A DNA stretch of 61,050 nucleotides, the filler included, from Squatina squatina (Eukaryota): the NCBI GenBank assembly GCA_031763465.1. It is 4 parts of 4 records of this genome, joined end to end, with 100 filler letters (N's around TTAATTAATTAA, not from the genome) between each part and the next. Parts side by side here need not be neighbours in the genome. Positions count along the whole stretch, not along the records: positions 47,544 to 61,050 come from JARFOE010000192.1; 3 more parts are not named here. The stretch is one strand, 5' to 3'. The translations under genes were made by a program, and so were the position numbers. Of the stretch, positions 1-61,050 are shown piece by piece. The notes beneath the pieces were generated by a model that was given only the letters and a program-made list of their open reading frames with translations, was not told the origin of the DNA and made no database searches. Position 1 is the stretch's first letter. Each line of letters begins with the position of its first letter.

Positions 1-678
1 GACAATCTCACGTTCAGCTGTGAATCGAATGGGAAATCGTACATCAGCTTTGTCTTTGGCTATCTTTGATTTGATCTCATGGCTCTACTAATTATTAACC
101 CGCATAGAGACATTTATTTCTATTTGCAGCAAGGATTGCTGCACTTCCTGACTAAATTTGAAGGAAAAAAACATTACTGAGATATTACTTTGCAAAAAAA
201 AAAAAATAGGCTTGGAGAAACACCCAGGTAACTGTACAAATCTTGAAACCACTACCTACTGAAATTGGGGAAATGCATCTGGAACTTTCTAATTCTGCAT
301 CTGCCAACTTCACACTTGCAGCAGGCGGATAACATGCACCGTAATCCTTCCTCAGTGGCCAAGAGTATTGCTTTGCCCTCATCATAAAAAGGGTGCAGAT
401 TGGTCAATTTTATTAGACGCTCTGTTGGTGAAACAGTCGGGAACATCCTACCTGAAGACGTGGCTTTGGAGCCAGCAGAGATAACTGGGGGAAGCTTGTT
501 CCGCAGCCGCTTTGGGATCACGTATTTCTCAAATTATTGTAAGGTAGGATGTGAAAAGGTCTTAATTTTTTTTTTTAAATTGTACAATCCGTGCAATGAA
601 GTGTGAACAGCTCTCTGCCTTTAAGTACCGTTATAATACAACCTTAAATGTATTTAACATCAAAGTGAGTTGTCATCA

Positions 679-1178
<500 letters not shown>

Positions 1179-1350
1179 TCAAAGGGAGGGGAGGGGGGAA
1201 TTCATAGACCCAGATTTCTAACCTAATTCCCATCATCCGCCCAATGTTCATTTGATGGTGGTTTTAAGTCTAGTGAGTGAGCTAGTCGAATCATCAACAT
1301 ATTGAGAGCGGGCGGTGGCAGTGAAAAGGCAGCAACGGGTGGCACGGTAC

Positions 1351-1461
1351 CTGGGTCATCTTTTCGCGGTTGGCCTTGGGGTTTAGGGGAGCCTCGGTGA
1401 GTAGAGTCGGATGTTCCTCGGGGGCTACACGCAGCTCGTTATAGAAAGTGTGGTGCCAGAT
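1351..1461 (-). CDS. ACTA2: Actin exon [37 protein letters not shown]
   Basis: 111 nt, AG/GT flanked. Introns before IWHH and after KMTQ match the ACTA2/ACTG2 intron pattern and are absent from sarcomeric actins. Confidence 0.88.
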
Positions 1462-1625
1462 CTGCGGAAATAAAGGCCAGTGTTTTAAAATACAGCCCAA
1501 CCGACACCTNNNNNNNNNNNNNNNNNNNNNNNNNNNNNNNNNNNNNNNNNNNNNNNNNNNNNNNNNNNNNNNNNNNNNNNNNNNNNNNNNNNNNNNNNNN
1601 NNNNNNNNNNNNNNNNNNNNNNNNN

Positions 1626-1822
<197 letters not shown>

Positions 1823-1991
1823 TCAAATCCAGGCGGCAACAATACAGCACACCATCATTACGCAGGGCGAAATCGAGGTAAGGTTGCCGCACATTTAAGG
1901 TGCGGTTTATGTGATATCTACCTCCAGATTACAGTAACTCTAGGCGCTTTCTGATTGCATATGGGATGATTTATTCATCCAAACTTGTCAT

Positions 1992-2128
1992 ATTCATAGT
2001 CATGAAGCACAGGAGGCCATTCAGCAAGCGTGCCTGTGCTGGCTCTTTGAATGAACTGTTCAATTTGTCCCACTGCCCTGGTCTTTCCCCGCAGCCCTGT
2101 AAATTCTTCTACTTTCAAGTATTTCTCC
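1992..2128 (-). mobile_element. CR1-type LINE 3' end fragment
   Basis: ggaggccattcagc...cctgtgctggctctttga...tttcaagtatt resembles the CR1 3' ends at 6791 and 39487. Confidence 0.55.
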
Positions 2129-2248
2129 NNNNNNNNNNNNNNNNNNNNNNNNNNNNNNNNNNNNNNNNNNNNNNNNNNNNNNNNNNNNNNNNNNNNNNNN
2201 NNNNNNNNNNNNNNNNNNNNNNNNNNNNCAAGTCAAGAGACAGACAGA

Positions 2249-2953
2249 TCAGTGGGACTTGCTGTGTCGTGCTGCGTAGGTGCCCAGGAGCTTGTCCCAG
2301 TGGGTAAAGTAAGGAGCGTAGTTGGTTTTAAACTTCATGTGGTGGAGGTCGTGGTGAGGAGCACCTCCGTACAGTCCCAGGGGCACCAGCCTGTGCGTCG
2401 ACCAGGGGAAGTCGTAGCCCGAGTGGTCCTCTACCGACAGCCAGATGTTGATGGTGAAGAAGAGCAGCGTGGTGAGCGGGTGGCAGCGCAGCAGCGCCGG
2501 GTTGACGGCGGCGAAGAAGCCCAGGGAGAGGGTCTCCCAGGCGCCCGAGTGCTCGGTGGTCAGGGCCGAGGTGGCGGTGTACTTGTGGTGAACTTTGTGG
2601 AAGGTGCGGTAGAGCCAGGGCACCTTGTGGTGGAGCAGGTGCCAGACGAAGTACTGGAAGTCGAAGAGGAGCAGGCAGGCGCCGATGCCCAGCAGCGCCT
2701 CGGGCAGTTCGGGGGCGGCGTGGGGCAGGTGGACCGGCCGCCAGCACCAGCTCGCCACCGACAGCGGGAAGATGTAGAAGAGGTGGTTGAACAGGGTCCG
2801 CCCCACGCAGCTGGCCATCATGCGCAGGCTGGGGTTGTTCTGAGCCTGGATCTTGTACCGCCGCAGGAAGGCCAGGCGGGCGGCCAGCAGGTCCAGGGCG
2901 ACGAAAGGCAGGCAGAAGGTCGTGTAGACCCCCAGCGAGAAGAGCACCGGGAA
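2249..2953 (-). CDS. CH25H: Cholesterol 25-hydroxylase (intronless; N-terminus lost in gap)
   Basis: Uninterrupted ORF with three His boxes (WHLLHH, HKVHH, HHDLHH), WLSVEDHSGYDFPWSTHRLVP and NYAPYFTHWDKLLGT; stop at 2251-2249; synteny with ACTA2 and IFIT. Confidence 0.92.
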   Translation of the reverse strand, partial: FPVLFSLGVYTTFCLPFVALDLLAARLAFLRRYKIQAQNNPSLRMMASCVGRTLFNHLFYIFPLSVASWCWRPVHLPHAAPELPEALLGIGACLLLFDFQYFVWHLLHHKVPWLYRTFHKVHHKYTATSALTTEHSGAWETLSLGFFAAVNPALLRCHPLTTLLFFTINIWLSVEDHSGYDFPWSTHRLVPLGLYGGAPHHDLHHMKFKTNYAPYFTHWDKLLGTYAARHSKSH

Positions 2954-4704
2954 NNNNNNNNNNNNNNNNNNNNNNNNNNNNNNNNNNNNNNNNNNNNNNN
3001 NNNNNNNNNNNNNNNNNNNNNNNNNNNNNNNNNNNNNNNNNNNNNNNNNNNNNGGGTGCGGGAGCGAATATCACAGCCGGGGCGCTAACGGGGCGCTGTG
3101 CACCGGATGACGTCACGATCTGCAGGGCGCAAGACAGCGAGGCGGTAAGTGTTCACGCCAGTGCAAAACCGCCAGGGAAGTTTGCGGGCATCGGGCAATT
3201 AGCCGCACCCGGTTGGTAGCCCCTCACCGCCTCGTTACTGCTCCCCTGCAGGCACTAACAGGAAGCACAAAACAGCCAAATTTCTCCCCCTACTGTATTT
3301 TGATATGGACATGTGGCAGTTGGTGAATTTAGTATGACGATGGATTCCTTTATATAGATCCCAAAAGATAACAACTAAAGGCAGGCACAAGGTTCAAGGC
3401 CTACACAAACATGAAACATTATCGTCCCAGAAAAGGATGCAGCCTCCATTAACTAGGCACTATTCACATTGCACAGCAGCAGAACATAGTGGGTAGACTT
3501 GACAGTAATTTTCAAGAAATGGATTGCAGCAATAATTAAATAATTAGAACTGATATCCAACACAGCTATGAGGGAGGGCAGTTAAAAGGCTGAAAGCACT
3601 GGTATTGTGTTTCATGATACATTGGCCTGGATTCTCCCCTGACTTATCACTCATTTTGCAGTGGATTTGAAGCAGGAAACAGAATTAAATCTGTTCTTAA
3701 AGGCTGCTGCCTCAAATCTGCCCCAAAAACACTACACTTGCATTCTCCTCCCAAAACAAGATCAGTTCCCTTTAATGCCCACCAGAAAGCAGCTCTGCCA
3801 GATTTAAACTCAGTCAAGGGGGCATGATTCACTTCAGGGTGGGGAAGTCTCTTGGGGGATTTTAACTGCTGCCACTCAGTAGATTTAAAATCACCCCTTG
3901 AAGTTCGTACATACTCTAGATAATTGGGTGTACAGAGAGACAGTGATTTCCAAATATACATGAAAAATGTGTGTTGTTATTATCACCATCTGTTTGGGGT
4001 GTTTAACAGCAATGCAGGCAAAGCGTTATAGCTGGGTGTGCCCTAAGCTTCAGTGCACTCTGAGCATGTGACTTATATATTCTTTTTATGGTAATGATGG
4101 TGTAAAAAATTATCCAATCCAGCCCATCGAGGGAGTAATAAAACCACTCTGCCGACCTAGTTTTCACTTGCTGCCTCTTCACAAAAAAGTCCCCATCGGG
4201 TGAAAGGCTTTCCATCTGTGACAGTTGAGAAAGGGCCAACGACCACTGCAGGCCCTTCAAATAAATCATCAGCTGAACTCTGTTGCTCTGAAGCTTTGCT
4301 GACAGACGATTGGACTCCCATCCAGAGCGTTCATTCAGATCTCGGCCTCTGTCACTGGGAATCTCCCTGCCCTGTAACTTGTCAGCTGTACCAGCTCTTC
4401 ATCAAACCTTCTGAGTCCCTCGTTGGCCAACACAGAGCAGCTTGGACAATCTCCGGGAAAGTCCATTTTCTGGAGACTGTCACAGAAACTGTCACCATCT
4501 CAGTGAAGGGAAACACAGTTGAGGGAGGAAGGCGAAAGGATATAAAAATAGGTTAAAATGGGATAAAAAGAATAAAACACAGGGGCTGCAGACACTGATT
4601 TCAATTATAATTGTAATATCAGAGATTGAATATTAAAATAACCAATAAAATGAAACTGTGGCTAAGATTTAATTTCTGTTGTTGATCTGTGTGAATGTGG
4701 ACAG

Positions 4705-5755
4705 TTAGTGCGGTACAGAACATGATGGGAAAAATCCTGCAAGATATTTTCTGGCAGTCGCTGATGTTTTTGGCCACTTGCCACCATTTGGTGACCAGCA
4801 ATTCATACATTTAATTTTGGTCAATGCAGAGCAGATTGGGCAAGAGCGGAGAAGATCCATTTTATGGAGATTGTCGACAGCTCGGCTAAAGGAAGGCACA
4901 GTCGAGGGAGGAAAGCTGAGAGGATATAAGAAGAGGTTGAAAATAATGAAAACTTTACCATTACAGATTTTGCCAACAGAAGTCATACCCGCCAATGATA
5001 CTTGTGGGCTGGAACCCAGACTGCAAAGATCCTCTGCCAGTGAGGATGGTTTCCAATCCCCACTTGTCCATTCTGCAATTATTTAAAGGAAAAGGAAAAT
5101 TAATTGAAATTTTTTTGCTCCTCCCAGTAATAGATTCTCTGCTGCTGATGAGAAGTTTTAAAATGTAAAAAGATAATCAGTTCCCAAAACAGAAATAGAG
5201 AGCAGTTTGCAATAAAGCTGAACAAATGTTCCTTCCTCTTTCGTCAAAATATTAAAAGAAAATCCCATGCCCGTGCTCATAGAATCCAAAATACTCGAAA
5301 ATGCACCAATTAAGTTGTTAAAAAAACCTTTTTGGAATTCTCATCTTTTTGGGGGCGGTGCCATGTTCTTTGTAAGTTTTGGTCAGTTTTTGCCAGTTCT
5401 CTAAGTATGGGATGTGCATGTGGTTTTCTATTAAAGGAAGACAGGATTGGACATTGGTGTGGTGTCCCACATAGTCAAATACCCTGCTACAGTCGATACT
5501 CTCCACATCTATAATGGGCACCTGGGTGAGGTACTGGAGGGCGACCAGTGCCCATGGGACTGTCCCCCACTAGGGAGTCAACACCTTTAAGGAGTGGAGG
5601 GAAGGGCAACAAACAGCAGAGATAACGGGTAAGAAACAAGAACCTTTCTGGTTATTGGATGCTTCCCGACCCCAGGATGTATTTTCTGGCACTGGACAGC
5701 CACCATATCCATGACTGCTGGGATGTTCTGAAAAACTTCCACAGTAGATGAACAA
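4705..5755 (-). pseudogene. Decayed ORF, possible viral/retroelement envelope (fusion glycoprotein-like) remnant
   Basis: The ORFs 5755-5570 and 5521-5318 share a frame, separated by one TAG. Removing one T from the T7 run (5326-5320) gives KKMRIPKR followed by hydrophobic FFNNLIGAFSSILDSMSTGMGFSF. Identity is inferred only. Confidence 0.3.
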
Positions 5756-5874
5756 TTGGAGTGACAGCTACAATATGATACGATTGTTGACTTCCTCAGT
5801 AGATTATGTTTGATTGACTGGCCAATGTGATTCACTTGTGACAGCATTGTCATTGGAGGAAGGAGTCACATAGT

Positions 5875-6032
5875 CATTTCTCTCTCTATCTATCTCTCTC
5901 TCATTTTCATTTTTTCTCTGTTGCTTTCTCTCTTTGTCTCTTTCTTTGTCTCTTTCTTTCTCTCTCACCCTTTCTCTCTTTCTCTTTGTTCTTTCTTTCT
6001 TCCTTCCTTTCTTTCTCTCCCATTCTCCCTCT
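5875..6032. repeat. CT-rich compound microsatellite
   Basis: (CT)n/(CTTT)n/(CTTC)n runs seen directly. Confidence 0.85.
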
Positions 6033-6790
6033 TGCCAAATTTCCACTACCCTTTGTGTGAAGAAGTGCTTCCTGATTTCACTCCTAATAAGCGTAGGCTC
6101 TCGCTCAGGTTAGCTCTCGCTGACCAACATCAACGGACCTCTCTCTCTCTCTCGGGCACTTGCAACACACGTGGCGAACAAGATCGAAACCCAAGTAAAC
6201 CCGAGCAACGCAACAACAACACAACAAATGGTAACAAACAGTAACAACCAGTAACAAGTAGTAACAAGGTAACAAAAGTCCAAAAGTATTGCAACTGGCG
6301 ATCTGTGATTCATCAGGCTTCGGAGAATTTCTGCCGTGCATCCGACCGACAGTCCACCTTCCACGATCAGTACCACCGATCAGCCCAGGTAGAGGGGCAG
6401 CTCCACACCCACCAGAGCCGAGCATCGAGTCGCACCTGGAGACGGCCGCTGACCACGGGCAGGCTGATTCAGACCACACCATCGGTTCCCATCCACGCCA
6501 TCGCCTCGATCAGACCGAACTGTTCCATCGCTGCCATCGAAGGGGTACGCCGAGTCGTGGAGGACGTCCCACCATGAGTCCTGGTGAGCATACGCCCGAA
6601 CCCCAAGACACGTGGACACCCCAACGTAAAGCGTGCCCTTCGCAACTCTCGGNNNNNNNNNNNNNNNNNNNNNNNNNNNNNNNNNNNNNNNNNNNNNNNN
6701 NNNNNNNNNNNNNNNNNNNNNNNNNNNNNNNNNNNNNNNNNNNNNNNNNNNNTTCAGAATTCCTAACCTCAGCAGCTGGTTCATTCAGGA

Positions 6791-6870
6791 AATCATAGAA
6801 CCATAGAATAATGTAGAACAGAAGGAGGCCATTTGGCCCATTGTGCCTGTGCTGGCCCTTTGAAGGAGCC
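6791..6870 (-). mobile_element. CR1 LINE 3' tail
   Basis: atcatagaaccatagaa is the reverse of the (TTCTATGA)n tail, followed by gaaggaggccatttggccc. Confidence 0.6.
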
Positions 6871-7167
6871 ACGCAAATGACTGAAGTTCTCAGATTCATT
6901 GTGAAACTATAATATGAACAAGTTACACAAGTGATGTTGACTGCAATTCACGTGTACCTTCAGTGTTGAGAGTCAGCAGCACAGTCCCCGACTGCAATGT
7001 AAATTAAATGCCAGAGATTAATAATGTACCATTGCTAACTATCCCTGCTGTGCCATTTAGTGCTAATCAACGGCCAGTGTTAGAATCAATCACAAGGATC
7101 AAAATGCAAAATGTACGAGTTACAGTTGCGGGTAGGATGGATTATGAACGATTTTGTTCTCTTGCAG

Positions 7168-8683
7168 CAACGCACGGACGGATTTGTTGAAAGTGAAGCT
7201 CGATTGGCTTCAATGTCACTTCACGTGGGGCCCACAGAAAGAAATCCTTGACCTGGACGACATGAAGCAAAAATTGCAAGATACAATACAAGCTGGTTTG
7301 AAATATCAGGCCATGTCTTACAACCACCTCGCTTTTGTAAACTGTCTGCAAGGCACCTGTGAAGAGGCAATTCAAAACTTAAAGGAAGCTGAAAAGATTC
7401 TGAGNNNNNNNNNNNNNNNNNNNNNNNNNNNNNNNNNNNNNNNNNNNNNNNNNNNNNNNNNNNNNNNNNNNNNNNNNNNNNNNNNNNNNNNNNNNNNNNN
7501 NNNNNNNNNNNNNNNNNNNNNNNNNNNNNNNNNNNNNNNNNNNNNNNNNNNNNNNNNNNNNNNNNNNNNNNNNNNNNNNNNNNNNNNNNNNNNNNNNNNN
7601 NNNNNNNNNNNNNNNNNNNNNNNNNNNNNNNNNNNNNNNNNNNNNNNNNNNNNNNNNNNNNNNNNNNNNNNNNNNNNNNNNNNNNNNNNNNNNNNNNNNN
7701 NNNNNNNNNNNNNNNNNNNNNNNNNNNNNNNNNNNNNNNNNNNNNNNNNNNNNNNNNNNNNNNNNNNNNNNNNNNNNNNNNNNNNNNNNNNNNNNNNNNN
7801 NNNNNNNNNNNNNNNNNNNNNNNNNNNNNNNNNNNNNNNNNNNNNNNNNNNNNNNNNNNNNNNNNNNNNNNNNNNNNNNNNNNNNNNNNNNNNNNNNNNN
7901 NNNNNNNNNNNNNNNNNNNNNNNNNNNNNNNNNNNNNNNNNNNNNNNNNNNNNNNNNNNNNNNNNNNNNNNNNNNNNNNNNNNNNNNNNNNNNNNNNNNN
8001 NNNNNNNNNNNNNNNNNNNNNNNNNNNNNNNNNNNNNNNNNNNNNNNNNNNNNNNNNNNNNNNNNNNNNNNNNNNNNNNNNNNNNNNNNNNNNNNNNNNN
8101 NNNNNNNNNNNNNNNNNNNNNNNNNNNNNNNNNNNNNNNNNNNNNNNNNNNNNNNNNNNNNNNNNNCCGCCCATTGACATCTATTAAGCCACAACTGGAT
8201 TTTGCAGGTATCTGTTCATTAAATGGAGAATATCACAAAGCAGAAAAGATCTACAGAAATCTCATGAAATTGGAAGATATTCGTCCAGAAAATAAGCAGG
8301 CGATATGTTTAGCGGCAGGGTTATTTGAACTACACCAGAAGAAATCTGAATCAAATGCCATCACCCATTTTCTGGATGGAGTGAAAGTGAAATATGACTC
8401 AAGAGAACGGACAAGGTGTTACGAAAACTTGGAGAAGATAGCAGAGAGACTTCTTCGCAGGAATCCACGAGACAGCAAGGCCCTTGGTGTTCTTGGGTTC
8501 CTGCACCAGCTGGATGGGAAGAAGAGCAAAGCAATTGAGTGCTTTGAAAAGGCCTTGGAGTTTGATTGTGACAATGAAGAATATCGACGTGCTCTCACTG
8601 AATTACACATCTCTATCTCGGCGAATGCTGACTTTCCCACCAAAACCAAACACATCCTCGAAGGATGCATTAATACTCTCTGA
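7168..8683 (+). CDS. Interferon-induced protein with tetratricopeptide repeats (IFIT5/IFIT1-like), main coding exon; middle is N gap 7405-8166
   Basis: Acceptor ttttgttctcttgcAG (7166-7167) in phase 2, as expected for the IFIT ATGAG mini-exon 1. LQCHFTW, YNHLAFV, AIQNLKEAE; C-terminal TPRs ALGVLGFLHQLDG..AIECFEKALEFD.DNEEY; TGA at 8681-8683. The two halves could belong to different tandem paralogs. Confidence 0.9.
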
Positions 8684-9170
8684 TTTATGACCAGGATTGG
8701 TTGGGTACTCGCTTCACTTATTATATTCTGCTCGCAATTTCTTTTGAATGAGCATTTTACTCAAGTGTATTTAATTTTCAAATGATAATCTTATTGTAAT
8801 TATTCTAAATCCCGGTGCTTCTTTGAAGAATATTAAACCACTGGTGCATTAACCAAATACAATTTGTTTCCGTATCCTTAGACTTTTTGCTATGTGTGGA
8901 ATGAAACAAAATGGTGGGGGTTTTGGGGAATTAGAGTTAATTGAGCCAATAGGAGAGAGTCACCATAGTTGTTTATGAATTACAGGGACTGTTTTTAAAA
9001 CAATAATAAACATTACATGGGCCTGACTTTAACTCCGGATGGGTTTTGGGTGGGGGAGTGGGAAACTCACCTGTTGCTGCAGATATCGGGCTCAGGGTAT
9101 TTTAAACCCCAAACTTCATTATCGTGCCGCCAGTCCACTCCCCGCCCACACGGCGTTCAGGTCGGTGTGT

Positions 9171-9230
9171 GGAAGGAGGTTCCGGGAGGGTCTCTGGGGG
9201 GATGGAAGGAGGTTCCGGGAGGGTCTCGGG
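9171..9230. repeat. 33-bp GC-rich minisatellite (about 2 copies, truncated by gap)
   Basis: ggaaggaggttccgggagggtctc repeated at 9171 and 9204. Confidence 0.7.
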
Positions 9231-9330
9231 NNNNNNNNNNNNNNNNNNNNNNNNNNNNNNNNNNNNNNNNNNNNNNNNNNNNNNNNNNNNNNNNNNNNNN
9301 NNNNNNNNNNNNNNNNNNNNNNNNNNNNNN

Positions 9331-9701
9331 TTTTCTGATGAAGTTTGAATCTGCAGAAGGGCAGGGCAGTTGAGGGTCTTCACGTTGTATTTGATAGCTG
9401 CTTTCCTCAGAAGGCTTCCTGCTCGCCATACTGCTTACGGTGGAGTTGGGCAGATCCTCTACAAGAGTGAGGGGCCGCAGCAGAGCACCACAAACACAAA
9501 TATTAGCTACGAGGCCTCCGAGGATGAGTATCGCCCCACGCCAAGAGTACCGTTCAATCAGCAGCTGAACCACTGGGGCTAAAACAAAAGTCCCAATTCC
9601 ACTTCCTGACATGGCCAACCCATAAGCCATAGCCTTCCTTTTACAGAAGTACTTCCCCACAATAGCTATGGCTGGAGAATAAGCTAGAGCATATCCACAG
9701 C
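9331..9701 (-). CDS. SLC16A12: Monocarboxylate transporter 12, large internal exon (partial)
   Basis: Acceptor ctgttgcAG, then [78 protein letters not shown] (MCT TM5-6); adjacent to IFIT as in human. Confidence 0.88.
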
Positions 9702-10289
9702 CTGCAACAGAGAACACAAGTTTTTTAAAATTACGATACACATTATTTCATCCGGTTGCTTTCATTTTCAGCTTTCTACCAATGGTAGTCCACAGCATAA
9801 CTGCTTTCAGCTAGGATCGCAGGCAAATGAGTTGACTCTTCCATGAGTGGCTTGTTCAACGCTTCATTCTGCACATCCAATGCAAAGCGTGTGCATCACC
9901 ATTGCATATTTTAGCATCTTACCGCCACATTGACATTTTCTGCAATGGCTATTTTAAGATTAGATTTGCTATTGTTGCATTCCTGATCTTGGAATTCTAG
10001 TTTTAAATGATTTGCTTCCGAAATTTCACCAGCCTGAAGGAAAAGATCAATCCATTCTAATGTTGCACGTGCTAGGCAGATATTGGCGAGCTGGTGTTCA
10101 ACGCAGGAGGTTATAAAATGTGCTCTCTTCGCCCTGGGTACAGTAAGGTGTTTCCACAGCAACAGGAAAACACCACAGACCCTCTACCTTTTACAGTTCA
10201 TTTATTGGCCATCCTTAACTTTACAGTTATATGTTACAAAATTACATAATCAAACGGATGCTATGGTTTTTCATTTGGATAGCTGAACT

Positions 10290-10876
10290 GGAGGTTGAAG
10301 ACACTCAGATTTAGCGACGTCAGGGCAAAAAATGAAAAAATGGCGGTGGGGGGGGTGGCGGCTATCTCGCCTCCCAGGAAATTCCCCGGGGGGTCTCAGA
10401 GGCATGAAGGCCTTGGCGTCTCGCCCGGGGAATTTCATGGCGGGTCAACGGGCGTGCTGACCCTTTACCGCCCTGCCGCGACTCCACATTCCCTCACATG
10501 GCGCAACGGCCACAGCTGTCGGCGGCAACGGCAGCTTCAGTTGTTGCCATCTGTGGTCGGCCGGCCGATGGCGGGCCGCACCCCAACCAGGCCACCATCC
10601 GCTTGCCCGGCCCGCCGACGCGCGTGCCAGGCTGGTGGCCCTGTCACCGCCACTGGGCCACCATTACGTAGGCCAGTGACCCTCCACTTTAAGGGACGTT
10701 GTCTGCACCACACTCCCAATGTAAGGTCACGAACGCCCAGATACCACCCCAGAAATGAGGCAGACATGGCTCCACCTCATTTCCGCTGCGGCAGGGCGCA
10801 GTTTCTGGAGCCAGCGCAAAGACTGCCGGCCCCAGAGCTTTACCACCCCGTGGGCGCCCCAGGAGAATTTCACCCT
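10290..10876. mobile_element. GC/CpG-rich non-autonomous DNA element (MITE-like)
   Basis: Abrupt GC-rich block in AT-rich DNA, ending AATTTCACCC like other elements here (13077 aatttcaagccc, 3888 aaaatcacccc); contains AAAATGGCG. Confidence 0.5.
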
Positions 10877-11044
10877 CTCGATGTGCTCTGCATGTTTCTT
10901 TTCTATAAATTTCAGTTGTGCTGCATGAGCTTCACTTGATAGACAAGCTCAGTCATCGTCAGTAATAGCTTGTTCTCAGCCATCCAGTAACAACAAGGAA
11001 AAATGCTCAAATAAAAACAGAAAATGCAACAACAATGAAAAATA

Positions 11045-11222
11045 GTCAAATGAAAACAGAAAATGCTGGAGATACTCAGCAGGTCAGGCAGTATCTGTGG
11101 AGAGTGAAAGAGAGTTAACGTTTCATGTCAATTACCTTTCGTCAAAACTGGAAAAACTTAGAGATGTAACAGATTTTAAGTAAGTGCAGGGACAGGGAAA
11201 GGGGGAGGGGAGGAAAGAAAAA
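11045..11222 (-). mobile_element. Penelope-like element terminal repeat with degenerate hammerhead motif
   Basis: aaatgctggagatactcagcaggtcaggcagtatctgtggagag...gttaacgtttc, homologous to 11664, 21388, 36516 and 44591. Confidence 0.7.
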
Positions 11223-11663
11223 NNNNNNNNNNNNNNNNNNNNNNNNNNNNNNNNNNNNNNNNNNNNNNNNNNNNNNNNNNNNNNNNNNNNNNNNNNNNNN
11301 NNNNNNNNNNNNNNNNNNNNNNCACAGAATTTACAATGGAGATTCATCCTATTCAAAGTGTGACTTGGCCTACTTCAGTCAGTTTGTAGTGGAGCAAAAT
11401 ATTTCTCAAGCTACTGCAGACTGTCTAGCCAACGTCTCATTAGCACAGTGGGTTAAGGCCATGGTCAGATTCTTGACCAGGGCAATTTCAAAGCTCGGTG
11501 AACAATATATTCTTTGTTACTATTGCCTTGAATGAAGCTTAGCTCTATAATAAGGAACATACTGCAGTAGTATTGAATTACAGAAAAACGGGAAGGTGTC
11601 CAGACACAGTAAATGGGTTCTAGGGAAACTCTATGAATTGGCTCTAGACCAGCTCATTAACAA

Positions 11664-11856
11664 GATACAAAGCACTGCAGATGCTGGAAACCTGAAATAA
11701 AAACAGAAAATAGTGGAAATACTCAGCTGGTCAGGCAGTGTCTGTGGAGAGAGAAACACAGTTAAAACTTAAGGTTGATGACCTTTCGTCAGAACAGGAA
11801 AAGTTAGAGATCTAACAGGTTTTAAGCAAAGTACAGAGGCAGACCTTCACCTTTGT
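11664..11856 (-). mobile_element. Penelope-like element terminal repeat
   Basis: Same family as 11045 and 44591; minus strand has CTGACGA-AAGGT..ACCT. Confidence 0.7.
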
Positions 11857-12829
11857 NNNNNNNNNNNNNNNNNNNNNNNNNNNNNNNNNNNNNNNNNNNN
11901 NNNNNNNNNNNNNNNNNNNNNNNNNNNNNNNNNNNNNNNNNNNNNNNNNNNNNNNNCATATGAAACATGTAAAGCAGTGAGGCTGGCAGAGCAAGAAACA
12001 GTCAAAAATCAAATTTCTGTCAGCAAATAGGTTTCAGGATTACAACCTTTCGTAGGGAGCTGAACGCATAGGCTAGATGGCCCAATGATCTATATTTGCC
12101 TGAAAACTGTTGCTAATTTGATGGCTAAATCACATTAATATGGGACAAACTAGTGTCCATTTTTAAAAATTTCAAATAGAATGTCAAAAGTTACAATAAT
12201 CATGGGAAGTCAACACCATCACATATTACGTATGCAGAATTACTTAGCTTTTTGGTTTAATTTCCACGTGTGTGGGAAAACATAAGGAAAACCCCAGTTA
12301 ATTCGTATTCATTTTATTTTACATCAAGACGGTGTGTATTATACTTTTACTTGGTTTGCGATTGGATTTGGAGTGGATTTTTCATGTCATTTTAAAGTTG
12401 CTATTTTTTTTTGAAGACCCAGGGTTTCTACTCCAAATTAAAACTAGACAGTACTGTACTTATTGGAATTTTAAAAGAAAAAGAGAGCACAATCAAAACT
12501 AATCACTGTGCAAGACATTAGGTCACTGGAGAGAGAATGACAACATTGTGATGGGCCAGAGCACTGGCAAACCTTCATTATTTACAGTCTGAGCATTCAA
12601 TTCAAATTCCAAATGATTCATCTGACCACCTTTTTTTGCATATACCGTAGTCGTCTGCATTCAATTCTTTCATATACCGTGTCACTAATTGGTATCTTTT
12701 CACATATAACCCAAGAATCCCAATATCCAATGGCAAGAATGAAAGAAAGTTGGCTTAACGTCGTGCCAAAACCCCAACATACGTATTCTTGGTCATTCTT
12801 TACTGCCAATTTGAAACTGCAATTTAAAA

Positions 12830-13088
12830 GAGGCGCATAAAAATGGTGCCACTTTCATCATCTATTTTAAAGATTCATTCACACCAACATTGGCCCTTCC
12901 GTTTAAGGGCGGGAAGGAGCCTGTGAATCCGACAGTGCTGCACTGAACATTGGTCAGCGCTCTGCCTTTACCACCCCTCTCGCTGCCTTTAGTGCTCTAA
13001 GGGAAGTGATAGCACTTGATTTAGTGATACTTCTGCTTTCCTTGAAAAGTTAGCGCCCCAAACGGGGCGCTGCGCAATTTCAAGCCCA
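12830..13088. mobile_element. Non-autonomous DNA transposon fragment
   Basis: tttagtgctctaagggaagtgatagcacttgat recurs near-identically at 17082-17114; ends aatttcaagccc. Confidence 0.5.
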
Positions 13089-13092
13089 AATT

Positions 13093-13246
13093 ACCTGGTC
13101 ATTATCACATTGCTGTTTGCGGGAGCTTGCTGTGCAAAAATTGGCTGCTGCACTTCCTACATTACAACAGAGACTACAGTCCAAAAGAAGTACTTGGGAC
13201 GTCCGGTGGTCATGAAAGGTGCTATATAAATGCAAGTCTTTCTTTC
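13093..13246 (+). mobile_element. Deu-domain SINE (SacSINE1/AmnSINE1-like) 3' part
   Basis: ctggtcattatcacattgctgtttg.gggagcttgctgtgc...gaaaggtgctatataaatgcaagtctttctttc; homologous to 50198-50529 and 45231-45330. Confidence 0.7.
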
Positions 13247-14189
13247 TTATATTCTTACCCGATAAAAATCTATCAATCTCTGCCTTGAAAGACCCCCAGC
13301 ATCCACAGACTGTCGGGAGAGAGGGTTCCAGATTTTCTCAACCCCTTTGCCACTGCAAAGGCGCTGTCCTCGGCTTTTAATTAGCTTTACAGACTTTTAT
13401 TTATTTTTCATTTACTTGGCAGATTGGTGGTTGGAGAATTGTAAGATCAGTGATTCCATGATTCGTGCCAGAATAAAGCATTTAGCTGTTTTAAACATGA
13501 ATCAGATCAATGGTTGTTAAAATAAACCTCTTATCTACAAAAACATGACCCACTCACTTTAAAAAACTGACCCGTACATGGGAATAGTATCAATCAGACA
13601 AAGAAAATTGGGAATCCAAAGCATCGCTTGTCCTGTGTCTTTTTAGTTGTAGTTTCTTTCCCTCTAGTTAGCTGTGTGTCAGCTAATTAATTATGTTCTG
13701 ACATGAAATTGCAGAGTGCATTGATTCCAATTATGATTATCTTGGTTACAGCATCAAGAATATGCAAGTATCCAGTACTTGGCATGTACTAAGAAACTTC
13801 TCAGTTTTCAACACCAGTCATTTCTAGTTTAAAATACACGTTGCTGAGAGTGCTGTTACCATGGAGGTCTCTGAGGAACACAACTGCAGGGTAGGAATAT
13901 TCACGCTCCCAAACAGATTATTGCACTGATTCTTTCAAAGTAATATTAGAGATTAACTGTGTGGAGACTTGCTAAGAGCAGAAAACAAATGAAATACCTC
14001 CTGGAAGAGGCAGATATTGTAAATTATAAAGTAGCAGTGGTTACGGGAGCTTCAAAACAACTTTACAGGGTTTCTGTTCATTGGGCATCAACCCTACATA
14101 TATCATGTTTGAAACGTTTTACAGCACAAACCTAGAATAATCTCAGCCATTGGTGAATTCTACAATTGCAAGACAAACTCCACTTCCAC

Positions 14190-14357
14190 ACCAAGGTCCC
14201 TTAACGGCCCTCTGAAGTGGCCGAGCGAGCCATTTAATTGTATCAAAGCGCCACCACTGGTTCAAGAAGGAGGCCCACCACCGCCTTCTCAGAGGAACTA
14301 GGAATGGGCAGTAAACACGGCCCTGCCAGTGATGCCCATATACTGCGAATGAATTAA
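14190..14357 (+). mobile_element. LINE 3' end (CR1-group)
   Basis: ggttcaagaaggaggcccaccaccgccttctc...ctaggaatgggcagtaaa...gccagtgatgcccat; reverse-orientation homolog at 21905-22153. Confidence 0.55.
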
Positions 14358-15033
14358 AGAACCCGTTCCATCTGAATCCATAACAGCCCTGAAGAAAATG
14401 GAGGTTTAATCTGGATTAACTAATTTCAATAAGCAATTTTTATTTTTTAGTAGTTTTTGGAGGGATAAGGGTGAGTCAATATCATCAAACTAAAACCTTG
14501 CAACTTAGCTTTTATAACCAGTCACGCCCAAACTTTACCGGTCTCTTCTCACTTTAGATCACCAATCAATTCAACTTTTCAAACAATTTCTGGTTATAAA
14601 ATTTAAAACACATGAGGTCAAAACTGTAAGCCGTGAATAACAACAAGTACCTAACACAAGTTTCATTCCGTGGTCTGCTATTTTAAGCCATTGCCCTCTT
14701 GAAATAAATGACTTATCTTAATCTGTCTTATTCTGCCTTCAGTTTGTGTGTAACTGAAAGTGAGAGAAAGTTAACATCTGATTGATTGGTCCTGACAGCC
14801 GACAGTCCCACTCCACTTATCCAATGTGTTCTCACTGGCAGTCATTAATCTTATTGAAAAAAGTGGATTTTCTTCTTTTGGGAAAGGCTAACAAGCTGAC
14901 ATAAGGCTTCAAATACTTAACACATGGACTGGATATTGATAGCGGGCATGCGTGGATTCTGCGAAAGCCAGCTGTCCCGTCGAATTGTGAGCAGCTCTCA
15001 CGTTGCTGCCATTGGTCAACAGAGAAAGACATG

Positions 15034-15460
15034 AAATAATTGGCCTTGGGAGTGTCCCACTTAGTGTCCGTCACTATGCAGTCACCCAAGGATCCAAAAT
15101 GGCATCCAAGATGCATATGCATGGGGAGTACCCTCCATCTTGGAGTAGGAACAAGTGCTCGTGAGAGTATCGCACACCAGCTAGATTCAGAGGATGGAAA
15201 TAACCACCTGGATGAGTGTGCAAAACCGTCTCCAAAATTGCCATTTTGGATGGCCCCATTGAATCGGAAGCCACGTGCTGACCTCATTCAACAGAATATG
15301 AGGGCAACCAGCATGAAGGCCCCCTTCGCCAGTGGTGTTTAAAGTGATCATGCAGGACTTACAGGCAATCTGTTGGTTTACTACTTCTGGCTGCTGCCAC
15401 TTACTGTAAGCCCACTGCCTGACGTACTCCCCATGGGAACCCTGCAATAATCATCAATCA
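15034..15460 (+). mobile_element. Harbinger-family DNA transposon end fragment
   Basis: tttaaagtgatcatgcaggacttacagg...cttctggctg aligns with 52905-52961, which lies upstream of a HARBI1-like ORF. Confidence 0.5.
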
Positions 15461-15639
15461 AAAGGATTTAACTTCCTCAACATGCAACTGGTTTACGACC
15501 ACAGCCAGCGCATCATGCAGGTCTGTATCCGCTATCCCAGCAGAAATCATGACTCTTTCATTCTACGTCAGTCCTCTGTGCCACCGTTATTCCAAGTCAA
15601 AGGCTGGCTATTGAGCAGCACAGGTTATCCCCTCCAGAC

Positions 15640-15830
15640 ACGGTTTCCACTGGCAGAAGGTTCGGTAACCAGAGGACATAGATTTAAGGTAAATGGCAAA
15701 AAGAATCAGGGGGAGATGAAGAGAATGTTTTTACGCAGCGAGTTGTTGTGATCTGGAACGCGCTGCCTGAAAGGGCGGTGGAAGCAGATTCAATAATAAC
15801 TTTCAAAAGGGAATTGGATAAATACTTGAA
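15640..15830 (+). mobile_element. CR1 LINE ORF2 C-terminal fragment
   Basis: FPLAEGSVTRGHRFKV... and WNALPERAVEADSIITFKRELDKYL are CR1 ORF2 end motifs. Confidence 0.85.
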
Positions 15831-15874
15831 NNNNNNNNNNNNNNNNNNNNNNNNNNNNNNNNNNNNNNNNNNNN

Positions 15875-15886
15875 TTAATTAATTAA
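15875..15886. other. Artificial scaffold linker TTAATTAATTAA within N44 padding
   Basis: Identical palindromic all-frame-stop spacer at 15875, 28946 and 47488. Confidence 0.95.
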
Positions 15887-17690
15887 NNNNNNNNNNNNNN
15901 NNNNNNNNNNNNNNNNNNNNNNNNNNNNNNTAAGGCCAAGTCCAGTCTGCTGCAGTGTAGCTTTCTTGGTACCTTCTGTAGCTTTTTCTTAGTTATTTGG
16001 CTTTTCTTGATGGGGTGGGGGTGGCGGGCAGGCAATAAGAAGGCAACAACTGGAATTTCTTATCTGCAGTTTTTCTTTAAGACTAGAATGTGTAGCTGAG
16101 ATTCTCTCCTTTTTTAAGGTCGGAGTAATGAATTTTTATAATTTTCCACTGAATTAGATTGGTTCTTTCATATGTGTTTTCAGTTTTGTCAAACCTGCTG
16201 CAGTTTGTTTCTGTTGAAATGCTGAGCTTTCTGAATCGTTCATTGGACTTTATTTGAAGATTCGAGGTTATCTTTGCAGGAATTGATGGGATTTTCTTTT
16301 TAAAGTCTTGTGTACTTAAACCAAATTTGGTTGGACTGCACAGCCTGTTCTATCCAGAAAATTGTAAATACCTGTTTACTAACCTGAAAATTGGGCTGAA
16401 CAAATATCTTCAGGGTCATTAGGTCATTCACCAAACCAGGGATATGGCAGTAGATACTTGGATCACCAGTGCCTGACAAGTAAATCTGTGCACCAGGCAG
16501 TCAGTCATCCTTGAATAGAGCTTCAATCAGATTGTGGAAACATTTTTAATTGTCCTTTTTTAGTGGTGCCATAGCTCCTTGTCCCTCCAGCAGTGCCACT
16601 GCTGTAGTTGGGCAGCGTCTCAGTCTGTTTCTGTGTCGTTAGCAAAGAAAAGTTCCACAGTGCCTTGCATTACTCTGGAGAAACAGAACTCAAAGCTCTG
16701 AACATCAGTGGGCAAAAAAGGCCTTTGAAAGCTGCGTTTCATTCGTGTTCCTTCTTCTGGACTGGGCCTTCTACTAAGTATCGGGTTTTCTTGTAACTGC
16801 AGTGAAGTGTAGAACTTGTGCTGTTTACATGTAGGTGAATGCGGTGTAAGTACCACGCGGGCATTTCATATGCCATCCCCCTGTGTATAGCGCAGTGCGG
16901 CAGAAACTTAAGTATTTGGGTATGGCATGTGGAATGTCCACATGGCAGTGTAAGCTACATTTTGAGAATTGTTTTCTCTGTGCATTTAAGGTCAAGTGAC
17001 AAGTTCCCCACTATTGTGGTAAGCTATGTTCCCNNNNNNNNNNNNNNNNNNNNNNNNNNNNNNNNNNNNNNNNNNNNNNNNTTTAGCACTCTAAGGGAAG
17101 TGGTAGCGCTTGATATAGGAGCAAATAATGACTCATTAATACATGGAATTGCTGTTGGGAAGATTGCAAATGGATTTCCTGAAACTAGAGCCGCTACATA
17201 ACAAGATTACAATGTTCAACATAATTCTGATAATCCTGCTGTTGTTACAGACAACTGCTAAACATTAGCTACAACATCATCCATTTTGGTAGTAAAGTTA
17301 GAGAACCTTCAAGGGTAGCATTGCCAGTTAATTTTTTAAAGTTTCTATTCGCTAGTCTTGTCATTCACAATTATGCAAAAATCTCAAGCATGTCACTTGG
17401 CCTTCAGAATGTCAGTCAGTCCTGCAACGACTGGCTCTTGCTCAACTTCAACTGATGTGTAGTTCACCGTAGCAGAACGGATTCAATAACGAGGAAAGTG
17501 AAAACATCCAACTGTAATATGGACCTTCACACACCTTGCCCTCGAGGCTTACAACAAAAAAAAATCAGCCTCGGCAGTTTATAGATGATGTGCTCAGTTC
17601 ACAAGCTTGGATAATCACAGTGCATTTTGGGAGCTGTTGTCTTTTTATTTGTGGATCTTAGTGTTTGGTATACAAAAGCTGCTTAAATGA

Positions 17691-17711
17691 AACTACATTT
17701 CCCGGAATGCC
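17691..17711 (+). promoter_or_regulatory. ZNF143/Staf (SBS) composite motif
   Basis: AACTACATTTCCCGGAATGCC matches ACTACAnnTCCCrGAATGC. Confidence 0.55.
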
Positions 17712-20199
17712 AGGTGGTTCAGGTGTATCCCATGTTAAGGGTCATTTGTTGATGCACTGTCCTCAATATGAAATGTAAGGACTCCCATTAATATCCTCCG
17801 GACAGGGTAATGTATATTTGAATTCAGCCCCACTGTTATTCTAGTTCTCCATTTGTGGTATTGCCTGCAGTACCAATTTCATTTGTAATCTCATTTGATT
17901 TTTTTTTCATGTTCTGAAAAAGCAAAATGTCAAAATAAATCATTTGACTATGGGAGACCTCCTAATGTTGTCTTCATATTGTCATGGAGACTCAATTAGT
18001 TCTTGTATTGCATCATTGGCTTTCCCTGTGCCATGTTTATGGTTTGTGCCCCCCCACCCCCCAACTTGCTGTCTCCATGAGCAGTATTATTGGGGAAAAT
18101 CGATCTAATCTCACCACTGAACGGTAGCAGCAATGACTCAACCTGCTTTTAGACCCTGGCAACCTTTTGTGCTATAAAGTTGGAGTATGTTAGCTGTCAA
18201 TCTTGCATCGTGTCTGTATTTTCTGATGATCTNNNNNNNNNNNNNNNNNNNNNNNNNNNNNNNNNNNNNNNNNNNNNNNNNNNNNNNNNNNNNNNNNNNN
18301 NNNNNNNNNNNNNNNNNNNNNNNNNNNNNNNNNNNNNNNNNNNNNNNNNNNNNNNNNNNNNNNNNNNNNNNNNNNNNNNNNNNNNNNNNNNNNNNNNNNN
18401 NNNNNNNNNNNNNNNNNNNNNNNNNNNNNNNNNNNNNNNNNNNNNNNNNNNNNNNNNNNNNNNNNNNNNNNNNNNNNNNNNNNNNNNNNNNNNNNNNNNN
18501 NNNNNNNNNNNNNNNNNNNNNNNNNNNNNNNNNNNNNNNNNNNNNNNNNNNNNNNNNNNNNNNNNNNNNNNNNNNNNNNNNNNNNNNNNNNNNNNNNNNN
18601 NNNNNNNNNNNNNNNNNNNNNNNNNNNNNNNNNNNNNNNNNNNNNNNNNNNNNNNNNNNNNNNNNNNNNNNNNNNNNNNNNNNNNNNNNNNNNNNNNNNN
18701 NNNNNNNNNNNNNNNNNNNNNNNNNNNNNNNNNNNNNGCACTTGATTTCCTTCTGTATTATTAACCCTGGAGATGTGATTTGCCATTTTAAGTCTCATTT
18801 TAATTTTCTACTTGTCCAAGGACCTCCAGTTTTTGATGCACCTCTCAACATCTCATGGGAATATGTCTAGTCAGTATCCTAATCATCTCCTGTTTGTGTA
18901 CAGCACAAAACAATGGGAAACTTTGTCTTATTTGACAATTTTTCTTTCCAGTTTATTCATTGCATTTTGGTTCCTAGTCATTCTCACATCTCTCTCCGTT
19001 CCGACTTACAGCATCTGCTGTAATTTTCACCAGCCTCACATGACACCTAATGAAACTCCCCTCTGAAAGTCTAAACGTTAGACACAGTAATATCCTTTTT
19101 TAAAAAAAAAATCAATCCCATTCATCAAGCACAACATGGCAGGTCATCACACACATCTTTCTAAGTCTTAACAAATTTCATCCTGTATTATTGACCTTGA
19201 AGTTTCCCACAGCCAGGGTAAGACTAACTGGCCTATAATCTCCTGGCTTGCCTTTCCCATTTCTCTCAACACAGGTAACATTTGCCATTCCCCTCCTCCC
19301 TGGTCCTTTGGGACACTGCTGACAAGGTGACTCACTTGATAGTGGGAATTGTGCCAAAGGTTAATCTGCGAAGTTAGATGTTTTTATTTGTGTGTATTTT
19401 TGCTCAAAAAACTGAAAACCTGAAGTACAATATTTATCCAATAGACACAACAACATTTACTCCCAAGCAGTAATTGAGAGTGACACGGCCAGATTTGCTT
19501 GTCGTATTAATATTGTATCCAGTGACTTCCTACAGGAGTTCTACTTTTTTTCTGCTCCTGAAGTTGCAAACTCCTTGCTGGGGAAAGTATTCCAAAAGGA
19601 TTGTGGCCATTTTTCACATGTAGGTTTAGGCAGTGAATGTTGGTAAGCTATTTGACCTTTTATGGGGCAGTGCAACAAAGCCTGGTGCTGTCCTCACCTG
19701 ACATCCACACATTTTCCAGCACGTCACCAGATGGCAATCAGCAGCAGGAACTTTGGCTGATTTTCCCCAGCCCCCACACCTAGTCAAGAGGCAGAAATCG
19801 GTGAATAGCCCAGCAATCCTGCTGTGTGGCTCTATTTACTAACTGAGGCATCACTTTTGCAAACCACAATGATTCTTAAACTTCCCTACTCTTAGTGAAG
19901 GCTTTGCAATGGAAATACTTATCCTGTTATGTGACTCCTTTTATCCTGTTTCTGCACAAGCCATCTGCAAAGTTGAGGTACACCAGATGCCCTCTCTAGC
20001 TGTTATTTAAGGGGCGGGGTGGGGGGAGAACACTGGCCATATTTTTTCTAGGGTATTTAATATGATTCTTGTATCGGAGGGGAGGCCTAAACCCTATGCT
20101 TTTTATATCAGACACTGACAGTAGCAGGNNNNNNNNNNNNNNNNNNNNNNNNNNNNNNNNNTTCAAAACTTCAATTGGTACTTCTAGGAAGTGCTCTGT

Positions 20200-20474
20200 T
20201 TATTTTGTGCTGGGTTGTGAGGGAGAGCAGATGATCTGAAATGGCTTCTCTTTGTAAACTATGGCAGAAGGAAGAGCTCTTGTGTCAGCTGCAAGTGGCA
20301 TCTGTATGCACTGATGAGGTGTTGTCATGTTTGACCACGGCTTTCGTTCCTTGTCTGAGATCCTCTGTTCCGAAAAGCAGTAGCTACAAGTTTCAGATGG
20401 CTCAGATGATGATGGCTCAGAGAATATACTTTGATTCTGGTCGTCTCCTTCAACGCCCACATGCAGCAGTCCGT
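20200..20474 (-). CDS. TNFRSF13B: TACI cytoplasmic tail, terminal exon
   Basis: Acceptor ttcttcttacAG, phase 1. EPSETCSYCFSE and FQIICSPSQ match human TACI EPVETCSFCFPE and LGIVCVPAQ. TAA at 20202-20200; divergent to MPRIP as at human 17p11.2. Confidence 0.8.
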
Positions 20475-21387
20475 CTGTAAGAAGAAAGCAATTCTAATAT
20501 AGCAAAAATAACAGCTGATATCTACAATATAGTATAGTGTGGATTTACTGTGCTCGCAGGAAGGTCATGTCACACTTTCTGTTGATGCCTGGGTGTTACA
20601 TCAGCCAGTTAAGTATACATACCTTCCAGTTTAAAGTTATTAGATTTAGCTTTGTCCTTTCAAAGCCAGGTGACACATTTTCCATTTATTATAAGTACCT
20701 GGCATCGGATAAATTCTCGATCTCGTCTATTTCTCAATCTAGCTCAGCCCCAGAATATTTGCTGACTTCAAATTCTCACCCAAGTTCTCTCTTCCTTAAC
20801 CATGTTGGCTACAACATCCTTATCCATTCAAACTGTTGCCCTGCAGTCCCTTGAACAGTGTGAGTATCGACACCCCTACCTCTCTCACCCGTGACTACAA
20901 GTGATACGTTAGCTGCACTTTTGCTTGGTGTTGCAACAACTGGCCTGGTGAGACTAAACTATCCTACCCTCTAGGTAGGTCACTTGCCACCAGGTGTGGT
21001 CCTACCCGTGTTGAGACTGGATACAAGAATGCCGTTATATTCCTCCATATTGCGTGTTGCACATCCTGGAGTCTTGTGCTTGACAATCAGGCCTGGTCTT
21101 CTCAATGGGCCCTGCCTGTTCCCTGGACCAGCTAACCACTATTAAATGCTTAATTTAGAGTTGGCACCTGAGATTGCTGGCTTAACTTAATCGGGGTCTT
21201 AATCTGCATTGAACACCACCGCCCTACTGCCCCCAATTGATCACTTGGACCCTAATACTTTCCGAATGGTTTGCCTAACTGCCTCCTGGCCTTGCACTCC
21301 TTCTCAAACAACCATATCATCAGTTCATCTGGCACCAGCTACAGAAATTGATGCCATAACACTCAAACAACTTGTCAGGACTATCAT

Positions 21388-21494
21388 ACAATATACAAAC
21401 AAAATTGCTGGAAAAACTCAGCAGGTCAGGCAGCATCTGTGAAGAGAAAAACAGTTAACGTTTCGGGTCGGTGACCCTTTGTCAGAACCTTCTG
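21388..21494 (-). mobile_element. Short Penelope terminal-repeat insertion with 16-bp flanking direct repeat
   Basis: ttgtcaggactatcat at 21372-21387 and 21495-21510 flanks the insert. Confidence 0.75.
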
Positions 21495-21904
21495 TTGTCA
21501 GGACTATCATCTGGTACTCACCCATTTGCTCTAGTTTGGGACAAACGCTACTCACGTCCCTTCTCATTCAGCTGTCTTGCAACTTGAGTCAACCTTACCA
21601 TACCTAACTTCATTTATCTAGTTTTTCAAATGAGTATTTCCTCTGCATTCTTGTATTCAGGCATGCATCCGGGCACCCTTGCCAAGACCATGCAACTTGC
21701 ATGATCATATGTACTGGATGCCAGTAGGGCTCAGAAGAAACACTTGCTTCTTTCACTTACTTCCACTGTGCACTTTTGAGCCCTTACCTCACTAAGTCAT
21801 TAAGTATCCTGTTGAGCTTAGCAAATAAGATGTGATCCTTTAACTGCTACTGTGGCCTGTAGTTTCCATATAAAGGAAGAGAAAAGACTTTATACATTTT
21901 TTTA

Positions 21905-22153
21905 AATCTATCTATCTCAGGATCTGGCCATCACTAATAAAACTGGCGATTATTCCCCATCCCTAGTGCCCTGAGAAGGTGGCGATGGGCTGCCTTGAAC
22001 CATTGCAGTCTGTATAGTGAAGGTACTCTTACAATGCTGTTAGGTGGGGAGTGCCAGGATTTTGACCCAGTGATGATGAAGGAACAGCGACATATGTGCA
22101 TGTCAGGATGGGTGTGATCTGGAAGGGAACTTGGAGATGATGGTGTTCCCGTG
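21905..22153 (-). mobile_element. LINE 3' region (CR1-group)
   Basis: ccctagtgccctgagaaggtgg...ccttgaaccattgcagtc...ggggagtgccaggattttgaccca; reverse homolog of 14190-14357. Confidence 0.6.
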
Positions 22154-22796
22154 NNNNNNNNNNNNNNNNNNNNNNNNNNNNNNNNNNNNNNNNNNNNNNN
22201 NNNNNNNNNNNNNNNNNNNNNNNNNNNNNNNNNNNNNNNNNNNNNNNNNNNNNGAATAGTGGGCTCTATGGCAATTTCAAAATGCCACCTGCCCCAGGTT
22301 CCGTTATTGATTTCTCTCTCTCTCTTCCATATTTCTTTTCATGGTTACCTCAACCGCACTATTTAACTAACAAACCAATACTTATGTTTCTGGGTTTATT
22401 GCAGTCTCTTCATGCAGTACGTCTATTTCCTTTTTAACCGGCACAGATACGAGAAATGTACAATAATTTAAGCTACTTAAACGGCACCCTGTATAGCAGT
22501 TGTATTGAATCAGAACATTTTACATTTACACTAGATGATCTATATAATCAGTAAAACCTCTCAAAACAAAGTACTTTATTCCTTATGGGGTGGGACAGGT
22601 ATATTTAATTAAGGCTAAACAAAATAAACAAGTGAGACAGTGTAAATTTGTTTTAAACATAAATATATTTTGTGGAAAGGGAATCCAACAGTTCAAATGG
22701 TTTCCTTGGTAAGTGATTGAATACTGTTTTCTTAACATTTGATGGAATTACTGACAAGTTTTCTGAACACGTTATACATTCATGTATGGTACTCAC

Positions 22797-22844
22797 ATTA
22801 TCTCGGTCCCAGCTGGCCGTCCTTTGCTGTTTCTCAGTACACAT
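22797..22844 (-). CDS. Candidate first coding exon of TNFRSF13B (MCTEKQQRTASWDRDN)
   Basis: ATG at 22844 in ggcATG context; 48 nt then GTGAGT donor (22796-22791); kB site 56 bp upstream; correct strand and position. No homology support. Confidence 0.35.
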
Positions 22845-22899
22845 GCCTGTGTGAATCAGAATGTGAAACCTCTCGTTTTAACAGAAGGAAGAACTTCCA

Positions 22900-22910
22900 G
22901 GGACTTTCCC
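22900..22910. promoter_or_regulatory. NF-kB site GGGACTTTCCC
   Basis: Exact match to the canonical Ig-kappa kB site GGGACTTTCC. Confidence 0.55.
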
Positions 22911-24001
22911 TAGTCATCTTACAACAAATTTCTCGAGGGATAGAATTGAAAAGCAGAGGAGTTATGTTAAACTTGCAAATATTAATCACTCATTTAACTG
23001 CTTTGTAAAGGTCCAGTGATTTTAAACTTTTTGCAGCTCTACCTCTGACAAATACAGAGATAAATTTAGTCTGACCACTGACTGAAAATGCCAGAAATAA
23101 TTTACCTTGACATGAGTGAGCAGCATNNNNNNNNNNNNNNNNNNNNNNNNNNNNNNNNNNNNNNNNNNNNNNNNNNNNNNNNNNNNNNNNNNNNNNNNNN
23201 NNNNNNNNNNNNNNNNNNNNNNNNNNACCTGAAAGTTGGAGCCGGGCTATGGTCATGCTTTAATTTTCAACAATTTTAGTTTCCCATCTGACCCCAACCC
23301 ACCCATTCTGAGAGGTTGAAATTCCTCCTTGGATGTCTGAAATGGAAAAGTGTTGTCAGGACTGAACTCTATTGTCTCCAAGAGCACAAAAATTCAAGAA
23401 AAATTAACTGTTTAGTTTGACAATGTTTCAGAGCAATGTTCAAAGCAATTAAAATTATCTAGAAACTTCCATCTTTAATTTTTAATAAATGAACCCTTGT
23501 ATGAATAAGTCATTTTCATGTAGGGAAGATGATTTGGTGGAGTGCAAAATATTAGCTCGACCAGATAATGAGGGGTCCAATTATTCAAAGCACGTGACAA
23601 TGAAGGGGTGGGGGATTTGCTTTCTTAGTCACTTTTTCATAGAAAAAATCTGTGTGAAACCCATGTGGAGCTCTGAGACTAAAAGGGGAAGCCTCAGTGA
23701 ATAAATAGAATCGTAAATCGCAACTTCCCTGCTCAGAGAGGAAATGAGATGATTCACATTGTGGTAGTTTTAGTTGCATTTCCTGCTGGCAAAATTAGCT
23801 TGAAACAAACAAAACTACAGACTTTAAAGCTTCTCCCAGTTCAGTGAGCGAAGACCATTAAACCGTCGGCAATTACTGAAGCATTTGTACAACAAAATGA
23901 ANNNNNNNNNNNNNNNNNNNNNNNNNNNNNNNNNNNNNNNNNNNNNNNNNNNNNNNNNNNNNNNNNNNNNNNNNNNNNNNNNNNNNNNNNNNNNNNNNNN
24001 N

Positions 24002-25019
24002 GGGTGATAGACATGTTTTGGTGCAATGACAAGCCTGCCAGAGAACATCTTGTCAGTGTCAAGGAGCATAGAGGAGCCCAGCTCTAACATTGCAGAGGGC
24101 TTTGCATGGAGCTTGGATCCCTTCATTTCCGGGATGGAAATGATGTACAATTCCATTGGGACACTTCTGGATCCAACCATGGTAGTGGGTGTAATGGGCG
24201 ATGGTGCAGCGTTCAGTGTAGCATCAGCTGAAGCAACCCAATGTCAGTGCTGCAGTGGAAGCTCAGACTGATCTCATGCAGGCTCAGCTTGCTGCCATGC
24301 AAGCTCAGACTGATGATATTGTGGCTGGGTTTACGAGTGTGAAAAGGGGCTAGCAGGGTTTCATAGCAGTCCAGCAATCTGCTCCAACAGATGGCTAGGA
24401 ATGCTGAGGCACTGTCCTGGGGGAGTGGCAGTGGCTCCATGCAGCAAGAACTTGCTGTTCTCTCTCAGGAGATCCTACTCCCATCCCTGCCACTCTGTCA
24501 GACTGCTGCCACCCATGCTGAGATGATGCAGTCTGCAACCCGGCCCTCTAGGCCCAGAGCTGCTCGAGGTCGTCTTGCAAGGCTACTTGCAGCCTATCCC
24601 ACAGAAAGTCAGCTGCCTTCCACCAGTCATGCTACAGGCACTGGGATAACATTTCATAGGAGCACTAGAGTAAGCAAAGGAACACAAAAGAGAGAAACTA
24701 ATGGAATGCACAAGGGTGATTAGTTGATGTTGTTATGCAGCTTTGCATTGTTTAATTTATAAATTATGTTTGGACTGTTTTGTGATGGTTCTCATTTTAG
24801 CTTTGTGCCCAAGTAGACGCTGTGATGTTCTGTGACTGAGGGATGGTAAGGTGGGGAAGTAATGTACAACGGGGATCTGGGGTTTCATTCAGGGGAAGCA
24901 GCTTCTGATGAGGCGCTCACAGACAGCCTGTCCGGAATGGGATCTGTTGCCTGCCTCCTATTCCTCCTCTTCTTCTCCTTCCTCCTCTTCCTCCTCATGA
25001 GGTGGACGCAGGACCCATG
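24002..25019. mobile_element. Decayed Harbinger transposon interior: probable Myb/SANT-like ORF end (+) converging with HARBI1 nuclease end (-)
   Basis: Minus strand 25019-24885 reads PHEEEEEEGEEEEE*EAGNRSHSGQAVCERLIRSCFP*, typical of the acidic HARBI1 C-terminus. Broken ORFs on + at 24026-24723. Confidence 0.6.
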
Positions 25020-25151
25020 NNNNNNNNNNNNNNNNNNNNNNNNNNNNNNNNNNNNNNNNNNNNNNNNNNNNNNNNNNNNNNNNNNNNNNNNNNNNNNNNN
25101 NNNNNNNNNNNNNNNNNNNCGGCGCTTGCCTTGTTACTGGTCCTCGGGACC

Positions 25152-25274
25152 ATGTCTGCCAAAGAAAATGCAGCTTGTAGGAAATTCCAGGCGAATATCT
25201 TCAATCAGAGCAAGTGTCAGAACTGCTTCAAACCCCGGGAATCGCACCTAACCTCCGATCAAGATTTGAACCAG
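25152..25274 (+). CDS. MPRIP: MPRIP-family exon 1 (MSAKENAACRKFQANIFNQSKCQNCFKPRESHLTSDQDLNQ)
   Basis: gaccATG start; 123 nt; CAG|GTGAGC donor; near-identical to the human MPRIP N-terminus. Could be an MPRIP-like paralog. Confidence 0.82.
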
Positions 25275-27373
25275 GTGAGCAAAAAAAAACCCCAGAATAA
25301 ATCTCTGAACTCTTCCCGGCGTGTTTGTTTGTAGACGGATTGCGAGCGTTTTGTCTCAATTTGTGTTTTAATGAGTGGAGTTCAAANNNNNNNNNNTATT
25401 TTAAATAAATGCAATAAATAGTGTCAGAAATGTACAGAACCAATGTATGGAGGCAGAGTCTGAGTTTAATACAAGTCAGGAGCTGGATTCGGATTCGCTT
25501 CTTTCTGTAACATTACTCATCCATTTCCTAATTGTCTTTCTGTAAGCCTGGGCTCTCTGCCTCGCCTTATTTGATCTAAGAAATAATTTGATTTTTATGT
25601 AAATAACTATTAGTCACAAAACCAGCGGCGCCCACCGTGTTTACACTTTGCTGGGCTGTGCACAGGCCGTTGAGTTCAATATTTCAACATCCCCCACTAG
25701 CACTCAGGCAATTAACTCTTGAAATTTCGCGATGGCTCAGCACGTTGTGCCCTGAATGTGTGCAGTCAGGAGAGGATTCTTCGATGTTCTAACTGCGATC
25801 TTATTACAGTATGGAGTTGGTGGGCGGTTATATAATCCCTCCTTCCTCTCAGTTATTGCCCACTTGAGCTGGGGGACTGTCCCTGGTGCAGTGGTGTGCG
25901 TGATCAACGGGCCATTTAAGTTTCTTGCTCTCAAAATGCAGGATTAGAGCAATGGCTTTGGAACCGTGTCGGACACAAGACTCGAGTTTTTTTTACTGAA
26001 AAGTTAAACGGATCGTCTCCTGTAATTTGATGTCATCAGCCTCTATAATGCTGTGTTTATATAATCGTTTTATTTATTGTGGGAATTGCTTCGTGTAATC
26101 CCAGACCTCAAAGTGCGATGGGTAATCTGTATAATTAGATCTCCGTCCTGTACTTATTTTGACTGATTTATATCATTGAAATAGGACAAGGTCAGGGCCG
26201 CATTTAGCTGCTGTGCAGTGAGGTAAATAGATTCTGCCTAGGGATTTACCAATAGGAGGTCTCGCAATAGATTTTAAATCCTGTACTTCACGCCAGCAGG
26301 TGAAGGCACTTAATGCCAAATCTCTGAAAGCTAGCTAGATAATAAATATGCAAAAAAAACCCATGTAATCTTGGAGATGCATAGAGTATCTGAAAAGAAA
26401 GGCAAGTTAAGATTCCCGATCAGTTCTTATGAAGTCTCTCTACCAGCCATCTGAATCTGTTTCTCACATCTTCTGTTTTTATTTCAGCTTTTAAAATAAA
26501 ACTTGAGCTGAATTATTGTTTTGCTTTGAACGTTTGAGTAAATTAGAGGATGCAAGAGTAGGGTTTGTGCTGTATTGCAACAGTCCACTCCATTTAAAAT
26601 TCCAGTGAGATCTCGGTAATCTCTTTCATTTTGAATTTCCATTGATATCCCAGTAATTTACTGCATTTCAAATTCTATTAAATCATCAGATTATTTCTCA
26701 AATTCAATCTTTGGTTAAGGATGTCACCACGCATTGGCTCAATTTGAATGTCCTGTCTGTCACTCAATGCCAGACCTAGCCTGGGGCAAGCACATTGGCA
26801 ACAGGTCATAATTATTACAACACTATATACATAATATATTGAAAACCTTATATCTACACACATTTCTTATGTCAATTTATTCCATTATGAATTCCAGTCC
26901 ACATTTTTTTATGTAAACTGTAGTTACACCCTCCTTCCAGCAATGGCAATGCAGCAGCTCAGTTTTGCATCNNNNNNNNNNNNNNNNNNNNNNNNNNNNN
27001 NNNNNNNNNNNNNNNNNNNNNNNNNNNNNNNNNNNNNNNNNNNNNNNNNNNNNNNNNNNNNNNNNNNNNNNTGTATGAGAGAGAGACAGACAGAGAGTGA
27101 GTGGGGGGTGCGGGGAGGTGTGACCACATCAGGTAAGGACAGGTTCAGGGGTTATGGTGCCCCACAAAATGGAACAGGCTCCCACTCACTATCTTACAGG
27201 AAGAGTGTCCACTTGAGTAAGGGACCAGAGGGACCATACCCCAGCAAGGATCAGCGCCTTCAAGAGAAGAACTGAAAATATGACCGAATACCATTCTAAA
27301 TGTTATACTTATCTTGGTTGTGACTCTTGTAGTTAATCTTTAAATTGTTAAGTTTGTCCTTGTTATGTTTCAG

Positions 27374-27451
27374 GCAAAACCTATCTATGGGGGCTGGTTG
27401 CTGCTGGCTCCTGAAGGAACTGACTTTGAAAATCCAGTGCAACGATCGAGG
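27374..27451 (+). CDS. MPRIP: MPRIP-family exon 2, start of PH domain (AKPIYGGWLLLAPEGTDFENPVQRSR)
   Basis: tttcAG acceptor; 78 nt; GTAAGT donor; in phase with exon 1. Confidence 0.85.
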
Positions 27452-28539
27452 GTAAGTTGAAGAGTTCTTATTTTTTTTAGTGCGTTTTGGTCAATTAGCG
27501 ACTGTTCTTAAGAGTCAAACTTCCTATAGTGCCATTGGTGTATTTCAGATATATGATGAATGTTGCTGGAACAGTAACTACTATTAACAGAGATAATTAT
27601 AGGCACATTTGCAGAGGGAGTCTGCCGCATAGGGCACCTGTTATCTTTTTTGATGGGACCCACCCCACATGGCATTTTACATAGGTGAGATCCACTGCCA
27701 CACAGGGCATGTGGAAACTGTACGGATGAGGATGAACCATCATGGAACTTGGAGTCTGCTCCACAAGGTACATGGCAGCCAAATGAATCTATGGGGCAAA
27801 CAGAATGAGTTATTTTAGTTTAATCTTTGCTCAATGTTTCCTCATTTCACCTTTGGTCACCTTCAGCTGTGAAGGTTTGATAGCACTGCAGAGATTGGCT
27901 GATGGGTGTCGCATTATAGAGGCCGATAATACAATAAGTTTTCCTTCTCAACCTCAGTTTTAAACACTTCAGCTGCATGAGTGGTGTGGTATGTCAGCAC
28001 TTGCTCTTCTCCATGAGGACGCCCAAAATCGCTGGTGGAGTGGTGGGGTCACCCTGGGATTCAAGTATGAAGCCAGAGATCATACCAATGTATTTATTTC
28101 TAAGCTCACGAGCTACCTTCTCGAAGGGAAATGAGAATAGCCAGAGAGAGGCAATATATTAGGCTATAGCATCTGGGCAGGCTGCCTGTTTGCAAACCAT
28201 AATCAGTAAGGTAGAGTATGAAACCTCCTTGCATTATGCCTGCTGCTGTCGAGAGGGACTGAGGGTGACAGAGATATTAATATTGATTGGCTTGATTGAG
28301 ATGGTGGGGTTAGGAGGAAAAGATTTGTCTTGTATACCTTTTAAGTGTTGGCAAGGAAATTTGTATGTGTGACACTTGAGGTGCGATGGATACAGGCTGG
28401 ATTTAAGACCTTTTATACATACTAGCTAGCAGGTCTCCCGTGGCATTATTCATGGTGAGTCACAGGATTCCCTGTCTTATAACAGCAGGAGTATTATGCC
28501 ATATGTTATGTTTTAGGGTCTTTTCTGCTCTTCATACCC

Positions 28540-28901
28540 TAGGAGCTAAAAATTCATTTGCCCCTGAAAACAGGCACGGGAATCGCGATGTGGGATCAAC
28601 TCGTGCCCGTTCAAAGTAATGCAGGCAGCCCACAAACTTCATGCTGCCTGCTAATTAGAATGATTGTGGTGTGCAGTCCAGCGCTAAATGCGCTGCTGAC
28701 TGGCTGCATGCTCAGCAGGGGGTCCATGTTCGTGCAAGGCTAGCACCAATTAAAGCTAGCCTGCTCTTCTTGAAGTCAGCCTGCACCTCTTAAAAGGGAG
28801 CTGCATTCTGGCTGCAGCAGGTGATTTAACTGCCTGGGAAAAAGAGTGTGAGCAGGACGAACTACAATGGCACCACAGGGGAGAGAGCCTGCTCCACGGT
28901 T
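28540..28901 (+). mobile_element. Harbinger element end with start of Myb/SANT-like ORF (MAPQGREPAPR...)
   Basis: ATG near 28867 reads into an R-x-x-A-P-R-(F) N-terminal motif typical of Harbinger Myb-like proteins; truncated by the linker. Confidence 0.5.
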
Positions 28902-28945
28902 NNNNNNNNNNNNNNNNNNNNNNNNNNNNNNNNNNNNNNNNNNNN

Positions 28946-28957
28946 TTAATTAATTAA
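28946..28957. other. Artificial scaffold linker
   Basis: TTAATTAATTAA in N44 padding. Confidence 0.95.
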
Positions 28958-29001
28958 NNNNNNNNNNNNNNNNNNNNNNNNNNNNNNNNNNNNNNNNNNN
29001 N

Positions 29002-29312
29002 GGATGTCGCGGAGGGAGCAGTCCCTTCGGAATGCTGAAAGGGGAGGGGAGGGAAAGATGTGTTTGGTGGTGGGATCATGCTGGAGGTGGCAGAAATGGC
29101 GGCGGATGATCCGTTGAACGTGGAGGCTGGTGGGGTGCAAGGTGAGGACAAGGGGAATCCTATCGTGGTTCTGGGTGGGAGGGGAAGGAGTGAGAGAAGT
29201 GCGGGAAATAGAACGGACATGGTCAAGGGCCTTGTCAACCATGGGAGAGGGGAATCCTCGGTTGAGGAAAAACGAAGACATGTCAGAAGCACTGGTATGG
29301 AAAGTGGCATCG
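29002..29312 (-). mobile_element. Penelope-like retroelement ORF fragment (RT thumb/linker before GIY-YIG)
   Basis: FHTSASDMSSFFLNRGFPSPMVDKAL...DRIPLVLTLHP...FCHLQHDPTTKHIFPSPPLSAFRRDCSLRD. Confidence 0.85.
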
Positions 29313-30415
29313 TGTGATTTCTGCATTTGCTTTGACTCATTTTTTAAATTAAATGTGTTGTAAGATAAAGAACTCATGAGAAACTTTTCAAAGCGAGAAC
29401 AAGGAAATAAAGCGGGACCTTTGGTAACCCTCAAATAATTCGTCTTGCGCTCTTGCCCGCGAAAGCATGGGCGACCCATCACATCACCTCTGGAGAATTA
29501 GCATCTTTAAGATATTCCACTCTCATCTAACTTCAAGCGTGTCTAATAATGTGAGCAGCAGATTGTCTCCCTTCGTTTCCTTAATTTGCTTCATCTAAAA
29601 GCAATTCACTCAACATCTTGCGGCCCTCTGGCAGTTCGGTTCAAGTTGTCCCGGCTTCATATTGCAGATACTTTACATCAAAAGCCAACTCTTGCAGACT
29701 GCTGCTGGATTACCCAGGCACAGAGCCTGGTCGCGGCTTACAACCAATGTTCAAGCCCTATTCTAAATGTGATGAAGTTTAAATAATAAGACTATACTGA
29801 GAGGTAGATGAACAAGTAGGTTGCACTCATCCCAGTTTTCCCCATTTAATACTAACTGTCAGTTACTTTCACGTCTTGTACCTGCATCAAATGTACATTT
29901 TGCCACTATTTTTAATGCTGTGCACATTAGACTAAAGTTGCTCAACCTGGGTCACGCACAAACCATGTTAAAGTCCCAGCGCTAGAAAAAAGCAATCCCA
30001 AACAGACAAACATCGGTTCATTGCCACATAAGATTTCTCTCACAGGCTAAAAACTACATGTCAAGCTCAACTGGTCCTGAAAGGCGCAAACACGCATAAT
30101 TATGGGAATCACACAAAAGATTTCAGAAAGGAACAACAGCGGGGAGCTTTCGGGACAATTCAAATTGTTACAGTACTTCTGCGGCTCTTAGTAACCGTGG
30201 GGTTTGTGTGGCACAAATACTTCCACACTGACAACCATTTCAATGAGAGGTGGGGGGTGGGGGGATAAATATAGTCAAAACAAACTCTGCCTAAAACAAA
30301 ACTTTCCGTCATCCAAGTTTACAAACAGGGTAAATATTATGCCAGACAGAAAAAAAACAACGCGCCAGAGCGAAGGGGGGAAGAAACCGCCAAAAACAAG
30401 TAATCTGTCACCTAC

Positions 30416-30491
30416 CTGACTGCGAAATGATTTCCTGAACCTTCAGCGTTGCACAGGACAAGCTCACAAAGAGAAGCGTCGCCAACTTCAT
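30416..30491 (-). CDS. First coding exon (signal peptide) of an unidentified secreted or type I membrane protein: MKLATLLFVSLSCATLKVQEIISQS
   Basis: gaaaATG start, basic-then-hydrophobic N-terminus, phase-1 CAG|GTAGGT donor at 30415, downstream of a CCAAT/GC-box promoter. Confidence 0.6.
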
Positions 30492-30814
30492 TTTCTCTCA
30501 GATTTGTTTCTATTTTTTGTTGCGGGGTGAGGGAGGGGGGGGAGATTGTCAGTCAGTTCTGTATAAAATTACATGACTACGAAATGTATCCTCAGAAAGT
30601 GAGTGTGTCAACTTTGTTTCCGTTGTCCTCTCTCTCTCTCACGGCGATGTGTTTTGAAGTCTCTCACAAGTTGCAGAGCGCGCTGGGTTTTTTTTAGCCC
30701 GCTCTCCCTGTCAGTCCTCTGCCCACTCTCACTCTCTCTCTCTTTCTCTCACGAACTGCTGGATCGCCTGCTCCCGACATGCACACAGCCATCAACAAAT
30801 TCAACTCCTGACTC

Positions 30815-30966
30815 GCCTCGCTCCCCGCCCCCCTCGCACGCTCATTGGCTGCCTTCCCGCTTAGGCACCTGCCGCGCTTCCAGCGATTGGCTACGCCACC
30901 GCGTCAATCAGAGGATTCTGCCCCGCCCCCCGAGACGCTGGCAAGGTATTCCGGGACTTGTAGTTC
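30815..30966 (-). promoter_or_regulatory. CpG-rich promoter: two CCAAT boxes, two GC boxes, ZNF143 motif
   Basis: ATTGG at 30844 and 30886; CCCCGCCCC near 30823 and 30921; GAACTACAAGTCCCGGAATACC on minus at 30966-30945. Confidence 0.75.
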
Positions 30967-32300
30967 TACTTTGTGTGTTTTAGTCTTACTCTATTGATCT
31001 GAGTTATTTTTTTGCGACTGCGGGTTTGTTACATTGTTGCAATGATCTGTATCGGCGTGTATCTGAGACAGAGTCGCTGAGTGAACCTGAGATATGGCGA
31101 GGCGGTGTCTGGGTTTCACGCTTCGGGAGTGTGCAAAAGTTGGCAAATGACTGTCCCCACAGTGTAACAAGTGTCTAGCGACCGACCACAGCCTTATACA
31201 CCAGGCGGCACATCTAGGCGCATAAACCGCAATTGTACATTTTAAATGTTATACACACTGGAAGGTGCCTAATAATTTACCACATTTATCGCCAGCTAGT
31301 TTATCATTTGAACCTGTCCATTGCATTCTGATTTGGCGTTGTGCTGTGCATTGAACAACAGTAGTGATATTGTTTTTCTGTGTAAAATGGCCCAAGATAA
31401 TTGGTTCACGCATGCAATTATTATGTTAAATAATGCACTGTATGCATAACCGTAATACAGCCTTTACACTTGGGTATAGTTCCATTGACAATAAAACCGA
31501 ATGTTATTTAAATTGTATTACGATAGACCGCGGGCTCCACGATTTCCTTTCGCGGCTCACGTTGGCACAGATGAGAAGAATCCTACCGACAGTAAGTTAC
31601 CCGTCTGGAGCAAGATGTGACAAGTGTAGCAAGTGCCCACACGCTTGGCACACACAAGTCTACGCACATTTATCTTGCAAATCCCGGCGCGAACACCTAT
31701 CACAACACATGGAAAAGATAGTTTGTAAACAGACGAAACGTGCTTTTGATAGGGAATGAGTTTGCAACTGACAAACGCTGTAACCGAGCTGAACAGCGGG
31801 GCACTGAATTCCAATTGCGAGCTGTTTTTAATTTTGCACGTGCAAAAGTTTAGCTCTCCGTGAATTTGCAACACACACGCTGCCTGAAATTTTTATACAT
31901 TGCTTTCAGCATCAAGCAAATCACAAGATGAACAGATTCAAACAAAGAGAACATTACTTCCCAAAATCGCTACACATTATAAGGTGACCACAGACGTTTG
32001 TAACGAAATTGAAAGTATTATTCTACATTAAATTCTCAACATGTTCAAAAATGTACCCAGTTCCTGTGAAATAGGAGTTCGCGATTCTGACGAACGTTTT
32101 TATTGTAGCCAGTTTCATGCACTTTTTGGAATTAAATATATTGGAATTCTACCGAATCCCAAGTGTTCCACCGCTGGAGTGACACACTCAGAGAAAAAGT
32201 GTTTCGCTCTTTTTGATTCAATCCTATGTCAGTCCTCTTTGCTGCACAGAAGTGGACCATCGATTTCAGTTTCGCTTCCTTTTGCCCAATGGTTAATGTG

Positions 32301-32320
32301 ACAGCGCCCTCTAGTGGTCC
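32301..32320 (-). promoter_or_regulatory. CTCF binding site
   Basis: Minus strand GGACCACTAGAGGGCGCTGT contains the consensus core CCACTAGAGGGCGC. Confidence 0.7.
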
Positions 32321-33349
32321 GAGTCAGTCTGATACAAACAAAATCCTTCAAATGGAAGGATTGTAAAACATACGTTTAAAGTCGTTAATTATCAGTTTGA
32401 AAATTACTCGGGCGATTTTCATTTTGCTGAATGTTTTGATATTTCATTTTAAAGTCTGACATTTTTATTGTTACTGAAAATCATTTGGATTTTAATTTCC
32501 CAAGATGTTTTTGTTTCAATTTCTAGAATTTTCTAGATTTTTAAAATTTTCATGAATACTTGCAATCGTTTACAATTTTTTTCTGCGAGTCTCTCAACAT
32601 TTTCTGTGATCTTGATTTAAGCAAAATAAAAGTAGATGGAATTCCCAGATGTTAAAAGTAGGACAAATTAAATTAAAAGGAATAATTTTGGAAGATATTG
32701 CATTTTTAAGTAGGGATGTGCTTGGTTCTTCATAGTCACATCTATGATTTACATTGTTAAGGCACAGGAAATGTTTCCAGATTTCTTTTTAAATGGCAAG
32801 GTTTCAAAACTATGCCTATTGTTTTAGGGTGCTTCCCTCTCATCTTTAAAAATATTTTTTTTAATGTATTAATTTTTTAGAATTAAAAATACTCTGGGCC
32901 TTGACTCCGTGTTTATATTTGACAGGCTTTCGAGTTACCTTATTTCTTTTTTATTTTCAGAATTTAGTTTTTCAATTTATTTTATTTCCTAAATTATGTT
33001 ATGTTTTGACGTCAATACAGTAAAGTCGGGAGCAATTTCCAATTTTTATGCCGCTATTAATGTGAGTAAATGTGGGTTTAAAATGACCACCTAAAAGATT
33101 TGAGTCAGATGAAACATGGATTTTTATATGTATTTGTGCTTTTAGTTCTTCACTTTTGACTTCCATATTTCTCAGTTCCAATTTTCTTCGCATTTTTAAT
33201 TATTTCTGCGATTGAGTCAGTGTTTTGCTTAATTTNNNNNNNNNNNNNNNNNNNNNNNNNNNNNNNNNNNNNNNNNNNNNNNNNNNNNNNNNNNNNNNNN
33301 NNNNNNNNNNNNNNNNNNNNNNNNNNNNNNNNNNNGCAAGTAGGATATT

Positions 33350-33505
33350 TTGGCAAGACACTACTTGAATGAATGCGAATGGGAGAGTTTGGCAATACAG
33401 TTCTCGAATGAGGGCGAATCGGAGAGCTTGGCAAGAAACTATTCGAATGAGTGTGACTGCAAGAGTTTTGCAAGAAACCACTCAAAGGCATGAGAATGGG
33501 AAAGA
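33350..33505. repeat. 39-bp diverged minisatellite, about 4 units
   Basis: Units begin tt(g/t)gcaa at 33350, 33389, 33428 and 33467; the first three share gaatga and gag(t/c). Confidence 0.8.
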
Positions 33506-35694
33506 AAAGAACTTCAAAGAAATTGTAAATAGACTCTTTAACACATTTATAACGTAACTCCATTTCTTTAAAACTAAAATGAATGGTAACCACTGTATAG
33601 GTATATTCCTTGTAAGATGGAAGGGTCGATTTTCCGAATGGGTGCTCCCAGTATGGAGACTCATCCTTTGGGAGTGCATATATGAAAATTTGCAGGCGTG
33701 CTCACCATGATTAAAATAATTGAATGGAGAAAGAGAGGCCTGCAATTTCCGCTTATGCATTCCTTGTAGGCGTGACTCCATGCCAGGCGTGCATTTGGAA
33801 AACAGGCTCTATGAAGTGGAGTCAATCATTAATTGCCGAAACTTGGTTACTGGTGCTTTTTTTAATTGATTCATGGGATGTGGACATCACTTGCAAGGCC
33901 AGCAATTATTGCCCATTCCTGTGTGTGTTTCTATGGTAAAAGCTGTTGATATGCCCTCCTACTTAATTCGTACAAATCCCGATGAATGATAATATATAGA
34001 ACTAATTTTCTTGGCACAAGTGCCTGTCGGAAACACCTTAGGATATTTTCCTACATTAAAAGACTCTATACAGGTGCCATGGTTGTAGTCATAGTAGCTA
34101 AAGAGCATGGAGCAAAGCAGTAACTTGTGAAATGCCGCATAGGTCTGTTCTAGTGGGAATATATCTAACATATAGCACTTGTGCATAATGTGCACTTCCT
34201 CCAAGTCACACTTACTTCCTGTTATACTTTTCCTGTCATGCCTAAATTACCTACATATGATATACTTATCTTGAATTAAGTCCTCCCAGTTCCTGATCTG
34301 CGTCTCCAAGGTAGATGGCACTACGCCATGGCCAATTCGGGAGCAATGCTATGGAAGATAAGCTAAACTGTATGGAATCAACGGTGAAGATATATTAGCT
34401 ACTGATGAATGATGACCAATAGTCTTGAATTTTCAAAGTGAGCTGAACTAGAGATCTGGCAAAAGTTAATTTATCTCAAAATGCTGCATTAGGCTCATTG
34501 ACTGTCTTGACATGATGCATAGAATGAGGTTCTTAACTAATGATCTCTGTTGGAAATGTTCCATGTCTGGAGGCCTTCTGGCAGAAACTCAGGCTTTTGA
34601 ACCAAAATACAATTACATGGTAGGAGATGTTACTCTTGACTGGTGGAATATTTTCCGAGCTCAGGTCGCAATTAACCTGAGGGGATGCCGTCTGGACCAG
34701 GGGAGGTACGTCCTCACTTGTGGGTATCAAGCAGCATAAAAGTTGGTTTGAGCCACTTTTGTTCAATAATAAAGTCATCGTGCAAACCTAGAGGCCTAAA
34801 GAGGCTAATTGGCTGCTGTTATGCACAGAATGTCACCACAGAGACTGGAATACAGTTAACACAAGCTATGAAGTGATTTTATAGCCCTTACATTTCTCAA
34901 TGTTTGCATAAAGTTTATGGTGTTTCCATAAAGACCCACAAATCATTTTTAAAATGTATCCCAAATAATTCATTCCCTGGCCTCAATGTATGTGCTTGGA
35001 ATAGTCATGCATAAATATTACATTGGATACTTGCTGCTTGGCAGTGACTGACTGGAGGTATAATTATGTAAATCTGAAAGACATAACAACTTTTGATCTC
35101 TCTCTGGTCTTGTCTTGGTGGTACATAAACTTCCATTGTAACTTTAGCTTGTTAAAGGAATGTTTTCTCAGAAATAATTAGGTTTGAAAAATAAAAATAA
35201 GAATCGAATCATTAAGGTTAAACGTTTAATTATCAGCCCCTGAAACAGTGTGTATTATAATATTATTGTGCCCAGCAGGAAGAAAATTAGTCGACTGCTG
35301 TGACTTTCTCCCTAGGCATCCCCACAGAAATCTTCAGCTGTCTTGTGAACAGGTATGCACTCAAGGCTTTCCCTTCGGCAGGAAGTACTTTGAAGGGAAT
35401 CTATCCCCTTTCCTTCACTTTCTCCTGGGTCATTAGCCACTTATTTCTTTCCCTCAGAGATTTGTAACAGATTGCTTTCTGGGTGGGACGCGCATTCTGC
35501 CTGGGATGCACGGCATTAGAATTTTAATTGCATCAAACATGGTTTGGCACATTTTGATTTATAGAAGGTGCTGGAAATGTCAATTAAAATGTTANNNNNN
35601 NNNNNNNNNNNNNNNNNNNNNNNNNNNNNNNNNNNNNNNNNNNNNNNNNNNNNNNNNNNNNNNNNNNNNNNNNNNNNNNNNNNNNNNNNNNNNN

Positions 35695-35867
35695 CAGCAA
35701 CACGCTCATCTCTGCCACCCGTCTCTTCAAATATCACCTGCCCCACCTGCGGCTGTGTCTGCGGTTCCCACATTGGACTATTCAGCCACCTCAGAATCCA
35801 CAACTACAGAGTGGAAGCAAGTCATCCTTGAATCCGAGGGACTGCCTAAGAGAGAGAGAGAGAGAGG
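35695..35867 (+). mobile_element. RTE-clade LINE 3' end with C2H2 finger and (GA)n tail
   Basis: CPTCGCVCGSHIGLFSHLRIH, then gtcatccttgaatccgagggactgcctaa(ga)n. Confidence 0.75.
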
Positions 35868-36515
35868 ATGTGGTTGGATTCGGGTGCGACTTGGAGAAAA
35901 TTTATGGTAATAACAGTTGTTAAGAACTCACCGGATTCACTGACCACTTTGGGTCTTGCACGCACCCTACTTGCATCCCACCCCGCCCTTTCTAAAACCG
36001 TGGCCTTGGACTTAACTATTACTGTTCAAGGTCCAGGCGAGGATTCCTAATAGATCAGAAGATCAAGATAGCTCAAACTGTGATCCAATTTTAACCACAA
36101 TGTACTGCAAGAGAGATAAAGGATACTGGGTTAATTGGCAGCCTGGGACTGCATTATCAGCTTTCAGATGGCCCTGTCTATCCTCAGTACAATGCAGGTT
36201 GACACTGATATACCTTTATAATGGTTTGCAAAACTCCCAGTTTGCATGTCTTCTCATGTCTTTTCCTATGTATATCGAGAACTGACACTGACAGGAGAAT
36301 GATGATAAAATTCATGAATATTGCATAGTCAAGTAGCAACAACTGAGACAATGAAAAGATGACATTATAAAGGTAATTTTCCAACTTCATGCTCCTGTTG
36401 GGGTGTTTTGCCTTCNNNNNNNNNNNNNNNNNNNNNNNNNNNNNNNNNNNNNNNNNNNNNNNNNNNNNNNNNNNNNNNNNNNNNNNNNNNNNNNNNNNNN
36501 NNNNNNNNNNNNNNN

Positions 36516-36562
36516 CTCCACAGATGCTGCCTGACCTGCTGAGTTTTTCCAGCAAATTTTGT
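36516..36562 (+). mobile_element. Penelope terminal-repeat fragment
   Basis: ctccacagatgctgcctgacctgctgagtttttccagca; same family as 44591. Confidence 0.65.
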
Positions 36563-37262
36563 AAGATGTTCAAGGAATCTGGAGAGGAAAAGAAGATTGG
36601 AGATTGAGCAGTAGCTTGCAAAAGATCTCTCAACGTAAAAATTTGCAAATAAACAACTTTGGTGCAATTGCTACTTTTATTAAAAAAAAACAGTTTTAAA
36701 GTTTTGCTGCAGACCTGTACTTAAAATGCAAAATCGGTAGAACATTTATGGTTTCCGACCTAAAATAGGTCATATATCAACACTACTCTATGGCAGAATG
36801 GCACACACATTCACTCCAGTTTGTGGGCTCTTCTTTGCGATAGACTGTGCAAGAGGTGGTCCGATTATTTTCATTTGATTTTACTGATGTCACATAAAAG
36901 CTGGTACCTTCTGTGTTTTGATATTTCCATACAGGGAAGATGCTGAGGCAAAGGGCTGCCCCATCAGATAAAAGGCATTTGAATTAAATAGATTAACACT
37001 GGGAGAAAATCTAATCAAACCCGTCAATAGTCTGGATAATAATGTGTCATGTATATCAATCAACACATCAGATCAATAGTAAGAGTTGAATTACACATAA
37101 ATTGTCCACACACAATGTACACCCAATTTACAACAGTAAATATATTTTACATTTAAATGATTATTAGCTGTTTTAAAACAATTTTAGACACAAAATGTGG
37201 ATCCGTAGCTTCCGTTTTTTTGGCACAACGAGTACCCTCAGATGTCCAAATGGTGTTCCATG

Positions 37263-37327
37263 GCGCATGAAGGGAGGAAAAAGAGTGGAAGGGCTATAGT
37301 GATAGGGGATTCAATTGTAAGGGGAAT
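37263..37327 (+). mobile_element. CR1 ORF1 SGNH-esterase fragment
   Basis: RAIVIGDSIVRG (GDS block I). Confidence 0.7.
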
Positions 37328-37427
37328 NNNNNNNNNNNNNNNNNNNNNNNNNNNNNNNNNNNNNNNNNNNNNNNNNNNNNNNNNNNNNNNNNNNNNNNNN
37401 NNNNNNNNNNNNNNNNNNNNNNNNNNN

Positions 37428-37760
37428 TCGCTGAGCAGAGGCCTGTGTCACCGCTGAAAAATCCAGGCGTTGTCACCGCTGGGTTTAGTGCACACTGACA
37501 CTGTAGAATTTCGGGCGGGCAGCCAATTTCAGGCGGTCAGCCATTTTGGGTGCCGCGCGCATTTATGACGTCATAGCGCTGCAATAAAGTTTCAGCTAGT
37601 GCTTGGAGCCTTAGAGGCCTTGTGCCCGTTTTGCGGCAGCGTGAATGGGCCCCGAATTTTGCTCCCGCACTTGGATGCCTAACATGCAAGTACGCCCGTT
37701 TTCCGCTGATTTCACGCCAAAAGTTTACCCGCGAATTGGGCGCCCTAATTCTTCAGCAGC
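37428..37760. mobile_element. CpG-rich non-autonomous DNA element fragment
   Basis: GC block with gccattttg and gaattgggcgcc, similar in style to 12830 and 49255-49399. Confidence 0.4.
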
Positions 37761-38259
37761 TCACAGCTAAAGGACAGCCAGCCTGCTCTTCTGTGCTTGG
37801 GTGTAGAGGTGTTGAGAGCCTAAATGGAAAAAAAAAGTGATTTTTCAACATGCAAACAAATAATGTATATTTTATTGACGTCAGTAGTAGGTAGATTTGG
37901 AGTATTGTAGAGAGAATATTTCTCGACTAACAGCATTTAGTTTGAATAAAGTACAAATTGTAATCTTGTTTCTATGTAATTTGAATGCATAAATACTTGG
38001 AAAGTCCTCAGGGGGTTAAAAAGCCAATATCAAAATGTGAAGAAGTCATTAGAATTAGACAACACATGCCTTAGGAAAATAGAGCAAGTTTTATGGAAAC
38101 AATTCATTTCATTTAAACTAATGTCTTCTTTTGTAAATGAGAGATGAGGAGTGTGCCACCTGCTGTGAATAGCTATGATGCTGACACTATGAATATGGCA
38201 GCGTCTATTAAAATCCAGCAATGGAGAATTTGGAGCTGGATATGATTCCTAATAGTCAT

Positions 38260-38419
38260 ATGGGTAAATGATGTCGTACATGGTGTAGTATTAAAAGACT
38301 GGAGAGGCCCAGGTTTGATCCCCGGTCTGCGCTGCATGGGCTGATCTCAACTGAGGCAGCAGCTGAGGAACTACTATTGGCCTTGGTGTCCCTGAACTAG
38401 CAAGGCGGGAGTCGGTGGG
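38260..38419 (+). mobile_element. tRNA-derived SINE (LF-SINE-like) fragment
   Basis: B-box-like ccaggtttgatccc followed by gctgatctcaactg; probable reverse homologs near 44443-44500 and 47700-47800. Confidence 0.45.
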
Positions 38420-39486
38420 NNNNNNNNNNNNNNNNNNNNNNNNNNNNNNNNNNNNNNNNNNNNNNNNNNNNNNNNNNNNNNNNNNNNNNNNNNNNNNNNN
38501 NNNNNNNNNNNNNNNNNNNTATTCCCTTTTGTCATCCTCTCCTTTATTGTCTATGTTCTTAATATGTATCTTTTTACTCTTATCTTTTTATTCATCCATG
38601 GTGTTATTTCTACCAAATCCCTCCCCTGTCTTGCTGCTTTTAAGTCTTATCTACAACCCTATTTATTCTTTCCACTAGAACCTTACACTGATGGTAAAAA
38701 TTTGGAATCACGAAACGCCTACCCGAGCAGTACATATTCATGTATGCACTTTTCAAAAGCTGCTTTCCCAGATATTACACCTTTCTTTTAAACTTAGCCT
38801 GTTTCGATGCACTGTTAAATAGACCCATGCAGATTACAGGATTTACTTCTGTCTTTTCAGAGAAGTCTCTTTATCCTCTTCCTGTGCAATGTTTTATCTA
38901 GGCTAGGTGTGTTTCATACCTCAAGCAAATTTCATTAACAGAACATTTACTCTGACCTTTTGAAAAATCTCGCCACCCACCCTTATTTGTTGGTATCTCT
39001 TTATCTTTGGTGCATTTGTATCTTGTAGGGACCACATCAGCACATTCTGTTAGTTTTGGGGGGGTGCACAGGGAATGGAAAGTTGCATTTTTGGCAATAA
39101 GGCTGCTTTTAGTTTTACCATGGCTGCACATTTTCCAAGACAAGTTTAACACAGTTCTAAACAATTTCCTCAAAGCATCAGATGTAATCAGTTAGTAAGG
39201 GGTTATATCTCATGAACTTGAAGGAGGTAACACTTGTTAGAGCCTATAAAATAGCAAAACAATCCAAAGCACTTCAAAATATAGGGAAAAGGGCAAAACA
39301 GACACCAAGCAAGAATTTGAAGAGAAGGGAGGTGACTAAAGGTATGATCAGAACTTAGTTTTGAAGAATCTTTTAAAATAATAATCNNNNNNNNNNNNNN
39401 NNNNNNNNNNNNNNNNNNNNNNNNNNNNNNNNNNNNNNNNNNNNNNNNNNNNNNNNNNNNNNNNNNNNNNNNNNNNNNNNNNNNNN

Positions 39487-39621
39487 GCCTGAAGGAAAAA
39501 AAATTAAAGGGCTATGGGGAAGGAGCAGGGGAGTGGAATTAATTGGATAGCTCTACCAAAGAGCCAGCAGAGGCAAAAGAGGCCAAACGGCCTCCTTCTG
39601 TGCTTATCATTCTATGATTCT
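39487..39621 (+). mobile_element. CR1 LINE 3' UTR and tail
   Basis: gggctatggggaaggagcaggggagtgg...ggcctccttctgtgct...ttctatgattcta. Confidence 0.75.
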
Positions 39622-40769
39622 AACTCGTGAATTGAGTTCATGTTAACGGAGTGTTCTAGTTATTTAAATTCTCATTAATGAGTGATAGCTTACAATAGTT
39701 TCTAATATCACTGAAATGTAGAGATTAAAACTACTGGACAGTGTCTAATTTTGACTGGATTTGGAATTGAGTGGGTTTATCCGAGACAAATTGTTCCACA
39801 GTGATTAGAAACTATTTCAGCAAATATGAGACTCAGAAATCACCTGGAAAGGTATGACAAAAACTTTTCCTGACATGGGAATACAGTGAAAATCAATTAG
39901 ATTATAAATGCCAAATTTTTTTTTTGACAGAAAAGCCTCCTGTATTACAAATTAGACTGGCAATGGATGAGTTTGGAAAAAAAGGAACTGCTTTAAGGTT
40001 GCCATTGCTGAATCCTTCACTAGTTCATCCTAATTACTGTTTGAACTTGCAGTCGGTTTGTGGTAAAAGGAGCATCACGTGAGGACAAAGTGTTAAAGTT
40101 AAATGACTGCACCACAGAATTTTCAGACATCTGTATGATAATGAAATGCTGATATTTTCCACTGGAACAAGCGCATGCACCCAACTGAATGTCAACCGTC
40201 TGCCTTTGTGGTTGGTCCATGCTTAGCTGTCGGTGCTAAAACTTGAATCACTTCAGACTAGTTGTGTAGGCAGATGGTTCAGTCAGACTGTGTGAAATAT
40301 GAATAAATGAAATTGAACTACAGGTAATTTCATTCTCCCGAGCTCATTTTGAATGCGAGAGGAGCCTACAAAGTGCTGGATATACACACCAGCCTGTCAG
40401 CATTGCAACTAGAAAAGACAGTTGAATGTTTCAGATGCAGACTCTCTCTCAAATCTCAGCCAGCATTTGTTTCTTTTTTTTGCCGGATTGTTCTGTTCAG
40501 TTTTTCTTTTAATTCCCCCCTCTTCCAAGTTGGTTTTACATTATTATCATTCATTGATAGTACATCTTCATCTGGTGTGCACATAAATGAGGAAAATCTG
40601 GGACAGTGCAATATCTCATAGTTACTGGGTATTGCAGACTTTTCAGAAATCATCAGTTTTGCACAATATNNNNNNNNNNNNNNNNNNNNNNNNNNNNNNN
40701 NNNNNNNNNNNNNNNNNNNNNNNNNNNNNNNNNNNNNNNNNNNNNNNNNNNNNNNNNNNNNNNNNNNNN

Positions 40770-41160
40770 CGGCTGATCTTCTACCTCAATGCCATTTTCC
40801 TGCACTATCCCCATATCCCTTGATGCCTTTAATATCTAGAAATCTACCAATCTCTGTTTTGAATATACTCAATGACTGAGCCTACACAGCCCTCTGGAGT
40901 AGAGAATTCCAAAGATTCACCACCCTCTGAGTGAAGAAATTTCTCCTCATCTTAATCCTAAATAGCCTATTCCTGATTCTGAAACTGTGTCCCTTGGTTC
41001 TAGACTCTCCAGCCAAGGTAAACATCCTCCCTGTATCTACTCTGTCTATCCCTGTAAGAATTTTGTATGTTTCAATGAGATCCCCTCTCATTCTTCTAAG
41101 CTCTAGAGAATACAGGCTTAGTCTACTCAATCTCTCCTCACAGGGAAATACCCCCATCCC
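40770..41160 (-). mobile_element. CR1 LINE ORF2 C-terminus
   Basis: EERLSRLSLYSLELRRMRGDLIETYKILTGIDRVD...RTKGHS...RNFFTQRVVNLWNSL. Confidence 0.9.
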
Positions 41161-41314
41161 AGGGCACTTACCTTCACATAGAAGGTAAGTGTATTTATAG
41201 GTAACACTTGGTCCATGTGATCTGCTGAACTGGTTTCAATTGCCTGAGGGGGTCAGAGAGGCATTTTCCAGAGTATCTTTTCCCTTATTGGCCCTGGTTT
41301 TTTTTCCTCCTGCA

Positions 41315-41436
41315 GGCGATAGTGGTTGTGCTACTGGACGAGTAATCCAGTGGCCCAGACTAATAGTCCAGAGATGTGAGTTCAAATCCTACCATGACGA
41401 TTTGTGGATTTGAATTCAGTTAATTAAATAAATCTG
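41315..41436 (+). mobile_element. tRNA-headed SINE 5' fragment
   Basis: A-box-like ggcgatagtgg and B-box-like gagttcaaatcc. Confidence 0.5.
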
Positions 41437-43149
41437 GGTGTGCATAAGGTGTGTGGTCATTCTATTCCAGCCATTGTGAGTGTGGGGCAGGCTTGGTTCT
41501 CCCTGGACTATATACCAGATTCAGCCTGGCGGATGGGTGATGTCCTGCTCTATATGTCACTTACCTCGTTACCAGAGGTGAGCCACCAGAGATCAGTCAC
41601 CGCTCTCCACCTGGCACTTTCCTCCAGTGTTGCAGTCGAGATTGGGAAATCCATTCCTGTTGAGAGAATGGAGGGGCCAGACCTATGTCCATGCAGAGAT
41701 CAATTGGAATTCCAATTTGTTATGCACTTCTGGTTTTGTTTTTGTACATCCAACCCTGATTCTCATCCAATCAAAAAAGCAAGTACTTGGTCAAAATAAA
41801 TGAGTGACAGAGGCACAATGGCCTGAAATGGCCTCCTTCTGTACCTAAATTCCTATCAAATGTGCCAGTATTATGCTGTACTCCATTTCTACTACTCCTG
41901 ATAAACAGTTCATAATGAAAGGGTTAACAAAGCAGAGTGTTCCTTCAGCACTCCTAATTAAAACAATGCCGTTAAAGCCGACACAGCATTGCACCATCTA
42001 AGATGTCAATGATTGAAGTAAACCACATTACAGGTCTCTTGGAGGCAGAGGTAACCAAAATTATCACTTGACATTTACACAGATTATTAAAAAAAAACTC
42101 CCACGGAATAGAAAATGACCACCTGAGGGAGGTGCTTTGATGGGCTGAATGACCTTTATTCACCTTTCAGTTTTCTTATATCGTACCAATGTGTACCGAC
42201 AGATTCATTGTGTTAGTTCCAGTAAATGCCATGTAGAAAATGAGCAAGAGCTGCACCAATATATTAAAAAATATTGCACAACTTGCCTCACCTTGTTATT
42301 GATCTGCAACCTGATATTTTTAGGTTATCTAATTGTGAGCCTCCACCTTGCAAGATGATATGCTTAATTGGCTTAGACTTTTTTTGTTATACCATGCATT
42401 TGATAGTCAATAAAAAGGTGCAAAAAAATACTAGTTCTTCAGGTAAGAAGCAATTCATATTTCAAATTGCAACTTAAGTTTGGCAATCAGTTGTTAAAAA
42501 GAATCAATTTCCCACTGATAGGATTATTTCTACATGAATTGTTGAGGTGAGGGTGGTGGTGGAGTAGATTGGCAGCACGCCCAGTTAAATGTGGGCTCTT
42601 TTTTGAATTTCCTTTCTTGCTTTCTAAGTGTACACATCGGAGGTGGAATTCATCTTGGGCTTGTAGCACAAAACGGGCAGTAACAAACCATCAGGTTCAT
42701 GGAAAAGAAAAGCAGGCCAAGTGTTAAACGGNNNNNNNNNNNNNNNNNNNNNNNNNNNNNNNNNNNNNNNNNNNNNNNNNNNNNNNNNNNNNNNNNNNNN
42801 NNNNNNNNNNNNNNNNNNNNNNNNNNNNNNNACCCCAGGGACTGTCTTCAAATTATCTGAACCACATCCCTCCCCAAACATACTATTCCCAATGTTTGCA
42901 CAATGTACAGAATACATCGATGTGTATATCTGTTAGTCGTCTGCAACAAACTGTAAGATTATTTCATTAAATATATGTGCATATTCTTAAAGAAAGTGAA
43001 TGGAAAAAAGAAGACAATGTTATTTTCCTTATAAGAGCATTTTCATTGTCTGTCTTTCTCTGTCTTTTTCTCTTTCTTTTTGTACATTGGACCACAACAT
43101 GTACAGAAGGAATTATCCTCAGGGCCCACTCGTATAACACAAGCACAAG

Positions 43150-43790
43150 TACAGTTTCATGACATGAACTCAGTGTAGGAGGATGTGGCACAGCTAATGG
43201 AGGAAGCACCTGCTGGCCCACCTTACAGAATTCAAAGCCACTATTACAAGATGACAAAAGCGTGCAGATTTCTTTGCCCTACTTGCAGGGAAAAAGTTCT
43301 GTTGCATCAAACTTATGTGGAAGTAAGCATCGGAGACCTACAATCTTCAATTTACTGAAGTGTGGAGAAATTGGAGTCTACTTAGTACAATGCCTTGCTG
43401 AATGTGCATGGGGTTGTGGAACAGCCATAGAAGACATAGGAAGTTCCATTAATAACTCAAATGGAGTCCTGCATTCTCCCTTGGCAGAGATTTAGTCCAG
43501 TCCATGGGTTACATTGACAAGCAGAGGGGCTACGTGTTCTCACAATTGTTTTAACTGATCTAAATATTGAGTTACAGTTAGCTCTGCATCTTGTTTTTGC
43601 TGACATGGATTGAACACATTCAGCTCTGACTGCTGGTTTTGTCCATGTAGTAGAGATGTTTTACAATCTGCTTTGCCTCATGGATTAACAAACATTGCAA
43701 TCTCATCCCCAGTATTCTCAGCCAGCCAGACTAGCTGACTGCAAGGCAAAATCCACTTGAATTTGGAAACCCTTAGGCAGGAGGACAGTT
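43150..43790 (-). pseudogene. Heavily decayed retroviral/LTR integrase-like sequence
   Basis: Scattered minus-strand peptides PKGFQIQVDF, DWTKSLP and TPFELLM resemble integrase core motifs in the correct order, across frameshifts. Confidence 0.3.
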
Positions 43791-44589
43791 ATCTGGTCAG
43801 TGCCATCTGGTCAAATATTAGCTACAGATTATCAGCTGAGTCAACATAAACCAGTGTGCCTTCCAGTGAGACAGCACAAGGCCTTATAACGCCTGAAGCA
43901 GTGGCACTGTCCCATCTATCAGCCCCATTTTGCACTCTGAACATTTCTGTGGCTCCACTGGCAATCTCACCACTGGCAACACTGAAGGGGGACAAATATA
44001 CTTAATCACTGCACATTGAGAAGGAGTAAAGACACACCACAGGGCTAAATACAACAGGGTTTATCAGAGGTTTTTTTTCCCTTTAATTATCTACTGTAAG
44101 TATTGGCTCTTAGCCCAGTAGTACTGCCCAGTAACCATCCAATAATCCAACCAAGTGACCATTATTCTGTTTAATCCTAAGCAGCAGGGTCTATTGTACT
44201 GTGGAGTCCATCACAGCTAAGCCTGATGCACTTCTCATCCAACATTGTCAAGCACATGCGCTTTCCAAAAGAGATTACCAATAGGTGCATGAGGTAGAAA
44301 GCCTAGCTGCCTAGCTCAGGATTGCTGAGCTCATTGTAATACNNNNNNNNNNNNNNNNNNNNNNNNNNNNNNNNNNNNNNNNNNNNNNNNNNNNNNNNNN
44401 NNNNNNNNNNNNNNNNNNNNNNNNNNNNNNNNNNNNNNNNNNTCTGGCTGAGATCAGCATAGACTGGAAATTGATCCTGCAAACTTCTGTTATGTATGGC
44501 TCAGTGCTAGGTTAGCCTTCATCCATTAGGTTATCAGGAAAAGCATGAGAAAAGTACCTTTAGGAGATGAACAATGTTGTTCTCACTAT

Positions 44590-44624
44590 GTTCTGATGAA
44601 GGGTCATCGACCCGAAACGTTAAC
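44590..44624 (+). ncRNA. Minimal type I hammerhead ribozyme motif in a Penelope terminal repeat
   Basis: CUGAUGA (44593-99), helix II GGGUC-auc-GACCC (44601-13), GAAA (44614-17), palindromic ACGU helix III, helix I GUU/AAC. Confidence 0.65.
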
Positions 44625-44727
44625 TCTATTTTTCTCTCCATAGATGCTGCCTGATCTGCTGAGTTTTTCCAGCATCTTTTGTTTATATTCTAGATTCCAG
44701 CATCCGCAGTATTTTGCTTTTGTATTC
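44591..44727 (+). mobile_element. Penelope-like terminal repeat
   Basis: ...cgaaacgttaactct...gatgctgcctga.ctgctgagtttttccagcat...ttccagcatccgcagtattttgctttt. Confidence 0.75.
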
Positions 44728-46979
44728 GTGTTCATTATTATTGGGTGAGGTATAGACTCCATCNNNNNNNNNNCATTTGATATCAAGCCTATTAAAAGAA
44801 ACAACTTTTACTACGTGCCATCTTCACTTGTGGTTATACTAACTGAGAAATGTCAAGGCATTTTATCTGAAGTCTTACTGGTTGCATTGCATATTGGTTT
44901 TTGGAGCTGGCAAGCACCTACAAGTTGACAACAGGATGTAGTTTTCTTCCTGCATTGATGACCACAATGAGGATTATTACTGTTTTTGAGTTTCTGTTGG
45001 TTTTTAGACTTTGCATGTTGATAAGATCGCTTTTAACAGGGTTTAAATAAACTTCACATCCCTGGGTTATTGGCATTTTCTCCTGTTTTAGAGGAAGCAT
45101 ATCCATACAAGGTTGGCACAGATTTTTTTTNNNNNNNNNNNNNNNNNNNNNNNNNNNNNNNNNNNNNNNNNNNNNNNNNNNNNNNNNNNNNNNNNNNNNN
45201 NNNNNNNNNNNNNNNNNNNNNNNNNNNNNNTTCCCGACAATAGTGACAAGACTTGAAAGTGAATTAATTGGCTGTGAACTGCTTTCCTGCAGTCCTGAAA
45301 GGTGCTATATAAATGCAAATTCTTTCTTTTTTACTGGAACCTTAGATATGCCATGTCAAGGGAGGCAATGGTGAGAACAAATAATGCATCCTAATGACAA
45401 AGGAGTACATCTCATTCATGCAAGCACCAAGCAACAATATAGTTTCACATTGATTTAATAGTAGTGGAACTGTTTGAAAATACTCCAAAGTTTTTCTTGG
45501 TTTGCTTTGGTGGGGAAGCAAGGAGGAGAAATGTTGCATTTCCTGAGGAGACTAAATAGGTTGGGTTTCGACCATAATGAAACATGGTGGGAGAGACCAG
45601 CTTACTGAGTCAAATTGACTTTTCTTCTTCGAGGCTTTCTTCGGCCTATGTGCAGACATTACTTTTGGTTCCCTTTTTCCTCTGCTGCCACTTGGAGGAT
45701 CCCACTTGCATTATCAGCACTGAGCCCTCCAGACAGACTGAGAATTGTGACATAGTCACGTGAGATGAAATAGCATCATGTTAAGAAATACGAGGTTAGT
45801 TTCTGATTTGTGTTGCTAGGATTTTCCTTCTGTTATTCAATGTCAACTTGCTTACTCAAAGGTGCAAAATATGGTAAACAACATACCTATGTTATACGTC
45901 AGAAAACTGGGACATCAATGAAGAATTCTACCCCAATTTAATATGACAGTAGTTTGCCATTGCTTGAAGGAAGAATTCTACTGTAAAATCATGGAAAACA
46001 GATTTAGTTAAAAAAAACAAATGTCCATTATCAGACTGAGTGTTTCCTGCATAAAGTTTGCACCTAGTTGGGATAGAGCTGAAAGAGTTCAGAAAAAACC
46101 CCACAGCTCTGCAGTTATGAGATGCCTGTGTTAATGTAGGGCACATGCAGGAGTCCGAAAACTGAGGGGGGGAGTCCCTTCTGCTGCACCATATCCTTTC
46201 CAGCAAACCTAGGCAGGTACTGATCTGCAGATAGAAAGGAAGTGTTTATCAATTAGAAAGTAACACATAGAACTAGACGTATTCTGTTTTAATAGACTTG
46301 TGGTTAGCATATTGTGAAAGTAACTAGCTGGTCAAACACATTCCTTCACCATGTTATGTGTACTATATTATTCAGTGTTAATCGTGCTTTTAATTGTGAT
46401 ATCCAAGTATTAAGGTATCGGATCCCAGCATAGAGAGCTATAGTTGCTGTAATAATGGATTTCCTGTGAGGGAAGTTAATCGGAAGCATTTTAGTAATAA
46501 CATTACAGTGATATTTCAGTTGGATTTTATATGGGCTTTTTATCTTGCCAGGAAAATGTTGCAAGGTGTCTCATTTGCATGCACTGTTCCTGCGAGTCGT
46601 GCAAGGCTTTGGTGGAATCAGATTAACATTGCTGTGCACAAAGCTTGTTTAAACAGTTGGCGATTTAATGCTATCCACTATCAGATACTTCAAAAAATGC
46701 TAAAAAAGACACTTATCGACATGGAGGATTAGATAAGCCAAGGCAGACTATATGAGCAGATGAACCATATAGCTCGTTCAATAGCATAGGTTACAAAGCT
46801 CTGAATGCAACACTAACAGCACAAGGTTGCAAATTAACATTCTTCATGACACAGAGTTACACACCATGCCCGTGTGGCAGTAGATCTGTATAAGTGGTGA
46901 TTTGTACAGGTTGTCCAAATTTAGCAGGAAATTTGCAACTGCTTATGCAACTTGCCCAGGGTTTGTAGAAATTAAGTGG

Positions 46980-47133
46980 GGAGCATTTTAACTTAACCCA
47001 CCAGTCAGGAAACTGACGGGATCTGGTGCAATACTGGTTTTACACCCACCCGATTATTGGGCAGGGTGTAAAACCTGTGTTCCACCTGATCCCATGCATT
47101 TCCCGTCCAGCAAGTTAGGCTAAAATTATCTCC
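46980..47133. mobile_element. Palindromic MITE (about 154 bp hairpin)
   Basis: Paired arms ggagcattttaacttaac / gttaggctaaaattatctcc, gggatc / gatccc and ggttttacaccc / gggtgtaaaacc. Confidence 0.65.
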
Positions 47134-47487
47134 TATATCTCTGTGGGCCATGTGCAAATTTGGAAATTTACCACTTGAATATATATCCTGTCATAACAGC
47201 CTTCTAAATAACAAGTGTCAGTTCAGCACGACTTGAAATTGCCCTTCGGATTGCTAAACCTGGAAGAGGCTGAAAGTGGAATGTTTATAGATTTTACAGT
47301 AAAGGAAGATGAGAGTTCATCTTCCTGCTGTCATTAACCCTATATATTTCGACACTCCAATCCTGCCCACAGCAATTTTGTGAAAAGCAGAATGACGTGA
47401 AATTGTTGGGATTCTTTCAAATGCGGATAGTATACCAACAAATNNNNNNNNNNNNNNNNNNNNNNNNNNNNNNNNNNNNNNNNNNNN

Positions 47488-47499
47488 TTAATTAATTAA
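47488..47499. other. Artificial scaffold linker
   Basis: TTAATTAATTAA in N44 padding. Confidence 0.95.
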
Positions 47500-48146
47500 N
47501 NNNNNNNNNNNNNNNNNNNNNNNNNNNNNNNNNNNNNNNNNNNATGTTTGAGCTGAGATGAGGAGTGTTTTTGAGCTGTTTGACCACATGGGACATCATA
47601 GCTGAGTCGTGATCCTGTGTTCATTTGATCTCTACCCATACCCACTTTACAGCAGGAAGTCAACCAGAAGTGGAAACCCTGACTGTTTTATATCCCTCTA
47701 AGCTGGAGATCATAGAGCTGTTTCAACAGCGGTCAGTTCAGCTGATCAGCACAGACTTGAAACTGAAACTGGGACCTTCCGGGTCTGTGTGGCTCAATAC
47801 CACATCACATTTGCCATCAGTAGAAATTTCAATTCACTCTCTAACATGGGTACTGTTGTAAAACAAAACAGAACATCATATGTGTATAGGTGTGGAAAAA
47901 TTAGCATACTGGCTGTATAACCATATTGGTATTTTCTTTGATAATGTAACATTTTAATACATTGCTTATTTCCACAATTGTATGTGCCTCAGGCACTTTG
48001 TTCAAATGCTGCTCCTTGCCTTGTGATGATCGGGCTACTTGCCAGTATGAGCCTACTTTATTCAAGCTGTTTTTAGTAAATGGTTTAGTGTCACATAAGC
48101 TGTAAAGTAAGTATGGACACAAACCTTTGATTCAAATCACTTATGC

Positions 48147-48740
48147 TTATTCATTTAGTGCAGCTCTTTTTTTCTGTAGGACTTTCATGAGATCTGACAT
48201 AAGGTCTGGCTGGTCCGAAGATCCACCTCCTCCAGGTCTAGATTGGGAGGTCAGTGTGCTATTCCCACTCCTCTGTGGCACGACGGGCCTTTTCACAGCA
48301 TTGATGGTTGGGTTCGAAAGAGCTGGTGGAGGAGGAGGTGGCGGTGGCGGTCCTCCGGAATTGCTGTTGAGGCAAGGGGGAGGAGGCGGCAGAAAATCAG
48401 GAGGTGGTTCTGGAAAATTCTCTGGATCTGGAGGAGGTGGAGGTAAATCTGAAAAGTGAACATTTGATTTTGGTTGATTACTTGCACCTGAATTTTTCCG
48501 TTTGATTAAGGTAGGAGGTGGTGCTGCAGAAGATGTAGCAGATGGAAAATGTCGGGCAGGTGGTGGAGGAGGACCTGAAAGGGTCTTTGGCTTGGATGGC
48601 TCTGCTGGAATTGGAGGAGGGGGAGGTTCAAAGGATGGAGGGGGAGGTGGTAGCTCCTCTTCTTCAAAATGCATGGGTCCTTGATATTCAAATTTAGTAG
48701 GTGGTGGTGGGAGGATGGTATCAGTGTCAGTCGTCTTCTC
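48147..48740 (-). CDS. APBB1IP: APBB1IP/RIAM proline-rich terminal exon
   Basis: Acceptor tttcaattctaAG, phase 0. Multiple LPPPP/FPEPPP motifs; ends DLMSDLMKVLQKKR (human DFMSDLMKALQKKR); TAA. Confidence 0.85.
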   Translation of the reverse strand, partial: EKTTDTDTILPPPPTKFEYQGPMHFEEEELPPPPPSFEPPPPPIPAEPSKPKTLSGPPPPPARHFPSATSSAAPPPTLIKRKNSGASNQPKSNVHFSDLPPPPPDPENFPEPPPDFLPPPPPCLNSNSGGPPPPPPPPPALSNPTINAVKRPVVPQRSGNSTLTSQSRPGGGGSSDQPDLMSDLMKVLQKKRAALNE

Positions 48741-49744
48741 CTTAGAATTGAAAATAAATGTTATTATATGGGTCATAGAGAAAGTGAACATTCATGTAGC
48801 ACACATTGAACCTTTCTCGTTTTCTTAATTTTCTTCTTAAACATTCCAGCTACTGGTCATATTTTCCTGGTTCAGTTAACCAGGGGGCCGAAATTTCCCA
48901 CAACTCTGTATTATATCCTGGGACTAGGTTTGTTATCTGGATTAAAGATGGTAGCACCTTACAGTGGCATTTAAAACAACTTATTAAGACGGAGTCTTAT
49001 GGCAATACAACAAAGTGATGGATTCTGTTTCAATTCCCTGCTCTGCTAAGTTCCTGACCACTAGTGTACAGAGAGCTGGGAGCAACTTTAGGGTTTGCTG
49101 AGGAGCAGGATGCATGCCCCATCCATTCCAGACACGGGGTAGGCATGGGTTAGAGGGGGACCAGCAACAAGAGAAAATCTGGGGAGAAGGAAGAGAATAT
49201 ATTGTTGTCAGAGAGTATATATGAGGCAAAACTGGGGACGGTAACACCTGTGAGGCAGGAGTTCCTGCGCCAGGTGCAGAAGTCCCGCCCCGCATGCTAA
49301 ATCGGGCTCAGCGCCCCCGAGAGTAAGTGGAGCGTTGCGCTCCACTTCCTCTTGGGGGCAGGACTAAGGCGCTCAGCACCTCACATTTTCCAGCGCTATN
49401 NNNNNNNNNNNNNNNNNNNNNNNNNNNNNNNNNNNNNNNNNNNNNNNNNNNNNNNNNNNNNNNNNNNNNNNNNNNNNNNNNNNNNNNNNNNNNNNNNNNT
49501 GAGCTACTGGCCTGAGAGACAGCATTATCAGACATTTGATGTTTCATTCCAAGAAGCCTATAAAGATCTACATCAGTCTGAGAACTGTTACCCACTCTGG
49601 TCTCTGCAGTAAATGAGGAAGCTTTCAGCAAAGAAGGAAGAAACCTTAACATATGGAAATAGTTACTTGCCAGGGGAGTCGCGTAATCAGGGTTATACTC
49701 TGACTCTGTCCAGTGAATAGCGTTTATAAAATTTCACATCTTAC

Positions 49745-49904
49745 CAATCTGTAGCTCTGGATTGTTTTCGTACAGGCACCACTCCACGTTGCAGTCACAG
49801 TGAGACTTCTCAAATAAATTGTCCAAGATTTCACGCACAGTCTGCCTTTCATCAACCATCAGTGTTTTACTGCTGCTATCATTCATGAGGACCTTGACAA
49901 CCAG
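49745..49904 (-). CDS. APBB1IP: APBB1IP Ras-association domain exon
   Basis: tttcAG|LVVKVLMNDSSSKTLMVDERQTVREILDNLFEKSHCDCNVEWCLYENNPELQI|GTAAG, 160 nt. Confidence 0.88.
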
Positions 49905-50002
49905 CTGAAAGGTAGAAACAGGGATTATGATTGAGCACAATTGAATGACCCGACCCCTTATTCTGGCCCATAAGCATTTAGATATCAAAATACAAATAGG
50001 TA

Positions 50003-50192
50003 CAACTAGGCTTGTATTCCCTGGAATTTAGAAGATTAAGGGGTGATTTGATTCCAAGATACTTCAAGGGTAGATAGAGAGAAACTATTTCCATTGGTTG
50101 GGGAGTCTAGGACTAGGGGACATAGTATAAATATTAGAACCAGCTCTTTCAGGAGTGAAGTTAAGAAACACTTGTATATGCAAAGGGTGATA
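50003..50192 (+). mobile_element. CR1 ORF2 3' fragment
   Basis: LGLYSLEFRRLRGDLI...LFPLVGESRTRGHS. Confidence 0.75.
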
Positions 50193-50197
50193 GAATC

Positions 50198-50529
50198 AGC
50201 CATGGCTCAAATGGCAGCCCTCTTGCCTCTGAGTCACAAAGTTGTGGGTTCCAGTTCCACTCTAGAGACCTGAGCACAGAAATCTAGGCTGACACTTCAG
50301 TGCAATACTGAGGCAGTGTTGCACTGTTGGAGGTGATGTCTTTTGGATGAGACGTTAAACTGAAGCTTTGTCCGCTTTAAAAGGCGGATGCAAAAGATCG
50401 CATGGCACTATTGTGAAGACGAGCGGGGGAGTTATTCCTGGTATCCTGGCCAACATTTAAATCTCAACCAACACCACAAAAACAGCTTATCTGGTCATGA
50501 CCACACTGCTGTTTGTGGGATCTTGCTGT
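50198..50529 (+). mobile_element. Deu-domain SINE with tRNA-like head (SacSINE1-like)
   Basis: tggctcaaatgg...ctctgagtca...gggttccagt head, then aggctgacacttcagtgca.tactgagg...cttttggatgagacgttaaactga Deu core. Confidence 0.75.
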
Positions 50530-51028
50530 NNNNNNNNNNNNNNNNNNNNNNNNNNNNNNNNNNNNNNNNNNNNNNNNNNNNNNNNNNNNNNNNNNNNNNN
50601 NNNNNNNNNNNNNNNNNNNNNNNNNNNNNGCTCTCCATCAGTAAGAGGCATCACAATTGATCTTTGTCCTGTCCAAATGCAAATCTTCTGCCTGGGGTTA
50701 CTGAATAACAATCCGGAGCAAAATCCTGGTAGAAACCACCCCCCACCCGAATTACTAACCCCATATGTGGAGTTGAGCCACAGAAAGTTGGTACATTTAC
50801 ATACTCAGCCACCAGGGGAGGTGTAAACTGATTTAAAAACAGTCTTTGTTAATGGAAATAACCAGGAATTGATATGTTTCAAACATTTTGTGATGTAATA
50901 ACTATCAACAAGGCAAGCTACATTTATAAAAAAAAACTTTTTTCCAAATGCATGAAATTAGTAATGTGTTTTATTTGATCTCAATTGTTTTTTTGACTGC
51001 AGATTTAACAATATTCTTTCTTTTCCAG

Positions 51029-51260
51029 GTATTTCACTACCTGAGTATTGCAATTCTGACTTTCTTTATACTGGAACTAATTGGTAAATTATATGCCTTC
51101 CGCTTGGAATTTTTCTGGCACAAGTTTGAAGTCCTGGATGGAGTCATTGTTATTGTATCTTTCATTCTTGATATTGTCTACATTTCCCGGGAAGATGCTT
51201 TTGACGGTGTGGGCTTACTTATACTACTAAGACTGTGGCGAGTGGCAAGAATAATAAATG
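51029..51260 (+). CDS. HVCN1: Voltage-gated proton channel (Hv1-like) exon encoding S2-S4
   Basis: ttttccAG|[50 protein letters not shown]...[16 protein letters not shown](G)|GT, with the Hv signature RxWRxxR. Ortholog versus paralog is unresolved. Confidence 0.8.
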
Positions 51261-52599
51261 GTACAGTTCATAATTGAACATCTTTAAATGGGATCATACA
51301 TGTTGGGGAAAGAAGGGAGATGGATTCATTTTGTCTCAACATCTTTCACTGGGTGAAATCAGCTGCTAGGAGAATGCATTTTATGAAACGGGATGTCATT
51401 TATTGACTACTGAACAATTCTCTGCTTCACAAAATGTAATTTTTGCATTATATCTAAACAAAAATAAAAATGAAACAGAAATTCAGGTGAGTGCATATGC
51501 CAACATGCATATTCACAGAGTATGCACAGACATTATGCTAAAATGGGCTTACAGAAACAAAAAAATTCAAATCTGTTCAATCACAAGAAATGAGGAGGTC
51601 CCATTCTTGCGGTTGGAAGAACAATTATAGTTTGGAGAAATATAGAAGTCCAGTTTTGCTTTTGCCCTTACCAATAATAACCATTGTCTTATCATTAACA
51701 AAAAGAAAGCTGCAGCCTATCATAATCAAATGTCAATTTAACACCTAAATCATTGATCATGTGGGCTCCAACGTGGCCAGGTTGATTATTTTGAAGATTT
51801 TATCTGGTTACTTAATGATAATTGAAGAATTTCTACTACATCAACAGAATTGGTTTGGACCTCTTTCACACAATATTACAGTGGTTATGAAGACCAAATC
51901 ACCCTAAAGAAAACCCTAGCACAGGACGCAAGAGATGCTTCATACTGTCATCGTCACCTCCTTATATTGTTGGCTGTAAGACGATTTATATTACTGCCAA
52001 TTTGAGTAAAACACGTTTTTGAAGATAACACTAAACCAAATAAGTTCTCTGGGATGATATCATGTCACTTATTTTCCAGCTATGAATCTTCATTATTTGA
52101 GTTATTGAATTACAAATATGATAAAGCTCTCAACAAGCAATTCCAGCAACTAGAATCTGAGTTAAATCTGACTTACGCACTTCTTTCCAGCTCCATGTGC
52201 TAGCATAGAGTCCAATATTATTTAAATAAAAATATTTATTAGCATTATTTGAAATTAACCACAACTCACCTTTGAATGTTTTCTGACCTTCAAAACAATT
52301 TCAAATTTGTTTTAGTGAGCACGAATTTTATTGTATTCAACATCCAGTGGCTTGAGACTGAGGGTTGACAATCTAAGTGCCTATCACTTTTCACCGGGGA
52401 CTGGGTGTTTCCTGTGTTAACGGAAGTTTGCTGAATATTCAATGAAAACCTTTATTTAAATTGGTAGGCCAGAAACCTCCAAATGCCACCTGCTGGATGA
52501 GGTATAGTACTAACTCCAACTGTTGCCTTTTAATTAAGTCACCTTTGTTTCCTGAACAGATTTACTTTCTTTTCTTGCTTGTTAATTCATTTTACAGTC

Positions 52600-53325
52600 T
52601 TCCTGGGCGAGAAACTTGGCCGGTAGCGTCCGTTTTTTGGGTGCTACGAGTGCCAGTAGTATTCCAAAATGGCGTCTGCGGCGCATGGTCACACTTCTCG
52701 TGCAAAGCACACCAGACACTATCTTGGTAAAGGTGCTAATGCAGTTAATGTCCGCCAGAAATATGCAGAGCAGGCAGGTCATGACGTCACACTGATTTGA
52801 AGCCAGCGCTTCCATTTTGGAGCTCCAAGCTCCAGTCAACACCCTTTCTTGAGCTCACACAGCTGAACACATGTTACGCAGCAGGAAGGACCCCCATGAG
52901 TACTATTTAAAGGGATCACCAACTACTTACAGGTTAGCTACTGGTTGATTCCTTCTGGCTGTGGCTACAATTTTACACTGGGGCTTTCGATGGTTGTTTC
53001 AAGTTTTAAAAGTCTACAGGGAGTGGTGTGACAGGTGCTGAGTACTTTTTGCCAACTTCAAGGCTTCTGCACAAACCAGTTCCTCTCAGACATACGTGCA
53101 GTAGTAGGCATTCCCCATGCAATAGAGCATGACTGGGAGAATGAACAGAGGCCAGGCAGAGCAGGACAAGCTTCTAGAAGAGGGTGGAGGAGGAGGGCTC
53201 TCATAGGAGGCCATATTCGCCCAGGGTGTCCAGAGAGCAATTCTCCTACCTGAACCTTAGCGACGCCAATGTTTGAGATGTCTGCAGTTCAAAAGGATGT
53301 TGTTCTGAAATCTACCACCAGCTGC
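52600..53325 (+). mobile_element. Harbinger transposon end plus decayed HARBI1-type nuclease N-terminus
   Basis: RRPYSPRVSREQFSYLNLS...QCLRCLQF across frameshifts at about 53205-53325; CpG-rich subterminal region with CAAAATGGCG. Confidence 0.65.
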
Positions 53326-53699
53326 NNNNNNNNNNNNNNNNNNNNNNNNNNNNNNNNNNNNNNNNNNNNNNNNNNNNNNNNNNNNNNNNNNNNNNNNNNN
53401 NNNNNNNNNNNNNNNNNNNNNNNNNAAGAACCTGGGCAGTTCTTGGTTGTTTGTGTTCCTGCTGTATTTTGTAAAGAAACTTTGGTGGGCCATCTGGTCC
53501 CGTGATCTTTGAGGCCAACATTAAATTACTGCCTGCTGCTCGCTCTGTCTGGTATACACAAGGGTGGAGAGATAATCTGCCTATTGAAGCTGATCTGTTG
53601 TTCACTGCTGCTTTATGGTTGCACGAGGAGTGCACTCACACTGTACAGTAGGAGCAGAATGAAGAAATTTGCATCATTTCTTAATGCATCTTAATATAG

Positions 53700-54000
53700 G
53701 TCAGCCACAAGTTCAAGCTTCTGGGAACTCTCTTGAGCTAGACTGATATTTCAGTGCAGTAGTAAGTGGAGTTCTGCAAAGGGCTTTCTTTCAGATGTGA
53801 TGTTAAACTGAGCCCTGCCTGCCTTTACAAGTGGATGTAACAAGCCCATGGCAATATTTAAAGATGTAGAGAGATTTCACCTTGTGTTTCGGCCAGCATT
53901 CAACCCTCAACCAACAGCACCAAAACTGATTGAGAGGTCGGTGCTTTGGGACATCCTTAGGTCAGCAAAAGCTGTTGTAGAAATGCATGTCCTTTCTATT
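53700..54000 (+). mobile_element. Diverged Deu-domain SINE
   Basis: agactgatatttcagtgcagta...ctttcagatgtgatgttaaactgag...ggccagcattcaaccctcaaccaac, homologous to 50198. Confidence 0.6.
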
Positions 54001-54197
54001 TGAATCTAACCCTTATTGTTTCGAGCTGTTCCAATTATAAATGCTGCTGCAATCCTGTCCCAGAATCTTCAGGAAAAGCAGTTGGGCCCGTGAGTCAGCG
54101 ATTGGTGTTCAAGCGGTGGGGAGATGGGCACTGCACAGTGTCGATGAGGTAGCAGCTCTCCGTGCATACTGACTGCTAAACTTTCATAATATTTCAG

Positions 54198-54399
54198 GAG
54201 ACAACGAGGTGCCGTCTGAGGATGCATTGATCTTGCAGCTCCAGTTGTCGAAGGGACAAGAGAAATTTGTGGAAATGTTGAAAAGTCAACAGAAAGCTAT
54301 CGGCGATTTACAGCAGAGGCTCACAGAGCAACAGGCCACGCTGATAAACCAGCAAAGAGAAATTCTGGGGCAGCAGAGGAAGATGTTTGAACAGATGGA
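54198..54399 (+). CDS. Uncharacterised gene, coiled-coil exon (3' end in gap)
   Basis: atttcAG acceptor; DNEVPSEDALILQLQLSKGQEKFVEMLKSQQKAIGDLQQRLTEQQATLINQQREILGQQRKMFEQM shows a heptad, Gln-rich pattern. Confidence 0.7.
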
Positions 54400-54540
54400 N
54401 NNNNNNNNNNNNNNNNNNNNNNNNNNNNNNNNNNNNNNNNNNNNNNNNNNNNNNNNNNNNNNNNNNNNNNNNNNNNNNNNNNNNNNNNNNNNNNNNNNNC
54501 TTTCAATTACGGCTAATTATTCATTTTGTCTTCAATCCAG

Positions 54541-54607
54541 GACAAAGATGAGTGTCTGGAGTCAGCAGATCTTTGTGGCAATCGGATTAAATGTCTTAAC
54601 ACTCCAG
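54541..54607 (+). CDS. Uncharacterised gene, calcium-binding EGF-like exon DKDECLESADLCGNRIKCLNTP(G); not in the ORF track
   Basis: ttcaatccAG acceptor; D-x-D-E-C start; GTGGGC donor; phase 1 joins 54706 to complete CLNTPGGFRC. Confidence 0.8.
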
Positions 54608-54705
54608 GTGGGCACTTTATAATTTCTGTTAGTCCCAAAGTGAGAAGTGCCAGCCCTGACGACAGAGTACTTCAGTCAGTCTCTCTCTCCTGTTCTTTTT
54701 AACAG

Positions 54706-56234
54706 GTGGATTCAGGTGCCTGGGTGTTGCTGAAAGGGACGTGGCCTCGGGGCTTTGTGGGCACGGCTACTTCTTCAACAAAGAGATGCAGGAATGCCAG
54801 GCCTGTTCGCTCTGTGATGAAGGCACAGTGGCTCTCCGGTGCTCCCTGCGCAGTGATACCGTTTGCACCCAGTCGCCCGAAAACCGGCTCTCGGAATCAT
54901 GGTCAACGAACACCGACGACCCGTCGCTTAGACTCGGGCAGGGCCCCGTTCACCAGGGCTTGAACCTGCTCTTAAAGGGAAAGCCCCAGTCCGACCTGGC
55001 GACCAACGAAGACGGCAGGTTGGTCTTCAGGCAGCACGGACTGATCTGGGCCGATTACAACTTTGCCGTCAGGCACAACTGCAGGAACTTCCTCCAGCTT
55101 TCGTTGAGGCTGAATGAAGAGGAGGAGGAGGGTCGGGACCTCAGTGGCGTCCGGGTCGAGCAGCCCGAGGGGAAGTACTACCAGAGCGGCAGCATGAGCG
55201 GCTCGGCCGAGGTGGAGCCCAGCCATATGCTCCACCTCTTCGCGAAAAGCCCCAATCAGTTCTGTAACCAAAGCAGCGACCTCAACTTCTACCACCTCCA
55301 CAACCCATTCAGCTTCTTCTGGCTGTCTCACGACACAGGGGCGGTGGCAATGAGCGCGCACATGGCAAGCTCTGTCCACTACCAGACCAACTACCGGCCT
55401 GTCTTCAAGGTCATTTCCATCTCCGATCCCTACATGATCAGCTTGTTCCACGACGGCAGGGCTGTGAGATTCACTGAGCAAGGGGTCGTAAAGTTTGTGT
55501 ACCACCAGGCGCTGTACGCTATGGGCCATACGTGCGTTCGTGAAGGCTTCACATTACTTTCCTACATTAACAGGAACGGGACGAACAAAGAGTTAACTCA
55601 AGTCTATAAATCTGGTGTCAACTATCGGGATACCTCGATTTCTGCCTCTGGAGCGGCCATGGTAAATGGCGGAGACACGATCAGCTTTCAGATCCACTCT
55701 CCTCCACAGTGCAGTGTGCGTTACTTTGGAGACACATCTGGGATCAGTGTTTTCAGCCTAATTTGGATTCCATCGGCGGTTTCCTCGGCCCTGTCGCTCA
55801 CTGTTTCGGGATCTGCGTTACCAACAGGGGCTGTGAGGAATAAGTTTCTGAGTTTCCAGGAGGTTTTGCCAGTGGCAGAACAGAGCCAGGTCGCGCTGGT
55901 GACGTCTGGGCAGTTTGCAGACAAGTATGTCCTGTTCCGTGACAGTGGAGTGGCCAGCCTTGCGTTCAACATCAAACTGATCCACTCTTGTGACTTCGTC
56001 AAAGTTACCCTGAACCGGCTGCAGAGCGACCACACCCAGCCGTCTGCTGTCGCGTGCCAAATTGGGGGTCAGATGCCTGCAGGTAGCCAGTGGACAAGCG
56101 TCGGTCTACGTGCTTCGTTTGATGTCCGGAACGGCACCATGGCAGCCATCTCCCTGGACTGTGTACGAGGGCGGATTAATCAGATTGCACATGGCAGCGG
56201 GACCAATCTCTCAATTTTATGGGTTTCATCCTGA
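54706..56234 (+). CDS. Uncharacterised gene, terminal exon: TNFR cysteine-rich domain plus three tandem C1q/TNF-like beta domains
   Basis: ttttaacAG acceptor; 1529-nt open exon ending TGA; CGHGYFF..ECQACSLC..RCSLRSDTVC; threefold internal repeat; AATAAA at 56291-56296. Confidence 0.85.
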
Positions 56235-56290
56235 ATCATACTGTTGAATGGAAGAGTGCCTTCAGCACTTATGTGAAGGTACATTAAGCC

Positions 56291-56296
56291 AATAAA
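56291..56296 (+). terminator. Polyadenylation signal of the uncharacterised gene
   Basis: AATAAA 57 nt after the stop codon. Confidence 0.45.
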
Positions 56297-57919
56297 GCAT
56301 CACGGCAGTTACAACTGGTTTCAGATAATTGACTCCTATTACAGCTGATGAAGGTTTCAAAGTTCCTTACTGTGATGTTTGGTGGGGGGTGGGCAGGGGA
56401 GAACCACAGTTGAAAGCAATGGATGCCAAGATGAATGTTGTTCCCACACTGCAGTGTAGGTAACAGGTGGATATTAAGCCAGACAAATGGAAAGAAACTG
56501 ATGGCAAAAGAGAATCCAAGTTGACTATGCGTGTGCTGCAAGATTTCAAATATACATTGTAACTGCTGCTTTACAGAATATTGTGTCAAGGATCCAAAAT
56601 TGTGACCCAGCAAACATTTTTGCAGTACAGATCTCACCGCGTATAAAATGTGTCTTCTGTATAGTGGCCTTTTGCTCTGTTATTTCCAGCTCCGCTCTGA
56701 CCTGCAGCTTTATTTAAACTACAGTTAGTGCTTAGTACAAGCTGTAACCCACACGCCACTTATTAGGAGGGCTTAAATATCCAAAAGGTAATTGAACATT
56801 AACCAATTGTTATTTACTTATTTACTTACTCAATGTTTGTTCTTGAATTCAGTGCACCTAATGAGGTGCGAACTAATGAGTAACTCCAGCTGCTTCTGCC
56901 CGAAATAAAAGGAGCACTAAAGACACTATAACTGTCAACTTTGAAATTGATGTGAATGCAAATAGATAATGGTTATTGCTTTGGCCGATATAAGCGATTA
57001 CCCATTTTAAGTGGTGGTGACTGTACCTCAATTGTTTCTCCACCTTTACGGTGGGAAGCGTCCTCTGGGGTGTGCTGGGGCTCACTGCTGCTGGGAAATA
57101 TTTACAGTTTCTACCTCTTCAAATGCAGGCAATGAGAACAATTGACTACAGGCTAGACACAATTGTGAACAATATAAATGAGGTTTCATCCCCTGCCCTG
57201 AGCTCTGTTGAAAACATAACTACAGCTGTTCCATGGGGAATTTTTTGTTTGACTTTTGCTTCCTGGTGTGACGATGCACATTGCCTTTTGTTTGGCCCTT
57301 GGCACCGCACCAGCTGTTAAATGTGAAAATTAAATTCAGTTGGCACTGCAAACTGATCACTAACATGGCGGAGAAAAACTGCTCTGGTTGTTATGTGTAG
57401 TGTAATCATAATTGTGTTCTTTTTGAATGCACTTATGATGTTGCAACTTGTAGAGACCAGAGCAATTCTTGCCCCAAGTGTGCGCACAAACTGCGTGACA
57501 ACGCATACAGGTTCTCGCTTTTTTATTCCATTCATTAATGGAGTTATATCAAGAGGAGCAACCTCCCCTCCCCCCACAAAAAAAGCACAATCTGAGTCAT
57601 TCATGCAAACTATGAAGTTATGGTTAGACAGAAAAATGATAAAAGTTATCTAATCTAAATTACATGTAATGATAGCAGGGTGTGGTTATAAGACTATGAT
57701 CTAATTAAAATGTGATGGTAGCAAGAGCACTGTCCTACTTCTCATAACATTTCTATTTTTTTTCTACCTTTAGATAGTCCAAGAGATTGAAAAGTGTAAG
57801 AAAGAACTTTCATTTCCATNNNNNNNNNNNNNNNNNNNNNNNNNNNNNNNNNNNNNNNNNNNNNNNNNNNNNNNNNNNNNNNNNNNNNNNNNNNNNNNNN
57901 NNNNNNNNNNNNNNNNNNN

Positions 57920-58045
57920 CAGTAAATGGGAAGTAGGGGAGGTGACCAAAGGTGTGGTCAAAGAAGTAAGTTTTGAGGAGCTTTTGGAAGGAGGGGAGAG
58001 AGGTGTTGAGATGTAGCCGATTAATGAGGGAGTTCCAGGTTGCAG
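57920..58045 (-). mobile_element. L2 LINE ORF2 C-terminal fragment
   Basis: WNSL..RLHLNTSLPSFQKLLKTYFFDHTF. Confidence 0.7.
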
Positions 58046-58639
58046 TTATGTGGTGATGAAGGTAGGTGAATAAGAACAGCCTATAGAATGAATGTATGTA
58101 CCACAAATAATAACTGATACCTTGGGACAACTTCAAGGAAGCAGTGTAATCTTGGCGTTCAGGAGAACTGAGCTTCATACCATGCAATGTCACCGGAGCC
58201 CACAGTTAAATAAATGCCTGTGTAATTGTTCCCAGGTTCTATTATTCTCTATATACACAGTGACCAAACAATCAGTGATTAACTCAGAAATGCGTCTGTA
58301 TCAATGCTCACACTCTCTATTGCTGGCACACTGAAATCATTTAATCTCATAGAGAGATAGGGAGGAACTTATTTGTCTTGCTTGCTTCTCTGTACAGTGG
58401 AGATCAATCACAAGTTCCCTCACATGGGAGACAGCTCTTTAATTGGATTCCATCTGTAACATCTGAAGTATTTTTAGCAACAAAGGATGACAAGACCAAA
58501 CCGAGCCATATTTCTACTAAAAAACCCTGATGTGAAATTCAGATGGTTTGAGACTGCAGCATTCCTAGTCAGTGAAGCACATTAACCCTTTGAGTACTGA
58601 ATGAACTTCCAGTTTATGAAACACAGATATGTTTTATCA

Positions 58640-58778
58640 TCCTCCCCTTCTTAAAAAGCCTGCTCTTGACCCATTTATTATCTCCAAAAACAGACCCCAT
58701 CTCCAACCTGCCCTCCTTACTAAAGTTCTGGAATACATTGCCACCATCCAACTCCACGTCCACCTCTCCCATCATTCA
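58640..58778 (+). mobile_element. L2 LINE RT N-terminal fragment
   Basis: PLLKKPALDP....NRP......LTKVLE.....QL (decayed NYRPIS..SKILE motif). Confidence 0.65.
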
Positions 58779-60134
58779 AAGTTCAGACTCCTTGGGGTAG
58801 ATCTTGTGCAATAGTGTAAAACTATTGTACTGAACTGAAGTATCAGCCTAGGTTATGNNNNNNNNNNNNNNNNNNNNNNNNNNNNNNNNNNNNNNNNNNN
58901 NNNNNNNNNNNNNNNNNNNNNNNNNNNNNNNNNNNNNNNNNNNNNNNNNNNNNNNNNGTGCTCACAGGGCGTGTGGGTTAGGAAATTGTGGGCCCTGGTT
59001 CTTAATTTTCTGTTCATTTCAATTATTCAATAGAAAATCAGGACTTCCCAAACTGTGCTCCCTGCGTGTGCTGCTCCTTGGCAGGGGATCAGCCTTGATA
59101 TGTTTTCTTGGAGTTCTTAAAGTAATTTAATTAAAATAACAGGAGTCAGATTGTGCCTTACAATGACATGATGACTGTCTTTCTTTCAGAACACTTGGAA
59201 CTTTGGTTAAAGCATTACAAGCTTGATTGTGACTTTGGGTCTAACCTCTTGTGCCACACCATCTGCAAATTACTATTTTTTATGTGTAGAATATGAAACA
59301 CGCAATATCCATTTCCCAACCTCTCACCTGCATTTCCTGAAAAATTAAAGGCAGACAAAGCATTCAACACTCAAGTTCTTTATTACAGGTAATACTGTAC
59401 CTGTAGCTGGCTGGATATACAACAAGCATCTTAACAGCATAGACACAGGACAGTGTTTACTATTCAGATTCCAACACATAGTTCCATATTGGCGGGGATG
59501 CTTCAAAATATGCTTCAAAATATACATCAGATGCAAGAAAGTNNNNNNNNNNNNNNNNNNNNNNNNNNNNNNNNNNNNNNNNNNNNNNNNNNNNNNNNNN
59601 NNNNNNNNNNNNNNNNNNNNNNNNNNNNNNNNNNNNNNNNNNACTGCACAATAAGATTTTTTTTTACTTCATTTTTTTTTGATTGACTCTGTAGATCCTG
59701 CTAAATACATGGAACGCACATCCTAGCCTGTTAAATGGACATGACTAAGACAGTTACACAGTTTGTTCAGTCAATGGTCTTCTCCAACCCAACAAGTACT
59801 AATTCACATTCAGTCTGAATAAGATCAAGCTGCAAGTTTAAATGGGATTAGCAACTGGAAGTGTTTTAGCACAATGCAACGTATGAGGTCAGTGTGAACA
59901 ATGTAAAATTTCACAGATGTTAGTGCAACAGCGGTAGAATCAGATTATAAAGTGCTCCAAGTCCCTTTTAGTGAATGGTCGAGCCGTTGAACATGCAGCA
60001 GCATGTCCAAATGGTATCTTACTCTACTGTGTCGTTTCACACTATGCTTCTGAATTCCTCTCATTTATAGGAGACATTTATTTGAATGTTGGCAGTAATG
60101 CTAGAATAATTGCACATGTGCAAGATAACAAGGT

Positions 60135-60443
60135 AATTACAAAAAAGGAAGGCCATTCAAGCCAGCTTAACGAATTCACCCAGAGAGATCCTAACATTCC
60201 ACCATTGTACATCCAATTGTTTCTTAAATGATTCCAGGGATTTTGCTTCCACTCGTCCATCTGGAAATTTATTCCACACGTTGACCACTCTTTCTGTGAA
60301 GAACTTTCTGATATTAATCCTAAAATGACCTTTTACAAGAATAAACTCGTGTGCTATGGTTCTATTCCACAGTTTAATTTAAAGTAATAATCTGAGTTAA
60401 CTTTTCCTGCACCCTTAACAATCCTGTATACCTCTATAAGGTC
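60135..60443 (-). mobile_element. Diverged CR1 3' region
   Basis: DLIEVYRIVKG on minus; ttccacacgttgaccactctttctgtgaagaac; aggaaggccattcaagcc. Confidence 0.6.
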
Positions 60444-60784
60444 AGGCGTCCTTGTATGTGTTATAGTGTACATGTGCAGAGCTGTGCTTTTCTCCACTTG
60501 AGCAATGTAGGCAGGTAATGTAACTGGGACTGTCACCTCTGGTTGGATGTATCCCTGGAGGCTTCATCACATGACCTCCTGCCTCCAACCACCCCACTCA
60601 ATCAAACAGCCTTTTTTCCCCATCTCTAATATTTTGTTACTAATAAACAAAAAAGTGTTCAAAGATAATGCAAAGAGACACACACTGCTTTTTAATGCCA
60701 TGATTTTCCTCCTGGGTTGCTTGTAACGGTGTCCAGGAGATTAATTTTTAATTCCTGGTGACCGCAAGACAGTATTGAAGGTTT

Positions 60785-60890
60785 GGTGACTGTAAATACA
60801 ACAGTGGCTGTCCACTTGCACCATAAAGAAAAAAGCAAGAAAGACTTGCATTTCACGACCACCAGACGTCTCAAAGTGCTTTACAACCAT
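60785..60890 (-). mobile_element. Deu-SINE/L2-type 3' tail
   Basis: aagaaagacttgcattt...gacgtctcaaagtgctttaca is the reverse of the tail at 13190-13246. Confidence 0.5.
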
Positions 60891-61050
60891 GCTCGGAAAT
60901 GGTGCAGTGTAAGTAGAGCAGAAATGCAATTTTGAAGTGGCAAGTATCTAAAAAGTACCAGAGCAACATCTAGCGGTTTAATAATCAGGCATTATACTAT
61001 CTTCCTTTACATTTTTTACAGTGGCTATTTCCAGAGATTTTAGCATCTCT

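Follow-up and report, generated by a model that had tools for sequence, protein, structure and literature searches.

Ligands of the TNF family bind their receptors in grooves and not at the apex, and a disulfide joining the CD and EF loops is not found in all of them. The multimerins follow a layout of coiled coil, EGF and gC1q. TNF receptors are described as occupying inter-protomer grooves, with the DE loop accounting for a large share of the FasL/DcR3 interface (PMC7084274), and the disulfide of classical TNF ligands connects the CD and EF loops (PMC8484739). On the C1q side, CTRP/adiponectin, C1q and EMILIN/multimerin proteins carry a variable N-terminus, a stalk and a C-terminal trimeric head, and the mammalian CTRP4 (C1QTNF4) is described as having two tandem C1q domains (PMC9952994). 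The mussel protein HcC1qDC6 is described as a signal peptide followed by three tandem C1q domains (PMC5519582). Three jelly rolls per chain are also present in the engineered single-chain TNF/C1q trimers (4zch, 5hkj/5hzf, 5kca, 4dou), which are laboratory fusions. NELL2, finally, is reported to comprise LamG, a coiled coil, six EGF and five VWC domains (PMC7083938). In the main texts of the literature, neither a vertebrate one-chain triple head nor a fusion of such a head with TNFR repeats was found.

The locus described here lies in DNA of Squatina squatina (GCA_031763465.1), within a window (the whole stretch analyzed) of 61,050 nucleotides; its features are collected in Table 1. By sequence comparison, this is the shark orthologue of a chordate gene that databases label nell3. 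Its last exon shares 90% identity with a Heterodontus francisci "uncharacterized protein nell3" (938 aa) and 78-86% with proteins of four other sharks and rays, and a first protein search returned 224 matches, of which the 120 listed, at 51-69% identity, include birds, turtles, crocodilians, squamates, platypus, frogs, Amia and teleosts. The sequence-only reading had called the protein unnamed, which is not so: orthologues appear in databases as nell3, NELL3 (chicken) or si:ch211-37e10.2, with a second teleost gene, si:ch211-252f13.5. As to whether the protein is already characterized, the gene does have a name, yet nell3/NELL3 is "uncharacterised" or "hypothetical" in every source, and no description of nell3, si:ch211-37e10.2 or si:ch211-252f13.5 was found in the main texts of the literature; nor is nell3 mentioned in the consulted passages of PMC8484739, PMC11788884 and bioRxiv 10.64898/2026.09.23.753883.

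Table 1. Features of the nell3 locus, in window coordinates.
Feature	Position	Strand	Evidence or remark
Exon: conserved head segment and coiled-coil start, a = Leu/Ile/Met, d = Gln	54198..54399	+	Continues into N-gap
Gap of 100 N, hiding ~112 codons: remainder of coiled coil and first TNFR repeat	54400..54499	.	Orthologue alignment
Exon: first part of Ca-binding EGF, D-x-D-E-C...C...C-x-N	54541..54607	+	67 nt; Ca-consensus residues in 130-136 of 136 rows
GT..AG intron, 98 nt	54608..54705	+	Splice sites; skipped in one X2 contig
Second TNFR cysteine-rich repeat	54756..54866	+	Pfam PF00020, E 5.5e-7
TNF/C1q-fold domain 1 (D1, predicted), invariant Cys pair	54882..55328	+	AlphaFold, structure search; Cys pair in 136/136 rows
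TNF/C1q-fold domain 2 (D2, predicted), most conserved domain, DE-loop N-glycan sequon	55329..55772	+	Structure search, alignment
TNF/C1q-fold domain 3 (D3, predicted) and TGA stop	55773..56234	+	Structure search; Cys pair in 135/136 rows

The three exons beginning at 54198, 54541 and 54706 are, judging from their orthologues, parts of one gene. They are colinear in the Amia protein (residues 184-250, 363-386 and 386-891), which bears out the assignment of the coiled-coil exon to the same gene as the rest, and the first of them is 94% identical to residues 228-295 of Heterodontus nell3. Acceptor AGs stand at 54196-97, 54539-40 and 54704-05 and a donor GT at 54608-09; the coding part of the last exon begins directly after its acceptor, within a plus-strand open frame of 524 aa from stop to stop (54660-56234, from an ORF scan of the window). 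Contigs of two related organisms (runs X1 and X2, shares 0.05-0.06) begin at exon edges, including the acceptor of the 54198 exon. Their loose ends, which lie on both sides of the gap, read as the upstream exon, as further coiled coil and as the final part of the first TNFR repeat, and no contig bridges the coiled-coil and EGF exons; the intron at 54608-54705 is absent from one X2 contig and from an X1 loose end. The three exons do not give the entire product: orthologue residues 251-362, including the first TNFR repeat, fall into the N-gap and have no tblastn match in the window, and some 180-230 N-terminal residues lie elsewhere, their exon not being found in the window by tblastn with orthologues. 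Codon by codon, the cysteines of the second TNFR repeat (54756, 54795, 54804, 54813, 54840 and 54864) reproduce the spacing read from the DNA beforehand, C-x12-C-x2-C-x2-C-x8-C-x7-C, and the Trp codons at 55320, 55764 and 56220 lie, as had been claimed, 148 and 152 aa apart. The start of the window also carries actin, hydroxylase and TPR genes; synteny with them was considered and rejected, the window being four pieces joined by spacers.

Orthologues range over amphioxus, tunicate, lamprey, fishes, amphibians, reptiles, birds, platypus and marsupials. When 1.84 billion representatives were scanned in full with HMMER, 26 matched; the ten examined first proved to be six amphioxus clusters, the tunicate Styela, a lamprey, a teleost and one unnamed sequence. 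Amphioxus has at least six divergent clusters. Vertebrates apparently have one or two copies, with 62-79% identity from sharks to platypus and 78-79% between platypus and either birds or dunnart. It had been stated that no mammalian gene of this architecture was recognized, but nell3 is present in platypus and in seven marsupial species (proteins of 739-1054 aa). With the platypus protein as query, no placental mammal is named among the best 120 of 386 matches, down to 58% identity. From these 120 of 386 matches, in which unnamed rows cannot be assigned, we infer that the nell3 design was apparently lost in placental mammals. When 14 amphioxus proteins and one tunicate protein served as the profile, no full-length relative outside the chordates was found among 22 matches; this word-limited search missed several of its own members and carries little weight.

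Full-length orthologues show the order signal-like start, Cys-rich linker, Gln-layered coiled coil, TNFR repeat, partial Ca-EGF, second TNFR repeat and three repeats of ~150 aa. Signal-like N-termini were seen in orthologues, all 18 full-length proteins checked having an N-terminal hydrophobic stretch by a hydropathy proxy (applied to orthologues only); an R-x-K/R-R site was absent from the seven full-length proteins checked. These are also the observations that bear on the type II membrane anchor, released by cleavage, of TNF ligands. After this stretch, the full-length Heterodontus model has ~210 residues with paired cysteines and low pLDDT. The segment just before the coiled coil is highly conserved (0.87). 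The coiled coil itself consists of seven heptads, modelled in Heterodontus as helices 249-311 and 318-343; its a positions are Leu, Ile, Met or Val, and of the 14 jawed-vertebrate rows that have 5-7 heptads, 13 show the d-position string QLQQQQQ, in which six of seven residues are Gln. Among six amphioxus proteins the pattern is clear in one (P0129, six Gln at d positions) and short or absent in the others.

Where one TNFR repeat had been read, the repeat is present and above the Pfam cut-off, but there are two per protein. The first has eight cysteines; the second narrowly exceeds the Pfam TNFR_c6 cut-off (30.3 against 29.4 bits, E 5.5e-7), this single repeat being the only Pfam domain of the last exon, and in the closest orthologue the two together reach 45.8 bits against 29.4. 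The best PDB sequence match of the second repeat is NGFR/p75 (E 6.8e-5). The Ca-binding EGF keeps its calcium consensus, as proposed (D in 135/136 rows, D/N in 136/136, E in 136/136, N in 135/136 and F/Y in 134/136), but only four of its cysteines are in normal spacing, in place of six with C4-x-C5. The residue two after C4 is Gly in 123/136 rows, the next cysteine opens the second TNFR repeat, and the first loop of this repeat occupies the place of the EGF C5-C6 loop; in orthologue P0248 the EGF_CA match (409-461) overlaps the second TNFR repeat, and in most vertebrate orthologues EGF_CA is below the Pfam cut-off. The TNFR-EGF-TNFR module is well predicted in the full-length model (pLDDT mostly 72-93). 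A tether of ~10 residues connects the last TNFR cysteine with the first head strand, and its length is the same in 125/135 rows. Column conservation is 0.70 and 0.68 in the TNFR repeats, 0.87 in the EGF and 0.69-0.80 in the head. The protein therefore has TNFR repeats split by an EGF and then a beta-sandwich head up to the C-terminus, with neither a transmembrane segment and signalling tail nor a decoy tail.

The threefold internal repeat noted in the DNA is borne out. In hhalign comparisons with a 136-row alignment, the probabilities and scores were 94.2 and 49.0 for D1/D2, 96.1 and 57.6 for D1/D3, and 94.9 and 51.4 for D2/D3, against best scores of 14.6, 18.2 and 21.5, respectively, among 15 column-shuffled controls per pair; alignment-based evidence thus places the repeat beyond chance. 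The shallower alignment (A1) had given probabilities of 90.7, 60.7 and 2.9 for the three pairs, the lowest being D2/D3.

For the last exon, AlphaFold2 with an input of 114 sequences predicted three beta-sandwiches (pLDDT 85.6, pTM 0.84), with the TNFR repeat at pLDDT ~55-60. The six best Foldseek matches are all engineered single-chain trimers (APRIL-BAFF-BAFF, C1q, adiponectin, Cbln1), with E 1.4e-19 for APRIL-BAFF-BAFF, and the full-length Heterodontus model, an independent one (pLDDT 74.3, pTM 0.61), retrieves the identical six. When compared by VIA-align with 48,161 chains, the head matches 4zch_B (APRIL-BAFF-BAFF; Z 37.5, rmsd 3.1 A, 399 aligned), 5hzf (Z 33.0, rmsd 3.1, 381 aligned), 5kca (Z 32.0, 3.4, 383) and 4dou (Z 31.7, 3.2, 375), and the row that follows has Z 16.0. 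This drop suggests that the predicted packing, besides the fold of the domains, matches the canonical trimer. On these models, the head is very probably made of three TNF/C1q jelly rolls in a one-chain pseudo-trimer; what the sequence-only reading had proposed for this region is accordingly supported, at the level of prediction, by AlphaFold and by the Foldseek and VIA matches.

Taken singly (though not folded separately), D2 matches CD40L (Z 16.6, rmsd 2.3, 134 aligned) and D3 matches RANKL (Z 15.3, 2.3, 137), with further single-domain matches to EDA (Z 16.1) and APRIL (16.0) and sequence identities of 8-17%; D1 reaches only Z 11.7 with OX40L (rmsd 3.1, 122 aligned) and is covered by the trimer matches. 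With Z 15-16.6 for TNF ligands and 14.3-14.7 for C1q proteins (C1QL3 14.7, C1q 14.5), the modelled domains appear slightly closer to the former. At the sequence level, Pfam TNF (PF00229) had no match at E<=10 in the whole protein, its single domains or orthologues; Pfam C1q (PF00386) had none in the shark protein or the orthologues scanned; and PDB sequence searches at E<=10 gave no TNF ligand or C1q chain among all 9, all 27 and the best 60 of 75 matches. A cluster in which 63% of the members have C1q and 11% have TNF is matched by the ESM features of D2 at 0.92, which is a lead only, and all scores of a whole-protein ESM Atlas search were below 0.8. We thus assign the nell3 head to the TNF/C1q superfamily on its predicted fold, and on sequence to neither of the two families.

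A tree was built from the 54 domains of 18 proteins. In it D1 forms one group (100/99), as does D2 (100/100), and D3 needs two changes under midpoint rooting, two being the minimum for three labels together; long amphioxus branches leave the details of this tree unsure. Since neither the D1 nor the D2 group is broken up in any of the 18 proteins, the triplication would predate the amphioxus-vertebrate split. The inter-domain linkers are short and of identical length in 136/136 rows. Loops are named here from the DSSP strand order and the TNF convention, and disulfides are read from invariant Cys pairs. Such a pair links the CD and GH loops of D1 (136/136 rows), D2 (136/136) and D3 (135/136). 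Among 120 jawed vertebrates, the apex loops (CD, EF and GH) have a mean conservation of 0.82 and the DE loops of 0.59, in columns that are not independent. Length is constant over all rows in the CD loop of D1, the CD loop of D3 and the EF loop of D2, while it varies in the DE loops of D1 and D3. The DE loop of D2 carries an N-glycan sequon in 119/120 jawed-vertebrate rows, with a turn conservation of 0.95 (the glycan itself is assumed), and the AA' loops of D2 and D3 are conserved at 0.75 and 0.79.

How does nell3 compare with the systems described above? Like the engineered trimers, whose packing its prediction matches, it has three jelly rolls per chain; differently from them, its fusion is natural, its identity to them is 10-14%, its short linkers are fixed and its three domains diverged long ago. 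HcC1qDC6 (PMC5519582) and CTRP4 likewise are described as secreted chains with tandem C1q/TNF-fold domains, but these are recognizable as C1q from sequence, whereas the nell3 head has no Pfam C1q or TNF match, and to the signal peptide and three domains of the mussel protein nell3 adds a coiled coil and TNFR-EGF-TNFR. A one-chain triple head thus has precedent: natural tandem C1q chains exist in HcC1qDC6 (three domains) and CTRP4 (two), and predicted viral proteins match the whole nell3 head (a mimivirus protein at TMq 0.67, a phage C1q-domain protein at 0.58). With CTRPs, C1q and EMILINs nell3 shares the order of variable N-terminus, stalk and head, although it has no collagen or EMI domain by Pfam; its head being complete in one chain, an oligomer would carry several heads, unlike the one head in those families. 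TNF ligands (CD40L, EDA, APRIL, BAFF, RANKL, Eiger) give the best single-domain matches (Z 15-16.6, rmsd 2.0-2.9), but nell3 has no Pfam TNF match and its Cys pair joins CD and GH, not CD and EF. The cysteine-rich repeats are common to OPG, DcR3, p75/NGFR and nell3, in which they are split by the EGF and fused to a ligand-type fold.

We favor a reading of nell3 as a secreted oligomeric ligand with a TNFR-EGF-TNFR stalk, in which the conserved apex of the head would contact a partner of endogenous origin, and give it a probability of about 0.5. The signal peptide would direct export, and the Leu/Gln-layered coiled coil, probably aided by the N-terminal cysteines, would bundle several chains. 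TNFR-EGF-TNFR would then form a calcium-stiffened rod, in the role that collagen has in the stalks of C1q and CTRPs, and the apex loops of each head, conserved and stapled by disulfides, may engage a receptor or matrix component of the animal itself, so that a bundle of heads would cluster this partner. Fusion of three different protomers would provide one heterotrimer-like surface, chain sorting being unnecessary. What favors this reading is the combination of a conserved apex, variable or glycosylated DE loops and a short, constant tether. Against it, apex conservation may serve folding, and single domains are slightly nearer to TNF ligands, which use their grooves.

The same structural likeness to TNF ligands, which supply the best single-domain matches, may instead point to a self-docking cytokine, the TNFR repeats of which would bind the groove of their own head, in cis or between chains, thereby masking the ligand or building a lattice. 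A ligand-type fold and receptor-type repeats have been kept in one chain from amphioxus to marsupials, TNFR repeats are described as binding inter-protomer grooves (PMC7084274), and D2 and D3 have fairly conserved AA' loops; but the ~10-residue tether fixes the C-terminus of the TNFR repeats to the base of the head, which would be the reverse of the canonical pose, the DE loops are the least conserved and are length-variable or sequon-bearing, and none of the seven full-length proteins has the R-x-K/R-R site. We therefore regard self-docking as unlikely, and grant the same low credence to the broader proposal that nell3 represents a chordate-wide TNF/C1q branch in which one secreted chain holds a hetero-pseudotrimer and TNFR repeats that bind each other. 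If self-binding were true, nell3 would be a self-masked or self-assembling fusion of ligand and receptor, more than 500 million years old and lost in placentals. The repeats could also look outward, as in OPG or DcR3, and capture a TNF-family ligand from elsewhere, with the head only targeting or anchoring this soluble decoy. Their joint Pfam score (45.8 against 29.4 bits), a model without transmembrane or cytoplasmic part and the multivalency that the coiled coil would confer agree with such a role, which seems rather improbable given that the repeats are non-adjacent, with the EGF between them, and that their conservation is not above that of the head and is below that of the EGF.

Turning from the repeats to the head, innate pattern recognition is doubtful for a gene with, apparently, one or two vertebrate copies, 62-79% identity and the apex as its most conserved part, which a fixed self partner fits better; nor is there a full-length mollusc match among the named matches. 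The heads would in that case bind microbial surfaces or glycans like the mussel triple-C1q protein HcC1qDC6, which is described as binding bacteria, LPS and peptidoglycan (PMC5519582), and both the amphioxus clusters, at least six and divergent, and the ESM score of D2 to the C1q cluster (0.92, a lead only) lean toward it. The database name would make the protein a true third NELL member acting through Robo or ROS1. It shares with NELL1/NELL2 a coiled coil, one EGF-like module and probable secretion, and the family profile matches NELL2 EGF chains at E 3e-16; however, this match spans only profile positions 154-235, an adhesion GPCR scores higher, LamG and VWC are absent from all 19 proteins scanned with Pfam, and in place of six EGFs there is one partial EGF, next to TNFR repeats and a TNF/C1q head that the NELLs lack. 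NELL membership is accordingly hardly credible, and the name misleads, because the head has no Pfam TNF/C1q match and the domains that define NELLs are missing.

Zebrafish, Xenopus, chicken and opossum would possess a hidden member of the TNF/C1q superfamily with head domains invisible to Pfam, and nell3 would be the natural vertebrate counterpart of the single-chain trimers made by engineers, with very short linkers. Its scores between TNF and C1q, together with an age reaching back to amphioxus, bear on the TNF/C1q split and on the first use of TNFR repeats. The strong conservation between platypus and both dunnart and birds, and the apparent loss that then befell the gene in placentals, would point to a function that placentals dropped.

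Note also that an AATAAA is found at 56291, downstream of the nell3 stop, and that the 19-residue hydropathy window reaches up to 2.07 across the D2/D3 junction in shark rows, where the model has beta-strands.

In the domain tree, which comprises 54 head domains of 18 nell3-related proteins, the three domains (D1, D2 and D3) of P0121 and P0123, the products of the second teleost gene si:ch211-252f13.5, occupy different positions: D2 clusters with teleost nell3 (branch supports 98/90), D3 joins teleost nell3 weakly, and D1 falls outside the remaining jawed vertebrates. In the amphioxus paralogue P0132, a kringle domain (Pfam, E 8.9e-23) precedes the coiled coil, so the N-terminal part is exchangeable. 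The homologues also include short unnamed fragments of 62-229 aa, degenerate in appearance (P0139-P0147, P0142), that may be pseudogene remnants; the best matches of six of them are amniote members (47-62% identity), and P0142 gives a 36% match to the dunnart protein.

Two predicted viral models from BFVD match the whole three-domain head at 10% identity each, namely mimivirus A0A1X9VNK7 (TMq 0.67) and phage A0A6J5LW36 (TMq 0.58); both are probably one-chain triples of independent origin.

Three copies of TTAATTAATTAA, each with 44 N on either side, occur in the window (15875-15886, 28946-28957 and 47488-47499) and look like artificial joins between its four pieces; we therefore took only 47544-61050 as the gene's own piece. 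Here, the Ion_trans exon, located 3 kb upstream of nell3, encodes a helix with R-x-W-R-x-x-R; we take it to resemble the voltage sensor of an Hv1/HVCN1-type proton channel, and it is possibly a paralogue. The exons on the opposite strand are presumably APBB1IP/RIAM-like. The frames within 679-9747, which we read as actin, a sterol hydroxylase, an IFIT-like TPR protein and a monocarboxylate transporter, are on a different piece from nell3.

Exons and reading frames other than nell3 in the window
Feature	Position	Strand	Basis
Actin-like frame	679-999	-	look of translation
Sterol hydroxylase-like frame	2252-2953	-	look of translation
IFIT-like TPR protein frame	7148-8680	+	look of translation
Monocarboxylate transporter-like frame	9331-9747	-	look of translation
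RA-domain exon and proline-rich last exon	48150-50027	-	Pfam RA_2, E 4e-14 (RA exon)
Ion_trans exon	50999-51274	+	Pfam Ion_trans, E 8.7e-7
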